Shown: one piece after another, positions 1-64,000 of the stretch
How positions within the stretch are numbered: the stretch's first letter is position 1
Layout: each line of letters begins with the position of its first letter
Assembly: GCA_048940445.1 (NCBI GenBank)
Contig: JBHLON010000014.1
Span: forward strand, 1 to 64,000
From: Promethearchaeota archaeon
Lineage (GTDB): Archaea; Asgardarchaeota; Lokiarchaeia; Sigyniarchaeales; SOKP01
Length of the DNA stretch: 64,000 nt
Direction: 5' to 3'
Program-made: the position numbers and the translations under genes
The notes under the pieces: generated by a model
Seen by the model: the letters and a program-made list of their open reading frames with translations, nothing else
What the model was told of the DNA's origin: nothing
Database searches by the model: none

Positions 1-2069
1 GTCGTAGGATCAATAGGATTATCGCTAAAACTATTTATATAGTAATTTCCATTGTTTTTGATACAGTATGGTTCAAAAGTAGTTCCCATAATATTGTCAG
101 TATCCAAAATACTAATATTGCTTATTGGTTCTGAAACATGAATTGTTTTCCATAGATCCCCATTTTTTAAGATTTCAATTGAAGCATCCCAATTTGGACT
201 CCAGTTTGGATTTACCGAAGCTGCTTCTGATTTTAAAGCCACTGGTGCACCATCTTGAGCTAAAAAAACATTAAGTAATCTTGGAGATGTTTGGTTATTT
301 ACAATTAAGGTTGAACCCTTCCCGACTTGAATCCCATTAATTGAAAACGATAGAATGGGGCGACCATGGTCAGAATTTGCAAATATTTGTTGTTGCTCTA
401 AAGCTGAAAACACTCCTTCTCGCGTTAAATTATCTGTAAGTACTGCTGTTAAGCCTCCAGGATAAGGATGCTCATTTCTTGTATGCCAGAGGGACCACGG
501 GCGCTGATGTCCTATATATGCCCTGGTATGACTCAAACTATGTCCAGGATGCCCATCATGAACATCACTTGCGGCATATAAAGTCATTCTATATCCCATC
601 TTAAATGCATCTGTAATAGAGGATCCATATGTATATTGAGGAGGAGGATCAATTGCACCACGATAATTCAACTCATGACGTTGTTCAAACAAGAATTCTC
701 CATGCACAGATGTTACTTCTGCAATTTTAACATACTTAGGATTTATAAGGGTCCAATCCTGAATGTAAGCTCTTTTAGTTGTATGATGGGGTAATGCAAG
801 CGCGTGATCACTTGTTTTAGCAGTAAACTGATCTAACGCATTCCATAAACCATTTATTGAGGGTACAGTTAAGTACGATAAAAGTGGGTCTTTTAGCATA
901 TGATCTCCGCTAAATATACATACATAATGTCCCGTTTCTACTTGGGTCCATTCTATTCCATGAAAAGTCACAAAAATACCCGGTTCGTAATTATCATTAG
1001 TTATACTTTCAATGAAATCAAGAGAACCCGGATTGAAGAGTAGTATTTCCCCATGATCAGTAAGAGCAAAGAAGTCTAATCGAGCAATTTGTCTCGCAAA
1101 ATAGAAATTATGTTCAGCAGTACCACTACCATCCGATAATTGAGAGTGGGTATGTATATCTCCCCATGCGATTAATTGTTCATTAACCTTGTAATCTTTT
1201 ACTATAATTGGATTACTATAATATATATTTTTTGTTAAACTATCGGTTATTAATATATAATGGATACCAGGGGTTCCAATACTCATTTTAAACAAGTGGA
1301 TTCCGTTATCTTTTCCATCATTTATTTCATAGGCAATATCACTCCCAAAAAGTTGTCCAGTAAACGAATAAGGCTCTGGAAACGTGACTACAGGTGAAAT
1401 AATAGGTAAATACGTAGTTAAATTATAGGATTTAACTGCAAATTCAATTCTACCGTTATAGGTGGCACTTAACCTTTCGAAAGAGTCCCATGCTTCGACG
1501 GTAACTGTAAAGTTAGTTCCAATATTCACTTTCGAAGGTACGTTTATCCATAGAAATCGAGTATTATTATCAAACATTACTCCTAAATCAATATTTACTG
1601 ATGACCATAATCCAATTGGTGTAATAATTAAAAAAGCCAATAATAACTTTTTTCGAATAATAGGTACGTTCTTTATTCTTTTAGTAATTTGTTCTTTAAA
1701 ACACTGTGTTCTTAAAGACTTTCTTTTTAAAAACTCTACAATTAATAAAATTATAAAATATCCAACAATAAAAGAGACTCCAGACCATATAACTAACTTT
1801 AATGGAGCAAATTCTTTATAGAAGAAAATGAATACATCGATCGATGGAATGGCGAAACTTAAGATAATACCATTTCTCTTCCAAGCCCAATCCTTAAAAA
1901 ATACAAAATAAGACAATCCTATGATAATTCCAATAACGCTCCAAAAATACCAAAACATTGTAAATACAGCAAAAGCATATAATAAAAATCTGGGTATCCT
2001 CCACAAAGATGACCATTCTCTTTCTCTAAGTTTATACATACTTCCTAACAATGAGCTTTTCGACCCCAT
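1..2069 (-). CDS. Membrane-anchored PHP-domain metallohydrolase (DUF3604-like), 3' end runs off the window
   Basis: Not in the ORF track because it has no stop in the window. ATG at 2069 follows AGGAGG; N-terminus is hydrophobic; in-frame WGDIHTHSQLSDG...LDFFALTDH and PHH PHP metal motifs. Confidence 0.8.
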   Translation of the reverse strand, partial: MGSKSSLLGSMYKLREREWSSLWRIPRFLLYAFAVFTMFWYFWSVIGIIIGLSYFVFFKDWAWKRNGIILSFAIPSIDVFIFFYKEFAPLKLVIWSGVSFIVGYFIILLIVEFLKRKSLRTQCFKEQITKRIKNVPIIRKKLLLAFLIITPIGLWSSVNIDLGVMFDNNTRFLWINVPSKVNIGTNFTVTVEAWDSFERLSATYNGRIEFAVKSYNLTTYLPIISPVVTFPEPYSFTGQLFGSDIAYEINDGKDNGIHLFKMSIGTPGIHYILITDSLTKNIYYSNPIIVKDYKVNEQLIAWGDIHTHSQLSDGSGTAEHNFYFARQIARLDFFALTDHGEILLFNPGSLDFIESITNDNYEPGIFVTFHGIEWTQVETGHYVCIFSGDHMLKDPLLSYLTVPSINGLWNALDQFTAKTSDHALALPHHTTKRAYIQDWTLINPKYVKIAEVTSVHGEFLFEQRHELNYRGAIDPPPQYTYGSSITDAFKMGYRMTLYAASDVHDGHPGHSLSHTRAYIGHQRPWSLWHTRNEHPYPGGLTAVLTDNLTREGVFSALEQQQIFANSDHGRPILSFSINGIQVGKGSTLIVNNQTSPRLLNVFLAQDGAPVALKSEAASVNPNWSPNWDASIEILKNGDLWKTIHVSEPISNISILDTDNIMGTTFEPYCIKNNGNYYINSFSDNPIDPT

Positions 2070-2247
2070 ATTTTATAACCTCCTTTTCTTTAGATCAAAA
2101 AGAATTTGCTTCAACTCTTGCGTATAAATGATTTTCAATAAATAAATAATTAATATTTACCTATTAAATAAAAAATTATTTTAATAATATGATTAGAATT
2201 AATTTTATATCAAATGATATTGAGATAATTTTAAAAAATGAACATAT

Positions 2248-3723
2248 ATGATTGATGCTAATATTTTTAATGAATTAAAAAGCATTGTTGGAGACAAATA
2301 CATTTCTGACACTCCTGAAATTACTTTTTTATATCACTATGATTTCATTACTGCTGAGCCTGAAGGTAAGTGTGATATTGCAGTTATGCCAAATAATACA
2401 GAGGAAATTCAAGAGATAGTAAAAATCGCTAATAAATACAAAATTGCAATAGTGCCTTGGGTTTCAGGTATTAACTTTGGCTCTATTGCTACTCCAAGAA
2501 AAGGAGGAATTGTCATCGATATGCGAAGAATGAATCGAATTCTTGACGTGAATGAAGATGATATGTACATAGTCGTTGAAGGTGGAATTACTTGGGCAGA
2601 TTTAAAAGGATATTTAGATAAATACTTACCTAACTTTCGAGCAGGAATTACATTCTCTCCACCAGGTACAGGAGTCATTCCATCTTGCTTGTGTTACGGG
2701 ATGTTTGATTTAGGGATGATTGGAGGGACAGGAGCTGAATTTATTAACGGTTTAGAAGTAGTTTTAGGATCAGGTGAGTTAGTTAGAGTGGGTTCATGCA
2801 GTCTTTCTAATTGTTGGTATGGTAGACAACCATTACCAGACTTAGCTGGATTATTTATTGGCTGGGAAGGCACAACTGGCATAGTTACAAAGGCATCTAT
2901 AAAATTATGGCCAAAATTACCTTATCGAACTGATTATGCTATCATTGCACAAACTGTAGATATTGGTGTTTCTATGATGCTTAAGCTTTCAAAAGCTGGT
3001 TTAGGAATTGTAGATTTATGTGGATTAAATTTAGGTTGGACTCAAGCTCTAATGGGGTTCGATGAAAAAAAAGTAGCAATAGATCCTATTAAGCTAGGGT
3101 TACCTGATTTCCTAGGATTAATTACGACACAAGCATATACTAAAAATCAACATGATGCTCAATGTGAAGCAATTAACGACATTTGTAGAGAGTTTGAAAT
3201 CGATCCTATGAAATCTGAGGAACAAATCAATAATTTTCCAGAAAATATGATCGGAATTTTGAGAGACTTGACACCCTCTACAGGAGGAGGCACACCTCTC
3301 CAATTATGGGGCTGCTGGGACTTTGCACGAGGCGGTGGTGGGGAATGGATTGGCTCTTATTGTTCTACTAGAGATATTATAAAATATTATCATCTATCAA
3401 GGGAAAAATGTCTTAAATATGAGAAACCGCCTCAATTCTATATGCGAATTTTATTTGGAGGTCATTATTGTGTTGCTCGTAGTAATATTTGCTTTAATAA
3501 GAATGATCCTGAAGATATAGAAAAAGCACGCGTTCTTTTAATGGAAATTCATGAAGCAGTACAACAATTAGATGGGGTTATAATGTATAAACCACCTTTA
3601 TGGGTAGTAGATATTCATAAAAAGAAGACTCTTCCAGCTACCAGTAAATTAATTAAAAAAATTAAAACATTATTAGATCCCAATGGAATAATGAATCCTG
3701 GACAAGGGATTGAAGGTGAATAA
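2248..3723 (+). CDS. FAD-binding oxidoreductase (GlcD/D-lactate dehydrogenase family)
   Basis: P..TEEIQEIVK.A, GLEVVL.SGE, G.EGT.GIVT and C-terminal LDPNGIMNPG are FAD_binding_4/FAD-oxidase_C motifs. Confidence 0.85.
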   Translation: MIDANIFNELKSIVGDKYISDTPEITFLYHYDFITAEPEGKCDIAVMPNNTEEIQEIVKIANKYKIAIVPWVSGINFGSIATPRKGGIVIDMRRMNRILDVNEDDMYIVVEGGITWADLKGYLDKYLPNFRAGITFSPPGTGVIPSCLCYGMFDLGMIGGTGAEFINGLEVVLGSGELVRVGSCSLSNCWYGRQPLPDLAGLFIGWEGTTGIVTKASIKLWPKLPYRTDYAIIAQTVDIGVSMMLKLSKAGLGIVDLCGLNLGWTQALMGFDEKKVAIDPIKLGLPDFLGLITTQAYTKNQHDAQCEAINDICREFEIDPMKSEEQINNFPENMIGILRDLTPSTGGGTPLQLWGCWDFARGGGGEWIGSYCSTRDIIKYYHLSREKCLKYEKPPQFYMRILFGGHYCVARSNICFNKNDPEDIEKARVLLMEIHEAVQQLDGVIMYKPPLWVVDIHKKKTLPATSKLIKKIKTLLDPNGIMNPGQGIEGE

Positions 3724-4969
3724 GGTGGAGAAAGGAAAAAAAATTGAACTTCTTAAAGGTAAAGGAATTACTAAAATAACCACTGTTCCTAATATAAAGA
3801 AACTTAAGAATTATCAAGACGTAGATTATTATAGAGACGTACTTTATCAATGCGGAAAATGCGGGACTTGTCGAACAACTTATCAACAAGAGTATTGGGC
3901 TCGAGTATGTCCATCTGGAGAATTTGGTAAATTTGAAGCCTATTATCTTGGCGGGAAAAATCTACTTGCTTGGGCACTTAATACTAATAAGATAGAATGG
4001 ACAGATAATCTTGCAAAAATATTTTATAAATGTTCAGTTTGTCAAGCATGCATGCAGCAATGTCAGATACCAGAAATCCATCATTATGCTGGTGAATGGT
4101 TGATGGCTATGAGAGAAGGAGCCGTTAATAAAGGATTAGGTCCTATGCCTGAACACAGGGCTTATACTGACCATATTTTAAAAGAAAATAATCCCTATAT
4201 GGAAAATCATCAAGATAGAATCCAATGGATACCTTCCCATATAAAGCAGTCAATTGATAGTAAAACTGCTTATTTTGTAGGATGTACTAGTAGTTATCGT
4301 GAAAAATCAATAGCAATTTCTACAGTAGAGATACTGAATAAATTAGATCTTCCGTTTAAAATCTTAAAAGATGAACATTGTTGTGGCTCACCAGTATATA
4401 TGACTGGGCAAACTGAAATTGCCAAACAAATTGCAGAAACAAACGTAAAAATATTTGAAAAGGAAAATATACAAAGAATAATAACCTCATGTGCTGGTTG
4501 TTATCGAATGTTAAAAGAGGTATATCCCAACAAATTTGGGTTAAACCACAACCTAGAGATTCTGCATCTACCAGAATTATTATTAAAAGGTATCAATGAC
4601 GGAAATCTAAAATTTGAAAAAATATTATCTATGAAAATAACTTATCACGATCCTTGTCATCTTGGTCGCCACATGGGTATCTATGAAACCCCACGAGAAT
4701 TGTTAAAAAAAATTCCCGGAATTGAACTGATTGAAATGGTGAGAAATAGATATAATGCTTGGTGCTGTGGTTCTGGAGGGGGTGTTCGATCTGCTTTTAA
4801 AGATTTATCTGAATTTGCAGCTAATGAACGAATTAAAGAAGCAAAGGAAACAAAAGCAGAAGCAATAATATCATCTTGTCCTTTTTGCGCCAATCAGTTC
4901 AAAAATAATCTAGATGAAAATAAAATATTAGTTTTAGATATAGCTGAATTAGTTAGAAAAGCGCTCTAA
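3710..4969 (+). CDS. Fe-S oxidoreductase with CCG domains (GlcF/HdrD-like)
   Basis: CxxCxxC ferredoxin motifs, two CCG domains (HCCG, TYHDPCHLGR, WCCG, SSCPFC); overlaps the upstream gene. Confidence 0.85.
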   Translation: MKVNKVEKGKKIELLKGKGITKITTVPNIKKLKNYQDVDYYRDVLYQCGKCGTCRTTYQQEYWARVCPSGEFGKFEAYYLGGKNLLAWALNTNKIEWTDNLAKIFYKCSVCQACMQQCQIPEIHHYAGEWLMAMREGAVNKGLGPMPEHRAYTDHILKENNPYMENHQDRIQWIPSHIKQSIDSKTAYFVGCTSSYREKSIAISTVEILNKLDLPFKILKDEHCCGSPVYMTGQTEIAKQIAETNVKIFEKENIQRIITSCAGCYRMLKEVYPNKFGLNHNLEILHLPELLLKGINDGNLKFEKILSMKITYHDPCHLGRHMGIYETPRELLKKIPGIELIEMVRNRYNAWCCGSGGGVRSAFKDLSEFAANERIKEAKETKAEAIISSCPFCANQFKNNLDENKILVLDIAELVRKAL

Positions 4970-4976
4970 CTCTTTA

Positions 4977-6239
4977 TTAAGGAAATAATCCTCTTAATTC
5001 ATGAGATCTTGCCAAATTAGAAATTGCAATCATGTAAGCAGCATTTCGTAGAGAAGTATTCTTTTCTTTCGCCAAAGTCCATACCTTCTCAAAAGCTTCC
5101 ATTAAAATTGTTTTCATTTCCCGATTTACTCGTTCTAAATTCCAAAAATATGCATGCATACTTTGAATATATTCAAAATATGACACAATCATTGAGCCAC
5201 TATTAGCTAAAATATCTGGAATGACTAGAATACCTTTCTCATTTAGGACTTTATCTGCTTTGGAGGTGACTGGACCATCAGCTCCTTCAAGAATTACCTT
5301 ACAATTCACTTCATTAACATTCTTACTTGTAATTTGATTTTCTATTGCTGCAGGTATCAAAATATCACATTTTATTTTAAATAGATCCGCAAGAGGTATA
5401 TGCTTTATTCTTGAGTCTTGAAAGTCTCTAAGCTGATTTCCCTCTTGCTTCCATTGAATAATTTTATATAAATTTTTAACTAAACCCTTTTCAGAATATA
5501 AGCCTCCTGTACTATCTGAAACAGCCAAAATTCGACAGCCTTTTTCATAAAGAATTTGAGCAATCACGCTACCTACTTTACCGAATCCTTGAATAACAAT
5601 ATTTAATTCATCCAAATTGTAATTTAACTTTTTAGATAGAGATTGTAGTATATAGTACATACCAGTACCAGCTGCTTCATTACTTCCAACGGTTCCTCCT
5701 ATTTCAATTGGTTTTCCTACAGCTACACTTGGGACTGATCTTCCTTTTTGCATTGAATATACATCCATCATCCAAGCCATGGTTTCCTCGTTTGTATTAA
5801 CATCTGGGGCTAATATATCTATATCATGTCCTATCATATTTATTATTTCAGCAGTATATCTACGTGTGAGTTTTTCTAATTCTTTTTTAGATAACTTCTT
5901 ATAAGCTACACGAATACCTCCTTTAGATCCACCTAAAGGTATGCCTAATAATGCATTTCTAAATGTCATGAGAAATGCTAAAGCTTTTACGTCATCAAGT
6001 GTTAAGTCTGATAAATACCTCACCCCACCTATCGCTGGACCGCGCATAGTTGAATGATGAACTCGATAACCTTCAAAAATCTTAAGTGATCCATTATCCA
6101 TAATGATAGGAATAGAAACAATTAGTGATCGCTCAACACGCTTGAGATATTCTATAGTATTACGATTCAAATTAATTAAAGTCGCTGCAATTTCCAATTG
6201 CTTTTTCCTAGTCTCATAAGGATTTGGTCTTGGGAGCAA
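4977..6239 (-). CDS. Glu/Leu/Phe/Val dehydrogenase family protein with altered substrate site
   Basis: GYRV.H, GGSKGG, APDVNT, QGFGKVG, PAAIEN, VIPDILAN, VSYFE; glutamate-binding lysines are substituted. Confidence 0.9.
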   Translation of the reverse strand: MLPRPNPYETRKKQLEIAATLINLNRNTIEYLKRVERSLIVSIPIIMDNGSLKIFEGYRVHHSTMRGPAIGGVRYLSDLTLDDVKALAFLMTFRNALLGIPLGGSKGGIRVAYKKLSKKELEKLTRRYTAEIINMIGHDIDILAPDVNTNEETMAWMMDVYSMQKGRSVPSVAVGKPIEIGGTVGSNEAAGTGMYYILQSLSKKLNYNLDELNIVIQGFGKVGSVIAQILYEKGCRILAVSDSTGGLYSEKGLVKNLYKIIQWKQEGNQLRDFQDSRIKHIPLADLFKIKCDILIPAAIENQITSKNVNEVNCKVILEGADGPVTSKADKVLNEKGILVIPDILANSGSMIVSYFEYIQSMHAYFWNLERVNREMKTILMEAFEKVWTLAKEKNTSLRNAAYMIAISNLARSHELRGLFP

Positions 6240-6249
6240 AACTTATCAC

Positions 6250-7284
6250 CTATAAATTAACAAGACTATATTCAACAAACTTAAGAGGATATATAGCGCA
6301 TCCGCTTGAATCTAAGCCTCCCAATTCATTTAAAATATATTCATCAATGGGATTTTCGTTAAGCCATAAATCTTTTAAATTTAATAATGATTCTAAACCT
6401 TTGATTTTGTTGATCTTATTGTTTCCTAGATCTAATGTCTCAAGTTCCTGAAGAGTTTCTAACCCCTTGATATGTGATATATTATTTCCAGAAAGAAATA
6501 ACTTATTCAATTTAGTTAATGAGTATAATCCTCCAATCTGACTGATACTATTTTCTTTTAAATTTAGGACTTTAAGATTTATACATTTATCTAATTCTTT
6601 AATTTCCTTAATCTGATTTGATGTAATCCAAAAAGTCTCTAACTCTTGAAGGGAATCCAACCCTTTTAATTCTTTTATTAAATTTTCATTTAGATATAGT
6701 TCTTTTAACTCACTTAAATTATCTAAACCTTCTATACTTGAGATTTGGTTTCCAGCTAGGTTTAATACTTTAAGTTTATTTAGATTTTCTAGACCCTCTA
6801 ACTTTTTAAGTTGATTTCCAGCTATCCATAACACCTCTAGATTATGTAAGGAATTAAGCCCCTTTAACTTATGAATAGCATTCCAAGATAGATCTAATTT
6901 TTGGAGAGAATTTAATGCATCTAACCCTTTTATTTCTTTTATTTGGTTACCTCTAAGGTATAATTCTTTCAAATTAATGAGATTTTCTAAACCTTTTATC
7001 TCTCTAATTTGATTTGAAGCCAAATGGAGAATTTCTAATCTTTCTAATTTATCTAATCCAGAAATTTCGATAATACTATTACTTCCGAGATTTAAAATAG
7101 TTAATGAAGTTAAATGATTTAAACCACGAATCTCTTTTAATTCATTTGAGCTTAATTCTAAGTTTTTTATATCAATACTCTCCAATCCCTTAATTTCAGA
7201 GATATTTGTTATACCTAATAATCCAAGATCTAGAAAATATTCCTTAATTTCATATCTTTCGCCCTTAATTTCTACGTAATTCAT
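6250..7284 (-). CDS. Leucine-rich repeat protein (SDS22-like)
   Basis: About 13 tandem 22-aa LxxLxLxxNxIxxIxGL repeats. Confidence 0.95.
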   Translation of the reverse strand: MNYVEIKGERYEIKEYFLDLGLLGITNISEIKGLESIDIKNLELSSNELKEIRGLNHLTSLTILNLGSNSIIEISGLDKLERLEILHLASNQIREIKGLENLINLKELYLRGNQIKEIKGLDALNSLQKLDLSWNAIHKLKGLNSLHNLEVLWIAGNQLKKLEGLENLNKLKVLNLAGNQISSIEGLDNLSELKELYLNENLIKELKGLDSLQELETFWITSNQIKEIKELDKCINLKVLNLKENSISQIGGLYSLTKLNKLFLSGNNISHIKGLETLQELETLDLGNNKINKIKGLESLLNLKDLWLNENPIDEYILNELGGLDSSGCAIYPLKFVEYSLVNL

Positions 7285-7427
7285 AAAATTCCCATGAATT
7301 TGAATAAATGTTTAATAAAAATGAAAGCTCTGAAAATATAATTAATTCAGATAAGATATATAATTTTTTCTTTCTGAAACATAATTTGATTTTATATTTT
7401 AATTTTTAATTAGATAACAGAAGGTTT

Positions 7428-8393
7428 TTAATTAGAAAAATAAGATTCAATTTTTTCATCCATATTCAATACCTCATGGATTATTTCAGCAAGTTCTTCC
7501 TGTGAAACTTTATTGGCATCTATAAATTTCTTCGCTAGATTATAGTATCTTTTCTGAGTCTCTGGATTTGCATAATTCTTCAGTTTAGAACTAAATGAAT
7601 ATAAACTTGAATACACTTCCTTATATTGACCATAAAGAATAGATTTACCAAATAAACAATCTAAAGCTGATTGCAATGATTCTTTTGCTTTTGATAAATA
7701 ATATTTTAATCGAAGAATATTATCGTATACCTCATCTTTCAAGATTTTTAATCTTTTTTGATAATCAACTAAAATCTCACGATCCTTTACATCCTCAGAG
7801 ATTTTTATAATCTCTTGACAAATCTTTAACTTATTGATGATATTGCTTTCAAGTTCAAGATTATTAATTGCTGCTTCTCTTTTTTTCTTGATTTCATCGG
7901 TTTTTTCCCTTAATTTTTCAGAGAGTTCTCCTTTCTGTGTCCAGATCGAACTTAAAATATCTCCCTGTTTTTCAATCAATAACATAGGGTCAATTATCTT
8001 TTTATGAGATAATATTAATTTATTTATATTCTCGTCAAAATTCTCATAAAGTCTATGATCTATAGGATTTCTTTCGAATAAAGCTTTAAAATCTACTATT
8101 ATTTTAACTAATTCGGAAGACAATTTTTCCACAATCTTATTATCTTCTTTATCAGCAATAATTACTAAGTCAATTAAAAGTTCTGGAACTTTAGCTACAT
8201 ACCCATTAATTTCTCCTAATCCGATTGTCCTTAACTCTTGTACTTCTTTGGGTATTATCCCGGTTATGAAATTTTTCAATGCATTGAAAAATGAACCGAA
8301 TAATTCCATAGTTTTATCGCTTTTAACTTGAAAATCCTTTTCATATAAAAGCGCTCCTGTTTCAGATTGATAAAGAAATAAAAAATATAGCAC
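7428..8393 (-). CDS. Hypothetical protein, N-terminal longin/roadblock-like domain plus helical C-terminus
   Basis: N-terminal pattern (FLFLYQSETGALLYEKDF...LFGSFFNALKNF...LRTI) resembles longin folds. Confidence 0.5.
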   Translation of the reverse strand: MLYFLFLYQSETGALLYEKDFQVKSDKTMELFGSFFNALKNFITGIIPKEVQELRTIGLGEINGYVAKVPELLIDLVIIADKEDNKIVEKLSSELVKIIVDFKALFERNPIDHRLYENFDENINKLILSHKKIIDPMLLIEKQGDILSSIWTQKGELSEKLREKTDEIKKKREAAINNLELESNIINKLKICQEIIKISEDVKDREILVDYQKRLKILKDEVYDNILRLKYYLSKAKESLQSALDCLFGKSILYGQYKEVYSSLYSFSSKLKNYANPETQKRYYNLAKKFIDANKVSQEELAEIIHEVLNMDEKIESYFSN

Positions 8394-8549
8394 TAAAGAC
8401 TCCTCTATATAATAATCCCATTAAAACAATATGTGATAAATATTCACTTATCTAATGGTTTATTAAAATATAAATAAATTAATAAAATACTTCTATTTTA
8501 TAATTTTAATTTTTAAAATTTTTAGTATATTTTCATTTAATGGTATATT

Positions 8550-8660
8550 ATGCTAGTGTGTCAAACTTGTGGATCAATCATTTCTGGAAGAAATGAAGGA
8601 TATCATTATTGTTACGCGTGCCAGAAAATAACTTATCATCTGTCTTTCAGGTTTAAGTGA
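8550..8660 (+). CDS. 36-aa zinc-finger microprotein
   Basis: MLVCQTCGSIISGRNEGYHYCYACQKITYHLSFRFK*, two CxxC pairs; below the ORF-track cutoff. Confidence 0.55.
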   Translation: MLVCQTCGSIISGRNEGYHYCYACQKITYHLSFRFK

Positions 8661-8864
8661 TAGATGATCGCGAATAAAATAATATTAAAATAAAAAGTCT
8701 GGATGAGATTTATACTAAAAGATGTGGTATAAATTAACAACTTCGTGAGGGTGACTATCGTTGATTGAAATAAAGAACCTGAGTGTTATAATTGTGGGAG
8801 TTGTTTAAATGAAAAGAAATTTTTAAGGATCTTGTTAAGCGGAACTTAATAATAAGTAGAAAAT

Positions 8865-10160
8865 TTAATGATAACGCTTTAAATATATTATCCACCAATG
8901 TAATATACAAAGTTGATTATCCCAATTGTAGTATGCGTTAAGAACAAATCTTGAGGGTTTACACAATCCGACCCCATCATCCCAAATAGGAAAATGGTCC
9001 GAAGAATTAGCAATTCCGGTTATATCATACGGAGTATCACCAATTCCATCATCATTTGCATCCACACCAATGTAGTCATCCCAATAATTACCAATTGTTC
9101 CATTATCCCATTGATTATTAATCCCTTTATCCTCTGCGTTTATAGTGTTATTAATAAAACTATTCTCACAAATAAGATTATTAAAGGAATATTTGTCAAT
9201 AGAAACACCCTTTCCTTTATTTCCTTCAATAAGATTTTTATAAATAACATTATTTGTATTATCTACGACAATCCATGATTCAAATCTTACTCCATCTCCA
9301 TTATTATTAGAGATTATATTATTTTGAACGATATTAGACTGGGATTCTTCAATATGTATCCCATTAGAATAAGAATTTGAAAGATTATTGTTATAGATAG
9401 TATTATAACTACTATATCTATAAATGGTTATACCTCGATAACTTTGTGATACTAAATTATCCTTCACTATGTTGTTATCACTCCCTCCTTGAAGTAATAT
9501 CCCACTATATCCACTATTATAGACTTTATTATTCTTTATTATATTATTATCGCAATCTTGCCTTAAAACAATTCCATCTTGCCCATTATCAGAAATTAAA
9601 TTGCTAGATATTGTACAATTATCATAAAATGCCTCCAAATCGATTCCGGCTCTACGATTATTGAATAGGATATTATTAGATATCAAATTGTTAGTTCCAT
9701 CACCTTGAAAGAAAATGCCATTATCACCATTATAAGATATATTATTATTAAGAATTTTTGCATTACTTATACTTCTTAAATACATACCACTAAAATATCT
9801 ATCATTTATTCGAGGAGCATTAAAGAATATACAATTCCTAATAATGAAAAAAGCACTTGAATAGGCTATATAAATGCAATACATATATGGGGATTCTTCA
9901 CCATTAACAGCTACGTTCTCAATAACATATGGATCGTTTATTATCCCTGATCCTTTACACCAATCATATGTGTTACTTGTAGTGAACCAATTCTTTGTAG
10001 GATCAGTATCGTCAATATATATTCCATTAACTTTCCAGAATCTTTTGGATTTTAAAACAATGGTTTTATAGTCTAATTCTAAAAAGAGAATAAAACCTTC
10101 AATAATTATTAGTGAAAATATTATTGATGTTATTATCAGTAATTTATATTTCAAATTCAT
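8865..10160 (-). CDS. Secreted/surface right-handed parallel beta-helix protein (NosD/CASH)
   Basis: N-terminal TM, repeated NNxIxxN..GI units, GNYWDDY..DANDDGIGDTPY motif. Confidence 0.85.
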   Translation of the reverse strand: MNLKYKLLIITSIIFSLIIIEGFILFLELDYKTIVLKSKRFWKVNGIYIDDTDPTKNWFTTSNTYDWCKGSGIINDPYVIENVAVNGEESPYMYCIYIAYSSAFFIIRNCIFFNAPRINDRYFSGMYLRSISNAKILNNNISYNGDNGIFFQGDGTNNLISNNILFNNRRAGIDLEAFYDNCTISSNLISDNGQDGIVLRQDCDNNIIKNNKVYNSGYSGILLQGGSDNNIVKDNLVSQSYRGITIYRYSSYNTIYNNNLSNSYSNGIHIEESQSNIVQNNIISNNNGDGVRFESWIVVDNTNNVIYKNLIEGNKGKGVSIDKYSFNNLICENSFINNTINAEDKGINNQWDNGTIGNYWDDYIGVDANDDGIGDTPYDITGIANSSDHFPIWDDGVGLCKPSRFVLNAYYNWDNQLCILHWWIIYLKRYH

Positions 10161-10297
10161 TTATACTGGGAGTTTTCGAGTTATGATTTCTAAACTTATT
10201 TGTCACAAACTATCATTTAAACTTTTCGTTCAAGGAAAGTGAGAAATCTAAATTTTGAAGAATAATTAAATTTTAAAAAAACTTCTTTCTTCATAGT

Positions 10298-11005
10298 ATG
10301 ACAGACTCTTTATATATGGATGACTCTTACCTAAGAAGTTGGGATTCTAATATAGTCAGTGTGAAAGATGATAAATATATCGTACTTGATAAAACTGCAT
10401 TCTATCCCAAAGGAGGTGGTCAACCTTGGGATGAGGGATTCATAATTAAGGGAGATAAAAATTTTAGAGTTCTTTATGTTGGTAAAGTTTCTGGAGACAT
10501 TAGCCATGAAGTTGACAAGCCAGGATTGAACTTAGGAGATAAGGTGCATTGTGAATTGAATTGGGAACGAAGATACACTTTCATGCGATATCATACAGCT
10601 TCGCATTTGATTTCAAATATTTTATATAAAAGAGCTAATGCAAAAATTACCGGGAACCAAATCGAACTGGATAAAACAAGAATGGATTTCTCAATGGAGA
10701 ATTATTCACCTGAGAAGTTACGAAATTTCGTTGATGAAGCAAATAAGATTATTAAACAGAATCTGCCAATAACAATTGATTACATGTCAAGAGAAGAAGT
10801 GTTGCATAAACCAGAATTAGCAAGGTTAGCTATGGGATTACCTGAAAAAATTAAACAGTATAGGATAGTCAGGATCGGAGACATAGATGAGCAAGTAGAT
10901 GGTGGAACTCATGTCAATAATCTTAAAGAGATTGGTGAGATCGAAGTTACTAAAACTGTAAATAAGGGAAAAGATAACAGAAGAATCTATTTTATTCTTA
11001 ACTAA
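10298..11005 (+). CDS. alaXM: Alanyl-tRNA editing protein AlaX-M
   Basis: LYMDDSY, TAFYPKGGGQP.D, MRYHTASH, RMDF, DGGTHV. Confidence 0.9.
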   Translation: MTDSLYMDDSYLRSWDSNIVSVKDDKYIVLDKTAFYPKGGGQPWDEGFIIKGDKNFRVLYVGKVSGDISHEVDKPGLNLGDKVHCELNWERRYTFMRYHTASHLISNILYKRANAKITGNQIELDKTRMDFSMENYSPEKLRNFVDEANKIIKQNLPITIDYMSREEVLHKPELARLAMGLPEKIKQYRIVRIGDIDEQVDGGTHVNNLKEIGEIEVTKTVNKGKDNRRIYFILN

Positions 11006-11294
11006 CTAATATTTCTTAAATGAAATTTTTATTTAAATTCAGTGATTTAGTATTTCTTCTACATTAGAATTATTTTCAAGAATTTTTTTTATCTGAATTT
11101 TTAAGATGATGTTATTATTTGACTTTTATTTGGTAAACAATTTAAGATATTAAAAATGTTAACCAAAATATTAGTTTTAGTAAATATCCAGTTGTTTTCT
11201 GTAGTGTTTAATCTGTAAATGATCAAAAACCTTAATTATGAATTTATCTAATTATTATTTTATCTAATAACCTTACAATTACTTTATCCTTAAA

Positions 11295-13076
11295 ATGAGT
11301 GTGAACCAGAAAGAACCAAAGAAAAAAACTCCTAAAAAAGTAATTATATCATTAAAAAAACGTCCTGTTATTGTGTATGGAATAATCGCTGTTATGGCTA
11401 TAGCTGGTGTGATTGGTGGTATATATCTTTTTACTGCACTCCCTAATTATCCTAACTTAATTATTGGTACATATGATGGGATTATGGGATCTCTTGATCC
11501 TTTTGATAACAATAATCCAATGAATCATGACATTACAAGTCAAATTGCTGAAGGTTTATTTGATTATGCGACAGCAAGCGATCAGCTAATTCATAATTTA
11601 GCAATAAACCATACCTGGAGTAATGATTATTTAAACCTTACTTGTAATCTTAGACAAGGTGTTAAATTTCATGACGAAACTGCTTTAAATGCTGCATCAG
11701 TTAAATGGAATTTTGATCGAATATGTAATCTTATGGATCTTAATATAAGCACTAGTTTTGCTAATGATTTTTGGTTATTTCCTAAAGAAAAAAGACTGGA
11801 AAAGGATGGAATAAGAATTCTCAATGAAACGCAAATTATAAATGATTATACGATTCGTTTTATACTAAACAAACCTTATACTCCATTTCTTGATTTATTG
11901 GCTTCTATATATGCATATATATATTCCCCAACATGTACTCCTTATGATGATTTTATTCCAATGGGTGGCATAATTGGAACAGGCCCTTTTATTTATGAAG
12001 TTTATATACAGCATGAAAAAATTATATTATCCTCTAATCCATCCTATTGGAGGGGACAACCTAAAATAAATAAATTAATTTTTCTAACTCTTAATAAGAC
12101 TGCTCGCTATGAAGCTTTATTAACAGGAGAAATTTCAATGCTTTGTGGTTATGATCATCGATATGATGCTACATCTGATTCTATTTATTATGATGATTCC
12201 ATTGATGTAGATTCATTCTTTAATCACCCTTCTGTTATCATTCAAGAAGGTCCACCCTTGTTCCAATTTACTTATCTAATCATGAACAATGAATTGATTA
12301 ATGTAACTATGAGAAAAGCAATTTCTTATGCTCTTAATTATTCATTAATCATTAACGAAATTATCAATGGACATGGAATAAGAGCGAAATCTCCAATCTC
12401 AGAGGGGATGCGATACTCAAACTTAACGGATATAAACTATCCTTACTATAATGTCTCCAAAGCAAGGCACGTTTTGAAAGATGCAGGATTGCATGGAACG
12501 AATAATTTGACTGCAAATGATAATGTAACTTCTGGAAATGAATGGGAAGTAAAGGCAAATAGTTTAACTCCTCTAGCGACCTATAATTTTACTCTCATAG
12601 AAAATGAAGGTTCTTTCTTACACACAATTTCTTTTCCGTTTCTGGTAAATGATCTTAAACAAATAGGAATTAAATTAGAACCAGCTATAATTTCTTGGGC
12701 AGAATTTAAATCTATTATTCGTGAAACAAGTGGTTATCATTTAAACATGATCAATTTTTTATTATTAGATACTAACGGTCCAAAATTGAATGATCCATCC
12801 ACTATAATCCAAGATTTATTCTTAAGTGGAGGTTTTGACAATATTGGTCAAGTTAATGACACTGCAACTCAGGATTTAATGGAGCTTGCTCTAGCAGAAC
12901 ATGATGAGAAAATAAGATCACAAATTTATTATGATATTCAAAAACATCTTGTTGAAGAAGTTTTTCCATCTTGCTACCTTTATCGGAAAAATTATTTAAG
13001 TATTTTCCGGTCTAACCTTAAAGGATGGCAAGTCCACCAGTTCAAGTCAAATTACAAGGATATTTTTTTTTACTAA
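11295..13076 (+). CDS. Family-5 (OppA/DppA-like) solute-binding protein, membrane-anchored, copy 1
   Basis: LRQGVKFHD..LNA..VKWNFDR, GTGPF, NP.YW, RKAISYA; basic N-terminus plus TM; many N-x-S/T sequons. Confidence 0.9.
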   Translation: MSVNQKEPKKKTPKKVIISLKKRPVIVYGIIAVMAIAGVIGGIYLFTALPNYPNLIIGTYDGIMGSLDPFDNNNPMNHDITSQIAEGLFDYATASDQLIHNLAINHTWSNDYLNLTCNLRQGVKFHDETALNAASVKWNFDRICNLMDLNISTSFANDFWLFPKEKRLEKDGIRILNETQIINDYTIRFILNKPYTPFLDLLASIYAYIYSPTCTPYDDFIPMGGIIGTGPFIYEVYIQHEKIILSSNPSYWRGQPKINKLIFLTLNKTARYEALLTGEISMLCGYDHRYDATSDSIYYDDSIDVDSFFNHPSVIIQEGPPLFQFTYLIMNNELINVTMRKAISYALNYSLIINEIINGHGIRAKSPISEGMRYSNLTDINYPYYNVSKARHVLKDAGLHGTNNLTANDNVTSGNEWEVKANSLTPLATYNFTLIENEGSFLHTISFPFLVNDLKQIGIKLEPAIISWAEFKSIIRETSGYHLNMINFLLLDTNGPKLNDPSTIIQDLFLSGGFDNIGQVNDTATQDLMELALAEHDEKIRSQIYYDIQKHLVEEVFPSCYLYRKNYLSIFRSNLKGWQVHQFKSNYKDIFFY

Positions 13077-14074
13077 TAATAATTCTTAAGATCTAACTTC
13101 AAAAAAAGTCCATTTGAGTTATTAATTAAAAGGTTGAAGTTCCCTTCTGCAGGATAATCATAAGATCTTAAATAATAAATATCTAGACCTGATGCAGGAA
13201 AATCTTCAAATCCTTCAACCTCATCGAGAGCTCGAGGAAAACCAAGATCATTTGCATTGTAATATAATACAAAATATGCGCCCACATCTAGGTTATCATC
13301 GTCATACTTAAAGCGAATATTTCCAATTTTATGAGAAATAATCCCTGAGATATTGGCATCCATGCCATTATGTTGAAAAATATCAATAAATATATCACCC
13401 TCCACAGCAGAAAGAAGTAAAGAAATATTTTGAATAGGTTGTAAGTTATAGGACTTAAAAAATAAATCTCCTTCATCTTGAATGATTCCAGTAATATTGC
13501 CTTTCAAAATACAATATGAAAAATCAAATTGAATATCACCTTTAGAAAGCTTAACTATTATATTTTCCACAGAAATCCCAAACGGAACAATTATCTGAGT
13601 ATCTCCTTGATCTTTAACTCTAATATCAATATCACAAATCGTATTTGCACTGATAAAAATTAAGACTTGAATGTTTTTGATCAAGGATAATACCTCTAAT
13701 AGGCTTATTTCTGGCTTGATTCTCATTGTAAAATTTACACACTCACTTATATTTTGCCAGTTAAAGTCAAAATAGTCTAAATATGACTTTCCTGCTAAAT
13801 CTAAACCAATCATTTCAATATTAATATCTAATTTCGCAAAATAATTAACTGGAGTTGTGATATATTCTAATTTAACATCTCCTATATCAATACCAATGCT
13901 TAGTTCTTCCATATTTGAGGGACTGCTAGGATTATATAAATATTGTAGCCTTTCGCTTATTTTACCTGAAGATGCAAGACTAGTTGAAAGAATAAAAATC
14001 GGTACCGAAAAAATGATGCTGAAGCTAAATATTATTCCTATAATTATATCTCTTATAGCTTTAGTTCGCATCAA
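13073..14074 (-). CDS. Membrane-anchored beta-solenoid protein (DUF4097-like), partner copy 1
   Basis: N-terminal TM; repeated I.I...GDI.I units; clear paralog of 17795-18796 and 28375-29427. Confidence 0.65.
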   Translation of the reverse strand: MMRTKAIRDIIIGIIFSFSIIFSVPIFILSTSLASSGKISERLQYLYNPSSPSNMEELSIGIDIGDVKLEYITTPVNYFAKLDINIEMIGLDLAGKSYLDYFDFNWQNISECVNFTMRIKPEISLLEVLSLIKNIQVLIFISANTICDIDIRVKDQGDTQIIVPFGISVENIIVKLSKGDIQFDFSYCILKGNITGIIQDEGDLFFKSYNLQPIQNISLLLSAVEGDIFIDIFQHNGMDANISGIISHKIGNIRFKYDDDNLDVGAYFVLYYNANDLGFPRALDEVEGFEDFPASGLDIYYLRSYDYPAEGNFNLLINNSNGLFLKLDLKNYY

Positions 14075-14178
14075 TAGTTCTATCCATTAATAAGATAAAG
14101 AAATTAAAATTCAAAGTATGATATAGGGAAGAAAATTATTTAAATCAAACCTTTAGGTAGTAATTAAGTTTAATAATA

Positions 14179-14203
14179 TTCGAATTTTGGGTGAAGTCTC
14201 GAA
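14179..14203. promoter_or_regulatory. Palindromic operator copy
   Basis: TTCGAATTTT-GGGTG-AAGTCTCGAA. Confidence 0.7.
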
Positions 14204-14276
14204 GTCAAATTTTTGATCCACTGTAGAAGACAAACTTTTCTATTAAAGGTAATCAGTTGTTTTGAGGGACAAAATA

Positions 14277-14301
14277 TTCGGACTTTGTGTAAAGTTTCGA
14301 A
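14277..14301. promoter_or_regulatory. Palindromic operator copy
   Basis: TTCGGACTTT-GTGTA-AAGTTTCGAA followed by gctaattctaaaaat. Confidence 0.75.
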
Positions 14302-14419
14302 GCTAATTCTAAAAATCAATTGGTGTGATAAATACTATTTGGCACCAATTTAGTAAATAAAATTGCTGCTATAACCAATTTAAGTAAAAAAACAAACACG
14401 GAAAAAAGGTTTTAAAAAA

Positions 14420-15733
14420 ATGAAATTGAAAACAAAATCAGGCTTAGTCATCGGAATTTTTACAATATTAATGATATTTGGAGTTTTCACGTTGATAATC
14501 GGACCAGTCAATGCTAATTCGCCTACTTTTATTGTATCTCCATCAGGTGGAGATGATACCGCAAACATCCAAGCAGCATTTGATGACGCTATTGCTGCGG
14601 GTCCAGGAAGCACAGTTCAATTAACTTCAGGACAATTTTACACGAACGCTATTTTTGTTGAGGGTTTTTGTGGCACGTTTAAGGGGACAAGTAAAAGTCT
14701 TACCAAAATTGATGTTCTTAAAGGTTTGGATGACACATTAGAAGGAGTAGTTGGTCCTGAGGGCCCATATTTATTTACTTTCGCAGGGGGAGATGTATAC
14801 ATCTCAGATTTAATTTTTGATATTACACCTTATATGCCTGCTGAACCATGGGAGGATCCAGAATACCCATCATACGATTTGGTATCAATTATTTTACTAA
14901 CAGGTGAAACTAATTCCTGGATCGAAAATGTTAAATATATTGGACATGAAGGTACTCTAGTTAATCCATTAGGAGTAGGTTTTAATGTTAGAGTAGGAGT
15001 TGAATATCACTTTGGAACAGGAAATCACATTATTACTATGTGTGATTTTGACTCGATATGGGGAGCCATTTCAGCATATGGATTAATGAATGTGCAAATG
15101 AAAATTTCTTCAAATTCAATTAAAGGAGGAAATTTTGGAGTGATTAATATGGATAATATCAATTCAAAATTTGAGATTAAATATAATGATATTGAGACCA
15201 TGTTTATATATGGTATATGGGTATGGCAAGCAGGTATTATAGTTCCACCCTCCCTCTCGCAGTGGAAAATTACTCACAACACAATAAGGGTTTCTTCTTC
15301 TGCAGATGGTATAGGTTTAATGGACTATTCATCAATCAAATCTCTCGAAGTGGTTGTCTCACATAATAAAATTGTTTTAGATGATACTGAATGGGGTGGA
15401 ATTTGGATAGAAGGGTTGCAGGATGCTTTTATTTCCAATAACATTATTCGAGGTACAGGAGCTTATGGTATTGGGTCTGCTTTTCCCTATAATAATATGA
15501 TACTCGGTAATAATGTTCAAGATGTTGTTGCCTCTTGGGCTCCTATTTTCTTGTATGGGGCAAGTGAATGCGTGGTTGTGGGAGGTTCTACGAAAACCAA
15601 CGTGGCAGATATTGATGGTTATAACAATATAATTGTTGGATGTAATAATATGCAAATTAATTCGTTAGGTCCAGAAATCAAAGAAGCGATGGAACTGAAG
15701 AGAGAAATTATTCAATCTTTCCCTGAATTTTAA
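14420..15733 (+). CDS. Secreted right-handed beta-helix (pectate-lyase-like) protein
   Basis: Signal peptide; DDTANIQAAFD...V.L..G start typical of Pectate_lyase_3-like proteins; ISNN.I..GI repeats. Confidence 0.75.
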   Translation: MKLKTKSGLVIGIFTILMIFGVFTLIIGPVNANSPTFIVSPSGGDDTANIQAAFDDAIAAGPGSTVQLTSGQFYTNAIFVEGFCGTFKGTSKSLTKIDVLKGLDDTLEGVVGPEGPYLFTFAGGDVYISDLIFDITPYMPAEPWEDPEYPSYDLVSIILLTGETNSWIENVKYIGHEGTLVNPLGVGFNVRVGVEYHFGTGNHIITMCDFDSIWGAISAYGLMNVQMKISSNSIKGGNFGVINMDNINSKFEIKYNDIETMFIYGIWVWQAGIIVPPSLSQWKITHNTIRVSSSADGIGLMDYSSIKSLEVVVSHNKIVLDDTEWGGIWIEGLQDAFISNNIIRGTGAYGIGSAFPYNNMILGNNVQDVVASWAPIFLYGASECVVVGGSTKTNVADIDGYNNIIVGCNNMQINSLGPEIKEAMELKREIIQSFPEF

Positions 15734-15757
15734 CAGAAACTATTTTCCTTTCCATAT

Positions 15758-15820
15758 AAAATAGAAAATGGAGGATTAATGACAACTTATTCCTCCGATT
15801 CTATTTCTTTTTTTTTTTTT
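15758..15820 (+). terminator. Conserved GGAGGA/TCCTCC hairpin plus poly-T
   Basis: atagaaaatGGAGGA...TCCTCCgattctat then a long T run. Confidence 0.65.
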
Positions 15821-15964
15821 AATATTCTTTAGGTTAAAATAATGGTTTTGAAAGTTTTAATTATTAGAAGATCAAAAGTTTTAATTACGAAATTGTCTAA
15901 TTTTAACTTTATACTGTTATCGTGAAATCAATTTGATCAATTTTGATTGTTAAAAATAGATTAG

Positions 15965-17746
15965 TTGAGAGTTAAAATGTCATCAAAGAATAAAGGTTCA
16001 ATGAAAAAACCTCCCAAAAAGAAAATTAAAGTATTTAAAAAAAACCGAATTGTAATTTTTGGAATAGTGGGTTGCATAGCGTTAGCAGGAATTATTGGTG
16101 GAATAACAATCTTTTTATATTCACCAGAGGAAAAAATTTTATATATATCCTTTACAGATTTAGCTGTATGTACTTTAGGGATTGACCCACTTATAACTTG
16201 GGTACCAGCTGATTACGAGATAATTAATCAAGTTGCTGAAGGTTTATTTACGCATGATTCAGCTAATCAACAATCCCAAATAATTTATAACCTTGCCATA
16301 AATTATTCAAGGAATGAGGATGCTACAGAGTATATTTTTGAACTGAGACAAGGTGTTCAATTCCATGATGGAACACCATTTAATGCACCAGCGGTTCAAT
16401 GGAATATTGATAGAATATACACTTTAATTGCAAACGGTAAAATGCACTATACTTCAAAACAATTCTGGTTATTTTCCGATGGGACATGGATTATAAATCA
16501 TACTGAAATCATTAATGATTATAATATAAAGTTCATATTAAACAAGCCCTATATCCCCCTTACTGCATTATTAGCCTCTGTTAATGCATTCATGGTCTCA
16601 CCTACTTCAACTTCTCAAAATGATTTTATTTCACCAACAGAAATTTTAATCGGAACTGGTCCTTTTTTATTTGGTGTTTGGAATAAAAATCATAGCCTAG
16701 TACTCTCTTCCAATCCAAATTATTGGGGTGGTAAACCTCAGATTGATAAATTGATATTCAAGATTTATCCAACTCCAGAAGATAAATTCGAAGCATTACT
16801 TTCTGGAGAACTTTCAATGTTAAGTGGTTACAACGAATTACATAGTCATGCTCATTATTTGGATTCCCTCGGAATTTATGATAATGATGTCCTAGACACT
16901 TTTATAAACAATCCTGATGTAATAGTAGAAGAAGACCCTTCAGCGCCATTTTTTGATTACTTACTAATGAACAACGAATTAATTAATGTAACTATGAGAA
17001 AAGCAATATCTTATGCTTGTAATTACTCTGCTTATATAGATAAGTGGTTAAGTGGTCATGGAATAAGACTTAGATCTCCTATTCCAGAAGGTGTTTTATA
17101 CTCAAACACAACTAGTATTGAAGTTCCTTATTATAATATTTCAATAGCACGACAAACTCTAAAAGATGTTAATTGGAGCGGAGTTGCCGGGGCTTTGACT
17201 GCTGATGATAACGTTTCTGCAGGTAATCAATGGGAAAAATTAGTAGATGATGGAAAACCTTTAGAGACATATAATTTTACATACATAAGTGGTATGTTAA
17301 ATGGGATTGTCTTTTTAAATATAGTAACAGAAGATCTAAAGCAAATTGGAGTAAAGGTAGAAGGCGTTAGCATTACACTTGGAGAATATAATGAAATCTT
17401 TCACGAAAACTTAAATAGGGTTGAACTTTCACATATGGGTTATATTACGAGATTTAATGATCCTTGCAGTATTGTGAATATTTTATGTTCAAATAAAGCT
17501 TTAGATTTAAATTATTGTCAGGTTAATGATAATTCAACCCAAGATTTAATTGAACTTGCTCTAGCAGAAACTAATGAGGCTATAAGAGAACATTATTACT
17601 ATCAAATTCAAAGACGTTTAATTGAAAAAATATTCCCAATGTGTTACCTTTTTGAAAGAAATTTTTTTAGGATTTATAGATCCAATTTAAAAGGATTTGA
17701 GATTAACTATTTTAATCCTGTATACAAAGATATTCACTTTATCTAA
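15965..17746 (+). CDS. Family-5 solute-binding protein, copy 2
   Basis: LRQGVQFHDGTPFNA, GTGPF, RKAISYA; paralog of copies 1 and 3. Confidence 0.9.
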   Translation: MRVKMSSKNKGSMKKPPKKKIKVFKKNRIVIFGIVGCIALAGIIGGITIFLYSPEEKILYISFTDLAVCTLGIDPLITWVPADYEIINQVAEGLFTHDSANQQSQIIYNLAINYSRNEDATEYIFELRQGVQFHDGTPFNAPAVQWNIDRIYTLIANGKMHYTSKQFWLFSDGTWIINHTEIINDYNIKFILNKPYIPLTALLASVNAFMVSPTSTSQNDFISPTEILIGTGPFLFGVWNKNHSLVLSSNPNYWGGKPQIDKLIFKIYPTPEDKFEALLSGELSMLSGYNELHSHAHYLDSLGIYDNDVLDTFINNPDVIVEEDPSAPFFDYLLMNNELINVTMRKAISYACNYSAYIDKWLSGHGIRLRSPIPEGVLYSNTTSIEVPYYNISIARQTLKDVNWSGVAGALTADDNVSAGNQWEKLVDDGKPLETYNFTYISGMLNGIVFLNIVTEDLKQIGVKVEGVSITLGEYNEIFHENLNRVELSHMGYITRFNDPCSIVNILCSNKALDLNYCQVNDNSTQDLIELALAETNEAIREHYYYQIQRRLIEKIFPMCYLFERNFFRIYRSNLKGFEINYFNPVYKDIHFI

Positions 17747-17794
17747 CATATCTTAATAATCTTTCTATAAAATCAAATAAAATTAGAGCATTCT

Positions 17795-18796
17795 CTATGT
17801 GTTTTGGAGTTCTAACTCTTCATACATACCAATTGGAAAATTAAACAACAAATTATAATTATATTGTGCGGGATAATCATCGGAAGTCAAATGATAGACA
17901 TCTGTCCCATTTACTGTTGTCACATAATATGCAAAACCTACAAGTTCAGCAATTTTTTGATTAATAGCATAATCATCTGGGTGTACATATAATATAAAAT
18001 ATGCTCCAACTTCATCTGTATTGTCTATATAAGTTAATCGATAATTACCAGTAATTATTGTGATATTACCAATTATGTTAGCATTTGTAGCTTTAGTTTG
18101 AGAGATTTCAATATGGATATTACCCTTTTTAGTATAAAGCGTCCATGTACTATTTTGCGTGTATTTTATATCATAGTTTTTCATCTCAAGATCTCCTCTG
18201 TCATTGATAATAGCACTAATATTACCTTCTAAGAGACAGTAGAAAAAGTTATATTTGATATTACCTCTTGAAACATTAGCTTCTATATTCCCCACTGAAA
18301 CACCATATGGAACAGATATACGAGCACCTCCTTTAATGCTAACTCTGATATCAATATCATAAATTACATCTGCTTTTAGAGCTATATTTACATCAATACT
18401 CTTTATTAGGGATAGAATTTTAACTTTGTCTATACCTGTTTTTAAATTCATGGTGAAGTATAAAAGACTACTTGTATTCTGCCAAGCAATATTGAAATAA
18501 TCTAAATATGATTTTCCAGCTAAACTTTGGCCATTCATTTCAATACTTATATCTATTTTCGCATAATAACTAACTGGGTCAGTTATATATTCTATTTCAA
18601 CTTCCCCTATATCAATATCAATATTTAATCCATTCGAAAATGTAGGGGTGCTAGGATTATAATAGAACTGAATTGATTTATAAATGTTGCCAAAAGATGA
18701 GAGAGCTGTTGAAATAATAACGATAGGTATAGAAAAAATGATACTCAAACAAAATATAATCAATATAATAACAGTTTTAATAGCTTTATATGCCAT
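17795..18796 (-). CDS. Membrane-anchored beta-solenoid protein, partner copy 2
   Basis: Shares YNPS.P, IDIG.V..EYIT.PV.Y.AK.DI.IEM.G..LAGKSYLDYF and VP.G.SV.NI with copy 1. Confidence 0.65.
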   Translation of the reverse strand: MAYKAIKTVIILIIFCLSIIFSIPIVIISTALSSFGNIYKSIQFYYNPSTPTFSNGLNIDIDIGEVEIEYITDPVSYYAKIDISIEMNGQSLAGKSYLDYFNIAWQNTSSLLYFTMNLKTGIDKVKILSLIKSIDVNIALKADVIYDIDIRVSIKGGARISVPYGVSVGNIEANVSRGNIKYNFFYCLLEGNISAIINDRGDLEMKNYDIKYTQNSTWTLYTKKGNIHIEISQTKATNANIIGNITIITGNYRLTYIDNTDEVGAYFILYVHPDDYAINQKIAELVGFAYYVTTVNGTDVYHLTSDDYPAQYNYNLLFNFPIGMYEELELQNT

Positions 18797-19031
18797 CTTT
18801 TAATTTATACAAGGAGTATTAAATTTTTCCTAAGTAATTTATATAAAAGGATTAAATTTAAATTAATTCCTCGAAATAACAAGTTAGAAGTTAAAGTTTA
18901 AGAGCGAAATTTTTTTATATATCCAATATGAGCTAATTATTAAAAAAATTTCATGTTTGTTTAGGTGATTCCACATAATTTTCTTTATTACATTTGATCC
19001 TTTAGAACGTTTTTTTTCGTCTATTGCAATA

Positions 19032-19985
19032 GTGGTATTAATTTTTTGTTGTATATTTTACATTTCTCAGGGGCGTAAAAAAGAGATCCTACATGAAAAA
19101 ATATTGATGTATAGTTTTGCAAGTTTTTGGCTTAGTATTTCTTTAGCAAGAATATTTTATTATTTTTCTGATATATTTTTAGAAGGGACTTATTCAGGTG
19201 ATTTAAGCACACTTATTCTAACATATAATGTACTTAATTACATTTTTCTTTACTTTTATCTATATTCTCATATTTATATCTTAATTAGTATAATTATATT
19301 AAGTATTATGTTTATATGGTTTTCAATAAAGTCAAAAAAAGAATTCCAGTTAGTATCATCAGTAGTAGCCATTGGATTTACTATAGTTTTGATTGGATGG
19401 GTTTTTGAGACAATAGCATTAAAGCAATTAAATCTTATATCTCCAGTATTACCTTCAATTTTTATAATAGTGGGAACTATAACCGCAACAATTCCTCTAA
19501 TTGCAAATATTGAGTTCTTTTCAAGCAAATTAATTAATTGGTTAGTTTTAATTTCAATTATTCTGATCTTACTATTTTTTAGTTTAACCATTTTCACCAA
19601 TCTCCCACTAGTTCTTTTGAGTCAAATAATAATTTTAATTTCAACCTCTGTTTTAATTGTGGTGATCATTTATGTGACAATTTACATAATTAAGAGAACT
19701 AAAGTGTCAGAAGTTCAAGAAATAGTTCCAAAGGAGGAGCTTAAAGACTTTTTGAAGACTTTTATGAAACCCACTACTATTACTATCGAGGAAATTCAAT
19801 TATATAAAGAGAAAGGATTATGTTTAGTGTGCAAAAGTAAAGTTACACGGTTAAATTATATTTGTCCCAAATGCAATGCATTATATTGTTTAAAATGCTC
19901 AAGAGCATTAACTAATTTAGAAAATGGTTGCTGGGTCTGCGAGACCCCCTTTGATGAATCCAAACCTATGAAAATTTCTAAATAA
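19032..19985 (+). CDS. Multi-pass membrane protein with C-terminal C4C4 RING-like domain
   Basis: About 7 hydrophobic segments; C-x2-C-x10-C-x2-C-x4-C-x2-C-x10-C-x2-C at 19821-19940. The frame is open from 18969, so the start may be earlier. Confidence 0.75.
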   Translation: MVLIFCCIFYISQGRKKEILHEKILMYSFASFWLSISLARIFYYFSDIFLEGTYSGDLSTLILTYNVLNYIFLYFYLYSHIYILISIIILSIMFIWFSIKSKKEFQLVSSVVAIGFTIVLIGWVFETIALKQLNLISPVLPSIFIIVGTITATIPLIANIEFFSSKLINWLVLISIILILLFFSLTIFTNLPLVLLSQIIILISTSVLIVVIIYVTIYIIKRTKVSEVQEIVPKEELKDFLKTFMKPTTITIEEIQLYKEKGLCLVCKSKVTRLNYICPKCNALYCLKCSRALTNLENGCWVCETPFDESKPMKISK

Positions 19986-20010
19986 AATAATTAATAGAAA
20001 GGTAAAGTTT

Positions 20011-20220
20011 ATGATTGAATTATTGATATTACTGCTTATAATATTTTTGGCAATTCCTTATATTATATTATCTTTTATAACATTCTGGGTATATAAAGAT
20101 GCAAAAAAAAGAGATATGAATGTATTTGCTTGGATTTTGGTGATTTGGTTAATCCCCTTCTTTATTGGTTTAGTCATTTATTTAAAAATTAGAATACAAT
20201 ATTCTGTCACTAGGTTTTAA
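20011..20220 (+). CDS. Small two-TM membrane protein (PLDc_N-like)
   Basis: WVYKDAKKR.M...W...I..IP..GL.IYL pattern. Confidence 0.65.
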   Translation: MIELLILLLIIFLAIPYIILSFITFWVYKDAKKRDMNVFAWILVIWLIPFFIGLVIYLKIRIQYSVTRF

Positions 20221-20503
20221 TATTGTTATATTTTCCAAATTTCTTTCAAAGTCAACTTATTTATATTCTTTAGAATCCTGTTCAATAGAAAATTTTAAAA
20301 TTTTATCATTCGGAGGGCGACATTCTGGAATTTTTTTTGCTTCAATGTTCAAAAATCTTAACTCTTGACTCTTATCATTATGGACTTTGTTTTTTTTACT
20401 CAGCTCAATACACTCAAAATTTCAGTTAAAAATATACTTATATTAATTAATGTTAATATCTATAATAAAATTAATTACAATTATGTAAGGAATATTAATT
20501 TCG

Positions 20504-21520
20504 ATGTTAAAACCTCCTCAAATTTTATTTACCGGAGAAAATGGAGTTGGTAAAACCACTATCTTGAATTTATTTCCAGAAGATATTATTTTAGAATTAG
20601 ATGATAACTTTAATGAAATTTTTCAAAAGCAAGTTAATATTACTGGAACCAGAGGTATAGAACATTGTATTTTAAGAGAAATTGATTTAAGAGAATTAGT
20701 AGACAATTTTTTTTCTTTTCAAAAACTTTTACATACTATTGATATCATTCTCATTGTTACTGATTCAACTGAGCGAAATGTTAAATATACTTATGATTTA
20801 TTTTCTGAATTGAAATACAAATTACCTAAAATTGATTTTTACATAATTGCTAATTTTCAAGACAGAAAGTCAATCTCAATGCCCATAGAAAAAATGGAAT
20901 ATACATTAAAAGAGAAAGTTTTTGGATATTCAGCGATCCAAGAGGATTCAAAAGATTGTATAACTGAAATTATTAAAGAGATTTTAGAAATTTCTATTAT
21001 TAAAAAGCAAGGAAAAAAGCCTTCATTTGATAAAATTGATTACAATATAATTTGGTCAGACATAGAAGAAGCAAGATTGTTGGAAAAGAAAGGAGATCAT
21101 TATACAGCATCAAAAAAATTCTCAATTGCTGGATCTAAATTTAAAATACTAAATTCAAATGAAGAAAAAGAAGAATTCAAAGCATTATACAATTTGTGTA
21201 AAGCTTGGGAGTGTATAGAATTAGCTGAAGAATATGAAAATATTTCGAAGTTTGCTGAAGCTGTGAAATTTTTTGATCAAGCAATTGAATCTCTTTCTGA
21301 TGAGAAATTGAAATTATTAGTATCAGCTAATTTAATGCATTGTGAAGCTTTAAAATTAGGAATGGAGTCAGATATATCAGATCAACTGCATATTAAAGAA
21401 AGATTATATATAGAAATAATCGATTTAATTAACAAAGCAGTTAATTTATATAAAAGAGGAGGTTTTGAAAAAGAAGCAGAGTTTGCTTTAACTACCTTGA
21501 ATAAATTAAAGAGCCTTTAA
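20504..21520 (+). CDS. Divergent small (Arf/Rab-like) GTPase fused to helical repeat domain
   Basis: P-loop GENGVGKT, VTDS, G4-like ANFQD, G5-like YSA; no DxxG; TPR-like C-half. Confidence 0.7.
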   Translation: MLKPPQILFTGENGVGKTTILNLFPEDIILELDDNFNEIFQKQVNITGTRGIEHCILREIDLRELVDNFFSFQKLLHTIDIILIVTDSTERNVKYTYDLFSELKYKLPKIDFYIIANFQDRKSISMPIEKMEYTLKEKVFGYSAIQEDSKDCITEIIKEILEISIIKKQGKKPSFDKIDYNIIWSDIEEARLLEKKGDHYTASKKFSIAGSKFKILNSNEEKEEFKALYNLCKAWECIELAEEYENISKFAEAVKFFDQAIESLSDEKLKLLVSANLMHCEALKLGMESDISDQLHIKERLYIEIIDLINKAVNLYKRGGFEKEAEFALTTLNKLKSL

Positions 21521-21573
21521 TTGAGTAAAATTAAAATTTTAGTAAAATATCTTAAAACATTACAAGGATAAAA

Positions 21574-22068
21574 TTGACATTATTCGAAAAAGATTTTCTA
21601 TTTCCAGTATACATAGATAAAAATACTTTAAATCATATTGATGAATTATGCAAAAATTCTGATAGAGAAATTTTTGGCTATTTAATTGGTTTAATTTTAA
21701 AATGGAGAAAGAATAAATATATTGTTATAAAAGAACAGATTTATATTAAAAATACAGTTAGAAGTAATAAATTTAATACATCTCAAATTGAAGGAACTGC
21801 AGGAAAATATGAACAGGAATTTCAAAAGTTGAAATATGATATGGGGAACGAGAATTTACAAGTTATAGGATGGTGGCATTCTCATATCAATCTAGGTTGC
21901 TTCTTATCATTAACTGACATTCACACACAAGAATATTTTTTTCCCGAATCTTACCAAGTTGCTTTAGTAGTTGATCCCATTCGAGAGGAATTCAAATTTT
22001 TTACATTAGATAAAGGCTCAAAAAAGAAATACAAAACGCTAAGTTATGCTATTATATCTTCAACTTAA
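21574..22068 (+). CDS. JAB/MPN+ (JAMM) deubiquitinase
   Basis: REIFGYLIG ... VIGWWHSH....FLS.TD, ALVVDP: intact JAMM motif. Confidence 0.92.
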   Translation: MTLFEKDFLFPVYIDKNTLNHIDELCKNSDREIFGYLIGLILKWRKNKYIVIKEQIYIKNTVRSNKFNTSQIEGTAGKYEQEFQKLKYDMGNENLQVIGWWHSHINLGCFLSLTDIHTQEYFFPESYQVALVVDPIREEFKFFTLDKGSKKKYKTLSYAIISST

Positions 22069-22085
22069 CAATTTAGTTTATATCT

Positions 22086-22967
22086 ATGAGTAAGAAAGAA
22101 AATAAAGGAATTAAAGTGATTGGAACTGATTCCATAGATTCAGATAGATTCGATCGCCAAAAGAGAATTATTGGTTGGGATCAAACTACTATTTCTAATG
22201 CGACAATCATGGTAATTGGTGCTGGAGCTACTGGAAATGAAGTTGTAAAAAACTTAGCTTTAGTTGGAGTTGGAAAAATATTTTTAATTGATTTTGATTT
22301 CATTCAAACTTCAAATTTAAGTCGTTGTGTGTTGTTTAACCCTAAAGCAGCAAAAGATAGAGAATACAAAGCAGATGTTATTAAAGATGTATGCAGAGAC
22401 TTAAATCCTGATGTTGAGGTTGTTTCAATTAAAAAAGACTTAAATTCAATAGATAAAACCCTTTATAGCAAGTGTAATGTAATATGCTCTTGCTTAGACA
22501 ATCTTGAAGCACGAATTGAAGCTAACAATTATGCATACTATAATCGAATTCCTTTTGTTGATTCTGGGATTGACGAATTTTTTGGTTCCGTTCAAGCAGT
22601 ATATTCAGAAGTTGAAAATTCAGCTTGTTTGCAATGTGGTATATCAGAAAAAGATTTGGATTTAATGTGGAAAAAATTTTCTTGTACTGGAGAGGAAATA
22701 AAGTCTGAAGAAGGTGAAACCACAAGAAAAATAGCAACAATCGTAACAACTACTTCAATAATAAGCGGTATTCAATCTCAGCAGGTTCTAAAATTTTTAC
22801 TTGGAATGAATTATTATAAGGAAGATAAGAAATGGAATCCTTATATTGGAGAACCCTTAGTTGGAAAACAATTAATTTATAATGGTCTAACAAACAGTTT
22901 CAGCATTATTGATAAACTAAAAGATCCAAAGTGTTGGACTTGCTCATATAAAAAATTTAAGATTTAA
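22086..22967 (+). CDS. Ubiquitin-activating E1 enzyme (ThiF/UBA-like)
   Basis: RFDRQ, GAGATG, D.DFI..SNLSR, CLDN.EAR, CLQC, catalytic-position FSCT, C-terminal CWTC. Confidence 0.92.
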   Translation: MSKKENKGIKVIGTDSIDSDRFDRQKRIIGWDQTTISNATIMVIGAGATGNEVVKNLALVGVGKIFLIDFDFIQTSNLSRCVLFNPKAAKDREYKADVIKDVCRDLNPDVEVVSIKKDLNSIDKTLYSKCNVICSCLDNLEARIEANNYAYYNRIPFVDSGIDEFFGSVQAVYSEVENSACLQCGISEKDLDLMWKKFSCTGEEIKSEEGETTRKIATIVTTTSIISGIQSQQVLKFLLGMNYYKEDKKWNPYIGEPLVGKQLIYNGLTNSFSIIDKLKDPKCWTCSYKKFKI

Positions 22968-22984
22968 ATTAAGAGGACATATAG

Positions 22985-23503
22985 ATGCCAGAATTACCTT
23001 TTGAGATATGGAAAGAAAGAGTAAATAATGAGATAAAGATTCTAAGTACCATTAACCTTGTTGAAAATAAATCTATAGCATGGTATGATAATAGTGTAGA
23101 ATTATGGATTAATTTAAGTGCCTTTGGATTTATTAAAGGAGAAAGTGAAGGAGGTATCAATGTAAAGCCTCAGATGAATCACCGAATTCTCATTAAAATA
23201 AATAGATCCTTTCCATATCCTGGAGGGATTGATTTTGCTTGGTATTCAAATATATTTCATCCAAATATTCATCCCATTGAGTTAGAAGGATTGAAAAGGA
23301 TAGGGACCGGTTATATATGTTTAAATATTTTAAGGCAATGGACAAAATTATCAGATTTGGAAACTACAGTAAAGTCTCTAGAAAAATTAGTAGAGAATCC
23401 CAATCCAGAGGACCCCCTCCAATATGATATTTGTATCGAAGCAGCTGAATTTTTTAAAAGAAATTCAATCCAAAAACTTAAAAAAATTTACAACGTGAAA
23501 TAA
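22985..23503 (+). CDS. Ubiquitin-conjugating E2 enzyme
   Basis: FPYP, IFHPNI, GYICLNIL..W, L..PNPEDP. Confidence 0.92.
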   Translation: MPELPFEIWKERVNNEIKILSTINLVENKSIAWYDNSVELWINLSAFGFIKGESEGGINVKPQMNHRILIKINRSFPYPGGIDFAWYSNIFHPNIHPIELEGLKRIGTGYICLNILRQWTKLSDLETTVKSLEKLVENPNPEDPLQYDICIEAAEFFKRNSIQKLKKIYNVK

Positions 23504-23529
23504 GATGAGCCTATATATGTTAAATAAGA

Positions 23530-23784
23530 TTAACCTCCTATAACTTTTGTCCATAACATTAAAATATCATACTCTTTTAGCCCAAATTTGTGTATTGCCT
23601 CCTTAATTGATATCGTATTTGGCAATTCCTTTTCTTTGTACACTAAAGCATAAGAACGTTGTTCTGAGCTTATAAACCCCATATGTTTGACAACAATTTC
23701 TATAATCCGTTCTATTATATGGTGTTCCTTTACATCTAACTTTATTCTTTTGCCCGTTCTGGTATCTTCTATTGATAATTTCAT
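23530..23784 (-). CDS. Ubiquitin-like protein, mature C-terminal GG
   Basis: 84 aa, beta-grasp-like pattern, ends VIGG-stop, convergent with E2. Confidence 0.88.
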   Translation of the reverse strand: MKLSIEDTRTGKRIKLDVKEHHIIERIIEIVVKHMGFISSEQRSYALVYKEKELPNTISIKEAIHKFGLKEYDILMLWTKVIGG

Positions 23785-23848
23785 TTTTATTCTGATTTTT
23801 CTTTTAAAGACAAATAAATTTATTCAACTAATAATTTTTAGTTTTGAG

Positions 23849-23873
23849 TTCGAAACTTTTCACAAAGTTCGAA
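23849..23873. promoter_or_regulatory. Palindromic operator copy upstream of the ubiquitin gene
   Basis: Minus strand reads TTCGAACTTT-GTGAA-AAGTTTCGAA then ctcaaaactaaaaat. Confidence 0.75.
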
Positions 23874-23880
23874 TTAGTTA

Positions 23881-25176
23881 TTATTCTTGTTCTTTCAACT
23901 TTTTATTAATTTCATCCAATATCTTATATTTTGGAAAATCTTTTAGAATTGAAGTTAAAATGGTTTTTTCTCTTTTAATTCTGTCATAATCCTCTAATTT
24001 TAGGTTAATTATATTTTGAAAAGCTAAACCCTTAAACTTATCTACTAAATCATCTGAAATTGTTTCTTTTTGATATTTCCCAAATAAGAAATTGATGTAA
24101 TCAGGTAGAAATTTCTTTAGAGGTGATTTTATATTTCTATCAAATAGTTTATCAGAAATGTCATTTAAAATATTGTCTAATAAATCTACGGTTTGTGAAT
24201 TTCTTTCTTCTTTAGAGATGTCAGGTTGTAATCTTTTGAGATAACTAAACTTTAGAATGTTCTCATCTATAATTAAATGCAGCATTTTATCAATTTTGTC
24301 ATCTTCTCGAAAACAATATACCATCTCATCATTAAATCTTAAATTGAAAAATTTTGAACCATATAAATTCTCTTCAGTAATCTTTTGCACACAAAAAGTA
24401 AGTGTAGCTAGCTTAATATTATATTTAAGAGCGAAATTTTCTTGTGAAATATATTCTGGATATCGACTTGGATGATTTATAGAAAGAAACAATAATATTT
24501 TATAAAAATCTTCTTTTGATGGGAGTATATTCTCAATGACGCTATAATTAAAATGATTAATTAAATCAAGAAGTAAAATTTCTATTAGGTTATCTTCGAT
24601 ATCCTGCTCCTTAAGAAACTTTCTGGCATTTTCTTTGATACTTTCTATCTTATCTATCTCTTCTTCTAAAATTGATTGATAATCTAATTGATATTTTTTC
24701 AGCATTTTATTATATCGTTCCTCACCGACCTTAGTGATTCTGTATTCCATATTTTCGCTATCGACAAAACCTTTTTTCATTAAAAGATTTAAATATTTTG
24801 ATAGAGAATTATGATTGAGAGAAAGAGGCTTTTCAATAAAATCTGACCACTTTAAATAGTCGTTATTAAATAACATCCACAAGATGATATGAACATAATT
24901 TCTCTTGTTCAAAATGATCTCTGGAGGATATCTTAATTTTCTCTCAAATGAGTCTTTAAATTTCAAATCTATATATCTTTTCTTACCTTCAGTAGTAGCT
25001 ACATAAACTCCTTTACTCTTTTTCCCAACATAGCCGTTTGAAATTAATAATTTCATATATTTAGACAATGTAGCTAGGCTGATTTCTAGTGGCTTATCTA
25101 AAAAGACAGACCAATTACACTCCTCATTATTATTTAGCATCCAGAGGATTATATATTCAAAATCTTTCTTCTCCAT
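23881..25176 (-). CDS. Tandem winged-HTH transcriptional regulator
   Basis: Two repeats of IILWML.NN....WS.F..KPL.....LSKY...L...G.V......Y..T..G; the true start is probably upstream of 25176. Confidence 0.75.
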   Translation of the reverse strand: MEKKDFEYIILWMLNNNEECNWSVFLDKPLEISLATLSKYMKLLISNGYVGKKSKGVYVATTEGKKRYIDLKFKDSFERKLRYPPEIILNKRNYVHIILWMLFNNDYLKWSDFIEKPLSLNHNSLSKYLNLLMKKGFVDSENMEYRITKVGEERYNKMLKKYQLDYQSILEEEIDKIESIKENARKFLKEQDIEDNLIEILLLDLINHFNYSVIENILPSKEDFYKILLFLSINHPSRYPEYISQENFALKYNIKLATLTFCVQKITEENLYGSKFFNLRFNDEMVYCFREDDKIDKMLHLIIDENILKFSYLKRLQPDISKEERNSQTVDLLDNILNDISDKLFDRNIKSPLKKFLPDYINFLFGKYQKETISDDLVDKFKGLAFQNIINLKLEDYDRIKREKTILTSILKDFPKYKILDEINKKLKEQE

Positions 25177-25385
25177 GCCTGATGGGTTAATTAAATCTTC
25201 TGGAGGATAATTGATTTTTTTAGCACAGATTTTATTAATACACCTATTATTATTTCTTTATTTTAATTTTCAATTAAATTTTGAGTAATCTCGCTCATAT
25301 ATAAGATATAACAAATATGTTTAAAAAATTTCATTTAAAAATAAAAATCCTCATATTTAATATTTTTTATTTAAATAACTCAAAC

Positions 25386-25410
25386 TTCGGATTATATGCA
25401 AAATTCCGAA
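25386..25410. promoter_or_regulatory. Palindromic operator copy (degenerate)
   Basis: TTCGGATTAT-ATGCA-AAATTCCGAA. Confidence 0.55.
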
Positions 25411-25439
25411 CTGTTTCTTGGAATAATAAGTGGAAGATA

Positions 25440-25464
25440 TTCTAAGTTCGCTAAAGGTTTCGAA
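25440..25464. promoter_or_regulatory. Palindromic operator copy
   Basis: TTCTAAGTTC-GCTAA-AGGTTTCGAA then cttaaatctaaaaat. Confidence 0.7.
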
Positions 25465-25555
25465 CTTAAATCTAAAAATAAAGATTAAGCATAATAACCA
25501 ATTGACACAAATTTGCCAAAAAAGAAAAATAAATAACAAAAAAGGATGAAAAAAA

Positions 25556-26326
25556 ATGAATAGAAATAACCTATCTAAATTGATTCTCTTAACCTTTCTG
25601 ATGTTCGCTATTTTCAGTTTTATACCAGTAGTTGCAGCAAGCTCAGGTAATGTAACCAAAAGACCATTAGATGATTGGTTAGATCCGAATTACGCTGCTT
25701 TCCCGTGGGGCGAAAAAAATTGGGCTTTTTATGACTTTTGGAGCCCTTATTCTGGTTTAGTGACGAAGATGGGGTTACCTTGGCCTTTGGCTGGCTTCTA
25801 CCCATTCGTTAACGACATGATATACGAAAATAGTTTAGTAATAGGAGATACTATAATTGATGGTAATATTAAAGAACGAGCATTAAACGATGGAACTGCT
25901 TTAATAACCCTGCAATTAAATGTGAAAAACGCTCCATGTTCAGTGTATGATTACTTCGATTTTATTCTTTACTGTCTTGGGGCTGCTCCTTACCCTCAAG
26001 CTGTATTGGGAGATGGAATTGATGGGTATATCGATTATACCGTGTTAGTTAAATTTTATATCCCTGAACCTGGAGCAGAGTTACCAAATGTATTTGATAT
26101 GTGGTATTATTATGTCTCGATTAATATTCACGGTATTGGTTATGGAACATTAACAGAACGTGCAGTTGAGCTCGGTTTTGCCGAAACTGCTGGTGCACCC
26201 GGAATGGTAGAACTTCATCACATAGCCCTTTTTAAGCCTGATTTCAAAGAAACTCATCCTAAATATGATCCATTTTATGGTGATTTATGGCCAGTTGACT
26301 CCGTTGAAGTTTATGAATTGAGTTAG
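25556..26326 (+). CDS. Secreted hypothetical protein (paralog of 29618-30415)
   Basis: Signal peptide; KRPLDDW, NVKNAP and K.DFK..HP.Y shared with the paralog. Confidence 0.8.
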   Translation: MNRNNLSKLILLTFLMFAIFSFIPVVAASSGNVTKRPLDDWLDPNYAAFPWGEKNWAFYDFWSPYSGLVTKMGLPWPLAGFYPFVNDMIYENSLVIGDTIIDGNIKERALNDGTALITLQLNVKNAPCSVYDYFDFILYCLGAAPYPQAVLGDGIDGYIDYTVLVKFYIPEPGAELPNVFDMWYYYVSINIHGIGYGTLTERAVELGFAETAGAPGMVELHHIALFKPDFKETHPKYDPFYGDLWPVDSVEVYELS

Positions 26327-26380
26327 AAGCAGATTAATGGAGAGAAATACCAAGTGAGGGTTGAAATTTTTAAATAATAA

Positions 26381-26468
26381 TATAGAACAAGGAGGAAAAA
26401 GATTAGAATAATGGCTTCTCGAATGACCACATCCAAACCGCTATTCCTCCATTCTTTTTTTTTTTTTT
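26381..26468 (+). terminator. Conserved GGAGGA/TCCTCC hairpin plus poly-T
   Basis: tatagaacaaGGAGGA...ttCCTCCattct then a long T run. Confidence 0.6.
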
Positions 26469-26603
26469 AAAATATTCTTTTTAATTTTTGCTTCTTTTTA
26501 GATTCTGATAAAATTATATCTTAAATCTGATTATCATAGACAGAAAAGTTTAAAAATAGAATCAACCAATCTTCAAGTTATACATAAATGTGAATTCTAT
26601 TAA

Positions 26604-28313
26604 ATGATTAAAATGATAGAAAAAGCTTCTTCTAAAAAAAGATTTCCTAATATCAAAGAATTCAAGAAAATAATCATAGTTGGAGGGTCAATAATAAGCT
26701 TAGCGATAGTTGGGATTATAAGTGGAATTATTATTATGGGAGAGATCCCGCAAGGAGGTATTCTTAAAGTAGGTATAACTAAACCTATTGGAGAAATTGA
26801 CCCTCTTATGTATAGCTTTTCTTCAGAAGAAATAGTAATTAATCATGTTACCGAGACGTTATTTGATAATATTTATATAGGTGGTAAATCTCAAACTCTT
26901 CCTCATCTAGCATTAGATGGAAATTGGAGTTCGGACTACCTAAATTTCACATGCACACTTAGAAAGAATGTCATGTTCCATGACGGAACGCCATTTAATG
27001 CTGCAGCTGTTAAATGGAACTTCGATAGAATTACTCAAATTATCGATTCATCACTTCTATCTTGGTATTTGTGGGGTTACCTATTTTTTTTACCAGATGG
27101 GCGCTGGATTGTAAATAAAACTCTAGTCTTAGATTCCCATATTGTAAAATTTGTTTTAAATGATGTTTTTGTACCTTTTCGAGAATTATTAACTCATAGT
27201 ACTACAAGTATTTTATCACCATCATCAACCCCTGCGGATAAACCCCTAAATACACACATTGATAATTTAGTTGGAACCGGTCCTTTTATATATGATGGTT
27301 ATGAACCTAATGTCAATATGTCATTATCTCCTAATCAGGATTACTGGGGAACAAAACCTGAAATTGATAAGGTAATTTTAAAGTTTTATTCTCCAACTAA
27401 TGATACTAATCGTATTAACATTTTATGGAATGCGCTTTTAGCAGGAGAAATTCATATAGTAGACCGGGACTTTATTAAATTTTTAATAAGGTTCTATCCA
27501 GAAAGATCTATCGAACTCCTTAAAGGTGTTGCAGGAATTACAGTTCAACAAAAGCCTACTATAAGCTATTTTTATGTTTTTTTTTATCCTAAACTTATTA
27601 ATAGTACAATGAGAAAGGCAATATCTTATGCAATTAACTATTCTAATATCCTTGAAATAGTTCCTAACTCTATAACAGCCAGATCCCCAATTCCAGAAGG
27701 TATCCCTTACTCTAACATTACTGGTATTGACATTCCTTATTATAACATTTCAAAAGCAAGACAAATGTTAATTGACGAAGGTTGGCCTGGAACAGCGGGT
27801 TTAACGGCAAATGACAATATTACAGCAGGAAACGAATGGGAACAATTAGTAACTAATGGATTCCCTCTTGCTATATATAATTTATCTTATTATCCAGGGA
27901 ATCCATACAATGAATTACCACCAATTCCTTTTCCAGAAAATCTTAAACAACTTGGAGTCAATGTATCATGTCAACCAATTTGGAGTGGTGCTCCGTCTCA
28001 ACTTGAAACATTAATGTGGATGTATGACTATAACGATCCACACACTGGTATGCTTGATTATCATTCAAAATGGACTTTATGGACCGACTTTAATGTTAGT
28101 GTATTAGATGAATTGATAGAAGAAGGAATTAAGGAGACAAATCCTGTTTTAAGAGAAGCGATATACTATAATATTCAAAAACTTATAATCGAGGAAATTT
28201 GTCCTGTTATATTTACTCTCTCTCCACGAAATTTAGATATATATGCATCAAATTTAATAGGTTGGCAAATTTATCCATTCAAAATAGTATTTAAAACAGT
28301 TTATTTCGTCTAA
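26604..28313 (+). CDS. Family-5 solute-binding protein, copy 3
   Basis: FHDGTPFNAAAVKWNFDR, GTGPF, RKAISYA, LTANDNITAGNEWE. Confidence 0.9.
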   Translation: MIKMIEKASSKKRFPNIKEFKKIIIVGGSIISLAIVGIISGIIIMGEIPQGGILKVGITKPIGEIDPLMYSFSSEEIVINHVTETLFDNIYIGGKSQTLPHLALDGNWSSDYLNFTCTLRKNVMFHDGTPFNAAAVKWNFDRITQIIDSSLLSWYLWGYLFFLPDGRWIVNKTLVLDSHIVKFVLNDVFVPFRELLTHSTTSILSPSSTPADKPLNTHIDNLVGTGPFIYDGYEPNVNMSLSPNQDYWGTKPEIDKVILKFYSPTNDTNRINILWNALLAGEIHIVDRDFIKFLIRFYPERSIELLKGVAGITVQQKPTISYFYVFFYPKLINSTMRKAISYAINYSNILEIVPNSITARSPIPEGIPYSNITGIDIPYYNISKARQMLIDEGWPGTAGLTANDNITAGNEWEQLVTNGFPLAIYNLSYYPGNPYNELPPIPFPENLKQLGVNVSCQPIWSGAPSQLETLMWMYDYNDPHTGMLDYHSKWTLWTDFNVSVLDELIEEGIKETNPVLREAIYYNIQKLIIEEICPVIFTLSPRNLDIYASNLIGWQIYPFKIVFKTVYFV

Positions 28314-28374
28314 TATATGCCATGCACATTGGTCTAAAAAACCATAAACAAATTAAAAAATTTTTAACATGATT

Positions 28375-29427
28375 TTATTCAAATAATGAGGGTATACTTG
28401 TCAGATCCATGTCAAAATCTCCCTCTAGGATTTCAAACCTGATATTGTAATAGTACTTAACAATGTTTGCTAGTAAATCATCTGATGTAAAATAAAAAAT
28501 GCCCTCATATGTAGTTTGTGCAATACGATTGAAATCAAAACCATCTACAAGCGTACATATGAGACCAGGAACCTGCAATAAACAAGTAGGAAATCCACTT
28601 TTATCCATGAATTCTCCTCCGTAGGGAATTTCAAGCATTGCACCAATATCAGCGCTGTTATCCTTATAGTAAATAAAAATATCTCCTTTATTAACTTTGA
28701 ATATCCCTGTTGTGTTAGCACCAATATCTCTATATTGAAAAACTTCAATGTCTATATTACCCTCTCTAGTGTTTATGTCCCAACTACTATTTTGAGCATA
28801 TTGCACATCATTTGACTTGAAAATCAAATTTCCATTATTTATAGTTCCAATTATGTTTCCTTGAATTGAACAGTGCTCAAAATTGTACAAAATATTTCCA
28901 TTGGAGACGTTTGTTAATAAATCTCTAAAGGAAACGCCATAAGGAATAGTTATTTCAAAGTTTCCTTTAGTTAGATTGGTAATAATATCAAATACAATAT
29001 CTTTTCTAATATTTACAACAATACTTATTTCTTTCTTTAACCAATATAGTGGATTAAACCAATCATCCGATATAATTTTCAATTTAAGATTTATCTGAGA
29101 ACTTGAGTTGTTCCATGAAATGTTCAAATAATCATCAAATGATTTACCAACTAAGTTTTCTCCAATTAAAGCAATATTTACGTCTATTAATACAAAATAA
29201 TCAACTGGTGGATTAATATATCTTATTTCTATATTACCCTCATCAGCATCAATATATAACTTTTCAATAGATGATGGTGAGCTTGGTTCATATATAAAAG
29301 AACGAGATTCGTTAATATGGTCATACAATGAGGATCTGAATGAAAGTAATTGGATTGGAATAATTATCATAAGAGAACCCCATAAAATAACCAATATAAC
29401 TACTCCAACTATACTTTTTTTCGCCAT
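28375..29427 (-). CDS. Membrane-anchored beta-solenoid protein, partner copy 3
   Basis: YEPSSPS, PV.YF..IDVNI...G..L.GKS..DY, IPYGVS, GNI repeats. Confidence 0.65.
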   Translation of the reverse strand: MAKKSIVGVVILVILWGSLMIIIPIQLLSFRSSLYDHINESRSFIYEPSSPSSIEKLYIDADEGNIEIRYINPPVDYFVLIDVNIALIGENLVGKSFDDYLNISWNNSSSQINLKLKIISDDWFNPLYWLKKEISIVVNIRKDIVFDIITNLTKGNFEITIPYGVSFRDLLTNVSNGNILYNFEHCSIQGNIIGTINNGNLIFKSNDVQYAQNSSWDINTREGNIDIEVFQYRDIGANTTGIFKVNKGDIFIYYKDNSADIGAMLEIPYGGEFMDKSGFPTCLLQVPGLICTLVDGFDFNRIAQTTYEGIFYFTSDDLLANIVKYYYNIRFEILEGDFDMDLTSIPSLFE

Positions 29428-29523
29428 CTTTGATTCTATTGATTATCAACTATAAAAGATCTACAATCATTTAGATAAGATAAGGGTTTATTTAAATTGA
29501 TTCTTCTTTGGCAAAATCCAAAA

Positions 29524-29548
29524 TTCGAACTTTGCGCGAAGTTTCAAA
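29524..29548. promoter_or_regulatory. Palindromic operator copy
   Basis: TTCGAACTTT-GCGCG-AAGTTTCAAA then gtcaaatctaaaaat. Confidence 0.75.
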
Positions 29549-29617
29549 GTCAAATCTAAAAATAAGATTTTAGACCAAATATCAATCACAGCAATTTAAA
29601 AAAAAAGTGAAATCTAA

Positions 29618-30415
29618 ATGAACAGAAAATATAGAGGACTTTTATCAATAACATGTTTAGCAATTTTTGGGATTTTAATCATGGGCGCTATACCAGCAGT
29701 ACAGGGAGCCTCTTCGATCAAAAGACCACTTGATGATTGGTTTTATGATGTCTTTGGTTACGATCTCAATCCCAACGTTGGTGGGTGGGTTGACGGATAT
29801 CAAGTAAGACCTCAAGGCATAGATTATAATATGACCACTGATGAGTGGATCTATCAACCGATTTGGGAATGTACATATGATGGCTTTATCCTTGATAGAG
29901 ACATGCATGATGGTCGACATATGATTACAGTTAATATAAACGTCAAAAATGCTCCAGTTATCGTTGCTCCACCTTTTGGGAGTGGAGGATATTATTGGGT
30001 TTTCCAAGGTTTTATGGATTATAAATATCAATATAATTTCATAATAGACATAGAGGTTTGGGCTGGCTGGCTGATAATGTTGGGCTTTGATGATGATGGC
30101 TTCGACGAATATGGAAATATCCTGTTACCTAGATGGGACCTACCCATGGTTTATGGCTCAGTCTTCGGATTTGAATTCATATCAGTGCATTTTCATGGTG
30201 ATGGAGAAGGAACAATAGTTAACTATTGGGATGAGTCCTGGGTGGGAAATGGAGATCGTATTTGGGAACCAGGTGAATCAGCAAAATTGAGTACTAATAT
30301 GGTTGGACTTGTAAAGGATGATTTCAAACTAGATCATCCCAATTATTGGCCCTCAGAGTATTCTGGATTGCCTTGGAGTGTATTATGGGCAGTTGACTTC
30401 GTAAAATTACATTAA
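29618..30415 (+). CDS. Secreted hypothetical protein (paralog of 25556-26326)
   Basis: Signal peptide; KRPLDDW, INVKNAP, KDDFKLDHPNY, WAVDFV. Confidence 0.8.
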   Translation: MNRKYRGLLSITCLAIFGILIMGAIPAVQGASSIKRPLDDWFYDVFGYDLNPNVGGWVDGYQVRPQGIDYNMTTDEWIYQPIWECTYDGFILDRDMHDGRHMITVNINVKNAPVIVAPPFGSGGYYWVFQGFMDYKYQYNFIIDIEVWAGWLIMLGFDDDGFDEYGNILLPRWDLPMVYGSVFGFEFISVHFHGDGEGTIVNYWDESWVGNGDRIWEPGESAKLSTNMVGLVKDDFKLDHPNYWPSEYSGLPWSVLWAVDFVKLH

Positions 30416-30444
30416 ATTGCTAAAAGAAATTACTCTCAATACTA

Positions 30445-30532
30445 TATATAGAAAATGGAGGATCATGACTAAAGAGAGGGCGTTCCGAGAGACTTTATCA
30501 TAACTCCTCCTTTTCTATATTCCTTTTTTTTT
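30445..30532 (+). terminator. Conserved GGAGGA/TCCTCC hairpin plus poly-T
   Basis: atatagaaaatGGAGGA-tcatgactaaag...ctttatcataac-TCCTCCttttctatat then a T run. Confidence 0.65.
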
Positions 30533-30568
30533 CTATGTAAGATAAATTTAATATATTAAGTAAAATAA

Positions 30569-31123
30569 TTGAAATCGATGATACACATTACTTATTTCGT
30601 TCATGGTACTTCTATTCATAACAAAAAAGGAATAGCTGCTGGATGGCAAGGAAGTAAACTTTCTAATAAAGGTAAAAGGCAAGCAAAAAAACTAGGATTT
30701 TTAGTGTTTGATAAAAAATTTGATGTAATTTTTAGCTCAGATTTAACGAGGGCTATTGAAACCGCCAAATTAGCCTTTTCGAATAAATATAGAATAATTG
30801 AAGACAAGAGATTACGAGAAATTAATTTCGGAGATTATACCAATTTAAGAGTTACACTATTAAAACCTAAACAAGTTAATTATATAGATAACCCGTTTCC
30901 TTCTGGTGAAAGTTATAAGGATGTGGAAACCAGGATGGCAAATTTTCTTAATTTTTTAAAAAATGATCATCAAAATAAAAATGTGGTTATTGTGGCTCAC
31001 CAAGCACCCCAATTAGCCTTAGAAGTGTTATTAAATAATAAAACTTGGATTCAAGCTTTCAACGATGATTGGAGAGTTAAAGGAAAATGGCAACCAGGGT
31101 GGGAATATATAATTAATTATTGA
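30569..31123 (+). CDS. Histidine phosphatase (phosphoglycerate mutase) family protein
   Basis: VHG (RHG variant), LS..G..QA, SSDL.RA.ETA, LRE..FG, P.GES, VAH. Confidence 0.85.
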   Translation: MKSMIHITYFVHGTSIHNKKGIAAGWQGSKLSNKGKRQAKKLGFLVFDKKFDVIFSSDLTRAIETAKLAFSNKYRIIEDKRLREINFGDYTNLRVTLLKPKQVNYIDNPFPSGESYKDVETRMANFLNFLKNDHQNKNVVIVAHQAPQLALEVLLNNKTWIQAFNDDWRVKGKWQPGWEYIINY

Positions 31124-31127
31124 ATTT

Positions 31128-32078
31128 TTAAATATTGAATCCATCGTCAAAGTCATCAAACTCATCCCCATCGATCTCAACGTCAAATCTCTCTACTTCC
31201 TGTTCTTTAAGCTTTTTCTTAAGTTCTCTTCGTTCTTTGTGAGTTTGATCATAGCGCTTAATATAGATTTTTTCATACTTCTCTCGTAATTTTTCTACAC
31301 TTTCAACCTGTCCAATTTTATCTTGTAATCCATCTTCAAAAAACCAATTCCTTTTAAATTCTTTTGCAGGAATCCCAACATAAATATAATCATCTCTTAG
31401 CACTTGACCTACTGTTGTGACCGAATTAGCCGCTAGTACACTTCGTTTTCCAATATGAGTTCCTGGCATTACTATTGCATGTGAACCGATTCTAACATCA
31501 TCTTCAATGATAGTTTTGCGAATAATTAGTAAATTGCCTATAATAACGCTGGATTGGATTATAGCTCCTTGACCTACAACGCAATTCTTTCCGAATTCAA
31601 TAAACTCTGTATCCACCCAACCTTCGAATAACGAGTTGGAAAATTTAGTTCGAACTCCAAAAACCTTAAAGCAAATATTATCCAAAAAGGGGAATGGAAA
31701 TTTATGAGCTAACCAAAAAGGAAATCTTTTTATTGTGCTTCTTAAACTCCAGTATCGATAATCCTTATCAGATGGATGTCGTAAAAAAGTTCCTTCTCGT
31801 GGTTTATGAATAGCATTTACTATTACAAGAATTATTTTTGCAAAAAGAATAGCAGAAAATACTGCAGTAACGTACATCACAAAAAATAAGAGTGGTAAAA
31901 AAGTATAGAAATGAATTGGCCTTACATAATCCCACAACCATTGCCAATATGCCCAAAATTCAAGCAATAATGGGAGAATAGTAGCCCAAATTATTATAAT
32001 ATAAAAACTTAAATATCGTTTCTTTACTAAAACCGTCGGTAAAAACGGCCCAACTCGCATTGTATTCGGAACTGACAT
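31128..32078 (-). CDS. Membrane plus left-handed beta-helix module, type C (Pls/PosA terminal-repeat-like)
   Basis: 2 TM, HKPREG.F, YRYW, hexapeptide repeats, YVGIPA. Confidence 0.75.
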   Translation of the reverse strand: MSVPNTMRVGPFLPTVLVKKRYLSFYIIIIWATILPLLLEFWAYWQWLWDYVRPIHFYTFLPLLFFVMYVTAVFSAILFAKIILVIVNAIHKPREGTFLRHPSDKDYRYWSLRSTIKRFPFWLAHKFPFPFLDNICFKVFGVRTKFSNSLFEGWVDTEFIEFGKNCVVGQGAIIQSSVIIGNLLIIRKTIIEDDVRIGSHAIVMPGTHIGKRSVLAANSVTTVGQVLRDDYIYVGIPAKEFKRNWFFEDGLQDKIGQVESVEKLREKYEKIYIKRYDQTHKERRELKKKLKEQEVERFDVEIDGDEFDDFDDGFNI

Positions 32079-32094
32079 CTCTTCTCAATCCTTT

Positions 32095-33969
32095 TTAATT
32101 ATCCTTTGTTTTTACTAATTTAAGTTTATCCTTATCAATATTTACATCGTGCTCTACTTCAAACTTTTCAGAATCATCTACTTCTCTCTTTATTATTATA
32201 TCCCTTCGCTCCTCAGCATATTTATTCTCTTTCAACTTAATTGCGGGAATACCAAAATAAACCCACGTAGGTTCAAGAATTTGATTCATTGTAGTACTTG
32301 AAATAGCACCTATAACAGAATCATGTCCCATGATTGTTCCTGGAGCGATAGTGGTATGTCCACCAACTAACACATAGTTATCAAAAATCACTTGCTTTAT
32401 AATTAAATACTTTCCAACTACCATGGAGGACATAATTGTGGCTCCTTGACCTATCAAATTTTTCCTTCCAAAAGTGATAAATTCACCATCACACCAAGCA
32501 TCATTGAGATGGCTTGAAAAATCCATCTTCGTACCAAACCATTTAAATGCTAACGCATCTATCCAAGGGAGCGGAGAATTTCTTAAGAACCACAAAGCAA
32601 CTTTCTTCAATTCTGTGCGTAACATCCAAAACTCGTAATCTGTATTACCAACCTTAGCTAAAAATGTACCCTCTTTTGGTTTATGGATTAAATTTACCAG
32701 AATCAATAATAATTTGCTAAATAATAAAGCACCAAGAATAAAAATATATAACATTGATATAATCGCTATAGGAAGGAAAAAAATTGAGCCTGGATGAAGT
32801 CCTTCCTTAGAGTATTCATACCAATATAAACATATAAACAAACCACTCAACCAGAATATTGGTAAGTATACTGCTAAAAACTTAATATTAATTCTACTAA
32901 TTGCACTACTTGTTGTAAAATCCAAAGCAAGATCTTCATGTGTTAAATTATCTACATTAACTTGCTCAAAATCGGCTATATTACTTTCTTCCACATCTTC
33001 TAAATCCTCTTCTTCATTGAAATCCTCTACTTTTGAAACTGAATTTATTATGATTTCTTTTTCCTCTTCACTTTTCTTTATAAATTCTTCTGGATTCTCA
33101 TTTTTTTCTAAGTCTTCTTCAGTTAATCTTAACCAACTCATAGTCTTTTTTCTAAAAATCTTTCTAAGAGGAATTCCGAAATAATAGTTATTATTTCCTT
33201 TAAGAACACTATGTGCACTTGTTGATGATAATGGAAGTAAATAAGCATCGCTATGAATCTCAGATCCTGGACCAATCTGGTTCATAGCAGCAAGAGTAAC
33301 GTTATCTCCCACATTAATTTTGAAATAATTAATATTACCAAATATTCCAGTCAATAAATGAGATGCTAAAGTTGAGTTAACTCCGATGTAAGCGTTTTTG
33401 CCAACATCTATAAATTTATCAGATCCTACTGACTCTTCTATTGTACTTCCCTTTCCAACCTTAGAATCAATTTGTCTAAGGAACCAATTATAAAGCCAAG
33501 GAAATGCTCCTTTATTAAAAACATTCTTACCATATTTAAGCATAAAACTTCTTAAATGATAATAATTTGCAGTCTTACTTTTAATATTTCTGGGAATTAT
33601 ACCATTTTTTGATGAAGAAATTTTCTCAGTAATTGCCCAAAAAATCCTTGTAATGATTCCAATTAAGAATAATCTAACTAAATAACAGATAATTATAACC
33701 AATGGCATACATAATAAAGATATTAAAGGTTCTAATTTAATAAATAAAAAAACAAAATTGGTTGTCTCTAAAAAATTTGGAAGTAAAACGAAAATCACAT
33801 AAGAAAAGAATATGAAACCAGGAACCAACCAAGAACCATAATAAATAATAAAAAAGATGGAAATATACCAATGAAATTGAAGGCTCACCTCTTCCTTAAC
33901 TACTTCTTCTTCATTATTTTTATCTGAATCTTCATTCTTTCTTGAATCTTCAGACATTTTCTTCATCAA
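32095..33969 (-). CDS. Fused type A+B membrane/LbH modules
   Basis: Two TM+hexapeptide units separated by an acidic linker; each ends YFGIP. Confidence 0.75.
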   Translation of the reverse strand: MMKKMSEDSRKNEDSDKNNEEEVVKEEVSLQFHWYISIFFIIYYGSWLVPGFIFFSYVIFVLLPNFLETTNFVFLFIKLEPLISLLCMPLVIIICYLVRLFLIGIITRIFWAITEKISSSKNGIIPRNIKSKTANYYHLRSFMLKYGKNVFNKGAFPWLYNWFLRQIDSKVGKGSTIEESVGSDKFIDVGKNAYIGVNSTLASHLLTGIFGNINYFKINVGDNVTLAAMNQIGPGSEIHSDAYLLPLSSTSAHSVLKGNNNYYFGIPLRKIFRKKTMSWLRLTEEDLEKNENPEEFIKKSEEEKEIIINSVSKVEDFNEEEDLEDVEESNIADFEQVNVDNLTHEDLALDFTTSSAISRINIKFLAVYLPIFWLSGLFICLYWYEYSKEGLHPGSIFFLPIAIISMLYIFILGALLFSKLLLILVNLIHKPKEGTFLAKVGNTDYEFWMLRTELKKVALWFLRNSPLPWIDALAFKWFGTKMDFSSHLNDAWCDGEFITFGRKNLIGQGATIMSSMVVGKYLIIKQVIFDNYVLVGGHTTIAPGTIMGHDSVIGAISSTTMNQILEPTWVYFGIPAIKLKENKYAEERRDIIIKREVDDSEKFEVEHDVNIDKDKLKLVKTKDN

Positions 33970-34125
33970 ATATAGGTTTGAAAAATATAAATAAATTGGT
34001 AAGTAATTTTTACTTAAAATTACTACTCTATATTAATTGTAGTTATTTTTTGTATCTTTTAAAGTTAAGTTATTAATATTTTCATGATTTTTTTTGACTC
34101 TTAATAAATTTTATTTACGATAATT

Positions 34126-34521
34126 ATGAAAAGCGCGAAGAAAATATGTAAAAATTGTGGAATGTGCTGTCAGAGGACAGAAATGTTGGTATCAGAACTA
34201 GATATTCAATTAATAGCACAAACTTTGAATTTGACTAGAAATGATTTTATAATAATAAATGAATTCGATATCCCTCAATTAAAGAATAAAGATAATCACT
34301 GTGTCTTCTTAGATTATACATCTAAGTTTTGTACTATATATAAAATTAGACCAAAAGGCTGTAGATTTTATCCATTAGTTTATGATAAAGATAAGAGCAA
34401 ATGTATTTATGATTCAGATTGCCCAAGAGTTAAGAATTTTTATTTAGAGAAAGTTGATTTTCAGGAAGTATGTAATAATCTTAAAAATTTTATCAAATCT
34501 GAATTAAAAATCAAATTATAA
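34126..34521 (+). CDS. YkgJ-family cysteine-cluster protein
   Basis: CKNCGMCC ... C.FL ... C.IY..RP.GCRFYP. Confidence 0.9.
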   Translation: MKSAKKICKNCGMCCQRTEMLVSELDIQLIAQTLNLTRNDFIIINEFDIPQLKNKDNHCVFLDYTSKFCTIYKIRPKGCRFYPLVYDKDKSKCIYDSDCPRVKNFYLEKVDFQEVCNNLKNFIKSELKIKL

Positions 34522-35518
34522 AAACTGTTTTAATGTGATCTCTACTTCTTTGATACGAATTAAATGCTTCAGAAAATTTTTCTAATGGAAATTCTTTTGA
34601 AATTAGTTCATTAACCTTAATTTTTCCTGACTTTAATCCTTCTATTGCTTTATCAAATGGACCACATCGACTAGTATATAGGGTGAGCTCTCGTACAACC
34701 ATATCCGTTAAATTCAGTTTTGTTCCTAATCCATGTGTACTTTTTACATGTATTTTTCCACGAGTTCTACAAGATGCAATAACATTTGAAATTGCATTTG
34801 GATTACCAGTGGCATCTAGAGTTATATCAGCTCCTAAATCGTCTGTAAACTTTTTGATTTGATTTGGGATATCATTATTTTTTAAACGGTTTATCAGAAA
34901 TTTAGCCCCGAACTTTTTTGCTAATTCGAGTTTCTTATTAGACCCATCTATTGCAATTACCTCAAGACCATTCAAAATTGCAACCTGAATAATTAACAAA
35001 CCCAATTTCCCAGCCCCGAAAATGGCAATAGTTTTATCATCATCACCTATAGGCATTGTCTCAAAAGTCTGGTAAGCTGCAGCTAAAGGTTCTATGAATG
35101 ATGCTTCTTTAAAAGAAATATCCGCTGGGATTTCATGTAATAAATAAGAATCAACTGCAATATAATTTGCAAATGCGCCATCTATATCAATTCCTATAGC
35201 TTTTCGAGATATGCATTGAGTGAATAGATTTTGTTGACAAAAATAACAATTAAAGTCAATATTAGCATTGATTTCAGAAGTAACACGTTTCCCCAACCAT
35301 TTTCGATTTACCTTTTTACCTAATTCTATAACTACGCCCGCAAATTCATGTCCTAAAACAATTGGTATAGGTGTAGTTAAATCTCCTCTTAAAATTGCTA
35401 AATCTGTTCCGCATATTCCTGCAGTTTTTATCTCTATTAAAGCTTGATTATCATCAATTTTCGGCGTTTCAATATCTTTTATTATCAACTCTTTTCCATC
35501 AAATAATACGGCTTTCAT
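34511..35518 (-). CDS. Zn-dependent alcohol dehydrogenase (MDR family)
   Basis: GICGTD, GHEFAG, C..C...C, EPLA, GAGKLG. Confidence 0.9.
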   Translation of the reverse strand: MKAVLFDGKELIIKDIETPKIDDNQALIEIKTAGICGTDLAILRGDLTTPIPIVLGHEFAGVVIELGKKVNRKWLGKRVTSEINANIDFNCYFCQQNLFTQCISRKAIGIDIDGAFANYIAVDSYLLHEIPADISFKEASFIEPLAAAYQTFETMPIGDDDKTIAIFGAGKLGLLIIQVAILNGLEVIAIDGSNKKLELAKKFGAKFLINRLKNNDIPNQIKKFTDDLGADITLDATGNPNAISNVIASCRTRGKIHVKSTHGLGTKLNLTDMVVRELTLYTSRCGPFDKAIEGLKSGKIKVNELISKEFPLEKFSEAFNSYQRSRDHIKTVFII

Positions 35519-35626
35519 AATTTATTGAGTAGTTTTAATATTATAAATATAAAATGATAAATTCTCAAATTAATGTTAAGTTTTGAATAATGCTTATTTA
35601 TGTATAATAAAGATTATGTACTTTAA

Positions 35627-36217
35627 TTGGCCTTATTTTGGTGTATTAGAATTCTAATAAAAATTTTAAATTGTGATTATATGCAAAAATCAATATTGAT
35701 ATGGGAAATCATTGGTATGGTCTTTATTACTTTATTAGGATCTTTGATGCATTTTGCATTTGAATTATCAGGCTATTTTCTACCAGTTGGAGCAGTTGCT
35801 GCGGTAAATGAGAGTGTATGGGAACATTTGAAGCTAGGATTTTGGCCATTAATTTTATTTGCATTAATTGAGTATGGTTTCATTAGAAAGAAGACAGAGA
35901 ATTTTGTAATTGCTAAGGGAGTTGCTGCTTTCGTTATACCGATTGTTATTGTTGTGTTCTTTTATAGCTACACGGCTATTCTAGGTACTGACTCTCTATT
36001 CTTGGACATATTTAGCTTTATCTTGGCTATAGTAATTGCTCAGTTAATTAGTTATAAAGTTTTAACTTTACCCAAAATCTCAAAAATTTATGCGATTATT
36101 TCTTTAATGTTAGTCATTACACTTGGAATCTTATTTGTCGTATTTACTTACTATCCGCCTCACTTTTTTCTTTTTGAGGATCCAATAACAAGTTCCTATG
36201 GAATTGTAATTCACTAA
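35627..36217 (+). CDS. Integral membrane protein (DUF6512-like); likely start ATG 35681
   Basis: LMHF, VNESVWEHLKL, FTYYPP. Confidence 0.65.
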   Translation: MALFWCIRILIKILNCDYMQKSILIWEIIGMVFITLLGSLMHFAFELSGYFLPVGAVAAVNESVWEHLKLGFWPLILFALIEYGFIRKKTENFVIAKGVAAFVIPIVIVVFFYSYTAILGTDSLFLDIFSFILAIVIAQLISYKVLTLPKISKIYAIISLMLVITLGILFVVFTYYPPHFFLFEDPITSSYGIVIH

Positions 36218-36300
36218 TAGTGAAATCTAAATTCAAATCAATTTACTTTTTTAATTCTTTTTCATATATAATTATCTGAACTATTCTTAATTTTAGTATA

Positions 36301-37935
36301 ATGCCCCAATTTGACTTTGATATAGAGATTCAAAAGTATTTTAATAATTTTTATGCAGATATAGACCGTGTCAATTGGGAAAAATGGTTGGACATATCAA
36401 GTAGTGAAGAATATCTAGAGCTAGCGCTAAAGTTATCAGGCTTGTCTTCTATTGATGGTCTTTTTGATAGGCTTAACACTGAAACAACCGAGTCAAAAAA
36501 GATTTCTTTGAATTTAAGTGCCTTCCTCAGTAGCTATGGTAATTCTAGCATTCCAATATTATGTCATACTTCTGGAACGACTAATAATAAAATTTCAGCA
36601 TTAAAATGGTTTCATATGTCTAAAGCTATAGTTAAGAGAAATTGGGCTCCTGGTATGCAAGCTATTTTTGAATCAAGTGGCTTAAACAGAAATTCATCAG
36701 CTGTAATATTCGTTCCCTCAAGGATTAAATTTGATGGCCTTAAAACTTTTGAAGGTCAAAGATACATTTCATTATATTCATCTGAGTTTTCCCAGAGAGT
36801 AATGCTTTCAATAATTAAACCAAAAGCATTTTCTTTTTATGAGTATAAGAATTCAAAGAATCTGGACGTCATAGCCAAGATTTTAAGTTTAGAAGGAATA
36901 GCTGTTATTTCTGCTCCAGCATTAACTATCTTGGGATGGGCAGATTTAGAAAAATTACAAACAGGTATAAAAAATTCGTTAGAAAACTTACCAAAAGAAA
37001 AAAATTCAATTCTTGAAAAATTTTTATCTATTATCGAAAGGAAAGGCATAGAAAAAGCTTCTGAGATTATACAAAATAAACTCTCCGAAAAATTATCTGA
37101 AGCAACCCTTATATTTAGTATAAGTTCTCTTTCTGAACAGAATTGGTCTTTGATACGTAAATTTATGAAATGGAAAAAGGGGAATGAGCGATTTACGAAT
37201 CTTTATGTAGCATCAGAAATTGGTCCATTTGCAGCTAGTATTTCAAAAGGAGATTTTAAACTTTCGCATTTAAACAGAATGTATGTTTTTCCTCTTACTA
37301 TACCTATATTAGAATATAAAAACAAGAGAAGATTAATCTCTGAAGTGTCAAATCAAATAGGTAAACTTTTTATTTCAAGAATGGGTAATAAAAAAGCCTT
37401 AATTAATATCAATGTAGGAGATATAATAACTGCTATGAATTCAGAAGGGTTGCCTCAGATAGATGGGAAAATTATTAGATCAAGCTTTCAATTAAATTAT
37501 AAGTTAAAGTTATCTAAAAAAGTTGAAGTTCCTTATAAGCATGAGATTTTAGCCGGGGATTATTTTTCCTTAAATGAATTAATCATCAACCAACCTAGAA
37601 ATTTAGTAAATTGTCTGAAACTTAACTGTAACTTGCAAACTGATGCCTTATTGCTTATAAAAAGAGAAAGCAATTCTTGGGAATTGGTTCTCCCTTTAGA
37701 TTTGAAATCAAGCTGTGTAAATGCAACAGAAGTATTAGAGACTATATTGAAATGCCCAACTCAAGCAGATCTTTATCAGGCAATTAGAAATAAGTCAATT
37801 AATTTAAAATTTATAGAAGATTTACCTGTTGATTTTCTAGCAACCCGAGAAGCTATATTAAAAAAAGTAAGAGAGGGGCAAATACCTAAAGGTATTTTAA
37901 AGAAGTGGCCTTTATATGTGATTTCACCTTGTTAA
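36301..37935 (+). CDS. GH3/ANL-like adenylate-forming enzyme
   Basis: HTSGTT P-loop-like motif, YVASE, NVGDII...I.R. Confidence 0.6.
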   Translation: MPQFDFDIEIQKYFNNFYADIDRVNWEKWLDISSSEEYLELALKLSGLSSIDGLFDRLNTETTESKKISLNLSAFLSSYGNSSIPILCHTSGTTNNKISALKWFHMSKAIVKRNWAPGMQAIFESSGLNRNSSAVIFVPSRIKFDGLKTFEGQRYISLYSSEFSQRVMLSIIKPKAFSFYEYKNSKNLDVIAKILSLEGIAVISAPALTILGWADLEKLQTGIKNSLENLPKEKNSILEKFLSIIERKGIEKASEIIQNKLSEKLSEATLIFSISSLSEQNWSLIRKFMKWKKGNERFTNLYVASEIGPFAASISKGDFKLSHLNRMYVFPLTIPILEYKNKRRLISEVSNQIGKLFISRMGNKKALININVGDIITAMNSEGLPQIDGKIIRSSFQLNYKLKLSKKVEVPYKHEILAGDYFSLNELIINQPRNLVNCLKLNCNLQTDALLLIKRESNSWELVLPLDLKSSCVNATEVLETILKCPTQADLYQAIRNKSINLKFIEDLPVDFLATREAILKKVREGQIPKGILKKWPLYVISPC

Positions 37936-38021
37936 ACAAAAATAAAACTAATAAGTTATAAAAAGACACTATAAATTCCTTATTGATTTTAATTATACAT
38001 AACAATAAATTGGTTTTTAAA

Positions 38022-38495
38022 ATGAAAGATAAATTCAATTTCGTTGGTACAAAGATTAATGAATTCGAATTATCAAATTCTCGAGGAGAAAACAAAAATA
38101 TACGAGATTTACAAGGACAGAATGTGGTACTTGTATTATTTAGAAGTAAAAATTGACCTTATTCTAAAGCTCATGCCCAGAAACTTAGTAAAGACTATGA
38201 AAAGTTCAAAGATTTTAATGCAGTACTTTTTACTATTTTACCCGATGATTTTAAGAGCGCAAAGATATTCGAAGAAAATTTCGCGAAAAATGCATTTCCA
38301 ATATTCTATGATAATAAAAAGAAGGTAAATAAAATGTTAAAACAAGAAGTTAAACCTTTAAAACTGGGACGGATGCCAGCCCTTCTTATTATAGATAAAG
38401 AAGGAATTATTAGATATGCATACTATAGTGATTCTATGTCCGATATCCCCGAGAATGAAGTTGTATTTGAAGTACTTAAAAATCTTAATAAATAA
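38022..38495 (+). CDS. AhpC/TSA peroxiredoxin-like protein with in-frame TGA (probable selenocysteine, codon 45)
   Basis: ...VVLVLFRSKN-TGA(38154-38156)-PYSK... continues in frame to PALLIIDKEGIIRYAY...DIPENE and TAA at 38493-38495; 157 aa. Confidence 0.8.
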
Positions 38496-38639
38496 TATGA
38501 TTTGGTATGAATAAAATATAAAAAATTGTTGAATTTTATTCTTAGAAGTTAGCCATACTTTACCAAATCAAAATCCTTTTACTAAATAACTGCATTTTGA
38601 AATTTGTTCACCAAGAATTATTATAAATTTGAAATAGTC

Positions 38640-39035
38640 TTACTTCTCGACCTTCCATCTTTTAACTTTTTTGACAGGATTCGGTAATCGACTTTTTAAC
38701 CACTTTGTAGCATCATCGGGAGTAAAACTCTTAGATTTTGATTCAATTAACCAAGATAAAAATTCATCAGGACCTCCATTCATATATGGAGGTGGAGAAA
38801 CAGGCATGAAAACAGTGGGTAATGTTTCCTCTAATGATAAACAATTTAGTACATGTCCCAACTCTTGGACAACATTCCAAGCTAATGGATGTTCTATATC
38901 TATTCTAAATTTTACCCACCACAAACCATTTTCAATACCATTACTTATTGATCCAGTTATTGAAGGAACTTCCTTAAGAAAGTGAAGTAAATTATCAAAA
39001 GATTGATTAATCATAATAAATCTAAGAATTACCAT
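38640..39035 (-). CDS. Conserved hypothetical protein
   Basis: Protein-like composition; WWVKF.IDI.HPLAW.VVQELGHVLN...PVSPPPY.NGGP motif. Confidence 0.7.
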   Translation of the reverse strand: MVILRFIMINQSFDNLLHFLKEVPSITGSISNGIENGLWWVKFRIDIEHPLAWNVVQELGHVLNCLSLEETLPTVFMPVSPPPYMNGGPDEFLSWLIESKSKSFTPDDATKWLKSRLPNPVKKVKRWKVEK

Positions 39036-39038
39036 ATC

Positions 39039-39911
39039 TTATATATTTTTTAGGTGTTTAGAAATAGTTTTATCTTTTCTCCTGGTATAAAGCTCATCAT
39101 ATTTTCTTCCCAATTCTCCCATCTTTTCAATATCATGCTTTTGGTTTGCGATTATCTCTTCTAATCCATCTTCAAAGAACAAATCTTTTTTATATTTTCT
39201 CGCAGGCGCACCAAGATATATCCAACCTTCTTCTAATTCTTGCCCAACTGTTGTAAGAGAACTAGCAGCTAATACAGCATTCTTATGAATATGGGTTCCT
39301 GGCATAACAACGGAATGGACTCCAATCCTAACATTATCTTCAATTATAGTCTTTCTAATAATCAATAAGTTTCCAATTATAATTGACGATTGAATAATAC
39401 TAGCTTGACCACAGACTACGTTTTTTCCAAATTCTATAAATTCTGTATCACACCATGCTTCAAAAAGGGAATTCGAAAACTTAGTTTTAACTGAAAAAAG
39501 CTTAAAACAGAGATTATCTAAGAAGGGAAGGGGAAATTTATGGGCTACCCAGATTGGCCATCTCTTAATAGTATTTCGAACACTCCAATAGCGATAATCT
39601 CGATCTTTTATCTCTCTCAGAAATGTACCTTCCCGAGGCTTATGCAGAAGATTAGCGCAAATAAGCAAAAATTTAGCAATTAAGAGTGACGAAAAAGCTA
39701 AAGAGACATATATAACAAAAATTAAAAGTGGAAGAAAGATAAGAAAGTGTACAAAATGATAATAATATAAAAAGTTCCAATACCACCAAAATTCAAACTG
39801 AATCACAAAAAAACTAAACCAAATTTCAAAAATGTATAGGATTAAGTATTTTTTCTTAACCAATACAAGACTTGTATGAGGTCCTACCCGAAAATTTGCT
39901 GGTACAGACAT
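39039..39911 (-). CDS. Membrane/LbH module type C, second copy
   Basis: Close paralog of 31128-32078 (MSVP..RVGP, KTKFSNSLFE, GNLLIIRKTIIED). Confidence 0.75.
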   Translation of the reverse strand: MSVPANFRVGPHTSLVLVKKKYLILYIFEIWFSFFVIQFEFWWYWNFLYYYHFVHFLIFLPLLIFVIYVSLAFSSLLIAKFLLICANLLHKPREGTFLREIKDRDYRYWSVRNTIKRWPIWVAHKFPLPFLDNLCFKLFSVKTKFSNSLFEAWCDTEFIEFGKNVVCGQASIIQSSIIIGNLLIIRKTIIEDNVRIGVHSVVMPGTHIHKNAVLAASSLTTVGQELEEGWIYLGAPARKYKKDLFFEDGLEEIIANQKHDIEKMGELGRKYDELYTRRKDKTISKHLKNI

Positions 39912-40804
39912 TATTTTTCCTTATCGTGATTATAATTATTATTTAATAAATCTTTTTTATCAGCATCTATATTCACTTCATGATCGACTTCGTAACGGGT
40001 TTCTTCTTCAACATCCTTTTTAAAGATTATATCACGTCTTTGCTGGGCATACTTGTTTGGTTTAAATTTCATTGCTGGCAAACCAAGATAGATCCAACCA
40101 GGTTCTAAAAATTGGTTATAATTTATGTTAGAAAAAGCACTGCTTACAGATTCTTCTCCTAAAATAGCTCCAGGAGAAACATTAGAAACGCCTCCAACTA
40201 CAATGTAATCCTCAAAAATTACCTTCTTTATAATTAGATACTTACCTACTACCATAGAACTCATAATTACAGCGCCTTGACCAATCGTTATCCTTCTCCC
40301 AAATTTTATAAAATCTGTGTCTACCCATGCATCTTGTAGGTGACTGGAAAAGTCTATGCGGACACCAAACCATCTAAAGCCCCACATCACTATCCAAGGC
40401 AAAGGATTATTAGTCATCAACCATAAGGCTAACTTTTTCAATTCGATCCGCAAACGCCAAAATTCAAAATCAGTATTCCCAGATTCTGCTCTAAATACAC
40501 CCTCTTTCGGTTTATGTATCATATTAACGATTAATAGAACTGCTTTTGAAAAGATTGCTATGCCAAAAATGAAAATAAAATATAATATGAAAAGCCAAAA
40601 TGGTAAAAGCAACATAGTGATGATCCAATTGTTTATGTATCGAGAAATATCAAAAAACACGGTAATTGCCATATAGCCACTGATCCAAAGAATTGGAATG
40701 TATAAGATAAGGAATTTAAGACTAATTCTACTTATTGCGCTACTTGTAATAAAATCGATCGTATAATCTACTTTATCATTTGCTAGTGAGTTAGATTCAT
40801 TCAT
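39911..40804 (-). CDS. Membrane/LbH module type B, stand-alone
   Basis: DF.TSSAISRI..KFL, HKPKEG, MSSMVVGKYLII; start taken at ATG 40804 after GAGGAG rather than the TTG at 40867. Confidence 0.75.
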   Translation of the reverse strand: MNESNSLANDKVDYTIDFITSSAISRISLKFLILYIPILWISGYMAITVFFDISRYINNWIITMLLLPFWLFILYFIFIFGIAIFSKAVLLIVNMIHKPKEGVFRAESGNTDFEFWRLRIELKKLALWLMTNNPLPWIVMWGFRWFGVRIDFSSHLQDAWVDTDFIKFGRRITIGQGAVIMSSMVVGKYLIIKKVIFEDYIVVGGVSNVSPGAILGEESVSSAFSNINYNQFLEPGWIYLGLPAMKFKPNKYAQQRRDIIFKKDVEEETRYEVDHEVNIDADKKDLLNNNYNHDKEK

Positions 40805-40814
40805 ATAGCTAATT

Positions 40815-41696
40815 TTACTCCTCTTTTTTTTCCTCTTTATTACTTTTGAGCGATTCTGCTCTCTCAAAATCCGTTTCAGAGATATCTAAATAATCTATTA
40901 CTTTTTTCTTAAAAATACGACGCAAAGGAGCTCCAAAATAGTAATTATCACCTTTTAAAATATTAAATTTTGTGGCACCACTCATAGGTAACAGCCACGA
41001 ATTATCATTTACCTCAGAACCAGGTCCTATACAATTGAATGCACCCGCAGTTACATTATTACCAATTTTTACTCTGAAAAAAGAAATATTTCCAAAGATA
41101 CCTTCTACGGCATGTGAACTTATCGCACCTCCAACCCCAAAGTAACAATTTTTACCAATAGTTACAAACCTATCAGCGCCTACATTCTCTTCGAGAGTGG
41201 TTCCTTTTCCTATAATATTGGTTCCAATAAAATTATAAAGCCAAGTGATTAGCCAAGGAAAGGGTCCTCTTACTATGGAATTTTTTGGATATTTTATGAC
41301 AAAACTTCGGATGTGATAATAATTTACTGTTTTACTGGGAATGTTTCTAGGGATAATTCCATCCTTTGAAGGAGAATTTTTCTCAGTTATCCTCCAAATG
41401 CCTCGCGTAATTAAAGCCATAAAAAACACATGAACTAAATAACATAATATGATTATCAAGGGCATAAAAATTGAAGCTAAGAGCGGTTCAAATCGGGTAA
41501 AGAGTAAAAAGAAATTTGGTTCTTGCAAGAAATATGGTAAATAAAATAACATGATGTATAACATAAAAATAATTGCTGGAATAAGGAATGACCCAAAATA
41601 AATTATGAAAAATAACGTCATATACCAATGAAATTGTAAATTAATTTCTTCTTTGACAATTCCTTTCGTAGATTCGTTTTGTTCGGTACTTTCCAT
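40815..41696 (-). CDS. Membrane/LbH module type A, stand-alone
   Basis: LQFHWY, GIIPRNI.SKT.NYYH.RSF, EGIFGNI, YFGAPLR. Confidence 0.75.
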   Translation of the reverse strand: MESTEQNESTKGIVKEEINLQFHWYMTLFFIIYFGSFLIPAIIFMLYIMLFYLPYFLQEPNFFLLFTRFEPLLASIFMPLIIILCYLVHVFFMALITRGIWRITEKNSPSKDGIIPRNIPSKTVNYYHIRSFVIKYPKNSIVRGPFPWLITWLYNFIGTNIIGKGTTLEENVGADRFVTIGKNCYFGVGGAISSHAVEGIFGNISFFRVKIGNNVTAGAFNCIGPGSEVNDNSWLLPMSGATKFNILKGDNYYFGAPLRRIFKKKVIDYLDISETDFERAESLKSNKEEKKEE

Positions 41697-42001
41697 CTCT
41701 TAACTCATGTAAATTTTTTTAAAAGTCATCTTAGAAATAAATATATGAATCTTATTATGAGCTCTTTGACTATTTATTACGATTTAATTTAAAAATTTCT
41801 ACACTTTTGCTTTTAGGAATAATATATTAAAAAAAAATAAAAGTCTTGAGATTATAGATTATTAATTTAAAAAGTTAAGTTCGGTTCTAAGAAAATCCTT
41901 ATAAGCAAGAGTCGCTCAAATATTTACATATAAAGAAAACAATGCGGTTTCCATTTTTTTTAATATAATATATAAGATTAAAGATAAAAGAAGAAATAAA
42001 A

Positions 42002-43336
42002 ATGCGTGATTCTAACTTAATGATAGATAAGATTCGAGGAGAACATAAAAAAGGATTGCCGTCCAAAAGAAAAATCTTATCCTATTTACTCGATTTACTT
42101 AATAAAGATAAATATCCATCGCTCTCTGATATTGAATATTACAATATTGTTGGAGAGACTTACAAATTAAATCTCGATTACAAATTAAATCTTCAAATGT
42201 TATTTTATCCAGTGTATCATGCTTTGAAGAAGAAAATAAAGAAACTATATGGCAATGAAAAAAGCCTAGAAATGGAAAAATATCTTATTAAAAACTTTGG
42301 CTTGTTTGGGGCAAAGGATGTCCTTCTTCCTCTTAAGAAGAAAATTTTTAATCCAAGAACACCTATTTATGAAATTTTAAGATCTTTATATGATTTACGG
42401 ACTGAGGAAGAATTTCTGCAACTCGCTGATGTAGAATTTTTTGATATTATTGGAGAAACTTTTAAAACAAATTCTGATCTTTTTATGAACGAGCTTTATC
42501 AACCTTTCAGGAAAAGAATGAAAGAAATTATTGGTGCTGAAAAATTAAAGGAAATGGAAAGATACATTATTGAAAAATTTTGTTTATATGAGCAAGAACA
42601 AATCATTTATGAATGCACAGGAGATATTAAACAAATGCAAGTATTAGTACAGAAACCATCGGGTAAGTACAAAATGGATTCTTTCCCACTTCGTATCTCA
42701 TTAAAAAAAGGAGTCATTTTTTTTACGAATTATAGAATAATTGCTCAAGGTAAGCTTAATGTACGTGGTGGTCAAAGTACGACTTTATGGTTATGGGCTC
42801 CATCGCTGAGTGTTTTTTCAGGGGGATCTACCCGAGCTGAAAGCAAACAAGCACTTATTAATAGTTCGATAGATCAACAATTACCTTGCTATGGATATCA
42901 ATTTCCAATTAAAAACCATACTGGATTAAGTAAGAGTAGTAGAAGAATAGCCTATGTTGTCACGATTGAGAATCATAAATCTATAATTTCTATAACGCCT
43001 TATCCTTTTAATGGAGAAGAAATCTTACATATTTTTGATATTTTACGTAAAGATGTAACGGAAATTTTAACTCTTATTAACGAAGTATATGAAATTGAAG
43101 TATTAGAAAAAAATAAGTTAAGAAGCATATTATCTGTTTTAAAAGCATTACGCATAAATGAAGAATATCAACATCTATCTGATTCAGATTATTTAGATAT
43201 TGTAAAAGAGACTTATAAATTAGAACCCGATTTTTTTATGACTTTAATTTACCCAAAAATGATGTCTTGGGAATTTCCCTCGTTCTTAAGTGTGAGAGAG
43301 CACATAAGTTCACTAATTGAAAATTTAAGAACGTGA
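42002..43336 (+). CDS. Hypothetical protein with three short helical repeats and a possible PH-like domain
   Basis: L.D.E...I.GET.K repeated three times; IFFTNYRII. Confidence 0.6.
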   Translation: MRDSNLMIDKIRGEHKKGLPSKRKILSYLLDLLNKDKYPSLSDIEYYNIVGETYKLNLDYKLNLQMLFYPVYHALKKKIKKLYGNEKSLEMEKYLIKNFGLFGAKDVLLPLKKKIFNPRTPIYEILRSLYDLRTEEEFLQLADVEFFDIIGETFKTNSDLFMNELYQPFRKRMKEIIGAEKLKEMERYIIEKFCLYEQEQIIYECTGDIKQMQVLVQKPSGKYKMDSFPLRISLKKGVIFFTNYRIIAQGKLNVRGGQSTTLWLWAPSLSVFSGGSTRAESKQALINSSIDQQLPCYGYQFPIKNHTGLSKSSRRIAYVVTIENHKSIISITPYPFNGEEILHIFDILRKDVTEILTLINEVYEIEVLEKNKLRSILSVLKALRINEEYQHLSDSDYLDIVKETYKLEPDFFMTLIYPKMMSWEFPSFLSVREHISSLIENLRT

Positions 43337-43476
43337 GCTCCTGTAGAAATTAGTAATAATAAGTAAACTAGTTCCTTTCTTTTATGCTATATATTCTTCA
43401 TTTTCCCGTGTGGATTTTAGGAATAACACATTTTAAAAAAAAAGGTGAAAGAGTATATTTTATTAACTATTTTGAA

Positions 43477-44322
43477 TTAATCTCTAGCTTTTTCTTTTTT
43501 AGGAAACCATGGTATAAATGAACTAGTTCTTTTTTTGTATTCTACATACTCTTCATTTCCAGCGAATCTCTTATTTAGTAATCTCACCCCAGAAACTTTT
43601 ATTATTTGAAAAGTAATGTATAAGGGACCTATAAATGTAATAAATCCAAATGGAACAGCTAATGCGATTACAAAAAAACTCCACCATTGAGTGACTTCTC
43701 CAAAATAATTTGGGTGCTGCGAATACTTCCATACACTTTTAGTCATAATCTTACCCTTATTAGTTGGATTTTGAAGAAATTTATAAAGAGAATAATCCGC
43801 TATAGTTTCAAACAGAAAACCAATTAACCATATTACAGATCCCAACCATAAAGTTATACCTCCAAAATCTATTAAACTAACAACACAAGGATTCTCACTT
43901 ATATTTACAAACCAAACCGGAAAACAGACAAGAAATACAATAATGCCTTGAAATAAATAAATTTTAAAAAAACTCTTTAATGCAATATTTTTTTTCCAAC
44001 GTTCTCGCATCGCCTTATATCGATAATCTTCTGGTTTTCCCCTATTTCTTATAAACACGTAAGTTGCTAATCTAACTGCCCAAATCAATACTAAAAGTGA
44101 GATTATAACTTGACGAATGCAATAAGTTGAGGTAAATACTAAATTTAGTATAAAACTTGTCATTGCTACTACAAAATACGTTGGACCATAAAATATGTCC
44201 ATTATAGCATTATTTTTTTTAATTGTTCCAACAATAAAAGCAATGAAGATATAAATAAAGAGTGTTAAAGCCGAATAACCAATTATTGTTAACATTATTT
44301 CAATGGTGGACATGGGAAACAC
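43477..44322 (-). CDS. DUF1295 / steroid 5-alpha-reductase-like membrane protein
   Basis: W..RL, EDYRY, FETIAD, W.YS.HPNYFGE..WW, Y..RTS.FIPW. Confidence 0.9.
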   Translation of the reverse strand: MFPMSTIEIMLTIIGYSALTLFIYIFIAFIVGTIKKNNAIMDIFYGPTYFVVAMTSFILNLVFTSTYCIRQVIISLLVLIWAVRLATYVFIRNRGKPEDYRYKAMRERWKKNIALKSFFKIYLFQGIIVFLVCFPVWFVNISENPCVVSLIDFGGITLWLGSVIWLIGFLFETIADYSLYKFLQNPTNKGKIMTKSVWKYSQHPNYFGEVTQWWSFFVIALAVPFGFITFIGPLYITFQIIKVSGVRLLNKRFAGNEEYVEYKKRTSSFIPWFPKKEKARD

Positions 44323-44419
44323 AATTAGATTCTAAAATATTGAAAGATGATTACTTGGAAAATACTAAATTATTTATACTTTATATCTATTAAATAAAGA
44401 TTTTAATAAGTTTCGAAGA

Positions 44420-46237
44420 TTAGAGCTTCTCTTTTTTATCTTCTTCAATATTTACCTCATGTTCAACATGAAACTTTACTTCTTTATCCACATCTCTCTT
44501 GACAATGATATCACGCCTAGATTCAGCATATTTATTTGGCTTTAGCTTAATTACTGGTATTCCTATATAAATATATCCTGGTTCTAAAACCTGGTTAAAT
44601 GTTGTAATAGATACGGCAGCAACAACCGTATCTTTTCCAACGATTGTACCAGGAGCAATAGTTGTATGACCTCCTACTAAAGCATAATCATCAAGAATTA
44701 TCCTAGAAATTATCAAATATTTTCCAACAACCATAGAACTCATCAGATTTGCACCTTGACCTATCATTACTTTCCTCCCAAAATAAATAAATTCGCCATC
44801 ACACCATGCATCATACAAGTAACTTGAATAATCCATTTTCACTCCAAACCACTTAAAAGCCAAAACATCAGTCCATGGTATTGGGCAATTTCGCATTAAC
44901 CATAACACAATCTTCTTCAGTTCTGTACGTAATAACCAAAATTCGTAATCTGTATCTCCTATTTGAGCCAAAAAGATTCCTTCTTTAGGGCGATGGATTA
45001 GATTTACGAGTGTAAGAAACAATTTGCTATATAAAAAACACCCTAAAATGAAAATAAAATAGAGTATAAAAAACAGAGCAGGCAAAAAAAATACAAAGAG
45101 AATCAAATTAGTTACAAATGCAGTATACGTATAAAAAAGAATCGCAACTTGTAATCCGCTGATCCAGAAGATAGGTAGATATACTGCCAAAAATTTGATA
45201 TTAATTCTGCTAATTGCGGAACTCGTAGTAAAATCTATCGTTAAATCTATCTCTTCTTTTAGAGAATTATCTATCTTTTCTTTTTTCAATAAACTATTAG
45301 AGTTAATGTCAGTTTTAGTAGATTTTTTATCCTTCTTTTTCTTTTTGGGTTCTTTAGCTACCAAATCTTCTATAGGAATCTTATTCTTTTCCAATTCTTC
45401 TGGTGTTAGATCTAGATATCGCATAACCTTTTTATCAAATATGCGTCTTAGAGGAATTCCGAAGTAATAATTACGGTTTCCTTTTAGAACACTGTGTTTA
45501 GTTGCTGAGGCTAGAGGTAATAGATAGGAATTATCTTTTATTTCCGTTCCAGGACCAATTTGATTGATTCCTGCTGAGGTAACGTTGTTACCGACTTCAA
45601 TTTGAAAGTAAGCGATGTTTCCAAAAATGCCCTCCACTAAATGGGTTGCTAATGTTGAACCAACAGCAAAGTAGCAATTTTCTCCTACAGTTGCGAACTT
45701 ATCATTTCCAACAGATTCTTCAAGTGTGCTTCCCTTACCGATAACCATTGAACCTACAAAATTGAATAACCAATTAGAAAGCCAAGGGACTAATCCCTTA
45801 ACAAATAAATTTTTAGGGTATTTTATGAGAAAAGATCGAAGATGATAGTATTTTTCTGTTTTACTTTTAATATTACGTGGAATAATACCACTTTTGGTAG
45901 GTGACTTTTTTTCAGTATACCTCCATAATGAACGTGTGATTATTGCAACAAAAAGTAGTCTGATAAGATAGCAAATGATTAATACTATTGGCATTGAAAG
46001 GAAGGCGATTAATGGTTTCATTTCTGTAAAAAGACTAATAAAATTCGAAGTCTCTAAAAAGTTTGGTAGAAAATATAGAAAAACATAAAGCATAAAAAGA
46101 GAAATAGGGACTAGAAATGACACTAAATATATTGTTAGCAAAATAATAATTGAAGATAAATATTGAACACTAAGTTCTTCCCTCTGTACAGGTGGTTTTA
46201 AAAGTTTAGATACTTTTAATTCTGGTTTCGATTCCAT
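44420..46237 (-). CDS. Fused type A+B membrane/LbH modules, second copy
   Basis: Paralog of 32095-33969 with a basic linker. Confidence 0.75.
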   Translation of the reverse strand: MESKPELKVSKLLKPPVQREELSVQYLSSIIILLTIYLVSFLVPISLFMLYVFLYFLPNFLETSNFISLFTEMKPLIAFLSMPIVLIICYLIRLLFVAIITRSLWRYTEKKSPTKSGIIPRNIKSKTEKYYHLRSFLIKYPKNLFVKGLVPWLSNWLFNFVGSMVIGKGSTLEESVGNDKFATVGENCYFAVGSTLATHLVEGIFGNIAYFQIEVGNNVTSAGINQIGPGTEIKDNSYLLPLASATKHSVLKGNRNYYFGIPLRRIFDKKVMRYLDLTPEELEKNKIPIEDLVAKEPKKKKKDKKSTKTDINSNSLLKKEKIDNSLKEEIDLTIDFTTSSAISRINIKFLAVYLPIFWISGLQVAILFYTYTAFVTNLILFVFFLPALFFILYFIFILGCFLYSKLFLTLVNLIHRPKEGIFLAQIGDTDYEFWLLRTELKKIVLWLMRNCPIPWTDVLAFKWFGVKMDYSSYLYDAWCDGEFIYFGRKVMIGQGANLMSSMVVGKYLIISRIILDDYALVGGHTTIAPGTIVGKDTVVAAVSITTFNQVLEPGYIYIGIPVIKLKPNKYAESRRDIIVKRDVDKEVKFHVEHEVNIEEDKKEKL

Positions 46238-46655
46238 TTACAAATAAATCCATTTTTGATTATACTTTTAGTAAGAAAGGAAGTAATTAGTACTTTTACA
46301 AAATAAAATTATATTTTAAAAAATCTTAAACCAGTTATAAATCAAAAATCTCTTTTACAATTTCTCTTTATATTACATGCAATTATAAAATAGATAATTA
46401 TGCTCGAGATACACCGACAAAAAAATTAGAAGAGTTTGTTTAGCATAATAGTGAAAAATGAAAGAGAAAAGCATCGTCTACATCATGATTAATTGCAGCA
46501 TCAAATTTTTAAAAATAAAGAAATTTAATCAATCTCTTAATAAAAACTATACAATAATTTTAAATTATTATAAATCATTAAGTTCTAGTTAGGTTAAGGC
46601 AAATAAAATTATAAAATTCTAATAAAAGCCGATAAAATTCAAATTATGATTGTAA

Positions 46656-48917
46656 TTGGGTATATGGAGGAACATAATGTCAGATAATTCTTTTTCGTTA
46701 ATGGATTTACTTCCGAAGTTTGTGATTAATTCCAAAGGTGAAAAGAAAAAATTTGAAGAAGAAAATATCGCTAAAATCCTAAATAAGGAAACTGGTCTAG
46801 ATATGCACATAGCTGAGAAAGTAGCTGAAGATGTGATACGAAAAATCATTGGACTTGGAATTGATGAGATTCGAACTAATTATATTCGAGAATTAGTTTG
46901 CGTAGAACTCACTCAGCGTGGATTGAATAAGTATAGAAATCTATTTGCTCGAGCAATTAATTTAGAAAATATATCCTTTAAACTTGATGATAAATTTATA
47001 AAAAAATTTAGAGGAAAACAGCCAAATTGGGGTCCATTGGGATACATTACGTATAAAAGAACTTATGCTCGAATTATTGAAGATAAAAATCGAAAAGAAG
47101 AATTTTGGGAAACAATTCGAAGAGTTGTTGAAGGGTGCTACTCTATACAGAAGGAACATTGCATGAAACTGAGTTTGCCATGGAGTGATGAAAAAGCTCA
47201 AAGATCAGCTAAGAGAATGTTTGAAAAGATTTGGAATTTCAAGTTCTTACCACCAGGTAGAGGACTTTGGATGATGGGAACTGAATTTGTACAAAAAAAT
47301 GGTTCTATGTCTTTAAATAATTGTGGGTTTGCTTCAACAGAAGATATTAATCGAAAGTATTCCAAGGCGTTTGAATTTGTTATGGACGCTTTGATGCTAG
47401 GAGTTGGAGTTGGATTCGATACGAAAGGAGCAGGAAAAATCATAATCAAAAAACCCCAAGAAAATAATTTTGATTTCCAAATATCAGATAGTAGGGAAGG
47501 ATGGGTTGAAAGTTTAAAATTAACTTTAGAGGCGTACTTCTTAGGAAAAGAAATCCCAAATTATGATTTTTCACTTATTCGTCCTGCAGGAGAACCAATT
47601 CGCGGATTTGGAGGGATAGCATCCGGTCCCGCGCCTTTAAAAGAAATGCTAGAGGATATTAGAAGGGTTTTAGACAAAAGAATTGGAAAACCTATTTCAT
47701 CAGTAGATATTGTCGACATAATGAATTATATAGGGAAATGTGTTGTTGCTGGGAATGTAAGACGTAGTGCGGAAATTGCATTAGGTGATCCTACTGATTT
47801 AGAATTTGTTACCTGCAAACAAGATGAAAAGGCACTATATTCTCATAGATGGGCTAGTAATAATAGTGTTTTTGCTGTAAAAGGAATGGATTATGCTTTT
47901 ATTGCAGATCAAATAGCTGTAAATGGCGAACCTGGAGTTTTTTGGTTGGAAAATGCTAAGAATTATTCGAGAATGTCTGATGCTCCTGATTTTAAAGATA
48001 AACAAGCCGCAGGAGTGAATCCTTGTGGAGAACAGACTCTAGAGTCATTCGAACTTTGTTGTTTAGTTGAAACCTTTCCATCTAATCATGAAATTTATGA
48101 AGAATTCCAAGAAACATTGAAATATGCTTATCTTTATGGAAAATCTGTTACATTAGTAAACACGCACTGGCCTGAAACGAATGCTGTGATGCTTAAAAAT
48201 AGAAGGATGGGAATCTCTCAAACGGGAATAATTGAAGCTTTTGTAAAACATGGAAGAAGAAAAATGATTGAATGGTCTGATCGTGCTTATAAATATTTAC
48301 GAGAATTAGATGATGAATATTCAAATTGGCTTTGCATTCCAAAAAGCCTTAAAATTAGTACTATTAAGCCTAGTGGTACCGTTAGTTTATTGCCTGGAGT
48401 CACACCTGGTATTCATTACCCCCACTCTGAATATTATATCCGCCGAATCCGTTTGTCTAAAAATTCGGATTTAATAGAACAAATTCGCAATGCTGGATAT
48501 CATATTGAAGATGATCTATATTCTCCAAATACAGTTGTCGCGGAATTCCCAATCAAAGAGAAATATTTTGATAGATCAAAGAAAGAAGTTACTTTATGGG
48601 AGCAAGTGGCAAATGCAATAGATTATCAATCTAAATGGTCAGACAATCAAGTTTCTATTACTGTTACTTTTCATCCAGAAGAAAAAGAAGAAATAAAACG
48701 AGTTTTAGAGTTTTGTGAAGATAAATTGAAAAGCGTAAGTTTTTTACCACTTGAAGAACATGGCTATAAACAAGCTCCTTATGAGGAAATTACTAAACAG
48801 CAATATGAAGAAAGGATTTCCAAAACTAGCCCCTTAAATCTTAATGATACAAGAGATAGAGCTATTGGTGAAAAATTTTGTGATTCTGAGACATGTGAAG
48901 TAAGATTTGATTTCTAA
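46656..48917 (+). CDS. nrdJ: Class II (B12-dependent) ribonucleotide reductase with N-terminal ATP cone; likely start ATG 46677
   Basis: RTYAR, PPGRGLW, LNNC, GNVRRSA, NPCGEQ, TIKPSGTVS, C-terminal CDSETC. Confidence 0.9.
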   Translation: MGIWRNIMSDNSFSLMDLLPKFVINSKGEKKKFEEENIAKILNKETGLDMHIAEKVAEDVIRKIIGLGIDEIRTNYIRELVCVELTQRGLNKYRNLFARAINLENISFKLDDKFIKKFRGKQPNWGPLGYITYKRTYARIIEDKNRKEEFWETIRRVVEGCYSIQKEHCMKLSLPWSDEKAQRSAKRMFEKIWNFKFLPPGRGLWMMGTEFVQKNGSMSLNNCGFASTEDINRKYSKAFEFVMDALMLGVGVGFDTKGAGKIIIKKPQENNFDFQISDSREGWVESLKLTLEAYFLGKEIPNYDFSLIRPAGEPIRGFGGIASGPAPLKEMLEDIRRVLDKRIGKPISSVDIVDIMNYIGKCVVAGNVRRSAEIALGDPTDLEFVTCKQDEKALYSHRWASNNSVFAVKGMDYAFIADQIAVNGEPGVFWLENAKNYSRMSDAPDFKDKQAAGVNPCGEQTLESFELCCLVETFPSNHEIYEEFQETLKYAYLYGKSVTLVNTHWPETNAVMLKNRRMGISQTGIIEAFVKHGRRKMIEWSDRAYKYLRELDDEYSNWLCIPKSLKISTIKPSGTVSLLPGVTPGIHYPHSEYYIRRIRLSKNSDLIEQIRNAGYHIEDDLYSPNTVVAEFPIKEKYFDRSKKEVTLWEQVANAIDYQSKWSDNQVSITVTFHPEEKEEIKRVLEFCEDKLKSVSFLPLEEHGYKQAPYEEITKQQYEERISKTSPLNLNDTRDRAIGEKFCDSETCEVRFDF

Positions 48918-49108
48918 CTTAATTCTAAAAACCTTTTCTATTGTTTAGAGTAAATTTAAAAGAAAAGAAAGGAAAATTGATTACTTTTGAGTTTTATTTG
49001 GTAATAGTGATTCTGAAAACAAGGAAATGATAATAGATATAAAGAAAATCATTGTAGGAATAAAAAGAAATTAAAAAAAAGGAATTTTTAGATTATATAA
49101 TTTAAATA

Positions 49109-51133
49109 TTATAGCTTACTTTTTCGTCCCTTCTTACGCATATTTAGTATTAAACCTAAAGCCAATATAGTTCCACCTATTATTGATGAGATAGTAATAA
49201 TAATGATATATATTGGAATTCCATTAGGTCCGTCTGTAGCTGTTTTATCTATTACATCCGGATCTATAGCAAAATAAGCCTCGAAGTAATTATTTTCATA
49301 TCCAAAAGCTGAAATAGTTATATTTAATAAAATTGGATTTTCGGTAGGAGAAACAGTTATGGGCTCTACTGATATAAGGTATGAACCACCTCCAAGGTTT
49401 AAAGTACCACTACTAACATCAATTCCATCCCACCAGATATGAATAGTTGCAAAATTAATCCCATCACCAGTCTCATTAGAAATGAAGAAAATAAATTTGA
49501 ATTCATCGATTGAATAAAAATGATATAAAATATCCAAATATAGATGTTTAATAATTTCTTTTACAACAGTCCTTTCTTCAGTTCCAATACCATTAGCAAT
49601 ATCTTTTGAATAAAATCTTATAATGACATTTCCGTTGTTTTTTAGATCCCAAGCTAATTGATCAATCATCCCAGTTATTTCGGTATAATAGTAATCTCCT
49701 TCAATCCAAGATATCTGTGGTACCAGAATTGTATAATTATCGTTACTTTCATCAATAGTATACCATAACAAATCAAGCAAATAATGGTGTTGAATAGTAA
49801 GATTAAACTCGGGAGCGGTTTCTTTTAATGTTTGATTAATATTTGGTGAACTTATTGTAATTAAAGGCTCTGGACGAGTTGTTTCTGAATATTTTAATAG
49901 CACAAATGCATCAGATATTCCATTATAATAGTCTGTGTAACCTGAAATGTAGATATCATAAAGAGAATTTATTGCAATACCAAAAGCTTCAGTAATCATT
50001 GAACCTGACGATCCCCATGTTTGATTGAAGATATGAGAGCCATGTTCATCAAATTTTAAAAAACAGATAGATTCACCAATATAATCATAGCAATAACCAG
50101 TTAGATATATATTATTAAAAGGATCACTGATTAAATCTTTACAATTACCACTTGGATAATCTGTTAAAGTATTGTTCCAAATTTGAAAACCTAGATTGTT
50201 ATATTTAGTTAAAAAGATTTTACGAGACCCACCACCAAAACTATCGGTATAACCTCCAATATATATATTATCTTCATTATCAGTTGTAACTGATTCAGCA
50301 CCGTCTATATCGACTCCTCCCCACGTTCTATTCCATAGTTCATTGCCTAAATTATCATATTTAATTAAAACAGCGTCACTCGACCCAGCACCAAAACTAG
50401 TTGTATATCCAGCAAGATAAATGTTATTTTGTGAATCTACAGCAATGTCAACTCCATATCTTCCTTCATCGGCAGCTCCACCCCATATTCGTTCCCATAA
50501 TTTTGTGCCTGCATTATTATATTTTATTAATACAAATTCATTCGGATAATCTCCTGCATATCCCGCTAAATAGATATTATCATCAGAATCAATTATAATA
50601 CTTCGTCCTTGTGCTCTATTCAATCCGCTCCAAGTTCTGTTCCAATAATTTATACCAGAACTATCGTATTTAAGCAGGATGATCTTTTCTTGAGCAAGCA
50701 AATAACCATCAATTGTTCCAACAATATATATATAATTATTAGAATCTATGGCTACATCAAATCCACCATCATCATTGACGGTACCCCATGTTACATTCCA
50801 TTGTTGGACTCCTAAACTATTTGATTTAATAATCAAACCATCATTCCGACCATATGGTCCGTTCATTGTGTAGCCTGTTTGATAAATATTTCCAAATGAA
50901 TCAACAGCTAATCCTTTTCCACCTTTTGTATTTCCACCATCCCATAATCTATACCAATTTAATTGATACTGATTAGTGTTAGATGTAGATAACGGAAGTC
51001 TTTTAGTATCTTCTAATTTTTTGATATATTGTGTTTGGGAAAATAGATAATTAGTATTACTGATAATTGAACTAGTAATTATAATTCCACAAATTATTAA
51101 AATTTCTATGAAATTATTGTTTCTTATTTTCAT
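49109..51133 (-). CDS. Surface beta-propeller (SBBP repeat) protein with C-terminal TM anchor
   Basis: Repeated IAVDS..NIY.AGYT...D..L.KY...G...W.RTWGG. Confidence 0.85.
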   Translation of the reverse strand: MKIRNNNFIEILIICGIIITSSIISNTNYLFSQTQYIKKLEDTKRLPLSTSNTNQYQLNWYRLWDGGNTKGGKGLAVDSFGNIYQTGYTMNGPYGRNDGLIIKSNSLGVQQWNVTWGTVNDDGGFDVAIDSNNYIYIVGTIDGYLLAQEKIILLKYDSSGINYWNRTWSGLNRAQGRSIIIDSDDNIYLAGYAGDYPNEFVLIKYNNAGTKLWERIWGGAADEGRYGVDIAVDSQNNIYLAGYTTSFGAGSSDAVLIKYDNLGNELWNRTWGGVDIDGAESVTTDNEDNIYIGGYTDSFGGGSRKIFLTKYNNLGFQIWNNTLTDYPSGNCKDLISDPFNNIYLTGYCYDYIGESICFLKFDEHGSHIFNQTWGSSGSMITEAFGIAINSLYDIYISGYTDYYNGISDAFVLLKYSETTRPEPLITISSPNINQTLKETAPEFNLTIQHHYLLDLLWYTIDESNDNYTILVPQISWIEGDYYYTEITGMIDQLAWDLKNNGNVIIRFYSKDIANGIGTEERTVVKEIIKHLYLDILYHFYSIDEFKFIFFISNETGDGINFATIHIWWDGIDVSSGTLNLGGGSYLISVEPITVSPTENPILLNITISAFGYENNYFEAYFAIDPDVIDKTATDGPNGIPIYIIIITISSIIGGTILALGLILNMRKKGRKSKL

Positions 51134-51273
51134 TAAAATCTCGCCTTAAAAGTTAAATGATCATAATAACAATTGATAGTCTCATATTTAATATTTATTT
51201 TAAAAAGTATAAAAAAAATAAATTAGGCTATTTACTCAGAATTCATTGAATGATAATTAAAAATATTAATTAA

Positions 51274-51720
51274 TTAAATGTACCTGGGTTTATCTTTAGT
51301 GTCATTATAATAAGATTCAACTCCTATTTCTTTCATTCTATTATTCATTTTTAGCCATCTTCGTTTAAGGTGTGGATCAAAATTAGTTTTTTCGCAAGGA
51401 AATTCATCGCATTGAAAACAAAAATCAACTTTTTTTTCCTTAGAACAATCTTTAACGTGGCAATCGGGGTAAATACATGTTCCTTTTCTACAGCCATTAC
51501 AATTTTCTTTCGAAAAATAGGAGAGTAATTCTTTAAATGAAGGATAATGCTTAAAGATCGGTTGAAAAGAAGAAAATCGTTCAGCATAAACATCAAAAGA
51601 GCCAAGTAAATTCAGAAGATTTATGCTACTTTTGCGTATTTCTCCATTAGAATTAGCATAGCACTTGTAGCAATTAAGCCCACACGGAGCAAGTTTTTCT
51701 AAAATTTCTTCATATTTCAT
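51274..51720 (-). CDS. DUF3795-like Cys-rich protein
   Basis: APCGLNC..C, C.GCR, C...C, FC.QC.EFPC. Confidence 0.8.
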   Translation of the reverse strand: MKYEEILEKLAPCGLNCYKCYANSNGEIRKSSINLLNLLGSFDVYAERFSSFQPIFKHYPSFKELLSYFSKENCNGCRKGTCIYPDCHVKDCSKEKKVDFCFQCDEFPCEKTNFDPHLKRRWLKMNNRMKEIGVESYYNDTKDKPRYI

Positions 51721-51892
51721 AATTTATTCTTTAATTCAATTTTTTAATTATCAATATTTAATTAATGATTAAATAAAATTATTAATTCGAAAAAACTTCT
51801 TCAGATTAATAAGTAAAAATTAAAAACTATCCTAAAAATGTAATTTTTATCAATTAAGAATTATGTAAAAATTTTAAATTGAGTGATTTTTA

Positions 51893-52828
51893 ATGTCTGA
51901 AGACGATCCAGTTGAAGAATTAGAACAATTGGCAGAGGAAAAAGAAGCAAGAGCCAAACCAAGGATTACTCCAAAAAAGAAAAAGGTAAAGAAGAAAAAA
52001 ACCACTCCGACAGCAGCTGAAGGAGAAGTTAAAATCCCCAAACAAACTGTATTTAAGAAACTTCTTGTCAACTTTTGGCGTACTCGGCTTCATGATGAAG
52101 AACTAGGAATCCATCAACAACTAAAATATCAAGCTAAAACACGATGGTATTCCAAAAATTTTGATATGGAAGGCGATATTGAAGAAGATGGTGAAAAGAA
52201 ATATATAATAGCCTTTAGCAAAGAACAATGGGAAGAAAATCCTTTAGAAGAGAAGCGACTAGTTTGTCGATTCTTTACCATTATGGAAGAATCAATAGAA
52301 AGTCGACCTAAAGGGGGAAATTTCAAGGGAGGCGTTGAATTGAGTATTGCTCATTCCTTAATACAAAGTTATGAGGTTAGACGTCCTGCTCCTGTTTTTA
52401 TAATGCAAATTCCCGGGACTATTAATTTAGTGAGACTAGTAAGAAGTTGGAGACTCGTTGGTACCCGTTGGTCATTTCCTCTTCTGCCAGAAGAGAAGGG
52501 TGATGAATTTCAAGTGATACGTGCACGAGGTGTCGTTGGTCCGGGCAGAAACTACAAGTTATATATAGGGAAAAAATTAATAGCTAGAGTCGATGGTCAT
52601 CCAATACAAAAGGAATTTGAAATCGAAATTTATGACGAAGATTATGCAAAAGATAAGAGTTTTCGTACTTATATGATTTTATTCGGGTGTGCTTGCAATT
52701 TTATGGATGATGCTACAAAAATCATTAAAAGACTTTATAAAAAGATGAAAAACACAGGAAGTAGCCCCTATAAGCCTCCTAAAAACGAGTTAGATCTATT
52801 TAGAAACCCAAGAATGATGCGGAGATAA
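51893..52828 (+). CDS. Conserved hypothetical protein (possible LURP/tubby-like C-terminus)
   Basis: Long ORF; C-terminal beta-rich segment followed by a hydrophobic helix. Confidence 0.55.
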   Translation: MSEDDPVEELEQLAEEKEARAKPRITPKKKKVKKKKTTPTAAEGEVKIPKQTVFKKLLVNFWRTRLHDEELGIHQQLKYQAKTRWYSKNFDMEGDIEEDGEKKYIIAFSKEQWEENPLEEKRLVCRFFTIMEESIESRPKGGNFKGGVELSIAHSLIQSYEVRRPAPVFIMQIPGTINLVRLVRSWRLVGTRWSFPLLPEEKGDEFQVIRARGVVGPGRNYKLYIGKKLIARVDGHPIQKEFEIEIYDEDYAKDKSFRTYMILFGCACNFMDDATKIIKRLYKKMKNTGSSPYKPPKNELDLFRNPRMMRR

Positions 52829-52876
52829 AGCTATCTTAGAAATTATAAAAAAATTTTTATTTTTTATCTTTAAAAA

Positions 52877-53647
52877 TTAAGGTACATATTTCTTTTTCCA
52901 TGCTTTATAACCTTTAGTTTCTTTTCCTCGATATATAGCAATTTTTCCAGTTTCCTTTTCATAAGTTTTTTGCAATGTGGCTTCATTCGCTCCTCTTAAT
53001 TCTTCACGCTTAATTTCTTCTTCAATTTCATACTCTTCTTCTATTCTTTTAACCCTCTTCAATACAGCATAAACAGCATGATTCCAAAGAGCAAATCCTA
53101 TATATACCAAACCTACAATTATCAATAATGTGATTCCAATAAGTAAAACCCACTCTCCCCAGTTAAAATTGCTAATAACATATCCCCATAATTCCCCGAT
53201 CCAATTCCATAAAAATGATGGGATGATTACTACAACTAGTGTAATAATGAAAATGTAAATACTTACTAATGTAACAGCTAAAAGTAAGCGTAAAGATGAG
53301 TAATCCTCATACTTTTTTGCCAAGATTCTGTCTTTGAATAATCTCTGACATAATTTCAAAATACCTCCTCTAAATAATATATAAAATAACACTATAACAA
53401 ATAAATGACCGACTATAATGCCTATAATGATGAGAGCAATTATTCCTGCTCCCCAACTAGCAATAATGTCCCATCTTCCTGTTTCAATTAACCAACCAAT
53501 AATAGTTAGCCAAATCCCACTTATAGAAACTATAGCCCCTACTATTAAGGAATAATAAATTGTTTTAGCAATACGTATATCCCAAGTACTATATTCATCT
53601 AATGGATCGGGCTCTCTAACTGGAGCGGTTCTTGGTTTTCTTGGCAT
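52877..53647 (-). CDS. Hypothetical membrane protein (4 TM, internal duplication)
   Basis: Hydrophobic segments and a charged C-terminus. Confidence 0.7.
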   Translation of the reverse strand: MPRKPRTAPVREPDPLDEYSTWDIRIAKTIYYSLIVGAIVSISGIWLTIIGWLIETGRWDIIASWGAGIIALIIIGIIVGHLFVIVLFYILFRGGILKLCQRLFKDRILAKKYEDYSSLRLLLAVTLVSIYIFIITLVVVIIPSFLWNWIGELWGYVISNFNWGEWVLLIGITLLIIVGLVYIGFALWNHAVYAVLKRVKRIEEEYEIEEEIKREELRGANEATLQKTYEKETGKIAIYRGKETKGYKAWKKKYVP

Positions 53648-53767
53648 ATTTATCTCAACTTAAATTTTTTTTAAACATTTAGATTAGAATTTCAAATTCT
53701 ATTATTTTATATTTTATTTTAGTTTATTTGAATATTTTTCCTATTTATATATTATAGGTTTGATAAA

Positions 53768-54232
53768 TTATTCTTTTTCATATGGAGTCTTTAATGTACT
53801 ATGACAATAAGGACATTTAACATCATCAGGAGAAATATCTTCACCGCAATATGGACAGAAAGTTTTATCAATAGGGACTATCTGTTTACCTTCTTCTCGT
53901 ATTTGAACTTGTTTTTCCTTTTTCCTGGGTTTAATCTCTTTTCCTGCCTTTTTAAGCACTTTCTCTTTTGGAGTTGATGGTATTATCTCTTCTTCCTTCC
54001 CCTCTTCTTTCTTAAATGGTTCTTTTGAAAACTTTAATGGAGACAAACATGTGGGACAATAATTTTTAGGTCTATTAAGATAATAAATAGCGAAAATAGG
54101 TGCCGCTATTCCTAAAGTACCCACAATTAAAATGATCCAAAGTACTTTTTGAAATGTTTCTATAGGCTTTCTAACAGGAGTACTTATCTCTTTTTTACAT
54201 GCAGTGCAATATGCATATTGAGTCATATTCAA
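53768..54232 (-). CDS. LITAF-like zinc-ribbon protein with second C-terminal zinc ribbon
   Basis: YCTAC-hydrophobic hairpin-YCPTC, then CPYC...CPYC. Confidence 0.6.
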   Translation of the reverse strand: MNMTQYAYCTACKKEISTPVRKPIETFQKVLWIILIVGTLGIAAPIFAIYYLNRPKNYCPTCLSPLKFSKEPFKKEEGKEEEIIPSTPKEKVLKKAGKEIKPRKKEKQVQIREEGKQIVPIDKTFCPYCGEDISPDDVKCPYCHSTLKTPYEKE

Positions 54233-54352
54233 TTCACTAAAAAATTTTAAGTTTGTTAATTTGAATAATAGAATATTTTAATTAAAAAACTCTTTTAAAC
54301 CTATATCATGGTTATTATGTTAAATAATTTACACATTTAAATTGAAGGCAAT

Positions 54353-55708
54353 TTGGCAAGTAATACCTTTTATATTGAAACTTATGGTTGCACTTCTAAT
54401 AAAGCAGATTCATATATTATTTCAAATGTGTTAAGAGATGCTAATTACAAACAAACATCTTTAGATGAGGCTAGGTTCATTATTATTAATACTTGCGGTG
54501 TAAAGCAACAAACAGAAAATAAAATAAAAACACGCTTAAGATTATTATCTTCTTCATTCAAGAAGGATGCTAATAAACATATAATCATTACTGGATGCCT
54601 GCCATTCATCGATGAGTCATATGTAAGAGTGATCGGAGAAATAGTTCCAAATTTCTCTGCAATCATAGATTTAGATAGAATTCACGAAATTGCCCAAATT
54701 ATAAATCAAATCAATAAAGGATATAAAAATTTAGTCATTAAATCAAAAGGATCAATTGAAAAAGCACGATATTTATATAATTTTCTCCCAGGAAAAGTAA
54801 CTGGTATTGTTCCTATCTCTGAAGGGTGCTTGGGATCTTGTACATACTGTTGCGTAAAAAATGCTCGAGGTAGATTGAATTGTTATCACCCCGAAAACAT
54901 CGTTAATAATGTTGAACATCAATTAAAGCAAGGAATAAAACAGATTTATTTAACATCCCAAGATTGCAGTAATTACCAATATAATGATACTCACTTAAGC
55001 GATTTAGTTCAGAAAATTATAGAATTGGATTTTAAATTTTTTTTAAGAATAGGTATGCTTAACCCCCAATTCCTTATTGATAATTTCGATCAATTAATTT
55101 CAATTTATAACTTTAATAAAGTGTATCAATTTTTACACATTCCTATTCAATCAGGAAGTGATAAAATTCTTGAAACAATGAGTAGGAACTATAAAATTTC
55201 TAAATTAATGGAAAAAATAAATTTATTAAGAGAAAGATTTCCCTCTTTAACTATTTCTACTGACATCATTTGTGGTTTTCCAGGAGAAAGAGATAATGAT
55301 TTTAAAGACACAATTGAATTTATAAAATGGTTAAGACCAGAAATATTAAATATTTCGAAGTTTACACCACGTCCGGGTACTAAGGCAAAATTCATGGAGC
55401 AAGTCAATAGTAAAATAATCAAAGAGCGTACTATAAAATTATCGAGAATATTTCGAGAAAATTTGATAAACATTAATAAAGACTGGATAAATTGGGAAGG
55501 TGAAGTATTAATTCTTCATAGTACTGCTAAAGAGAATCAAGTTTTTAGTAGGAATTTTGCGTATAAAAATATCTTTATTAATAATTATGAAGGTATTTTG
55601 GGGAATTTTTCGAAAGTTAGGGTATATGAAGTTGATGGTTTCAACTTATATGCTAACCTAATTGATATAGAGTATATTGAAAATGAAATTAATTCAAATA
55701 GAAAATAG
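54353..55708 (+). CDS. mtaB: tRNA t6A37 methylthiotransferase (archaeal/eukaryotic e-MtaB type)
   Basis: YGC..N.AD, NTC.VK, GC, EGCLGSCTYC, HIPIQSGSD, TDII.GFPGE, RPGT. Confidence 0.85.
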   Translation: MASNTFYIETYGCTSNKADSYIISNVLRDANYKQTSLDEARFIIINTCGVKQQTENKIKTRLRLLSSSFKKDANKHIIITGCLPFIDESYVRVIGEIVPNFSAIIDLDRIHEIAQIINQINKGYKNLVIKSKGSIEKARYLYNFLPGKVTGIVPISEGCLGSCTYCCVKNARGRLNCYHPENIVNNVEHQLKQGIKQIYLTSQDCSNYQYNDTHLSDLVQKIIELDFKFFLRIGMLNPQFLIDNFDQLISIYNFNKVYQFLHIPIQSGSDKILETMSRNYKISKLMEKINLLRERFPSLTISTDIICGFPGERDNDFKDTIEFIKWLRPEILNISKFTPRPGTKAKFMEQVNSKIIKERTIKLSRIFRENLININKDWINWEGEVLILHSTAKENQVFSRNFAYKNIFINNYEGILGNFSKVRVYEVDGFNLYANLIDIEYIENEINSNRK

Positions 55709-56599
55709 TTATTTTAAACCATATTTTTCGAGAAAATTTGTTAATCTGCTTCTATGAAATTTCAATCCCAGCTCATCTGCAGGAAATCCAAATGCTAGTG
55801 CCATTAATTCAGTAAGATAGAGAATTGGAATATTAAAGCTTTTATTTGCTTGTGTTCCTGCTTTTTTCTGGTTTGTATCCATCTGTTGAAAACAAGCAGG
55901 GCACACTACGACAAAAGCTTCAGCACCAGAATTAATTGCACTATTAAATTTGTTTGCTAATACTTGCATTGAAGGTTCTTCTTCAGTATTTCCTACTCCG
56001 GCACCACAACAAAGACTTTCTTCTTGATAATCAACTGGTGTTGCTCCTAGTGCTGCAACAAGTTCCCTTAACTTTTTGGGTTCCATTGGATCATCTGTTT
56101 GCATAATCTCAGATGGACGATTATAATGGCATCCAGTATGACATGCTACTTTAAGAGCTGAAAAATCTACTTTTACGTGTTTTTTTATCTTCTCAGCTCC
56201 CAATTCATGTAGAACCTCTACAAAATGTTTAACATTAATAGAACCTTTAAATTCTCTATTTATCGCCTTTAAAATTTCGTTTATTTTTCCCTTTTCATGA
56301 GAATCAAGTTTCAATTCATGATTAACTGCTTTCAAAGTCTGAAAGCATCCATTACATAAAGAAACAATGTCTTTATTTTCTTCTTCAGCGATTGTAAGAT
56401 TTCTTGCACCCATTGCTAACCAACTAGTATGATCAACAGAATGAAACCCAACGGGGTCCGGACAGCAGGCAAACGGAGCATCAGATGTTTTTATTTCTAA
56501 GGTATCGAAAACTTTTCGAGCAGAAGCTTCTATAAACGGGATACGATTACCTATAGTACAACCTTGGAAAATCTTATATTCTCCTTCTGCTTTAGCCAT
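55709..56599 (-). CDS. hdrB: Heterodisulfide reductase subunit B
   Basis: GC, CCP, ARNL, CNGC, H.GCH..RP, CCGAG, CPAC..Q.D. Confidence 0.9.
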   Translation of the reverse strand: MAKAEGEYKIFQGCTIGNRIPFIEASARKVFDTLEIKTSDAPFACCPDPVGFHSVDHTSWLAMGARNLTIAEEENKDIVSLCNGCFQTLKAVNHELKLDSHEKGKINEILKAINREFKGSINVKHFVEVLHELGAEKIKKHVKVDFSALKVACHTGCHYNRPSEIMQTDDPMEPKKLRELVAALGATPVDYQEESLCCGAGVGNTEEEPSMQVLANKFNSAINSGAEAFVVVCPACFQQMDTNQKKAGTQANKSFNIPILYLTELMALAFGFPADELGLKFHRSRLTNFLEKYGLK

Positions 56600-56728
56600 A
56601 ATAATATTCTCTTTAATTCTTTAATGTATATATATGCTTTAATTATAAATCAATTAAAAGATTTGCTAAATCAAGTAATAAGACACCTATATATAAAAAG
56701 TAATTAAGAAGAAATAAAATAAAAAAAT

Positions 56729-57367
56729 TTAATCAAAAGTTTTTCCACAATTACTGCAAAAATTGGCAAATACAGGTAATTCTGTTCCGCATTCTGGGCA
56801 AAATCTTTTTTCTAGTGGTTTAGATTCGTCTATAGTAACTTCTTGTTCAGGTTCTAAGGCTTTCTCCTCTACTTCAGATACTTTTTCCTTTTTTTCTATT
56901 ATATCCTTCTTTGTTCTCACTTTCCTAACGGATAAGCGTCCGATAATAGCAATAACAGTTCCAACAAATGATAACACAGTTCCATAGCTAAATTGGTTAT
57001 AAAGTGTATTTATAAAGTCTAAAGTATCTGGATCTGTTATAATTCCAGTAGCATTTACAATATGAGTAATGACCCATACAATTAATGCCAATGTACCAAA
57101 AGCTAATCCAACCCATATTATAAACTTTCCAAATCTAACAACTCCTAATAAAATCATTACTGCTCCCGCAATTACTGCTATTCCTCCTAAATCGGCAATC
57201 CATCGAAAAACAGTTAAAATATAATAAAAAATCTGTTCATAAGCAGGCCATTGATCCTTAGCTAGATCGTATAGAAACTCAAATACTCCTATACTTCCAA
57301 CTGTAGAAGTATAAATCATTATAGCCCCACCAATAATCAATAATGTAAATCCAACTTTATGTTTCAT
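56729..57367 (-). CDS. Membrane protein with C-terminal zinc ribbon
   Basis: 4 TM plus FCPECG...FCSNCG. Confidence 0.75.
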   Translation of the reverse strand: MKHKVGFTLLIIGGAIMIYTSTVGSIGVFEFLYDLAKDQWPAYEQIFYYILTVFRWIADLGGIAVIAGAVMILLGVVRFGKFIIWVGLAFGTLALIVWVITHIVNATGIITDPDTLDFINTLYNQFSYGTVLSFVGTVIAIIGRLSVRKVRTKKDIIEKKEKVSEVEEKALEPEQEVTIDESKPLEKRFCPECGTELPVFANFCSNCGKTFD

Positions 57368-57505
57368 ATAATCAGTTCCTCACAAAAGATTATCTTCTTA
57401 AATTGATCTAAAAAAATTATTACCTTTATTTGTTTATAATTTTTTTTGATAATTACTTATAAACTTAATTTATATGTGTTAATGATAAACATCATTAAGA
57501 TTAAA

Positions 57506-58357
57506 TCAATTGAAATCTACTCTTTCTGGATGCGTATAGATATTCATTCTTCCTCCTCTTACAAAACCAATTAGTGTAATTCCATTTGCAAATGCTAATC
57601 TTATCCCTGATTCTATGGCAGCTGATAATGATGCCACAATAGGGATTTCAGCTCTTATTGTCTTCAAAACAGAATCTCCTGTTAATCTTCCAGTAGTAGT
57701 AAGGAAAATATTATCAAAATTTTGGTTTTTTATTAGCCTTTCTCCTATTACTTTATCTATTGCATTATGTCGCCCAATATCTTCCTTAACACTAACAATG
57801 TTTCCCGCGTAATCAAACAAAGCTGCTCCATGACAACCTCCAGTTTCTCTAAATAACTTGGTCTCTGTCTGCATCTTAACAATTGATTTAAATATTACTT
57901 CAGAAGGAATTCTCTCAATCAATTTAGAAGAAATTGAGTCTTTTGATTTTTCGATGATGCTTTTCATATATTTTCTCCATGGAGATGGAACCCCACAAGT
58001 TGTATCTATCACTCTACTTACAGGATCCATCTCAAATTTAGTTAAATCAATCTCTAATGAATCATTTAAATCAATATATACATTCCCTTCTAATTCATCA
58101 ACTTCTAAATGTTTAATGTCTTTATATTTATTGATTATTCCAATCGAAAATGTAAACCCTACAGCTAGTTCCCTTAAACTCTCTGGTAAACAAATAACAT
58201 TAACCAACGGTTCTGAATTTATGAAAATATCAATTGGTGCTTCAATCAAAACTACATCAATTTCATCATATTTCTTGTTCTTTTTGATTCTTGTGATATT
58301 CACTTTCCTTTTATACAAGCTAATTACCCTAAAAATAATCCGAAAATTAAATGTCAA
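57506..58357 (-). CDS. fdhD: Formate dehydrogenase accessory sulfurtransferase
   Basis: ELAVGF, TGG.HGAA, EDIGRHNA.DK.IG, GITL.GF.R. Confidence 0.9.
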   Translation of the reverse strand: MTFNFRIIFRVISLYKRKVNITRIKKNKKYDEIDVVLIEAPIDIFINSEPLVNVICLPESLRELAVGFTFSIGIINKYKDIKHLEVDELEGNVYIDLNDSLEIDLTKFEMDPVSRVIDTTCGVPSPWRKYMKSIIEKSKDSISSKLIERIPSEVIFKSIVKMQTETKLFRETGGCHGAALFDYAGNIVSVKEDIGRHNAIDKVIGERLIKNQNFDNIFLTTTGRLTGDSVLKTIRAEIPIVASLSAAIESGIRLAFANGITLIGFVRGGRMNIYTHPERVDFN

Positions 58358-58439
58358 TAATTTAATCTAATAAATAAGGAAGTTGTCTGAAAATTAAATT
58401 TTTTTATTAAAAAGAATTAGTTCGAAACAGTAATTAAAC

Positions 58440-59288
58440 CTACACAGCAACATAGAGTCTGCCATTTGTAGTTAATTTTACTTTTCCAGTATTTTTATCA
58501 ATTACGGAATGATTTTTTTTAACAGAATGATCTCCACTATACTCTATGAATTTACCTTTTAATTTTTCTCCGTTAGGTAATTCAATTTCATTAATTTCAC
58601 CTAATTTCTTGAATGAAGGTAATATTTTTAATGCATTGCCTTTAATCACGATCCTTCCTTGAACTTGATCTGCTCCAGCACAACGATCTACATCTCCTTC
58701 AACAATAATAGTAGCTCCATGATTATGAACGCCTAAAAAAGACCCTGCTCCTCCACATATTAAGGTTGGATTTCCTTTAGCACCAGATGATCTTGCCCAA
58801 GATAATACTTCGTTTCCAACTTTACCCTTTACTTTAATTGTACCATTTTTCATTCCTTGCCAAAATCCTCTATAAGCAGCTCCTACGTAATGTCCTGCAT
58901 TTCCATTTATTTCTAATTCTCCTCCCTGGAGCATAGCACCTGCCCAGTCATCAGCATTACCATTTACTGTAATTTTTCCTCCTTCCATTTGGTTACCAAT
59001 ATGCATGCCGACATTTCCATTGACAATAATCTCACCATCAGTCATTTTTTCTCCAATACGTTTAACATTTGATAAATCTCCATCAATAATTATTTTGGTA
59101 TTTTTGATATCAGTCGACTTTCCAATAACATCAAAAAAATCTCCTAATTTCACAACCTCTTTTCCAAGATATAGCTCCAATTTTTTTATCTCAGCAACTG
59201 TTTTTCCTACAAAATTGTCTGGGGTGATAATATCTGCTTCTAAGGGGACATTGGGCTGTTTTTTTAACTTTAATTTAATTTCTGCCAT
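58440..59288 (-). CDS. fwdC: Formylmethanofuran dehydrogenase subunit C
   Basis: EAD.ITPD, GXGXG repeats, YRG...GM. Confidence 0.92.
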   Translation of the reverse strand: MAEIKLKLKKQPNVPLEADIITPDNFVGKTVAEIKKLELYLGKEVVKLGDFFDVIGKSTDIKNTKIIIDGDLSNVKRIGEKMTDGEIIVNGNVGMHIGNQMEGGKITVNGNADDWAGAMLQGGELEINGNAGHYVGAAYRGFWQGMKNGTIKVKGKVGNEVLSWARSSGAKGNPTLICGGAGSFLGVHNHGATIIVEGDVDRCAGADQVQGRIVIKGNALKILPSFKKLGEINEIELPNGEKLKGKFIEYSGDHSVKKNHSVIDKNTGKVKLTTNGRLYVAV

Positions 59289-59291
59289 TGA

Positions 59292-60620
59292 TCAATCACC
59301 AATTTTTACTTTTACCTTCTCTATTAAACGTTCTAATATTTCTTTATCTGAAAGAGTTTCACCGGGAGCATTCTTTACTTTTCTTAATCGTAAGGGAACT
59401 TTATCCATTCTATACGCGGTACCCTCACACTCTATTCCTGCAAACGCCGCAGGGAGTACTACATCGGCAAAGGCTGAAGTAGGGGTTTCATGGGGCTCAA
59501 TGGCAATGAGAGGATGTTTAAACATGTTCTTCACTGCAGCTGCCGGAAAATTACTTGCAGGATCGGATGCTACAATTAAAGCTGCATCTACTTCGTCTCT
59601 CATAAATAGATCAACAGAAGAAAACTCTCCTGGATTATATCGGGGATATCCTCTTGAAAAATCAATAGAATATGCATAACCTGTATTCCATGTAAACACT
59701 TGGTTAGCTCCAGTAACATTATAGTGTCCTCGCATAGGTTCTAGTAAAAATTTTGTATAATCATTTAATTCTCTTGTTAAGCAAATTGCAGCATCAATAT
59801 TCCTATGATGACCTAACGTCTGAGTCAATCCCATCCCGAAAAATATTACTCCAAATTTACATGATTTTATAATTTCGACCAATTCTTTTATTTTGTCAAT
59901 AGGTACACCCGAAACTTCTTTTGCATCTAATTCAACACCCCTAACCACCGCTCGTATGGCATTTAGTAATTCATAATCTTCATTAGGATTAATCTGGATA
60001 AATAAATCTGCAATTTGAGCAGTATGAGTGTTTCTTGGATCAACTACAACGATATATCTGTCATTTCTTCCGTCCTTTCTAAAATATCCTCTTACAAATT
60101 CACTATATCTTCCTAAATGCCTTGGATGGGCGTGAACGGGATTAGAACCCCAAAATATTACTAAATCTGCCCTATTTTTATATTCACCTAAAGTCGATAA
60201 AGGAGCTCCCACATCTTGAATTGCTAATAAGGAAGGACCATGACAAACTGAAGCTGTATTATCTAATATTGCTCCTAAAATTTCAGCTAGCTCAACTCCT
60301 TTACTTTGTGCTTCACATTCAGTAGATGAGAATCCATAGAGTAAAGGGCGTTTTGCTTTTATTAATAAATCCGCTGCCTTATCTAATGCCTCATCCCAAG
60401 AGACTTCTTTATACGTTCCATTCGCTTTGATCTTAGGTTTAAGATATCTATGACCACTTGGATTTGAAGAGAAATACTTTTTGGTTCCAATCTGGCACCC
60501 ATTTCTTACTTCAATTACTGAATCTGTTTTGATATCAATATCAACTTCAAGATCATCACAAAGAGTTCCACAGAAAGGGCATACAACATCATAAACAGTT
60601 TTAATTTTTTTTTCTACCAT
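59292..60620 (-). CDS. fwdB: Formylmethanofuran dehydrogenase subunit B (Cys form)
   Basis: CPFCGTLCDD, VCHGPS, NRAD, HAHPRH, MRGHYNV, GTAYRMD. Confidence 0.95.
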   Translation of the reverse strand: MVEKKIKTVYDVVCPFCGTLCDDLEVDIDIKTDSVIEVRNGCQIGTKKYFSSNPSGHRYLKPKIKANGTYKEVSWDEALDKAADLLIKAKRPLLYGFSSTECEAQSKGVELAEILGAILDNTASVCHGPSLLAIQDVGAPLSTLGEYKNRADLVIFWGSNPVHAHPRHLGRYSEFVRGYFRKDGRNDRYIVVVDPRNTHTAQIADLFIQINPNEDYELLNAIRAVVRGVELDAKEVSGVPIDKIKELVEIIKSCKFGVIFFGMGLTQTLGHHRNIDAAICLTRELNDYTKFLLEPMRGHYNVTGANQVFTWNTGYAYSIDFSRGYPRYNPGEFSSVDLFMRDEVDAALIVASDPASNFPAAAVKNMFKHPLIAIEPHETPTSAFADVVLPAAFAGIECEGTAYRMDKVPLRLRKVKNAPGETLSDKEILERLIEKVKVKIGD

Positions 60621-60623
60621 TCT

Positions 60624-61019
60624 TTATGCCCCTCTTAATTTTCCTATTAATTCTAAAGCATTTAAAACCCGACCATTTTTCATAACTTCTACTTTAGCTT
60701 TCATTCCTTTATAAGTAGGTGTCCCGCATGCTTGAGAATCTGGATTAACTAATCGATTTGCCCATGGTCCCAACGGGATAAATATAATTCCTGGATGAGG
60801 TCCTTCTTCAGTAATTGTAGAATAGACCACTACTTCACCATAATCGGTAATAACTTTTACTGGAGTGCCTACTAAACAATCTAATTTCTTAAAGTCTTCT
60901 TTATCAAAAGTACATATAGCAGCAGCCCGAACATTTTCCATAGTGGTTTTACCTCCCTCAAGTGCGACACCTTGATTAATGGTTCGGCCCGTTAATAAGA
61001 TTAAATTATTCAAACTCAT
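60624..61019 (-). CDS. fwdD: Formylmethanofuran dehydrogenase subunit D
   Basis: TGRTI.QG, G.IFIP.GPWAN, G.P.YKG. Confidence 0.92.
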   Translation of the reverse strand: MSLNNLILLTGRTINQGVALEGGKTTMENVRAAAICTFDKEDFKKLDCLVGTPVKVITDYGEVVVYSTITEEGPHPGIIFIPLGPWANRLVNPDSQACGTPTYKGMKAKVEVMKNGRVLNALELIGKLRGA

Positions 61020-61025
61020 CCTTGC

Positions 61026-61742
61026 TTATTCCTCCGTTTTTGTCCATCTTAACTTCTTTAATCGTTCTACTAATGGAGGCCAGAATAATTCACTAAATTC
61101 TCCTGAACTTTTTATTTCAGTAATCTCTAATTTAATAGCCCCTGTAGGACAAGCATTATCGCAGGCACCGCAGAATACGCATTTCTCTTCATCTACAACT
61201 ACATTTGGAGCTTTTTCCCATCCCTGTTCCGGTTTAGGAGGTATGGTTATAGCACCTGAAGGGCATACATCTGCGCATGTCTGACATCCGCCTGCACATT
61301 CCTCATCAACCACTCTTATTTTCCCAGTATTATACTGTTTTACAACTCGCTCTTGTCCTTCATTATTTTTTATCTTTTTGCTTTCAAATTCAAGTATGGG
61401 TACTACTTTTTCTTTCACAATTGTAATATCTTCTAAATTTACTATTTCATCATCTTTTTTAAGTGTAAGAGAGCTAAAGGGACACATATAAACACAGGTG
61501 CCACAAAAAACACACTTCTTGGGATCATAGACTTCTGGAATTATATCTTCAGTTGTAGGAAAACGTCTTGAATAACCAACTGGTCCTCTCGATATAGCTT
61601 CCTTTGGACAGACACGAGCACAAGTTCCACATCCAACACATTTTTCTCTATTAAGAATTAATTCTAAACTTTCTAAAAGGAATTTAACTTTAACTTTTTC
61701 TTCTCCCTTACTAATTACTCGAGATATTTTTGGAAATGACAT
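61026..61742 (-). CDS. Polyferredoxin (FwdF-like, 4 x [4Fe-4S])
   Basis: Four CxxCxxCxxxCP-type motifs in the fwd operon. Confidence 0.8.
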   Translation of the reverse strand: MSFPKISRVISKGEEKVKVKFLLESLELILNREKCVGCGTCARVCPKEAISRGPVGYSRRFPTTEDIIPEVYDPKKCVFCGTCVYMCPFSSLTLKKDDEIVNLEDITIVKEKVVPILEFESKKIKNNEGQERVVKQYNTGKIRVVDEECAGGCQTCADVCPSGAITIPPKPEQGWEKAPNVVVDEEKCVFCGACDNACPTGAIKLEITEIKSSGEFSELFWPPLVERLKKLRWTKTEE

Positions 61743-61745
61743 TTA

Positions 61746-62003
61746 TTAAACCTCCTCCACACATTCAATTCTAATTGCTACTTGTGGGCACATTTTAACA
61801 CACACCCCACAACCATCACAATTTATCTCACGTTCTTCTTTATAAACTGGAAATGCAATTCCATTCTTGACTAAAATTACCGCATTTTCTTTATTTAAAT
61901 AACTGTGAAGCCTTAATTGATTAAAATTTATTGGACAGCTTACTACACATGCGTTACAACCAGTACATGTGTTTCTATTTATTTTTAGATGATAAACTTG
62001 CAT
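61746..62003 (-). CDS. fwdG: 2x[4Fe-4S] ferredoxin (FwdG-like)
   Basis: CTGCNACVVSCP and CDGCGVCVKMCP; first gene of the fwd operon. Confidence 0.7.
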   Translation of the reverse strand: MQVYHLKINRNTCTGCNACVVSCPINFNQLRLHSYLNKENAVILVKNGIAFPVYKEEREINCDGCGVCVKMCPQVAIRIECVEEV

Positions 62004-62342
62004 GATATGAGAGGTTATTTATAATATCCTATGAAAAATATGTATTAAACTTAATTTTTAGAAAGTAGTGTATTTTAAAAAATTTAGTATATGAATTATT
62101 AAGTCTTAAGATTCGAAATGATATAAATTATTATAGTTTTGAAATCTCTTCTAAAAGACAGTTTAAATAATTTATAGAGAAATCCTAAGTAATTCAAAAT
62201 GAGATTAAAAAATGTCCGAAATGTATAACAAGTGCACCTTAAAGCTTTTTTAACATAATATTGATCAAATATAATAATTCAGTAAAAAGGTTTATAACGA
62301 CAACTTGGATAAATTATTATTGATAAGAGAATCCTATAAGTT

Positions 62343-63461
62343 ATGCCAAATCTAAAGTATCAATTATCCAATTTTTTTAAGCATAAATGCGCTGTATGGG
62401 AATTCACGTTAAAATGTAATAGTAAATGTATTCATTGTGGATCATCAGCTGGAAAATCTCGATTAGATGAACTCAATACAGAGGAAGCTTTAACTTTAAT
62501 TAAAGAATTAAAGTCCTGTGGATATGATGGAATTGCCTTAATGGGTGGTGAGCCATTTTTAAGGGAAGATTGGTATGATATTGCCTACGAGATTAAAAAA
62601 AAGAAAATGAAATTAACAATTGTTTCTAATGGTTTAGAGATCAAAAAAGAGATTTCGAAATTAAAAAAATTAAAAACAGATTGTATTTCTTTAAGTTTAG
62701 ATGGTGCAACTGCGAAAACTCATGATTATTTAAGGGGAATTAATGGTTCTTATGATAAAGTTTTAAGTTCTATACATTCACTTAAAAAAGAGAATCTTCC
62801 TGTTAGTATAATAACTACTGTTAGTAAAATTAATTTCAAAGAGTTAATACAGATTCGAGATTTACTGCTTAATAAAGGAATTGCTTGGCAAATTCAAATA
62901 GCAATACCAATTGGCAGATTTCCAAGAGAATTAGTAATTTCTCGAAAACAATTTTATGGTATTGCCATGTTCATAGCAATGAGTTGTAAAAAATATTCAG
63001 TAAGAGAATTACCATTAATAGGAGCTCATTGTTTTGGATATTTTTCAATTTTACTACCAGAAGTAGGATTAGAGCCTTGGATTGGTTGTCAAGCGGGTAA
63101 ATCAGTTTTAGGAATTCAGAGTAATGGAAATATTAAAGGATGCTTAACTTTATCAGATGAATTTATTAAAGGTAATATTAGAACGAGTAATCTTTCTAAC
63201 ATTATTAATAATAAATATGAATCGGATTACTATTTGCAGAAATTTGATTCAAATGATTACTGTTATAGATGTAAAATGTTTAAAAAGTGTCATGGAGGTT
63301 GTTTAGGGACAAAAATCGCATTAAATTCTCCTCAAAACCCATATTGTTTAAGAGCAATTGAGGAAGATTTATTCAAAAATGAATCTATCCCATTTAGGTG
63401 GAAAATTGATTCAAAAATTTCAAAATATAAATATTTATATCAAAAAATTTTGTTAAAATAA
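62343..63461 (+). CDS. Radical SAM/SPASM domain protein
   Basis: CNSKCIHC, GGEP, SLDG, CQAG...GNIKGC...C..C.....C.GGC. Confidence 0.9.
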   Translation: MPNLKYQLSNFFKHKCAVWEFTLKCNSKCIHCGSSAGKSRLDELNTEEALTLIKELKSCGYDGIALMGGEPFLREDWYDIAYEIKKKKMKLTIVSNGLEIKKEISKLKKLKTDCISLSLDGATAKTHDYLRGINGSYDKVLSSIHSLKKENLPVSIITTVSKINFKELIQIRDLLLNKGIAWQIQIAIPIGRFPRELVISRKQFYGIAMFIAMSCKKYSVRELPLIGAHCFGYFSILLPEVGLEPWIGCQAGKSVLGIQSNGNIKGCLTLSDEFIKGNIRTSNLSNIINNKYESDYYLQKFDSNDYCYRCKMFKKCHGGCLGTKIALNSPQNPYCLRAIEEDLFKNESIPFRWKIDSKISKYKYLYQKILLK

Positions 63462-63493
63462 AAATAAAATAAGGTATTGAGAGGAAAAATATA

Positions 63494-63751
63494 ATGATTA
63501 AAGATCTTTTTCAATTTTATACGATTGGAAAGGAATTAGGGCTTTCTAGAAAAGAAATTAATAGTATTTTGCTATTTAACAAGCGATATCCACTAATCTT
63601 AGTTATAGCGTTAATAGTTATTATTTCAGTTTTTGCAGTTCTTTTTTGGAATGTAACGCTAATATTATATGCAAAATCGACTGAACCGGTCTATCCTCGG
63701 GGAACCCTATATTCAAGTATTAGTATAAAAGATTTTAGAGATAAAAAATGA
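63494..63751 (+). CDS. Small single-TM hypothetical protein
   Basis: GAGG RBS; hydrophobic stretch; ATGA overlap with the next gene. Confidence 0.6.
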   Translation: MIKDLFQFYTIGKELGLSRKEINSILLFNKRYPLILVIALIVIISVFAVLFWNVTLILYAKSTEPVYPRGTLYSSISIKDFRDKK

Positions 63752-64000
63752 AATTAAATATTGGTTGCGGTAAGAATTTTAAGCCAGATTATTGCAATGT
63801 AGATCTATATGATGATATAGTCGCAGATAGGAAAATGTCAGCTTTAGATCTTGAGTTTGATGATTATTCTTGCCAAGAAATACAAGCAAACCATTTGATT
63901 GAACATTTAGGTTTTTATCAATCAATTTACGCTCTAAGTGAGTTTTACAGAATTCTAGAATCAGAAGGAAAATTAATTTTAGAGACCCCTGATTTAGAAA
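63748..64000 (+). CDS. Class I SAM-dependent methyltransferase (partial, runs off the window)
   Basis: MKLNIGCG...NVD...HLIEHL...EFYRIL..EGKL...PD. Confidence 0.85.
   Translation, partial: MKLNIGCGKNFKPDYCNVDLYDDIVADRKMSALDLEFDDYSCQEIQANHLIEHLGFYQSIYALSEFYRILESEGKLILETPDLE

Follow-up and report, generated by a model that had tools for sequence, protein, structure and literature searches.

A candidate operator-promoter element shared by a ubiquitin-like gene and exported-protein genes in an Asgard archaeon, and its putative tandem winged-helix regulator

The window analysed here is a stretch of 64 000 nucleotides from a Promethearchaeota archaeon (GCA_048940445.1, JBHLON010000014.1:1-64000), part of a 3.64-Mb assembly; positions are counted from its first letter. 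A ubiquitin-fold protein with a C-terminal GG is encoded at one shared locus with E1, E2, JAB and RING-like genes. The ubiquitination operon (19032-23503, plus strand) carries genes for a RING-like protein, a 69-aa peptide, a P-loop/TPR protein, JAB, E1 (ThiF) and E2 (UQ_con). The Pfam matches to ThiF (156.7 bits), UQ_con (40.5) and JAB (42.5) are above the cut-offs; the RING-like protein, which spans the membrane several times, has a sub-threshold RING finger match only. The ubiquitin-like gene (23530-23784, minus strand) is present as a single copy in the genome and encodes 84 residues ending directly in GG, with ubiquitin and NEDD8 as the best, albeit weak, PDB sequence matches. The locus also holds triplicated gene cassettes, each with a solute-binding protein and a membrane protein.

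Three exported proteins are encoded on the plus strand. The gene at 14420-15733 specifies a 437-aa right-handed beta-helix protein with an N-terminal signal/anchor, for which the Pfam matches are marginal (NosD, 23.8 bits against a cut-off of 23.6; Beta_helix, 24.2 bits, under the cut-off of 25.9). The genes at 25556-26326 (256 aa) and 29618-30415 (265 aa) encode paralogues of each other, each of which carries a signal peptide and matches no Pfam family; an ESM Atlas query with the 256-aa protein found nothing.

Adjacent to the ubiquitin-like gene is that of the candidate regulator (23881-25176, minus strand), a 431-aa protein in which two winged-helix units (residues ~6-72 and 94-162) are followed by a helical domain. 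Each unit is preceded by an N-Y-P-P-E lead-in, and the stretch before the ATG (25177-25218) encodes a conserved lead-in in the same frame. HTH_45 is matched in Pfam over two stretches at 47.6 bits (cut-off 25.5) and HTH_34 at 29.8 bits (cut-off 27). In the AF2 model (pLDDT 85) there are two winged helices, with H-H-H-E-E at residues 6-60 and 94-147. Domain-level Foldseek matches are weak and comprise PadR/LmrR, NadR, HxlR, Sso10a and multi-winged-helix DNA binders, among them the single-chain tandem SarS (PDB 1p4x; probability 0.99, low TM-score). A whole-chain Foldseek search gave no match at E <= 0.001, a PDB profile search nothing significant and an ESM Atlas query sub-threshold leads only (a WhiP-like HTH_45 cluster, score 0.89).

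The protein belongs to a lineage-specific, expanded family, found in one taxonomic family only, whose members combine two wHTH units and a helical domain with, usually, TPRs. It shares 39-49% identity over residues 1-392 with paralogues of 630-1015 aa; this genome encodes five other paralogues. Many TPR matches are obtained with the paralogues and none with the 431-aa protein, which, judged from its sequence, is a short form without the family's presumed TPR sensor part. Recognition helices are conserved across the wHTH-TPR family, and their comparison between the clades that share the motif described below is not discriminating. The wHTH protein is the sole DNA-binding candidate in the conserved locus; the conserved 69-aa gene was considered and rejected since its product is a two-TM peptide.

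The element that links these genes is oriented. It consists of a 25-bp pseudo-palindrome with outer TTCG and CGAA (a TTCG-N17-CGAA core), inner CTT and AAG words and a spacer that opens with a conserved G-Y-G; in four of the six copies it is joined, after 2-3 bp, to a conserved A/T-rich TATA-like tail. The original prediction had reported six copies upstream of the secreted-protein and ubiquitin genes, two of them in the divergent spacer next to the wHTH gene and one directly past its stop, and an oriented tail common to those at 14277, 23849 (minus), 25440 and 29524; the gene starts were given as 14420, 25556, 29618 and 23784 (minus). All of this stands. The gene coordinates are correct, and every copy is intergenic and faces the start of a gene at a distance of 64-119 bp. 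Four copies are strong, at 14179, 14277, 23849 (minus) and 29524 (32-39 bits), and two, at 25386 and 25440, are weak variants.

The distal operator (14179-14203, plus strand, 32 bits) is located in the spacer between the minus-strand gene of a 333-aa membrane protein and the beta-helix gene. This copy has a decayed tail and is conserved in the close relative G017; a TATA-like box facing the 333-aa gene (14136-14145) is ~34 bp from it. The proximal operator (14277-14301, 38 bits) and its tail (14302-14316) form the plus-strand promoter module of the beta-helix gene (14277-14316), which is conserved in nine species. On the minus strand (23834-23873), an operator (23849-23873, 38 bits) begins 8 bp past the wHTH stop and ends 64 bp short of the ubiquitin-like ATG, with its tail at 23834-23848. 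The plus-strand promoter module of the 265-aa gene (29524-29563) joins an operator of 39 bits (29524-29548) to a tail at 29549-29563; a TATA-like box (29487-29497) facing the minus-strand gene of a 350-aa membrane protein is ~27 bp from this operator.

The weak variants are 54 bp apart. The operator at 25440-25464 (plus strand, 16.4 bits) has a decayed left arm and the complete conserved tail (25465-25479), and the two make up the promoter module of the 256-aa gene (25440-25479). The other (25386-25410, no strand assigned, 14.5 bits) is a near-perfect palindrome, identical in G017, with a right arm that is the variant found in the sister genus; a canonical TATA-like box facing the wHTH gene (25370-25377) is 8 bp away, and we regard this copy as a candidate autoregulatory site. 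No operator precedes the ubiquitination operon in this genome; G017 has one there. The TATA-like tail differs from the canonical T-T-T-A-A-A-T-A type box of neighbouring genes and is not a common genomic word. A genome promoter consensus was sought from 8-mers upstream of 1646 crude genes, which gave T-rich words only, probably the terminators of upstream genes, and from tRNA genes, of which the ten found were too few.

With up to three mismatches, the predicted pattern is matched in the window by the four strong copies, against 0.00 matches expected in shuffled sequence. Across the whole assembly, with up to two mismatches, the same four are the only matches and all fall within one 15-kb stretch; the reversed-pattern control gives none. 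A genome scan with a PWM had been proposed along with the original prediction. The 25-bp PWM, derived from 14 non-redundant sites taken from several species, sets the four strong copies clear of the next genomic match (19.7 bits), the maximum of the reversed-PWM control being 18.9. Copies 25440 and 25386 rank sixth and eighth in the genome and are at background level on score alone. The minimal core occurs at 18 genomic loci, four of them in the 15 kb. Neither the 9-mer half-site word nor the 12-mer tail word is commoner genome-wide than its reversed control, so only the full module is informative. One tail-word match with a partial left arm on another contig (C22:802) was set aside as chance because it lies inside a coding gene. 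The motif is not equally frequent elsewhere, the strong copies being confined to 15 kb of 3.64 Mb, and the putative regulon is a local cluster, not a genome-wide one.

Conservation upstream of ubiquitin orthologues holds where the wHTH gene is a neighbour. Among the related genomes compared, which are non-independent samples, the interval from the wHTH stop to the ubiquitin-like start contains the element in 12 of 12 wHTH-linked loci from two genera; of the ubiquitin-like loci without a wHTH neighbour, 0 of 24 have it. The element is kept before the secreted beta-helix gene in nine species, in which the flanks are scrambled. In a phylogenetic footprint of nine species (proteins 52-94% identical) the major allele reaches a frequency of 0.88-0.92 within the site and 0.82-0.93 within the tail, compared with 0.61-0.67 upstream. 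The 12 loci and nine species support the earlier proposal that one operator unites the ubiquitin-like and exported-protein genes.

In at least eight other species (G004, G008, G011, G013, G014, G016, G024 and G048) a distant TPR-bearing paralogue is preceded, at ~141-144 bp, by a near-identical 25-mer with a different tail, which there fronts a divergent HATPase_c and Response_reg (kinase/response-regulator) operon; in G008 it is the only such site in the genome. Words of this type are also conserved upstream in yet another paralogue clade, a third context. Non-sister paralogue clades share the 25-bp motif type.

The 25-bp signal is very probably, as far as sequence comparison can tell, the docking site of the adjacent double winged-helix protein. 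The original choice of this protein as the binder is supported by the 12/12 against 0/24 association, by the second-context site and by the lack of another DNA-binding candidate in the locus. We consider it likely that the element is an operator fused to a core promoter, bound by the 431-aa protein and serving as an upstream activating site. One winged-helix unit would engage each half-site, both units being supplied by a single chain, and this would account for the orientation of the site and its departure from a true palindrome. The bound protein would aid TBP/TFB loading at a weak core promoter, and the single ubiquitin-like gene of the genome, the exported beta-helix protein and the two exported paralogues would be switched on together.

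Upstream activation is favoured because the site ends where BRE would begin and because the conserved TATA-like tail is unusual. Archaeal activators act upstream of BRE/TATA at promoters with deviant TATA/BRE elements, and repressors within or downstream of them (PMC5937170). Our preference for activation over repression is nevertheless slight, based as it is on the position of the site and on a reading of the tail as a weak TATA box that is itself assumed. The weak sites of the divergent spacer would probably exert some feedback on the regulator's own gene. The autoregulation originally predicted is in this respect partly supported, a site adjoining the wHTH promoter in four of the nine species whose wHTH upstream region was read.

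The same protein at the same sites could be a repressor, blocking TFB/TBP at BRE until the genes are released on a signal, which we hold to be possible but less probable. The 3' half-site is only 2-3 bp before the tail and BRE would overlap it if the TATA box is formed by the first bases of the tail; many archaeal wHTH regulators occlude BRE/TATA (PMC5937170), and the site just past the wHTH stop could roadblock read-through. The sites are, however, centred ~45-50 bp upstream of the expected start, the usual position for an activator, and none is placed over or downstream of that start. A conserved box that departs from the canonical type used by the neighbouring genes also argues against repression.

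It seems to us improbable that the operators are read by another wHTH-TPR paralogue or an unrelated factor, with the short-form gene a co-regulated passenger. Similar recognition helices and a motif present in non-sister clades make cross-binding by paralogues possible; five candidates are at hand in this genome, a motif of this type is also used in a distant paralogue clade, and in G047 (92% complete) the beta-helix gene is preceded by a perfect site and no short-form wHTH was found. Yet site and short form go together at the ubiquitin-like loci (12/12 versus 0/24), and this genome has no members of the kinase-linked clade or the 900-aa clade. Moreover, in G044 and G046, where the short form and the ubiquitin-like gene have been lost, the sites are decaying relics with no intact targets.

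A site for no factor at all, be it a promoter cassette copied with duplicated genes or an RNA/DNA hairpin (terminator or stability element), is very unlikely: although the cassettes are triplicated, two targets are paralogous, a 10-bp stem can be made on paper from the arms and one copy is in the wHTH 3' region, the element precedes unrelated genes (ubiquitin-like, beta-helix, the 256/265-aa family, the G017 RING operon, the kinase operon and, in G174, that of a 232-aa membrane protein), the flanks of its copies are not homologous, it outlasts neutral intergenic DNA by far and no T-run follows it. The hairpin or terminator was rejected on 25 distinct sites with 0 compensated changes, in which stem pair 7/19 never pairs, 2/24 is disrupted in 10 and 3/23 in 7 of the 25; variation that is never compensatory indicates a double-stranded protein site.

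Ptr2 of Methanocaldococcus jannaschii is an activator that binds just upstream of BRE/TATA. For TFB-RF1 (PF1088) of Pyrococcus furiosus, as is predicted for our element, a semi-palindromic site abuts a core promoter with a non-consensus element (PMC5937170), and activators of this type resemble the candidate circuit in having a very small, local regulon that takes in the regulator's neighbourhood and exported or transport-type targets. The likeness is functional only, activation being predicted here. TFB-RF1 and Ptr2 are Lrp-type or small HTH dimers, whereas the 431-aa protein has two winged helices and a large helical domain, and its putative targets include a ubiquitin-like modifier; no homology to TFB-RF1 or Lrp/Ptr2 was detected in Pfam, PDB sequence or fold searches. 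SarS of Staphylococcus aureus (PDB 1p4x) likewise has two homologous winged-helix units, which can take the place of a dimer on a bipartite site, but it comes from another domain of life, has no detectable sequence relationship and lacks the extra 260-aa helical domain and the TPR arrays of the paralogues. Each unit resembles the archaeal HTH_45/PadR/Sso10a-type winged-helix proteins, with HTH_45 above cut-off and PadR/LmrR and Sso10a folds; these are dimerizing single units, in contrast to a tandem duplicate with N-Y-P-P-E lead-ins.

The Caldiarchaeum subterraneum operon encodes Ub, E1, E2, RING and Rpn11 (PMC5654768, PMC6043591). Operons of this type and the present locus have E1, E2, JAB, RING-like and ubiquitin-like genes together. 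The differences are that the RING-like protein is here a multi-pass membrane protein and that the ubiquitin-like gene has its own putatively regulated promoter, of a kind shared with exported-protein genes. No regulator or operator for archaeal ubiquitin operons is described in the literature found, and, as the original prediction had supposed, our literature search found no published description of the element.

Asgard archaea are the closest archaeal relatives of eukaryotes. To our knowledge, almost nothing is known of their gene-specific transcription control, and we know of no regulator described for any archaeal ubiquitin-like system. The element would be the first DNA motif for a lineage-specific expanded family with two winged helices and TPRs. 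The circuit as proposed is compact, with four target promoters, a module of 40 bp and a single candidate regulator, and can be tested without culturing. A putatively regulated promoter for the ubiquitin-like gene, of the type found at genes for exported proteins, offers a lead to the substrates of the membrane-RING system. The conserved core of the locus comprises the multi-pass membrane RING-like protein, the P-loop/TPR protein and membrane-anchored solute-binding/solenoid pairs. It is a speculative thought, to which we give little weight, that ubiquitin-like tagging and the cell envelope are linked by this circuit, a single regulator raising the modifier along with exported proteins. Such a link would point to an Asgard precursor of membrane-E3 systems, ERAD- or MARCH-like in their logic, for the quality control or turnover of secretory and surface proteins. 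Control by the tagging system might extend to the short-form regulator itself, which has no TPR sensor.

The 25-bp oriented pseudo-palindrome and its A/T-rich tail form an element that is real, conserved and lineage-specific, most likely an operator–promoter module. With up to three mismatches allowed, the operator pattern given in the original prediction matches the window at 14179, 14277, 23849 (minus strand) and 29524, where the expectation from 100 shuffles of the window is none. With up to two mismatches these four are the only matches in the whole assembly (3.64 Mb in 139 contigs, 93% complete), in which the reversed pattern has no match. A 25-bp weight matrix made from 14 non-redundant sites of several species scores them at 32–39 bits in a genome scan; the best remaining position reaches 19.7 bits, the level of a reversed-matrix control (18.9 bits). 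Two further copies had been proposed, at 25386 and 25440. These are weak (14.5 and 16.4 bits), yet they rank eighth and sixth in the genome and lie 54 bp apart within the spacer upstream of the wHTH gene. The former is a near-perfect palindrome with the right arm of the sister-genus variant. The latter carries the complete conserved tail and so belongs to the four copies that, as predicted, share it. The bare core TTCG-N17-CGAA occurs at 18 genome loci, four of them inside this same 15-kb stretch. The original observation is thus confirmed and lies far beyond chance.

The element has a direction: its outer hexamers are self-complementary, its inner words are shifted by one base and, among 25 distinct sites, the spacer opens with a conserved G-Y-G (its three positions kept in 20, 21 and 20 sites, respectively). 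In four copies the tail begins 2–3 bp past the 25-mer as an A/T-rich, TATA-like stretch of about 12 bases with one C. It is not a common promoter word of this genome: it occurs 22 times and its reversal 21 times. Start codons lie at varying distances beyond the 25-mer, 64 bp past its end in the ubiquitin-like gene, 69 bp in the gene of the 265-aa protein, 91 bp in that of the 256-aa protein and 119 bp in the beta-helix gene, a variability consistent with a promoter-level rather than a translational element. The self-complementary arms might be read as a hairpin. In the 25 distinct sites, positions 7 and 19 never pair, the pairs 2/24 and 10/16 are each broken in 10 sites and 3/23 in seven, and no substitution is compensated on the opposite arm. 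The lack of compensation points instead to selection on double-stranded sequence read by a protein.

In six genomes (G000, which contains the window, G017, G054, G045, G018 and G021) the regulators are 62–94% identical, and the stretch from the wHTH stop to the ubiquitin-like start holds the 25-mer and tail, the arms being identical. A diverged 25-mer with the same tail occupies the same place in G043 (52% identity) and in the sister-genus genomes G229 and G174. In a survey of 30 ubiquitin-like loci across the taxonomic family, all six with a wHTH neighbour (those of G000, G017, G282, G291, G269 and G043) carry the core and a tail-like box, the tail of G043 having drifted below the strict pattern used. 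The core is present at none of the 24 loci lacking such a neighbour, which are mostly E1/E2-linked and where the best matrix score is below zero. When the survey and the two-genus loci are pooled, the site is found at 12 of 12 wHTH-linked loci and 0 of 24 unlinked ones, a clean pattern, though the counts come from related genomes and do not amount to a formal test. The expected retention of the site upstream of ubiquitin orthologues therefore holds in two genera for the wHTH-linked genes.

Other targets are also marked. The module precedes the beta-helix gene in nine species; in alignments anchored on the site, the major allele has a frequency of 0.88 within the site and 0.93 within the tail, compared with 0.61 over the 30 bp upstream. 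G174 has a site before a gene for a 232-aa membrane protein, and in G017 the RING operon is preceded by an additional site that is absent from the present genome. The G017 copy (L058, contig C17, 8804–8828; 35 bits, with tail) lies about 290 bp upstream of the operon, and its counterpart in the window, the spacer at 18797–19031, has lost the site. G044 and G046 lack both the short-form regulator and the ubiquitin-like gene; their remaining sites occupy the syntenic spot, have no intact targets and are decaying. These relics (L064 and L066) retain tails and lie between an AlaX-like gene and a gene for a membrane beta-helix acyltransferase-like protein, one of them ahead of a mere 53-codon remnant with a signal peptide. 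The exception is G047 (92% complete), where a perfect site precedes the beta-helix gene and the short form was not found. In G047 the ubiquitin-like gene lacks a site and is in linkage with E1/E2 and a RING gene.

The candidate regulator (23881–25176, minus strand; 431 aa) has two HTH_45 winged-helix stretches, matched at 47.6 bits against a cut-off of 25.5. An AlphaFold2 model built on 27 family members (mean pLDDT 85, pTM 0.56) predicts winged helices at residues ~6–72 and ~94–162, a long helix and a helical domain with a third wing-like hairpin. An N-Y-P-P-E lead-in stands ahead of each winged-helix unit, indicating tandem duplication of the unit. The first lead-in is encoded in frame ahead of the ATG at 25176 (25177–25218, minus strand); no ATG, GTG or TTG start precedes it in this genome and a TTG is available in G018. 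The true start may lie upstream or be non-canonical. Foldseek returned only domain-level or weak matches, namely the multi-winged-helix proteins RPC62 and TFIIIC, the single-chain tandem regulator SarS, PadR/LmrR and Sso10a. The 431-aa protein represents the short form of a family that is lineage-specific, has six members in this genome and otherwise consists of proteins of 630–1015 residues with C-terminal TPR arrays. Of 200 sampled genomes of the phylum, 40 belong to one taxonomic family and 160 to 26 others; the N-terminal module occurs in 30 of the former and, at E ≤ 1e-10, in none of the latter.

The motif recurs beside other members of the regulator family. A near-identical 25-mer with a different tail lies ~141–144 bp upstream of a distant TPR-bearing paralogue and faces a divergent histidine-kinase/response-regulator operon in eight genomes (G004, G008, G011, G013, G014, G016, G024 and G048); these sites would constitute a separate small regulon of the same family. 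In L056 (G008, contig C21) the site is at 3253–3277, with equivalents in the other seven; the operon encodes HATPase_c (246 aa) and Response_reg (279 aa) proteins and the paralogue beside it is an 824-aa wHTH–TPR protein. A third context is the 900-aa paralogue clade, which has a conserved upstream element composed of the same half-site words. In every 890–910-aa member (L029–L041) this compound element lies about 100 bp upstream, followed by a canonical TATA-like box, and is probably an autoregulatory operator. In the family tree the 900-aa clade is the sister group of the short forms, and the kinase-linked clade is placed elsewhere. This placement, in line with recognition helices conserved across the family, suggests that the motif type is a family trait. 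Since the present genome has no members of the 900-aa and kinase-linked clades, the short form is the natural candidate reader here. The original assignment of the site to the tandem-wHTH protein is thus well supported as a candidacy, by the association with wHTH-linked loci and by the second-context paralogues.

We propose that the element is an operator fused to a core promoter, and that a single regulator chain would occupy the 25-mer, each half-site being contacted by one winged helix. The 25-mer ends where a BRE would begin, and its centre lies ~45–50 bp upstream of the expected transcription start. Archaeal repressors bind within or downstream of the promoter, and activators upstream of BRE/TATA where the TATA box or BRE deviates from consensus (PMC5937170). 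The boxes of the neighbouring minus-strand genes and of the regulator's paralogues are canonical; the module tail is, by contrast, conserved and non-canonical, which on this analysis makes activation somewhat the likelier sign.

Autoregulation, which had also been predicted, is plausible where a site accompanies the regulator's promoter. In this genome and G017 the weak palindromic site (25386 here) and a canonical box facing the wHTH gene are 8 bp apart, and in G054 and G021 a strong site stands upstream of the regulator's promoter. No site was seen upstream of the regulator gene in G018, G045, G043, G229 or G174, and autoregulation is not general across the relatives. The sites at 14179 and 29524 lie ~27–34 bp from canonical boxes facing divergent membrane-protein genes, which may for this reason be co-regulated.

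The ubiquitin-like gene (23530–23784, minus strand) is single-copy in the genome. Its 84-aa product ends directly in GG, and its best PDB sequence matches are all ubiquitin or NEDD8, though weak. Upstream on the opposite strand are genes for a multi-pass membrane RING-like protein, a 69-aa two-TM peptide, a P-loop/TPR protein, JAB, E1 (ThiF) and E2 (UQ_con). An ESCRT-II EAP30 protein is encoded in the genome (above the Pfam cut-off) and, with the ubiquitin-like system, agrees with an Asgard origin. By inspection, all three other targets have N-terminal signal sequences: the 437-aa right-handed beta-helix protein, encoded from 14420, and the paralogous 256-aa and 265-aa proteins, encoded from 25556 and 29618, for which no Pfam family was found.

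Ptr2 is an archaeal activator with a small local regulon and, in function, among the closest known systems. TFB-RF1 is another activator of this type with a small local regulon (PMC5937170), and single-chain tandem winged-helix regulators such as SarS are closest in architecture. By Pfam and by PDB sequence and fold searches, the 431-aa protein is not homologous to any of the three apart from the generic winged helix. Archaeal wHTH regulators that act with a semi-palindromic operator are a known kind of system, and archaeal ubiquitin operons are known (PMC5654768; PMC6043591); full-text searches found no regulator or operator described for such operons or for Asgard ubiquitin-like loci. The interest lies in the organism and in the way a ubiquitin-like modifier is linked to exported proteins.

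Some minor observations concern the surroundings. In a comparison of the window (21574–23503) with loci L059, L060, L061, L083 and L084, JAB, E1 and E2 stand between the P-loop/TPR and ubiquitin-like genes only in G000, G017, G282 and G291. Most relatives have the wHTH-linked ubiquitin-like gene as a second copy and keep E1/E2 with another copy elsewhere. The conserved locus core comprises the RING-like membrane protein, the 69-aa peptide, the P-loop/TPR protein, the ubiquitin-like gene and the regulator. A triplicated cassette (11295–18796 and 26604–29427) pairs a TM-anchored family-5 solute-binding protein with a convergent 333–350-aa membrane-anchored protein; no ABC permease lies near the cassettes, and in both genera the locus is flanked by the same pairs. 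A second dyad (14342–14369; two 10-base arms separated by 8–11 bases), situated in what is presumably the 5' leader of the beta-helix gene, is kept in seven species of the genus, among which it shows no compensatory changes; it may be a further protein site or else an RNA stem. A motif relative scoring 22.7 bits (L079, G012, contig C59, 647–671; also in G018, G021 and G054) is conserved in these four species and lies at the 5' end of an open frame of 421 aa.

Follow-up and report, generated by a model that had tools for sequence, protein, structure and literature searches.

Genes and features of the locus

Within the window, i.e., the whole stretch of 64,000 nucleotides that was analysed from an uncultured Asgard archaeon (Lokiarchaeia), a cluster of genes encodes a multi-pass membrane protein with a C-terminal eight-cysteine domain (TM-Cys8), a small protein with two transmembrane (TM) helices, a GTPase-like protein, a JAMM protease (JAB), a short E1-like enzyme, an E2 and a ubiquitin-like modifier (Ubl), with a palindromic site and the gene for a winged-helix (wHTH) protein next to them (Table 1).

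Table 1. Features of the Ubl locus, with positions in the window
Feature	Position	Strand	Evidence
TM-Cys8 protein, 7-TM with predicted C-terminal C4C4 RING-fold domain	19032..19985	+	ORF, 317 aa
Cys8 zinc-finger core, C264 to C303	19821..19940	+	8 invariant Cys, AlphaFold2 model
Small 2-TM protein, 69 aa	20011..20220	+	tblastn conservation directly downstream of orthologous TM-RING genes
Arf/Roc-like P-loop small GTPase domain with C-terminal TPR/MIT-like helical domain, 338 aa	20504..21520	+	
JAMM/MPN+ metalloprotease, Rpn11-like	21574..22068	+	Pfam JAB E 6e-11
Short E1-like adenylating enzyme, 293 aa	22086..22967	+	Pfam ThiF E 7e-46
Divergent E2, UBC fold	22985..23503	+	Pfam UQ_con 40.5 bits vs cut-off 27
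Ubiquitin-like modifier, 84 aa, convergent with E2	23530..23784	-	VIGG just before stop codon
25-bp palindromic operator-like site	23849..23873	.	Ubl promoter region
Tandem winged-helix (HTH_45/HTH_34, Sso10a-like) protein	23881..25176	-	Pfam and NCBIfam matches

A preliminary description of this DNA had reported an intact JAMM motif, an E1 with zinc sites and a cysteine at the catalytic position, an E2 with HPN and cysteine, and a Ubl ending in GG, all of which were confirmed. No variation was seen in the JAMM residues E32, H102, H104, S112 and D115 across 36 JAB orthologs, in the crossover-loop cysteine C200 and the zinc ligands C181, C184, C283 and C286 across 37 E1 orthologs, or in the HPN motif (H92, P93, N94), C112 and the N-terminal helix across 38 E2 orthologs. 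V[IV]GG is found in 47 of 47 Ubl orthologs, followed by 0-9 variable residues; 10 of them end exactly at GG. The Ubl was not detected by the Pfam ubiquitin model at E 0.01 and showed a weak match to TUG-UBL1 (E 9e-4).

Among solved structures, the JAB is closest to Rpn11 and to the Rpn11-like protein of Caldiarchaeum, the E2 is closest to Rad6/Ubc2, Ubc13 and UbcH5, and the E1 matched the adenylation domains of UBA1 and UBA6 (E 1e-25) better than MoeB (8e-15) or BubCD (7e-9). As judged from sequence, the E1, E2 and JAB are therefore of eukaryote-like type. In the short E1 no ubiquitin-fold domain that could recruit the E2 is recognisable, a point that speaks against the ligase reading given below. 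The JAB is probably the enzyme that matures and deconjugates the Ubl. Because the catalytic residues are invariant and GG is present in every Ubl, in most cases ahead of a tail that requires processing, a working conjugation cascade made up of the products of this locus is plausible.

Three further components had been overlooked in the preliminary description, namely the Arf-like GTPase, the 2-TM protein and the wHTH regulator with its palindromic operator. In the GTPase-like protein the G1 (GxxGxGKT) and G4 (NxxD) motifs are present while G3 (DxxG) is degenerate; it matched TIGR00231 small_GTP (E 0.0015) and TPR_IF140-IFT172 (E 4e-5), and in a PDB search with a profile of its orthologs, Arl5, Arl8 and Arf1 were matched at E 7e-4. 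Roc was matched by 23 of 25 orthologs and Arf by 9. This domain adjoins JAB in nearly all loci and is often fused to a longin-like domain, the window copy carrying TPR repeats only. The 2-TM protein, which has no significant Pfam match, was found by tblastn beside TM-RING genes in L005, L008-L010, L012, L040, L046-L049 and most of the loci L060-L087.

The wHTH gene lies beside the Ubl gene in arrangements A and D and co-occurs with the palindrome, which is conserved upstream of the Ubl gene in 14 further loci, each of which has a wHTH gene as neighbour of Ubl. Four matches to the palindrome were observed in the window where 0 were expected, and the operator-like site of the Ubl promoter is common to other window genes, with a shared block of 42 nt confirmed. 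The wHTH protein is a probable regulator of the Ubl gene.

The eight-cysteine membrane protein

As described earlier for a protein of about seven TM helices, the C-terminus of TM-Cys8 has exactly the pattern C-x2-C-x10-C-x2-C-x4-C-x2-C-x10-C-x2-C, and the full-length AlphaFold2 model (pLDDT 78) contains seven long helices, in agreement with hydrophobicity. Counted from the sequence, 11 K+R residues fall in loops predicted to be inside and 1 in loops predicted to be outside. Given the seven helices and this strong positive-inside bias, the protein is predicted to be N-out/C-in with its RING domain on the cytosolic side. The reading frame contains no stop between about 18972 and the GTG at 19032, and the orthologs are longer at the N-terminus by approximately 16 residues, so the real start probably lies upstream of 19032. 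All 44 Cys8 ORFs examined (43 from fetched loci and the one in the window) encode multi-pass TM proteins, 301-405 aa long, in which the finger is C-terminal.

Structure prediction of the eight-cysteine domain, which the preliminary description had named as a check, yielded a beta-beta-alpha model (pLDDT 85) with a beta-hairpin and a 10-residue helix that begins at C5/C6; all 8 cysteines are invariant in A1 and A3. The best matches to this model, obtained with Foldseek and with the Foldseek-independent VIA-align, consisted almost entirely of RING/U-box E3 domains (Nse1, CesA RING, GATOR2, RNF213, HRD1, TFIIH p44, RNF4, Rad18 and CNOT4 among others), and the full-length model brought back the same RING/U-box matches as the domain alone. 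The Z scores of 4-5.4 are modest, as expected for a domain of 50 residues, and it is the uniformity of the match list rather than the score that carries weight: one of the top 50 matches was a small ribosomal protein and none was a double zinc ribbon. The domain is thus predicted to be a RING-type beta-beta-alpha unit, unlike two sequential zinc ribbons.

Sequence profiles by themselves do not separate RING from C1 or DZR. RING, C1 and DZR models all match the window protein below their curated cut-offs (e.g., zf-C3HC4_3 at E 5.6e-4), and among 46 family members C1_2 matched 24, zf-C3HC4_3 14, DZR 14 and DZR_2 6, the matches of the other members being known by their best E-values alone (down to 1e-6).

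Linkage, distribution and related systems

A TM-Cys8 gene was found within 3.6 kb of the Ubl gene, usually at 120-500 bp, in 31 of 39 evaluable Ubl loci; the remaining 8, about a fifth, have none within that distance. Seen from the RING side, a Ubl gene lies within 6 kb at 32 of 79 species-representative loci and at 24 of 29 loci of the orthologous subfamily. Since a genome of roughly 2-5.5 Mb holds 1-3 Ubl genes, linkage by chance is estimated at about 1% or less. The linkage survives in six or more different gene orders and where the flanking genes are unrelated (L009), is also found in cassettes without E1, E2 and JAB (L005, L047-L051), and holds for family members whose TM domains are too diverged to align. 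The neighbourhood check proposed at the outset therefore confirmed a strong and recurrent association with Ubl, E2, E1 and JAB across rearranged loci. The scattered paralogs that had been foreseen were also found, as roughly half of the family (about 40 of the 79 loci) are orphans with no Ubl nearby. TM-RING paralogs have multiplied both in tandem and at scattered sites, rearrangements are frequent, and some copies are decayed. The family comprises approximately 130 clusters, all of which, where named, belong to Promethearchaeota or another Asgard candidate phylum, and the Ubl system is restricted to one Lokiarchaeal family, in which it occurs in 34-35 of 71 genomes.

Clustered, separate genes for an E1, E2, JAMM protease, Ubl with GG and RING-fold protein recall the Ub/E1/E2/small-RING/Rpn11 operon of Caldiarchaeum subterraneum and the canonical Asgard Ub-E1-E2-RING operons (Hennell James 2017, cited in 10.1101/2023.07.25.550441; PMC9192718), and for the enzymes at the locus the nearest solved relatives are eukaryotic UBA1 and Rad6/Ubc13 and, for the JAB, the Rpn11-like protein of Caldiarchaeum. 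By contrast, the RING of the locus is of C4C4 type at the end of a 7-TM protein whereas theirs is a small soluble RING-H2, the E1 is just 293 aa long, the Ubl is missed by Pfam ubiquitin, and the locus lacks ESCRT linkage and adds the Arf-like GTPase, the 2-TM protein and the wHTH regulator. Canonical Ub, E1, E2 and RING-H2 genes are present elsewhere in the same genome, and the system described here is distinct from that canonical operon. The earlier statement that there is no soluble RING gene consequently holds within the cluster but not genome-wide, since RING-H2 genes above the Pfam cut-off are found on contigs C2, C32 and C10.

Eukaryotic polytopic membrane RING ligases, such as Hrd1, Doa10/MARCH, the RNF family and Pex2/10/12 (reviewed in PMC4021871), likewise have a cytosolic RING after a bundle of several TM helices, and structure searches with the Cys8 finger retrieved, among others, the RING domains of HRD1 and Pex. 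However, the TM region of TM-Cys8 has no detectable similarity to theirs: in structure searches the bundle gave generic helical-bundle matches (Z up to 9.4) and no match to known ligases, the Hrd1 complex (Z 7.1) being one of hundreds of similar scores. Its ligands are C4C4, in contrast to RING-H2 in Hrd1 and RING-CH (C4HC3) in MARCH/Doa10, and no Cdc48/Derlin-type neighbours were found among the genes surveyed. The parallel with ERAD/MARCH ligases drawn in the preliminary description was not supported, nor was its proposal that membrane or secretory proteins are the targets, and the resemblance is put forward as an analogy and not as a claim of homology.

With the C4C4 RINGs of CNOT4 and of the C-terminal domain of TFIIH p44/Ssl1 the domain shares eight cysteine ligands and four residues between C4 and C5, and both are among its structural matches (p44: 8ebs_E Z 5.0, 5nus, 7o4k; CNOT4: 1ur6 Z 4.1); it differs in loop lengths (x10/x10) and context, and no significant sequence relationship was found (p44 at E 4.2 in a PDB profile search). 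The role of p44 itself is mainly structural. Prokaryotic RING/B-box-like treble-clef families (Pfam Prok-RING_1 to 4), some of them linked to membranes and near Ubl/JAB genes, were reportedly described by Burroughs, Iyer and Aravind in 2011, and TM-Cys8 fits the same concept, a RING-like finger of prokaryotes encoded near Ubl, E1, E2 and JAB genes. PMC4506424 cites the Burroughs work for prokaryotic B-box-like fingers linked to membrane-protein stability. Unlike those families, TM-Cys8 is found only in Promethearchaeota (or the other Asgard phylum noted above) and comes with a 7-TM domain and a GTPase partner of its own; Prok-RING_1 matched 3 of 46 members weakly (best E 0.003), and Prok-RING_2 and Prok-RING_4 matched 0 of 46 at E 0.01. 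No description of a membrane TM-RING combined with a Ubl system was found in the literature searched.

Proposed function and alternatives

Taken as a whole, the preliminary reading is partly supported, its core having withstood two of the three tests it set for itself, those on fold and on gene association. We favour, with some reserve, a lineage-specific second ubiquitin-like conjugation system in which the 7-TM protein is most likely a membrane-anchored E3 or E3-like adaptor. The role of the membrane protein rests on structure prediction and gene linkage, from which we infer ligase activity. From what is known of these enzyme families, the short E1 would adenylate the GG end of the Ubl and pass it via Cys200 to the E2 (HPN, Cys112), while the JAMM protease would cut the tails that follow GG in most orthologous pro-Ubls and probably also strip conjugates. 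The 7-TM protein would display its C4C4 RING-fold domain at the cytosolic face of the membrane and bring E2~Ubl to membrane-proximal targets, and a single E1-E2-JAB set can serve several TM-RING/Ubl cassettes in one genome. The Arf-like GTPase, a constant neighbour, probably gates or localises conjugation, and the palindromic operator is probably the site through which the wHTH protein controls Ubl transcription.

It is also conceivable, though unlikely, that the locus is an archaeal conflict or defence system using Ubl conjugation, with the 7-TM RING protein as membrane sensor or effector and the GTPase carrying variable effector domains. This explanation differs in biological role and is compatible with E3 activity. 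The operon logic of E1, E2, JAB and Ubl is shared with Bil/Bub and CBASS Cap2-Cap3, as is a patchy occurrence, here within a single family, and the paralog expansions, rearrangements and decayed copies would fit as well. The E1 and JAB weakly match CBASS E1-E2 and JAB models, and a conflict role is hinted at by effector-like GTPase fusions to TIR in L009 (TIR_2 E 1e-14) and to CN_hydrolase/nitrilase in L013 and L029, the latter matching defence RT-nitrilase models (PADLOC E 8e-14). Such fusions are nevertheless a minority, and the window GTPase has TPR repeats only. Moreover, the E1 and E2 are separate genes, these enzymes and the JAB resemble their eukaryotic and Caldiarchaeum counterparts more closely than BubCD or MoeB, the PADLOC search gave no match for the E2, Ubl or TM-RING, and an operator shared with other window genes looks more like physiology than immunity. 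To our knowledge, neither a RING-fold component nor a GTPase is part of the Bil/Bub or CBASS Cap2-Cap3 systems.

It is rather improbable that TM-Cys8 is a non-ligase partner, i.e., either the main target of conjugation or a membrane receptor or anchor to which the Ubl or the GTPase binds, with a zinc finger that would serve protein interaction only. Its gene is beside Ubl and not E2, and stays with Ubl in cassettes without E1, E2 and JAB, so a Ubl receptor or Ubl substrate would fit too; many paralogs are also away from any Ubl. Many RING-like binuclear fingers (p44, B-box, C1, PHD) are non-ligases, and many active RINGs have an Arg/Lys "linchpin" after C8, where TM-Cys8 has the acidic E304. 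On the other hand, V266, L293 and W301 (immediately ahead of C2, four residues after C6 within the helix, and directly after C7) are invariant hydrophobics at what we take to be the E2-contact positions, mapped from c-Cbl-type RINGs. RING/U-box domains that bind E2 make up the overwhelming majority of the structural neighbours, the module holds no second E3 candidate, and multiple RING paralogs on one E1/E2 set follow the eukaryotic E3 pattern. A double zinc ribbon of a generic kind, carried by an unrelated membrane protein whose gene lies next to Ub genes by chance or through close-relative synteny, would account for the symmetric CxxC-x10-CxxC repeat and the sub-threshold DZR and DZR_2 matches, but is disfavoured and very improbable in view of the helix at C5/C6, the RING/U-box neighbours and a linkage that persists across gene orders, flanks and diverged TM domains.

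A membrane-anchored E3 or E3-like adaptor thus remains the preferred reading, and the 7-TM protein with its predicted RING-type domain is the best candidate here for a prokaryotic membrane-embedded ubiquitin ligase.

The Cys8 domain and its membrane protein

The C terminus of the seven-TM protein encoded at the locus (TM-Cys8 protein) carries the cysteine pattern C-x2-C-x10-C-x2-C-x4-C-x2-C-x10-C-x2-C (C1 to C8), which proved to be exactly as the preliminary description had given it. This spacing fits that of RING domains, C-x2-C-x(9-39)-C-x(1-3)-[CH]-x(2-4)-C-x2-C-x(4-48)-C-x2-C, and the four-residue gap between C4 and C5 is typical of C4C4 RINGs such as CNOT4. All eight cysteines are invariant in alignments of 20 and 66 homologs; a cysteine is substituted in one of 46 sequences, and joint loss of ligands is too rare to tell cross-brace from sequential ligation. 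The window protein matched zf-C3HC4_3 with an E-value of 5.6e-4 and 20.1 bits, under the cut-off of 27, and every profile match of its finger lay under the curated cut-offs, the RING gathering score included. Among the 46 family members, for which best E-values alone were considered apart from the window protein, matches at E<0.01 were obtained to C1_2 (24 members), zf-C3HC4_3 (14, best 8e-6) and DZR (14), with no convincing match of the finger to the Pfam Prok-RING models. A PDB profile search with the family likewise gave nothing significant, the RINGs of RBBP6, p44 and MGRN1 appearing at E 1.9-8.3. These profiles are ambiguous and the domain cannot be placed by them alone; therefore, the C-terminal 82 residues were folded with an alignment of 46 sequences.

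In the resulting AF2 model, with a mean pLDDT of 85 and values above 90 throughout the finger, C3 and C5 are each immediately preceded by a short strand, and a helix of ten residues begins at C5/C6 (domain residues 52-61), so that the predicted topology is the beta-beta-alpha of RING and treble-clef domains, unlike two sequential zinc ribbons. Thus, the RING-like fold suggested earlier for this region is borne out by structure prediction. Among the Foldseek matches listed against the PDB, 40 of 40 were RING-containing proteins or complexes or U-box domains, with probabilities up to 0.99; their E-values did not reach significance, which is common for domains of 50 residues. VIA-align, which is independent of Foldseek and was run against 48,161 representative chains, returned RING or U-box domains for nearly all of its top 50 (Z 4.0-5.4), including two arenavirus Z RING proteins and with one small ribosomal protein as an exception; neighbours included Nse1, the CesA RING, GATOR2, RNF213, HRD1, TFIIH p44, RNF4, Rad18, TRAF6 and CNOT4. 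These Z-scores are modest; what carries weight is that the list of matches is so uniform and that it came up again with the full-length model. No double zinc ribbon entry was present among the structural matches listed by either program, and the DZR profile matches were sub-threshold; the predicted helix and the RING-type neighbours argue, on prediction, against a DZR domain. Besides the cysteines, V266 (before C2), L293 (C6+4, in the helix) and W301 (C7+1) are among the invariant residues of the finger. We take them to occupy the three positions that contact E2 in known RING-E2 complexes, c-Cbl-UbcH7 for example, which would be an indirect hint of E2 binding; the residue after C8 is acidic, and the common basic linchpin is therefore missing.

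The full-length model, built with a 66-sequence alignment (pLDDT 78), consists of seven long helices, a disordered linker (residues 227-242) and the finger. Lys and Arg residues are unevenly distributed across the membrane: 11 of them lie on the side of the loops that follow TM1, TM3 and TM5 and of the stretch behind TM7, versus 1 in the loops of the opposite side. This predicts an N-out/C-in topology with the RING facing the cytosol, where E1, E2 and the ubiquitin-like modifier (Ubl) are located. An external loop motif, EGTYxGD (G52, Y54, G56, D57), is nearly invariant. No specific PDB relative of the TM bundle was found: Foldseek with the full-length model matched the RING part alone, and VIA-align of the 7-TM domain returned generic helical bundles (TRP channel S1-S4, designed bundles) at Z up to 9.4 and nothing specific; the Hrd1 complex, at Z 7.1, was unremarkable within this list. 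All 44 Cys8 ORFs in the first-fetched loci and the window are polytopic, with 301-405 aa and a C-terminal finger. The reading frame of the window gene is open 5' of its GTG, with no ATG, GTG or TTG there, and its upstream translation matches about 16 extra residues at the N terminus of close orthologs (P0001). The gene thus probably starts further upstream, at an unusual or non-canonical codon.

Positions of the features discussed (L, loci fetched from other genomes; G, genomes, G000 being that of the window; C, contigs)
Feature	Sequence	Position	Strand	Remarks
Whole locus	window	19032-25176
TM-Cys8 gene	window	19032-19985	+	317 aa, hydrophobic
Cys8 finger	window	19821-19940	+	C264-C303
Frame around GTG 19032	window	18972-19100	+
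Small TM gene	window		+	69 aa, 2 TM
GTPase-TPR gene	window	20504-21520	+	338 aa, P-loop
JAB protease gene	window	21574-22068	+
E1 gene	window	22086-22967	+	ThiF-type
E2 gene	window	22985-23503	+	UBC-type
Ubl gene	window	23530-23784	-	84 aa, ends VIGG; convergent
wHTH gene	window		-	431 aa, tandem winged helix; convergent
25-bp palindrome, TTCGAACTTTG-N4-AAGTTTCGAA	window	23849-23873		65-89 bp upstream of Ubl start
Same palindrome	window	14179-14203, 14277-14301		upstream of + strand gene starting 14420
Same palindrome	window	29524-29548		upstream of + strand gene starting 29618
Weaker palindrome copy	window	25439-25479		upstream of gene starting 25556
Solute-binding/membrane-anchored cassettes	window	11295-14074, 15965-18796, 26604-29427		flank the Ubl locus
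E1 fragment and JAB	G000, C70	1-2731		2.7-kb contig
Tandem arrangement D cassettes	L005	2112-6272, 8001-11086		CP070831.1
Tandem TM-Cys8 paralogs	L007	8001-10423		two, about 400 aa
Decayed or interrupted module	L046	9414-11307		G213:C76
Decayed or interrupted module	L039	1280-5331
GTPase-TIR fusion	L009	8520-9410	+
GTPase-TPR-nitrilase fusion	L013	5486-7861	+
GTPase-TPR-nitrilase fusion	L029	14151-16766	-

Conjugation enzymes and partner genes

The window is contig C110 of a metagenome-assembled genome of 3.64 Mb (93% complete). Its conjugation enzymes were recognized by Pfam above cut-off, namely JAB (E 6e-11), ThiF (E 7e-46) and UQ_con (40.5 bits, cut-off 27). The catalytic features previously read from the locus are all present, and in 36-38 orthologs from other genomes the JAMM residues (E32, H102, H104, S112, D115), the E1 crossover-loop Cys200 and zinc ligands (C181, C184, C283, C286), and the E2 HPN (92-94) and Cys112 are invariant. 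Ubl orthologs carry V[IV]GG in 47 of 47 cases, followed by 0-9 variable residues, and this ending with its short tails is the signature of a putative conjugatable modifier matured by a protease. The Ubl, a putative beta-grasp protein, matches TUG-UBL1 weakly. Separate E1, E2 and JAMM protease genes and a Ubl with a conserved GG, the components of a eukaryote-like archaeal ubiquitin conjugation system, are thus predicted at this locus.

Compared with solved structures, the E1 comes closest to eukaryotic UBA1 and UBA6, in their active adenylation domains (E 1e-25 to 1e-21), with weaker matches to MoeB (8e-15), UBA5 (1e-12) and bacterial BubCD (7e-9). The E2 is closest to Rad6/Ubc2, Ubc13 and UbcH5, and the JAB protease to a Caldiarchaeum Rpn11-like protein and Rpn11. 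A UFM1-like identity of the Ubl, an idea prompted by PMC12962969, is unlikely given the canonical HPN of the E2 and an E1 that matches UBA1 and UBA6 better than UBA5. Elsewhere in the same genome, canonical E2s scoring about 90 bits were found on contigs C70 and C52, the former also carrying an E1 fragment and JAB; ubiquitin genes adjoin an E1 on contigs C62 and C68, and contigs C2, C32 and C10 hold three genes that score above the Pfam cut-off for RING-H2, one of them inside a 683-aa ORF. Since a canonical eukaryote-like set exists elsewhere in the genome, the window locus is a second Ubl system, divergent and with a RING type of its own.

A GTPase-like domain adjoins JAB in nearly all loci, and a profile of 25 orthologs matches Arl5, Arl8, Arl3 and Arf1 at E 7e-4 to 0.02, with Pfam matches below cut-off to Roc (23/25) and Arf (9/25). 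The G1 (GENGVGKT), G4 (NFQD) and G5 (SAI) motifs are present, but a conserved REIDL stands in place of the DxxG of G3. Most orthologs are about 300 aa long with an N-terminal domain of about 125 residues, for which weak longin signals (Fuz_longin_1 in 3/25, best E 5e-4; Longin in 4/25; atlas score 0.84) weakly suggest a longin-like fold; the window copy has a TPR/MIT-like tail instead of this domain. In one locus (L009) the GTPase is fused to TIR (E 1e-14), and in two others to TPR and a nitrilase-type CN_hydrolase matching defence RT-nitrilase models. The gene for the small 2-TM protein directly trails the orthologous RING genes.

A tandem winged-helix (wHTH) gene adjoins Ubl in two of the gene arrangements described below (A and D). 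The 25-bp palindrome upstream of Ubl has four matches in the window versus 0 expected by chance, and 14 other loci carry the same dyad 5' of a Ubl gene that in every case has a tandem-wHTH neighbour (background 0.1 per kb); it is probably the operator of this putative regulator.

Distribution and gene neighbourhood

At 90% identity the TM-Cys8 family forms about 130 clusters, all from Promethearchaeota or another Asgard candidate phylum where a source is named; the NCBI names of the relatives are Promethearchaeota or Promethearchaeia, i.e., Lokiarchaeia-type Asgard archaea. A search with the finger only gave 920 representatives at 50% identity, and the matches listed were mostly 350-410 aa with a C-terminal finger. 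Of the 301 Asgard genomes sampled, those with TM-Cys8 genes belong essentially to a single GTDB family, in which 42 of 68 genomes carry them, often in at least six copies; E2 was found in 34 and Ubl in 35 of 71 genomes of that family.

Gene neighbourhoods were compared at 40 loci around E2/Ubl matches and 79 loci around TM-Cys8 matches, the latter in species-representative genomes and drawn from the best 80 of 173 matches, and module genes were mapped by tblastn. None of the 79 TM-Cys8 loci (best 80 of 173 matches) came from a cultured organism, all being from metagenome-assembled genomes. Seen from the Ubl, a TM-Cys8 gene lies within 3.6 kb, usually at 120-500 bp, for 31 of 39 evaluable genes and is absent for the other 8, while six further Ubl genes are at contig ends. 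Seen from the RING gene, a Ubl lies within 6 kb in 32 of 79 loci (best 80 of 173 matches) and in 24 of 29 loci of the subfamily orthologous to the window protein. Given 1-3 Ubl genes per genome of about 2-5.5 Mb, linkage by chance is estimated at about 1% or less. Hence the absence of any association with ubiquitin operons, which had been named as grounds for abandoning the ligase reading, was not observed. The accompanying caveat that similar proteins may be scattered paralogs holds in part, about 40 of the 79 loci being orphan, i.e., without a nearby Ubl (e.g., L006 and L007). The two paralogs at L007, which share about 31-32% identity with the window protein (tblastn), exemplify the orphan branch; within 8 kb of them there is neither a Ubl nor an E1, E2 or GTPase gene.

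Linkage is kept through at least six arrangements. That of the window (A) is RING, small TM, GTPase-TPR, JAB, E1, E2, then convergent Ubl and wHTH, whereas B has RING, small TM and Ubl followed by inverted E2-E1-JAB-GTPase. C (L009) has RING, small TM, JAB, E1, E2, convergent Ubl and then GTPase-TIR, with wholly unrelated flanks, and D consists of RING, small TM, GTPase-TPR and convergent Ubl and wHTH without E1, E2 and JAB. In E, one RING gene, or sometimes a tandem of two or three, stands beside Ubl-E2-E1-JAB-GTPase, and the TM domains of the encoded proteins cannot be aligned; in F (L064) an inverted E2-E1-JAB block is upstream of the RING gene. The three genomes checked for arrangement D (G117, G129, G189) each have one full locus elsewhere.

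The complete genome CP070831.1 carries two tandem arrangement D cassettes with no E1, E2 or JAB in the fetched stretch; the GTPase copy of the first begins after the P-loop, and the wHTH of the second is truncated to 136 aa. L046 and L039 hold decayed or interrupted modules: in L046 the E2 match is truncated, has an in-frame stop and abuts JAB, with no E1, and in L039 about 2.7 kb separate E2 and E1. The window locus is flanked by three paralogous cassettes in which a family-5 solute-binding protein (569-593 aa) stands tail-to-tail with a membrane-anchored protein of 333-350 aa, a pair that also occurs ahead of the TM-RING gene in L005, L008, L010 and L012.

Proposed function and its meaning

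The explanation that we consider the most probable, with some reservation, is that the 7-TM protein would act as a membrane-anchored E3 or E3-like adaptor, binding the E2 of the locus through its finger. Several RING paralogs would be served by a single E1-E2-JAB set, the Arf-like GTPase could act as a regulator, and the wHTH protein and palindrome would control Ubl supply; the small TM protein may also have a role. The more specific proposal of a GTPase-gated, receptor-like Lokiarchaeal membrane E3 module, in which a 7-TM RING, an Arf-like/longin GTPase and a dedicated E1, E2, DUB and Ubl ubiquitylate membrane or envelope proteins, is put forward only tentatively.

A role of the module in conflict or defence, which would be compatible with E3 chemistry, is suggested by its patchy distribution, the turnover of paralogs and the fusions of the GTPase to TIR and nitrilase, since such fusions are effector-like and typical of conflict systems. 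PADLOC gave generic matches to E1 (E 7e-15) and JAB (E 2e-6) only, and none for E2, Ubl or TM-RING, and in the comparison with bacterial Ubl defence BubCD is a weaker E1 match than UBA1. We regard this role as unlikely. Slightly less probable still is that the TM-Cys8 protein is a non-catalytic Ubl receptor, anchor or substrate. A generic double zinc ribbon standing next to Ubl by chance is disfavoured by both the fold and the linkage data and is very improbable.

Membrane ubiquitylation, as in ERAD, endocytic sorting and organelle quality control, is generally seen as a feature of eukaryotes. Hrd1 has a RING-H2 and MARCH/Doa10 a RING-CH (C4HC3), whereas the window finger is C4C4 and follows neither pattern, and homology of the 7-TM bundle to Hrd1-type or MARCH-type TM domains was not found among its generic matches. 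The lack of TM homology, together with the restriction to one family, suggests analogy with eukaryotic membrane ligases rather than ancestry. In the literature searched, the archaeal RING ligases studied so far are small soluble proteins, no TM-RING was described in Asgard archaea, and for archaea there was no polytopic C4C4-RING-fold protein as a fixed Ubl neighbour, no Arf-like/longin GTPase partner of a Ubl system and no satellite RING-Ubl cassette, although an earlier mention of each, for the TM-RING in prokaryotic-RING surveys, is possible. Burroughs et al. 2011 is reportedly such a survey and, with Burroughs et al. 2012, the likeliest prior art. Reconstituted systems exist for archaeal eukaryote-like ubiquitin cascades whose RING E3s are small and soluble (10.1101/2023.07.25.550441; PMC9192718; also Hennell James 2017, as cited in the first of these), and eukaryotes have many polytopic RING ligases (PMC4021871). 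Both are thus already known, and judging from the literature searched it is the polytopic C4C4 RING-Ubl module that is apparently new for archaea.

The membrane E3 proposal lends itself to direct testing, given the small size of all parts and the solubility of the RING domain. The GTPase-gated reading, if true, would make the module the first known equivalent, in a prokaryote, of the membrane RING ligases of eukaryotes, and would mean that an archaeon already couples ubiquitylation to small-GTPase/longin trafficking components. Given its confinement to a single Lokiarchaeal family, the module may have arisen as a lineage-specific invention and not be the ancestor of the eukaryotic ligases, and it may also serve conflict or defence. 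If the module works as proposed, membrane-anchored ubiquitin ligation coupled to a small GTPase would exist in prokaryotic relatives of eukaryotes.

Follow-up and report, generated by a model that had tools for sequence, protein, structure and literature searches.

A membrane-anchored left-handed beta-helix system with Pls-like architecture and one histidine-bearing class of module in a Loki-type Asgard archaeon

In a Loki-type Asgard archaeon, assigned to Promethearchaeota by the names of the closest homologues, six genes encode three related membrane-anchored subunits, A, B, and C; all six lie on the minus strand of the 64,000-nt stretch of DNA analysed here (GCA_048940445.1, JBHLON010000014.1:1-64000; hereafter the window). 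We regard this ABC system as a left-handed beta-helix (LbH) acyltransferase that has a Pls-like architecture and stands outside the Pls family. Its three repeats, each consisting of a transmembrane (TM) hairpin and an LbH domain, are predicted by modeling to form one pseudo-trimer, and the alignments indicate that among the three classes only A carries a likely catalytic histidine. A literature search on Asgard hexapeptide acyltransferases found no paper describing the ABC system.

The window contains eight modules, arranged as AB1+C1, A2+B2+C2, and a lone AB3, on proteins of 290–624 aa. All-against-all BLASTP separated them into three classes, with 51–66% identity within a class, 34–40% between B and C, and 19–27% between A and either B or C. 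The open reading frames and these classes bear out an earlier note on this DNA, which had described three sequence classes in the arrangements AB+C, A+B+C, and AB, with fusion and fission in one locus. AB1 (32095–33969, minus strand, about 620 aa) fuses a putatively catalytic A module (His codon 33360–33358) to a B module that has Ser instead of His (codon 32427–32425). After a gap of 16 nt follows C1 (31128–32078, minus), a putative scaffold module with Ser in the same place (codon 31550–31548) and the predicted partner of AB1. The second set consists of free modules: A2 (40815–41696, minus), putatively catalytic with His195 (codon 41114–41112); B2 (39911–40804, minus, or to 40867 with an upstream TTG start), located 10 nt downstream, a putative scaffold with an MSSM motif and without His; and C2 (39039–39911, minus), likewise a putative scaffold, whose start codon overlaps the B2 stop codon (TAATG). 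AB3 (44420–46237, minus) again fuses A (His codon 45643–45641) to B and has no adjoining C, which is also the case in several relatives; it probably borrows C1 or C2 as a partner. The genome encodes three further modules outside this locus: D+E lie on contig C100, and F lies on contig C101. A promoter and terminator scan, designed for bacterial promoters, fell below the expectation from shuffled sequence.

Each module contains two hydrophobic segments, and the only Pfam matches on the six proteins are to Hexapep (PF00132). An AlphaFold2 model of AB1 (15 sequences) was discarded at a pLDDT of 51, and a model of A2 (112 sequences; pLDDT 92, pTM 0.85) was used instead. It consists of a long helical hairpin (residues 22–57 and 69–107), followed by two helices and a beta-helix. 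The LbH fold is supported by PF00132 as well as by Foldseek and VIA matches, with the A2 model serving for structure. Among solved structures, acetyltransferases of the maltose/galactoside type come closest (Z 13, rmsd 3.0, 147 aligned residues), and these matches cover only residues 105–263, i.e., the soluble part without the TM hairpin. Considering NCBIfam and Pfam together, LbH families alone match the six proteins and no NRPS A or T domain was detected on any chain, as the earlier note had stated.

The candidate catalytic residue lies in the motif SHxVEG. This His (His195 in A2) is invariant in all 35 class A rows of the alignment, and the same column holds Ser in 20 of 20 class B rows and Ser or Ala in 29 of 29 class C rows. 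In galactoside O-acetyltransferase (1kqa), the residue aligned with A2 His195 is His115, the catalytic base. Class A also aligns at this column with repeat C3 of PosA: in 13 Pls-family sequences the column is His in every C3 (QTH or QAH), in two of the 13 C1 repeats, and in none of the C2 repeats. Since all single-module relatives examined keep the His, it represents the ancestral state, from which B and C have departed by loss. Since only A keeps it, the assembled ring would have one active site. One His per set is not a family-wide rule, because in the paralogous set F-D-E two of the classes carry it.

To model the complex, we combined AB1 with C1 and ran three controls. The AB1+C1 pair reached an ipSAE of 0.83 in three runs, whereas the best of the three controls reached 0.00; the runs share at least 75% of contacts and the partner pLDDT is at least 81. 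The mark applied to this score is reached by 58 of 80 solved pairs and 2 of 110 mismatched pairs. The score supports AB1–C1 binding as a prediction; close cousins can also pass, and solved structures include many LbH trimers, likeness to which may account for the value. Within these bounds the model speaks for the A/B/C heterotrimer proposed earlier. In it, C1 touches both A and B through its membrane helices and its beta-helix, and the hairpins, which hold conserved residues, supply many of the tightest AB–C contacts. In C, the counterpart of the His loop (I179, G181) packs against A at Y188 and T219, and in B the corresponding loop (residues 505–517) packs against C. By symmetry, the His loop of A would face B, which would place the single site at the A/B cleft. 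The ring order of the model is obeyed by all fusions seen (AB, CA, and CAB).

ABC-type modules are present in all 20 family genomes searched, with 2–17 modules per genome, and weaker, mostly single modules occur in several other Asgard families. In 17 relatives viewed by locus, all adjacent triads have the order A-B-C. A full A-B-C run is found in 71 of the 80 GTDB loci carrying class A; of the nine incomplete loci, six stop at the edge of the contig or flank, and none of the 80 shows adjacent modules in a different order. The A-B-C order described in the earlier note is conserved in relatives, and because the genomes are kin, the 71 loci show inheritance under constraint rather than 71 independent events.

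Paralogous sets are cut differently: CA+B occurs in six genomes, a single-chain C-A-B protein is represented by P0125 (797 aa) and P0132, and FD+E also exists. The third module of CA+B and of CAB clusters with B with moderate support (85 and 80), and AB, CA, and CAB can thus be read as cuts of one cycle A-B-C-A. In a sister family, A is accompanied by a single B/C gene, and B and C represent a late split. Tandem duplication is limited to A, with AABC or AAABC in 6 of the 80 loci and copies that are 59–82% identical; every tandem A copy retains the His, and neither BB nor CC duplicates were seen in the 80 loci. Together with the lone AB3, this suggests swappable catalytic subunits on shared scaffolds. 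The second triad type, F-D-E, is spread over two contigs of this genome (L001 9106–10701 and L002 9367–10170) and has His in both F and D and none in E; the fused form FD+E is found in L111.

The resemblance of the modules to the repeats in the C-terminal polymerisation domain (TM1–6, C1–C3) of the homopoly(amino acid) synthetases Pls/PosA, among them epsilon-poly-L-lysine synthetase, which had been noticed from segments such as the one starting with PWLYNWF at AB1 residue 157, reflects true homology. TIGR02353 is the best NCBIfam match for four of the six proteins, at 18–58 bits against a cut-off of 423, and scores 54 bits on the single-chain CAB protein P0125; no protein in the whole genome exceeds the cut-off. 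HHalign of modules against Pls repeats gave E-values of 1e-9 to 1e-15, and a Pls/PosA cluster in the Atlas fits the A2 model with a TM-score of 0.68 over 233 residues, TM hairpin included. Both systems share the TM hairpin, a P-x-G motif, two helices, and a beta-helix ending in G-x-P. PosA has been modeled as a pseudo-trimer of six helices and three beta-helices (PMC10522769), i.e., three diverged copies in one assembly, as predicted here for AB+C. Each system consistently keeps one His, located in A in the ABC system and in C3 in Pls. Unlike Pls, the ABC system lacks A and T domains, is encoded by two or three genes (rarely one), and occurs in several copies per genome, and carrier and PPTase genes were mostly not found in the family that carries it.

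The earlier proposal of a dissociated complex is not supported in the sense of a dissociated Pls. A one-to-one equivalence of A/B/C with C1/C2/C3 was rejected, as the HHalign results are inconsistent (B and C both match C1 best, and A is tied between C1 and C3). In the trees, the repeats of Pls fall into a clade by themselves (SH-aLRT 98), and a grouping of A with C3 is rejected (p-AU 0.00013), both values coming from quick trees with long branches and a contrast of GC-rich with AT-rich composition. These comparisons are most simply read as two separate triplications of a single module that carried the His, and at the sequence level they argue that the system is not a split Pls and arose separately. 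Searches found no solved Pls/PosA terminal domain in the PDB by sequence and no report of a Pls cryo-EM structure in the literature.

With moderate confidence, we favor a membrane-embedded 1:1:1 acyl-CoA acyltransferase that uses the His of A as its base and a lipid or lipid-linked molecule as acceptor. A, B, and C would assemble 1:1:1 in the membrane as a pseudo-symmetric LbH trimer over six membrane helices. With the general-base His in A only, each ring would have one active site, most likely at the A/B cleft, and B and C would act as scaffold and substrate-binding subunits. The donor would be free acyl-CoA (acetyl or longer) rather than a carrier-bound thioester, and the acceptor would reside in the membrane, most likely as a lipid head group or lipid-linked glycan whose hydroxyl or amine receives the acyl group. 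Several A paralogues per genome would share B and C and thereby differ in specificity.

A precedent is YvoF. In Bacillus and in the haloarchaeon Haloferax, this heptaprenylglyceryl/archaeol O-acetyltransferase uses acetyl-CoA to acetylate ether lipids at the membrane (PMC9179154), and its activity feeds lipoprotein acetylation (PMC12345273); a similar donor and acceptor may be used here. YvoF likewise combines a helix with a short LbH and has its His at the same position, and its model NF058585 is the top NCBIfam match for A2 and AB3 and the second for AB1. In contrast to the ABC modules, YvoF is a single domain of ~170 aa without a three-class organization, and its 172-position model matches the LbH part only. 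Against a lipid acyltransferase, NF058585 scores 14–52 bits on five of the six proteins and 28 on C2, far below its cut-off of 300. In the tree, the YvoF-like proteins of this genome fall outside the ABC family. The best YvoF score in the genome (79 bits) belongs to a 364-aa membrane protein encoded among glycosyltransferase-like genes on contig C101 (137980–139074, plus).

The acceptor could instead be soluble or a protein, e.g., a sugar, a small metabolite, or a protein amine, with the hairpins serving only assembly and location of a membrane-tethered acyltransferase. We consider this unlikely. In its favor, soluble acetyltransferases of sugars and small molecules come closest among solved structures: the Maa/LacA enzymes are the best matches (Z about 13), and His195 occupies the column of LacA His115. 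These enzymes are soluble homotrimers with three equal sites, whereas the modules described here have a membrane hairpin and a single His class. A distant His-bearing pair sits among glycosyltransferase genes, and the acceptor of Pls is a diffusible amine (PMC9205021). On the other side, the hairpins make many of the tightest AB–C contacts and hold conserved residues, and no sugar-nucleotide or glycosyltransferase genes are found among the annotated neighbours of the window locus.

A split, carrier-free amide or polymer synthetase appears rather improbable. It would depend on a GH3/PaaK/CapK-like adenylate-forming ligase encoded within the locus (36301–37935, plus, 544 aa), which would convert an amino acid or other acid into its adenylate or CoA thioester; ABC would then condense the product on an amine, possibly iteratively, as in Pls. 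The ligase has no sequence match in Pfam, NCBIfam, or the PDB, so that its assignment rests on features and structure in the Atlas (TM-score 0.56–0.58) and on the expected motifs, which are intact (HTSGT, YVxSE, IxxxD, and the C-terminal Lys are conserved). Fold, motifs, and position favor such a synthetase, as does the equal one-His pseudo-trimer of Pls (QTH/QAH in 13 of 13 C3 repeats; model in PMC10522769). In addition, a nitrilase-family amidase follows the triad in 45 of 80 loci, comparable to the degrading enzyme that accompanies pls (PMC8117764). However, the distribution of the ligase does not follow that of ABC. It was found in 14 of 21 family genomes with ABC, lying near the ABC genes in about 10 of these 14 and unlinked in four, and it also occurs in another family without the ABC triad. 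It is always on the opposite strand to ABC and lies within 3.5 kb of A in 8 of 80 loci, fewer than an unrelated ribonucleotide reductase (RNR; 41 of 80). This distribution and orientation rule it out as an obligatory partner. The ligase usually follows a DUF6512 membrane gene (here 35627–36217, plus); in another Asgard family it adjoins a glycoside hydrolase-like gene instead.

Carrier proteins, also looked for across genomes, do not accompany the modules either. Carrier domains (PF00550) were detected in 4 and PPTases (PF01648) in 5 of 26 family genomes, and since they are rare, a carrier-dependent Pls mechanism cannot be general; the split synthetase is likewise disfavored by the lack of carrier proteins in most family genomes. 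In this genome both functions lie within one PKS-like ORF (~3,500 aa) on another contig. This PKS/PfaA-like ORF (contig C1, 3878–14407, plus; 3,509 aa) has three carrier domains and a PPTase match and adjoins acyl-CoA carboxylase and biotin ligase-like genes; the GC content of the contig is 32%, compared to 30% for the genome. Of the complex for acyl transfer or polymer synthesis suggested earlier, the acyl-transfer half is the likelier, and little speaks for the polymer half.

The commonest co-oriented neighbours are the nitrilase-family amidase (45 of 80 loci; 298 bits with NF040852, below its cut-off) and a DUF1295 membrane protein (43 of 80), which in the window is encoded at 43477–44322 (minus) and weakly matches the steroid 5-alpha-reductase family. 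UvdE follows the triad, co-oriented, in 28 of 80 loci. Loci L034 (16859–17659) and L033 (11935–12831) provide examples of amidase and UvdE. Neither the amidase nor UvdE was found in this genome, which for the amidase counts against the split synthetase. DUF1295 is a possible, unproven partner; the co-oriented neighbours define no pathway and may represent inherited synteny.

A non-catalytic membrane scaffold or acyl-CoA sensor, comparable to the LbH subunits of dynactin, eIF2B, and mitochondrial complex I, would agree with the loss of His in two of three classes and with the non-catalytic LbH proteins in the fold-match list, but A strictly retains the His across all triad types and duplicates, as do the single-module relatives, which makes it very improbable. 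Three independent, generic WcaF-type homotrimeric O-acetyltransferases in tandem, which would suit the Hexapep-only Pfam result and the 15–39 bits of PRK10502 (WcaF family, cut-off 192) on five of six proteins, are hardly credible, since the His is absent from B and C, AB, CA, and CAB occur as fusions, 71 of 80 loci conserve the order and the 1:1:1 sets, and AB+C passes the complex test. The WcaF-type model TIGR04008 likewise gives 18 bits against a cut-off of 326, and the comparison of TIGR02353 with the WcaF models places the modules beyond a generic WcaF-type match.

Taking the membrane-embedded acyltransferase as the preferred reading, the presence of ABC in every family genome searched, with 2–17 modules, makes it a likely core part of the poorly known chemistry of the Lokiarchaeal membrane or envelope, and if the acceptor is a lipid, the system bears on the composition of Asgard membranes. 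A further-reaching, doubtful possibility is a combinatorial Lokiarchaeal machine in which interchangeable A subunits on shared B and C either acylate archaeal lipids, giving them esters, or join the ligase in making a carrier-free amide or polymer. If true, no such activity would have been known before from Asgard archaea, and the architecture of Pls would have been invented there independently. The two lineages, each of which turned a single His-bearing module into a pseudo-trimer with one site, would constitute a clean case of convergent symmetry breaking. ABC also provides a compact model, with separable parts, for the polymerase domain of Pls/PosA and points to the QTH His of C3 as a candidate catalytic residue in Pls. 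The role of this His may already be known from mutagenesis; Kito et al. 2013 is reportedly a mutagenesis study of Pls.

Several other features were observed in and around the locus. An uncharacterized 131-aa ORF (38640–39035, minus) follows C2. Between the DUF1295 gene and A2 lies a 444-aa ORF (42002–43336, plus) without a Pfam or NCBIfam match, which is present in 11 of 80 loci; by eye, its N-terminal part resembles its C-terminal part, indicating an internal repeat. At 25556–30415, two paralogous, secreted-looking ORFs (25556–26326 and 29618–30415) lie on either side of a gene resembling ABC-type solute-binding proteins and an uncharacterized 350-aa ORF. Among distant relatives, ADP-forming acyl-CoA synthetase genes often adjoin single modules, as a raw frequency. 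The distant tandem pair of His-bearing single modules mentioned above lies within a glycosyltransferase/methyltransferase cluster (L110, 2085–3499). Finally, two-module fusions with His in both modules occur on a Helarchaeota contig (L107, 723–2267) and on an apparently bacterial contig with genes for phasin, a PlsC-type acyltransferase, and an outer-membrane protein (L109, 6001–7491).

Follow-up and report, generated by a model that had tools for sequence, protein, structure and literature searches.

The PrxL gene and its surroundings

The window analysed here is a 64,000-nt stretch of DNA from a Promethearchaeota archaeon, and at 38022..38495 on its forward strand it carries a coding sequence of 157 sense codons for a member of the Prx-like thiol:disulfide oxidoreductase family (PrxL). 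The frame opens with an ATG at 38022, closes with a TAA at 38493-38495 and contains one in-frame TGA at 38154..38156, codon 45, which is predicted to be read through as selenocysteine (Sec). This TGA lies in the context FRSKN-U-PYS, as the first position of a U-P-Y-S redox box whose second position is Ser48 (38163..38165, forward strand). Further along the same strand is the codon for Arg117 (38370..38372), in a G-R-M-P context and in a column that is invariant across the family in the homologue alignment. The initial annotation had described an AhpC/TSA-like frame of this length, broken only by the TGA and free of Cys, with the Sec as its sole redox residue, and all of this stands: reading of the whole frame (38022-38495) found no Cys codon, and the Pfam search described below agrees.

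The gene is also, as had been proposed, one that ORF calling misses. The ORF listing of the locus consists of 37983-38156, which runs up to the TGA, a 53-aa tail at 38334-38495 and an off-frame 94-aa ORF at 38044-38328, the spurious overlapping frame that had been remarked upon. Homologues in the protein database are affected in the same way: those from long contigs are 88-115 aa in length and start after the TGA, and full-length ones have W at the Sec column, presumably a gene-calling artefact of table-4 calls on short contigs. In two full-length NCBI homologues (P0069 and P0070) the column of the Sec holds an Asp, with a Cys three residues later (D-x-F-C), which would be a Sec-to-Asp replacement, provided that they are not miscalls. 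Public records split or truncate the gene, and its annotation should be one Sec-containing PrxL; as a gene call, the finding is chiefly an annotation correction.

Just upstream of PrxL on the same strand is a 544-aa ORF (36301-37935) with an SGTT motif, which is found beside PrxL in 17 related loci. It has no sequence match in Pfam, NCBIfam or PDB, and its structure resembles PaaK/CapK/GH3-type adenylate-forming enzymes in the ESM Atlas (TM 0.56-0.58). From the other side, three consecutive, mutually paralogous genes on the reverse strand (39039-41696), each encoding a membrane and hexapeptide-repeat (LbH) protein, converge on PrxL, and at least two of the three are syntenic with it in about 10 related loci. 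These LbH genes and the adenylate-forming-like gene at 36301 might belong together. Searches of Pfam, NCBIfam and PDB sequences with the two ORFs that flank PrxL returned nothing usable.

Fold, redox box and the cysteine-free clade

Protein searches were run with Cys substituted for Sec. Pfam AhpC-TSA matched residues 8-132 (2.6e-21), with Redoxin matching as well, and an AF2 model of high confidence (pLDDT 96.6) has the thioredoxin/peroxiredoxin fold, with residues 16-135 forming one domain and residue 45 immediately preceding a helix at 46-57. The nearest PDB structures are Sulfolobus Bcp1 and Bcp4 (TM 0.83-0.86), followed by other peroxiredoxins and ResA. Despite the likeness to BCP/PrxQ peroxiredoxins in structure and Pfam family, and an Arg117 in a Prx-like context, the protein is not a member of that group, as the PxxxTxxC motif with its peroxidatic Cys is not kept: Arg stands for Pro, Sec for Thr and Ser for the peroxidatic Cys. 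In the alignment to Bcp1 (3drn), the Thr of TxxC is matched by Sec45 and the peroxidatic Cys by Ser48, and it follows that the Sec opens a CxxC-type redox box, in agreement with the published PrxL, and is not the counterpart of the peroxiredoxin catalytic Cys. The earlier placing of the UGA at the catalytic site therefore holds if a CxxC site is meant, but not if that of a peroxiredoxin is meant. The R-x-x-x-L-I-I-D context of Arg117 suggests that it corresponds to the conserved active-site Arg of peroxiredoxins. Among NCBIfam models the best match was the SelL-related redox family NF040769, and UxxU paralogues in this PrxL subfamily recall SelL (UxxU), but at 46 bits against a cut-off of 120 the protein falls far short of membership.

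A read-through search found the gene in 41 of the 201 genomes of the phylum, the source genome included, and every full-length copy in these 41 has the in-frame TGA; three paralogues have two. Across 30 fetched Asgard loci the TGA column is identical without exception, as U-P-[Y/H/F]-[S/A/T/C]. Species-representative genomes, when scanned, contributed a further 15 Asgard records, mostly from Promethearchaeota, and about 40 bacterial ones, mostly from Chloroflexota/Anaerolineae, and the added orthologues in which the motif was recovered likewise have TGA at the Sec column. The bacterial orthologues (Chloroflexota, Thermoleophilia and KSB1; L065-L099) are 34-41% identical and carry the TGA in the same column, as UPFC or UPYC. 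The alignment of homologues thus gave the outcome that the initial annotation needed, a UGA conserved at the homologous redox-active position of a selenoprotein family, although its expectation of Cys in that column failed, since every Asgard or bacterial locus read has TGA there. In the alignment published by Huang 2024 the Sec column aligns with the first Cys of CxxC in Cys homologues.

PrxL has been reported in Lokiarchaeota in UxxC and UxxU forms (Mariotti 2016, PMC4989117), and a Prx-like protein was recorded in 43.2% of Sec-using Asgard archaea (Huang 2024, PMC11227280); these articles, together with our own search for the machinery, agree with the earlier statement that Lokiarchaeota encode both Sec machinery and Prx-like selenoproteins. 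The window protein resembles Asgard PrxL in family and lineage, AhpC/TSA fold, Sec as first residue of the box, lack of any Cys outside the box and a recoding signal in the 3′UTR. It differs at the second box position, where PrxL has Cys or Sec (UxxC/UxxU) and the window's clade has Ala, Ser or Thr, Ser48 in the present case. The article text of PMC4989117 and PMC11227280, in the portions considered here, gives the UxxC and UxxU forms only. The supplementary FASTA of Huang 2024 (PMC11227280) contains Lokiarchaeia sequences labelled as Sec forms that read ...FRSKS-X-PYSKAH... and ...X-PYAKAH..., which means that the cysteine-free variant has already been catalogued. The PrxL family, its cysteine-free forms included, is already published and the finding is in that respect a known one; what had been called a hidden gene is hidden from gene callers, not from the literature, which already holds its family and UxxS/UxxA members.

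Three further comparisons help to place the protein. Bacterial Prx-like UxxC selenoproteins (Zhang & Gladyshev) are listed in PMC13188914, and the bacterial orthologues described above share the TGA column with the window gene, although all 35 bacterial rows of our tree are UxxC. A table of that 2026 review also has a separate entry, "Peroxiredoxin-like family protein (cd02970), UxxS" (PMC13188914), which as a table entry resembles the window protein in being an AhpC/TSA-type predicted selenoprotein with a UxxS box. Glutathione peroxidase (UxxT), 1-Cys peroxiredoxins and monothiol glutaredoxins are likewise thioredoxin-fold enzymes that have a single redox residue at a helix N-terminus, followed three positions later by a residue that is small or bears a hydroxyl, but the resemblance is one of logic only and does not extend to sequence membership.

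How did a protein of this family come to be without a second Cys? We built a tree of 74 distinct sequences with the 35 bacterial rows as outgroup, in which the Asgard rows form one group (SH-aLRT 100). All rows with Ala, Ser or Thr at the second box position fall into a single clade (SH-aLRT 95) of 18 rows (15 Ala, 2 Ser, 1 Thr), which lies within the Asgard UxxC and UxxU forms, and the Sec is kept in all 18. The box context of the clade is ...RSK[N/S]-U-PY[A/S/T]-KAH..., as against ...R[D/N/S]I[N/H]-U-P[Y/F]C-RWH... in the UxxC forms. The nearest relative of the window protein, with which it pairs, is a UPYA protein at 89% identity, so that the Ser of the window protein is a recent change from Ala. 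Read from the tree, Ala is ancestral in the clade, Ser and Thr are recent changes and the two Ser are of separate origin. The initial annotation had put Ser at the resolving position, but this residue is not a conserved feature, the clade usually having Ala. In some genomes (for example G008) UxxA and UxxC copies occur side by side, which suggests that the clade is a paralogue in which the second Cys was lost a single time. A UxxU paralogue (U-G-H-U) is present on the reverse strand at L023:1824-2173 (G041 C4:673573-673922), directly upstream of a UxxC copy, and each of these two copies in G041 has its own three-helix element in the 3′UTR.

A conserved 3′UTR element and the selenocysteine machinery

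The PrxL coding sequence is followed on the same strand by a conserved three-helix junction at 38499..38569, a candidate SECIS, which starts 3 nt past the stop codon and about 350 nt past the UGA. Helix P1 pairs 38499-38506 with 38562-38569 (GAUUUGGN / NCCAAAUC); P2 pairs 38509-38517 with 38533-38541 in 9 bp and encloses a 15-nt A-rich loop (38518-38532); and P3 pairs 38546-38549 with 38557-38560 around the loop UAGCCAU. An AUGA at 38507-38510 corresponds to NNGA across the family. In the family consensus P2 is 9-12 bp long with an A-rich loop of 11-18 nt, which in many members ends in UUG, GAG or UAG, and P3 reads AAGU-UAGCCAY-ACUU.

The element is conserved behind every orthologue compared. 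Among 29 sequences, 94.9% of cells are paired and 15 of the 22 pairs show compensatory change; none of 500 shuffled controls did as well and slid controls came nowhere near. RNAalifold recovered the identical three helices, and the window copy has a folding z-score of -3.46. A covariance model of the element had one match in the source genome, at 38492-38571, and matches in 38 of 61 genomes of the family, and each match compared with a gene call sits directly behind a copy of PrxL. It is because of this position, conservation and exclusive linkage that we infer the element to be the SECIS of this PrxL subfamily. Rfam at gathering thresholds and ARAGORN gave no match in the window. The SECIS of bacterial selenoprotein genes lies inside the coding sequence; just after the window's UGA we found no significant fold of the bacterial type (z = +0.65).

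The element departs from the published lokiSECIS of PrxL, which consists of AUGA, 9 bp, an 11-nt loop and GA (PMC4989117). P2 of the family answers to the lokiSECIS description of a 9-bp stem capped by a loop of some 11 nt with adenines first and G last, and P2 of the window can be read as AUGA + 9 + 11 + 9 if two weak pairs are allowed. The element lacks the kink-turn core, AUGA before the stem and GA/AA after it: the GA of NNGA is Watson-Crick paired with UC, and the column pair 23-59 (GC 25, AU 3, UA 1) is compensated family-wide. A scan of 30 orthologous UTRs for the canonical SECIS pattern (NTGA, 6 or more bp, GA/AA) returned nothing. A kink-turn was also sought at the P1 base, within the strands of the junction and at the P2 top; some lineages have GA...AUGA on either side of the P2 loop, a feature that the window's clade does not conserve. 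The two Asgard PrxL subfamilies differ in this respect, as the "MKDKF..." subfamily keeps the stem and loop without the GA/GA core and the "FFRGxW-U-xx-C/U" subfamily is canonical, with the core present in relatives within a junction that also has a small 3′ hairpin. A motif search of the source genome for this second subfamily (FFRGxW-U) found none. A C-terminal AhpC fragment at the edge of contig C28 yielded nothing that could be read.

A genome-wide scan for the canonical pattern yielded mostly chance matches, the genome being 30% GC, together with the real SECIS of VhuU, a canonical lokiSECIS that consists of AUGA, 9 bp, AAAAAUCAUAG and then AA. The window has a 36-codon zinc-ribbon-like ORF (CxxC...CxxC; feature span 8550-8741) that ends in TGA-TAG at 8658-8663, and about 40 nt further on is a hairpin of canonical lokiSECIS shape (8703-8741) with AUGA, a 9-bp stem, an 11-nt loop UAAAAGAUGUG and AAC. 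This hairpin could be a chance occurrence in a genome of such low GC content or could belong to a C-terminal Sec.

The source genome (3.64 Mb, 93% complete) encodes every component of the archaeal Sec pathway: tRNA-Sec, PSTK, SepSecS, EFsec and SelD. The machinery that the initial annotation had wished to see confirmed (SepSecS, selB, SelD and tRNA-Sec) is therefore all there, with PSTK in addition. SepSecS is encoded at C61:60330-61631 (482 bits, over the cut-off) and the archaeal EFsec at C61:66141-67583, where the selB model scored 233 bits versus 133 for EF-Tu and Pfam aSelB_III matched; PSTK on contig C59 matched across its full length (146 bits), and the SelD gene on contig C2 carries its own in-frame TGA. 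The tRNA-Sec gene proved harder to find. RF01852 had no match at E <= 1e-3 on the whole genome and ARAGORN none in the unspliced SepSecS/EFsec region, and it was a weak unspliced match of 23.6 bits beside SepSecS that pointed to the gene, which is 157 nt long and adjoins SepSecS on the reverse strand (C61:61702-61858, equal to L049:5703-5859). The 9-bp acceptor halves match perfectly, and once inserts of 34 nt (D-loop) and 30 nt (T-loop) are excised in silico, ARAGORN reports a tRNA-SeC(UCA). The two inserts appear to be introns, which would be the reason why the unspliced gene escaped both programs.

The tRNA-Sec gene is kept in 33 of 41 genomes of the family. In aligned relatives its exons are nearly invariant and its inserts vary with compensatory changes; the D-loop insert (about 34 nt) is present in all 14 and forms its own hairpin, also with compensatory changes, and the T-loop insert is precisely absent from two relatives. 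The passage on tRNA-Sec in Mariotti 2016 (PMC4989117) describes an intron in the T-loop only.

Reading of the UGA codon and a proposed lone selenol

Taken together, the observations make it very probable that this is a working selenoprotein gene within the Asgard PrxL family already published, with UGA codon 45 as its predicted Sec codon. What else might this UGA be? One answer is that it is read through by near-cognate decoding with Cys or Trp. With the AUGA_GA core absent, the element is only a presumed recruiter of EFsec, which leaves room for this reading, and full-length database proteins have W at the column, albeit from gene callers and not from data. We consider it very improbable, as the same genome has the complete Sec machinery and other selenoprotein genes and the UxxC/UxxU redox boxes of relatives are typical of selenoproteins. 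In addition, the sampled genomes of the family without the PrxL gene had no covariance-model match to the element, and for genus g4 the sampled genomes yielded no match to any of the three, namely PrxL, the element and the tRNA-Sec gene.

A second answer, the one that deposited annotations imply, is that the UGA terminates translation, which would leave a peptide of 44 residues or a C-terminal fragment with its own start. TGA serves as a normal stop codon in the source genome, since 210 of about 1340 long ORFs end in it, roughly as many as in TAG, and a canonical kink-turn SECIS is missing. Yet neither fragment would hold a whole thioredoxin fold, which in the AF2 model requires all of residues 16-135 as a single domain; the active-site helix begins right at the UGA, and the first in-frame Met downstream of it is codon 105. 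Both halves are, moreover, conserved in one frame. Against three indel-free relatives there are 18-19 synonymous and 11-14 non-synonymous differences in codons 1-44, and 16-19 and 12-14, respectively, in codons 46-88, a similar pattern which implies that both flanks of the TGA are translated in this frame. Judged from these counts, purifying selection acts on the codons on either side of the TGA. Termination at codon 45 is, consequently, very unlikely.

The two remaining readings carry next to no weight. That the TGA is a nonsense mutation or a sequencing or assembly error in a pseudogene would suit the truncation of the ORF by gene callers and the 88-115 aa fragments from long contigs, but the same TGA recurs across 40 independent genomes, in copies as little as about 50% identical, and also in bacteria, the frame is intact with a synonymous excess on both sides, and a conserved RNA element follows the stop codon. 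A genome-wide, code-4-like reassignment of TGA to Trp, which the W in short-contig database proteins would fit, has a negligible probability given the 210 ORFs that end in TGA and the several PrxL orthologues that themselves terminate in it.

If codon 45 encodes Sec, then EFsec would deliver Sec-tRNA(Sec) to it under the direction of the 3′UTR element, whose P2 hairpin (9 bp, A-rich loop) resembles the apical part of lokiSECIS, with Watson-Crick pairs in place of the GA/GA core. Sec45 would be the sole redox residue, at the N-terminus of the first helix, and with no second Cys it could not close an internal selenenylsulfide as a UxxC PrxL can. Most likely, it would react with peroxide or a disulfide as a lone selenolate, giving a selenenic acid or a mixed Se-S bond that an external thiol or a partner protein would in turn resolve, along the lines known from glutathione peroxidase, 1-Cys peroxiredoxins and monothiol glutaredoxins; the invariant Arg117, in its Prx-like position, would fit a role in peroxide or disulfide activation.

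More tentative, and on balance in some doubt, is the broader proposal that "MKDKF" PrxL is recoded by a SECIS variant without a GA/GA kink-turn, in which a three-helix junction with the invariant UAGCCA loop takes the place of the core, and that one clade of it is a lone-selenol enzyme. Neither the core-less RNA nor the lone-selenol clade is discussed in the portions of the Asgard selenoproteome texts considered here (PMC4989117, PMC11227280).

We conclude that this gene bears on two aspects of selenium biology in Asgard archaea. A natural thioredoxin-fold clade whose sole redox residue is Sec would allow a clean study of what selenium does without a resolving thiol. Asgard SECIS elements have been cited as evidence that a direct line connects them with the eukaryotic kink-turn SECIS. 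A core-less 3′UTR element behind a widespread Asgard selenoprotein gene, if it is true, would offer a test case for how the archaeal Sec machinery recognizes its signal.
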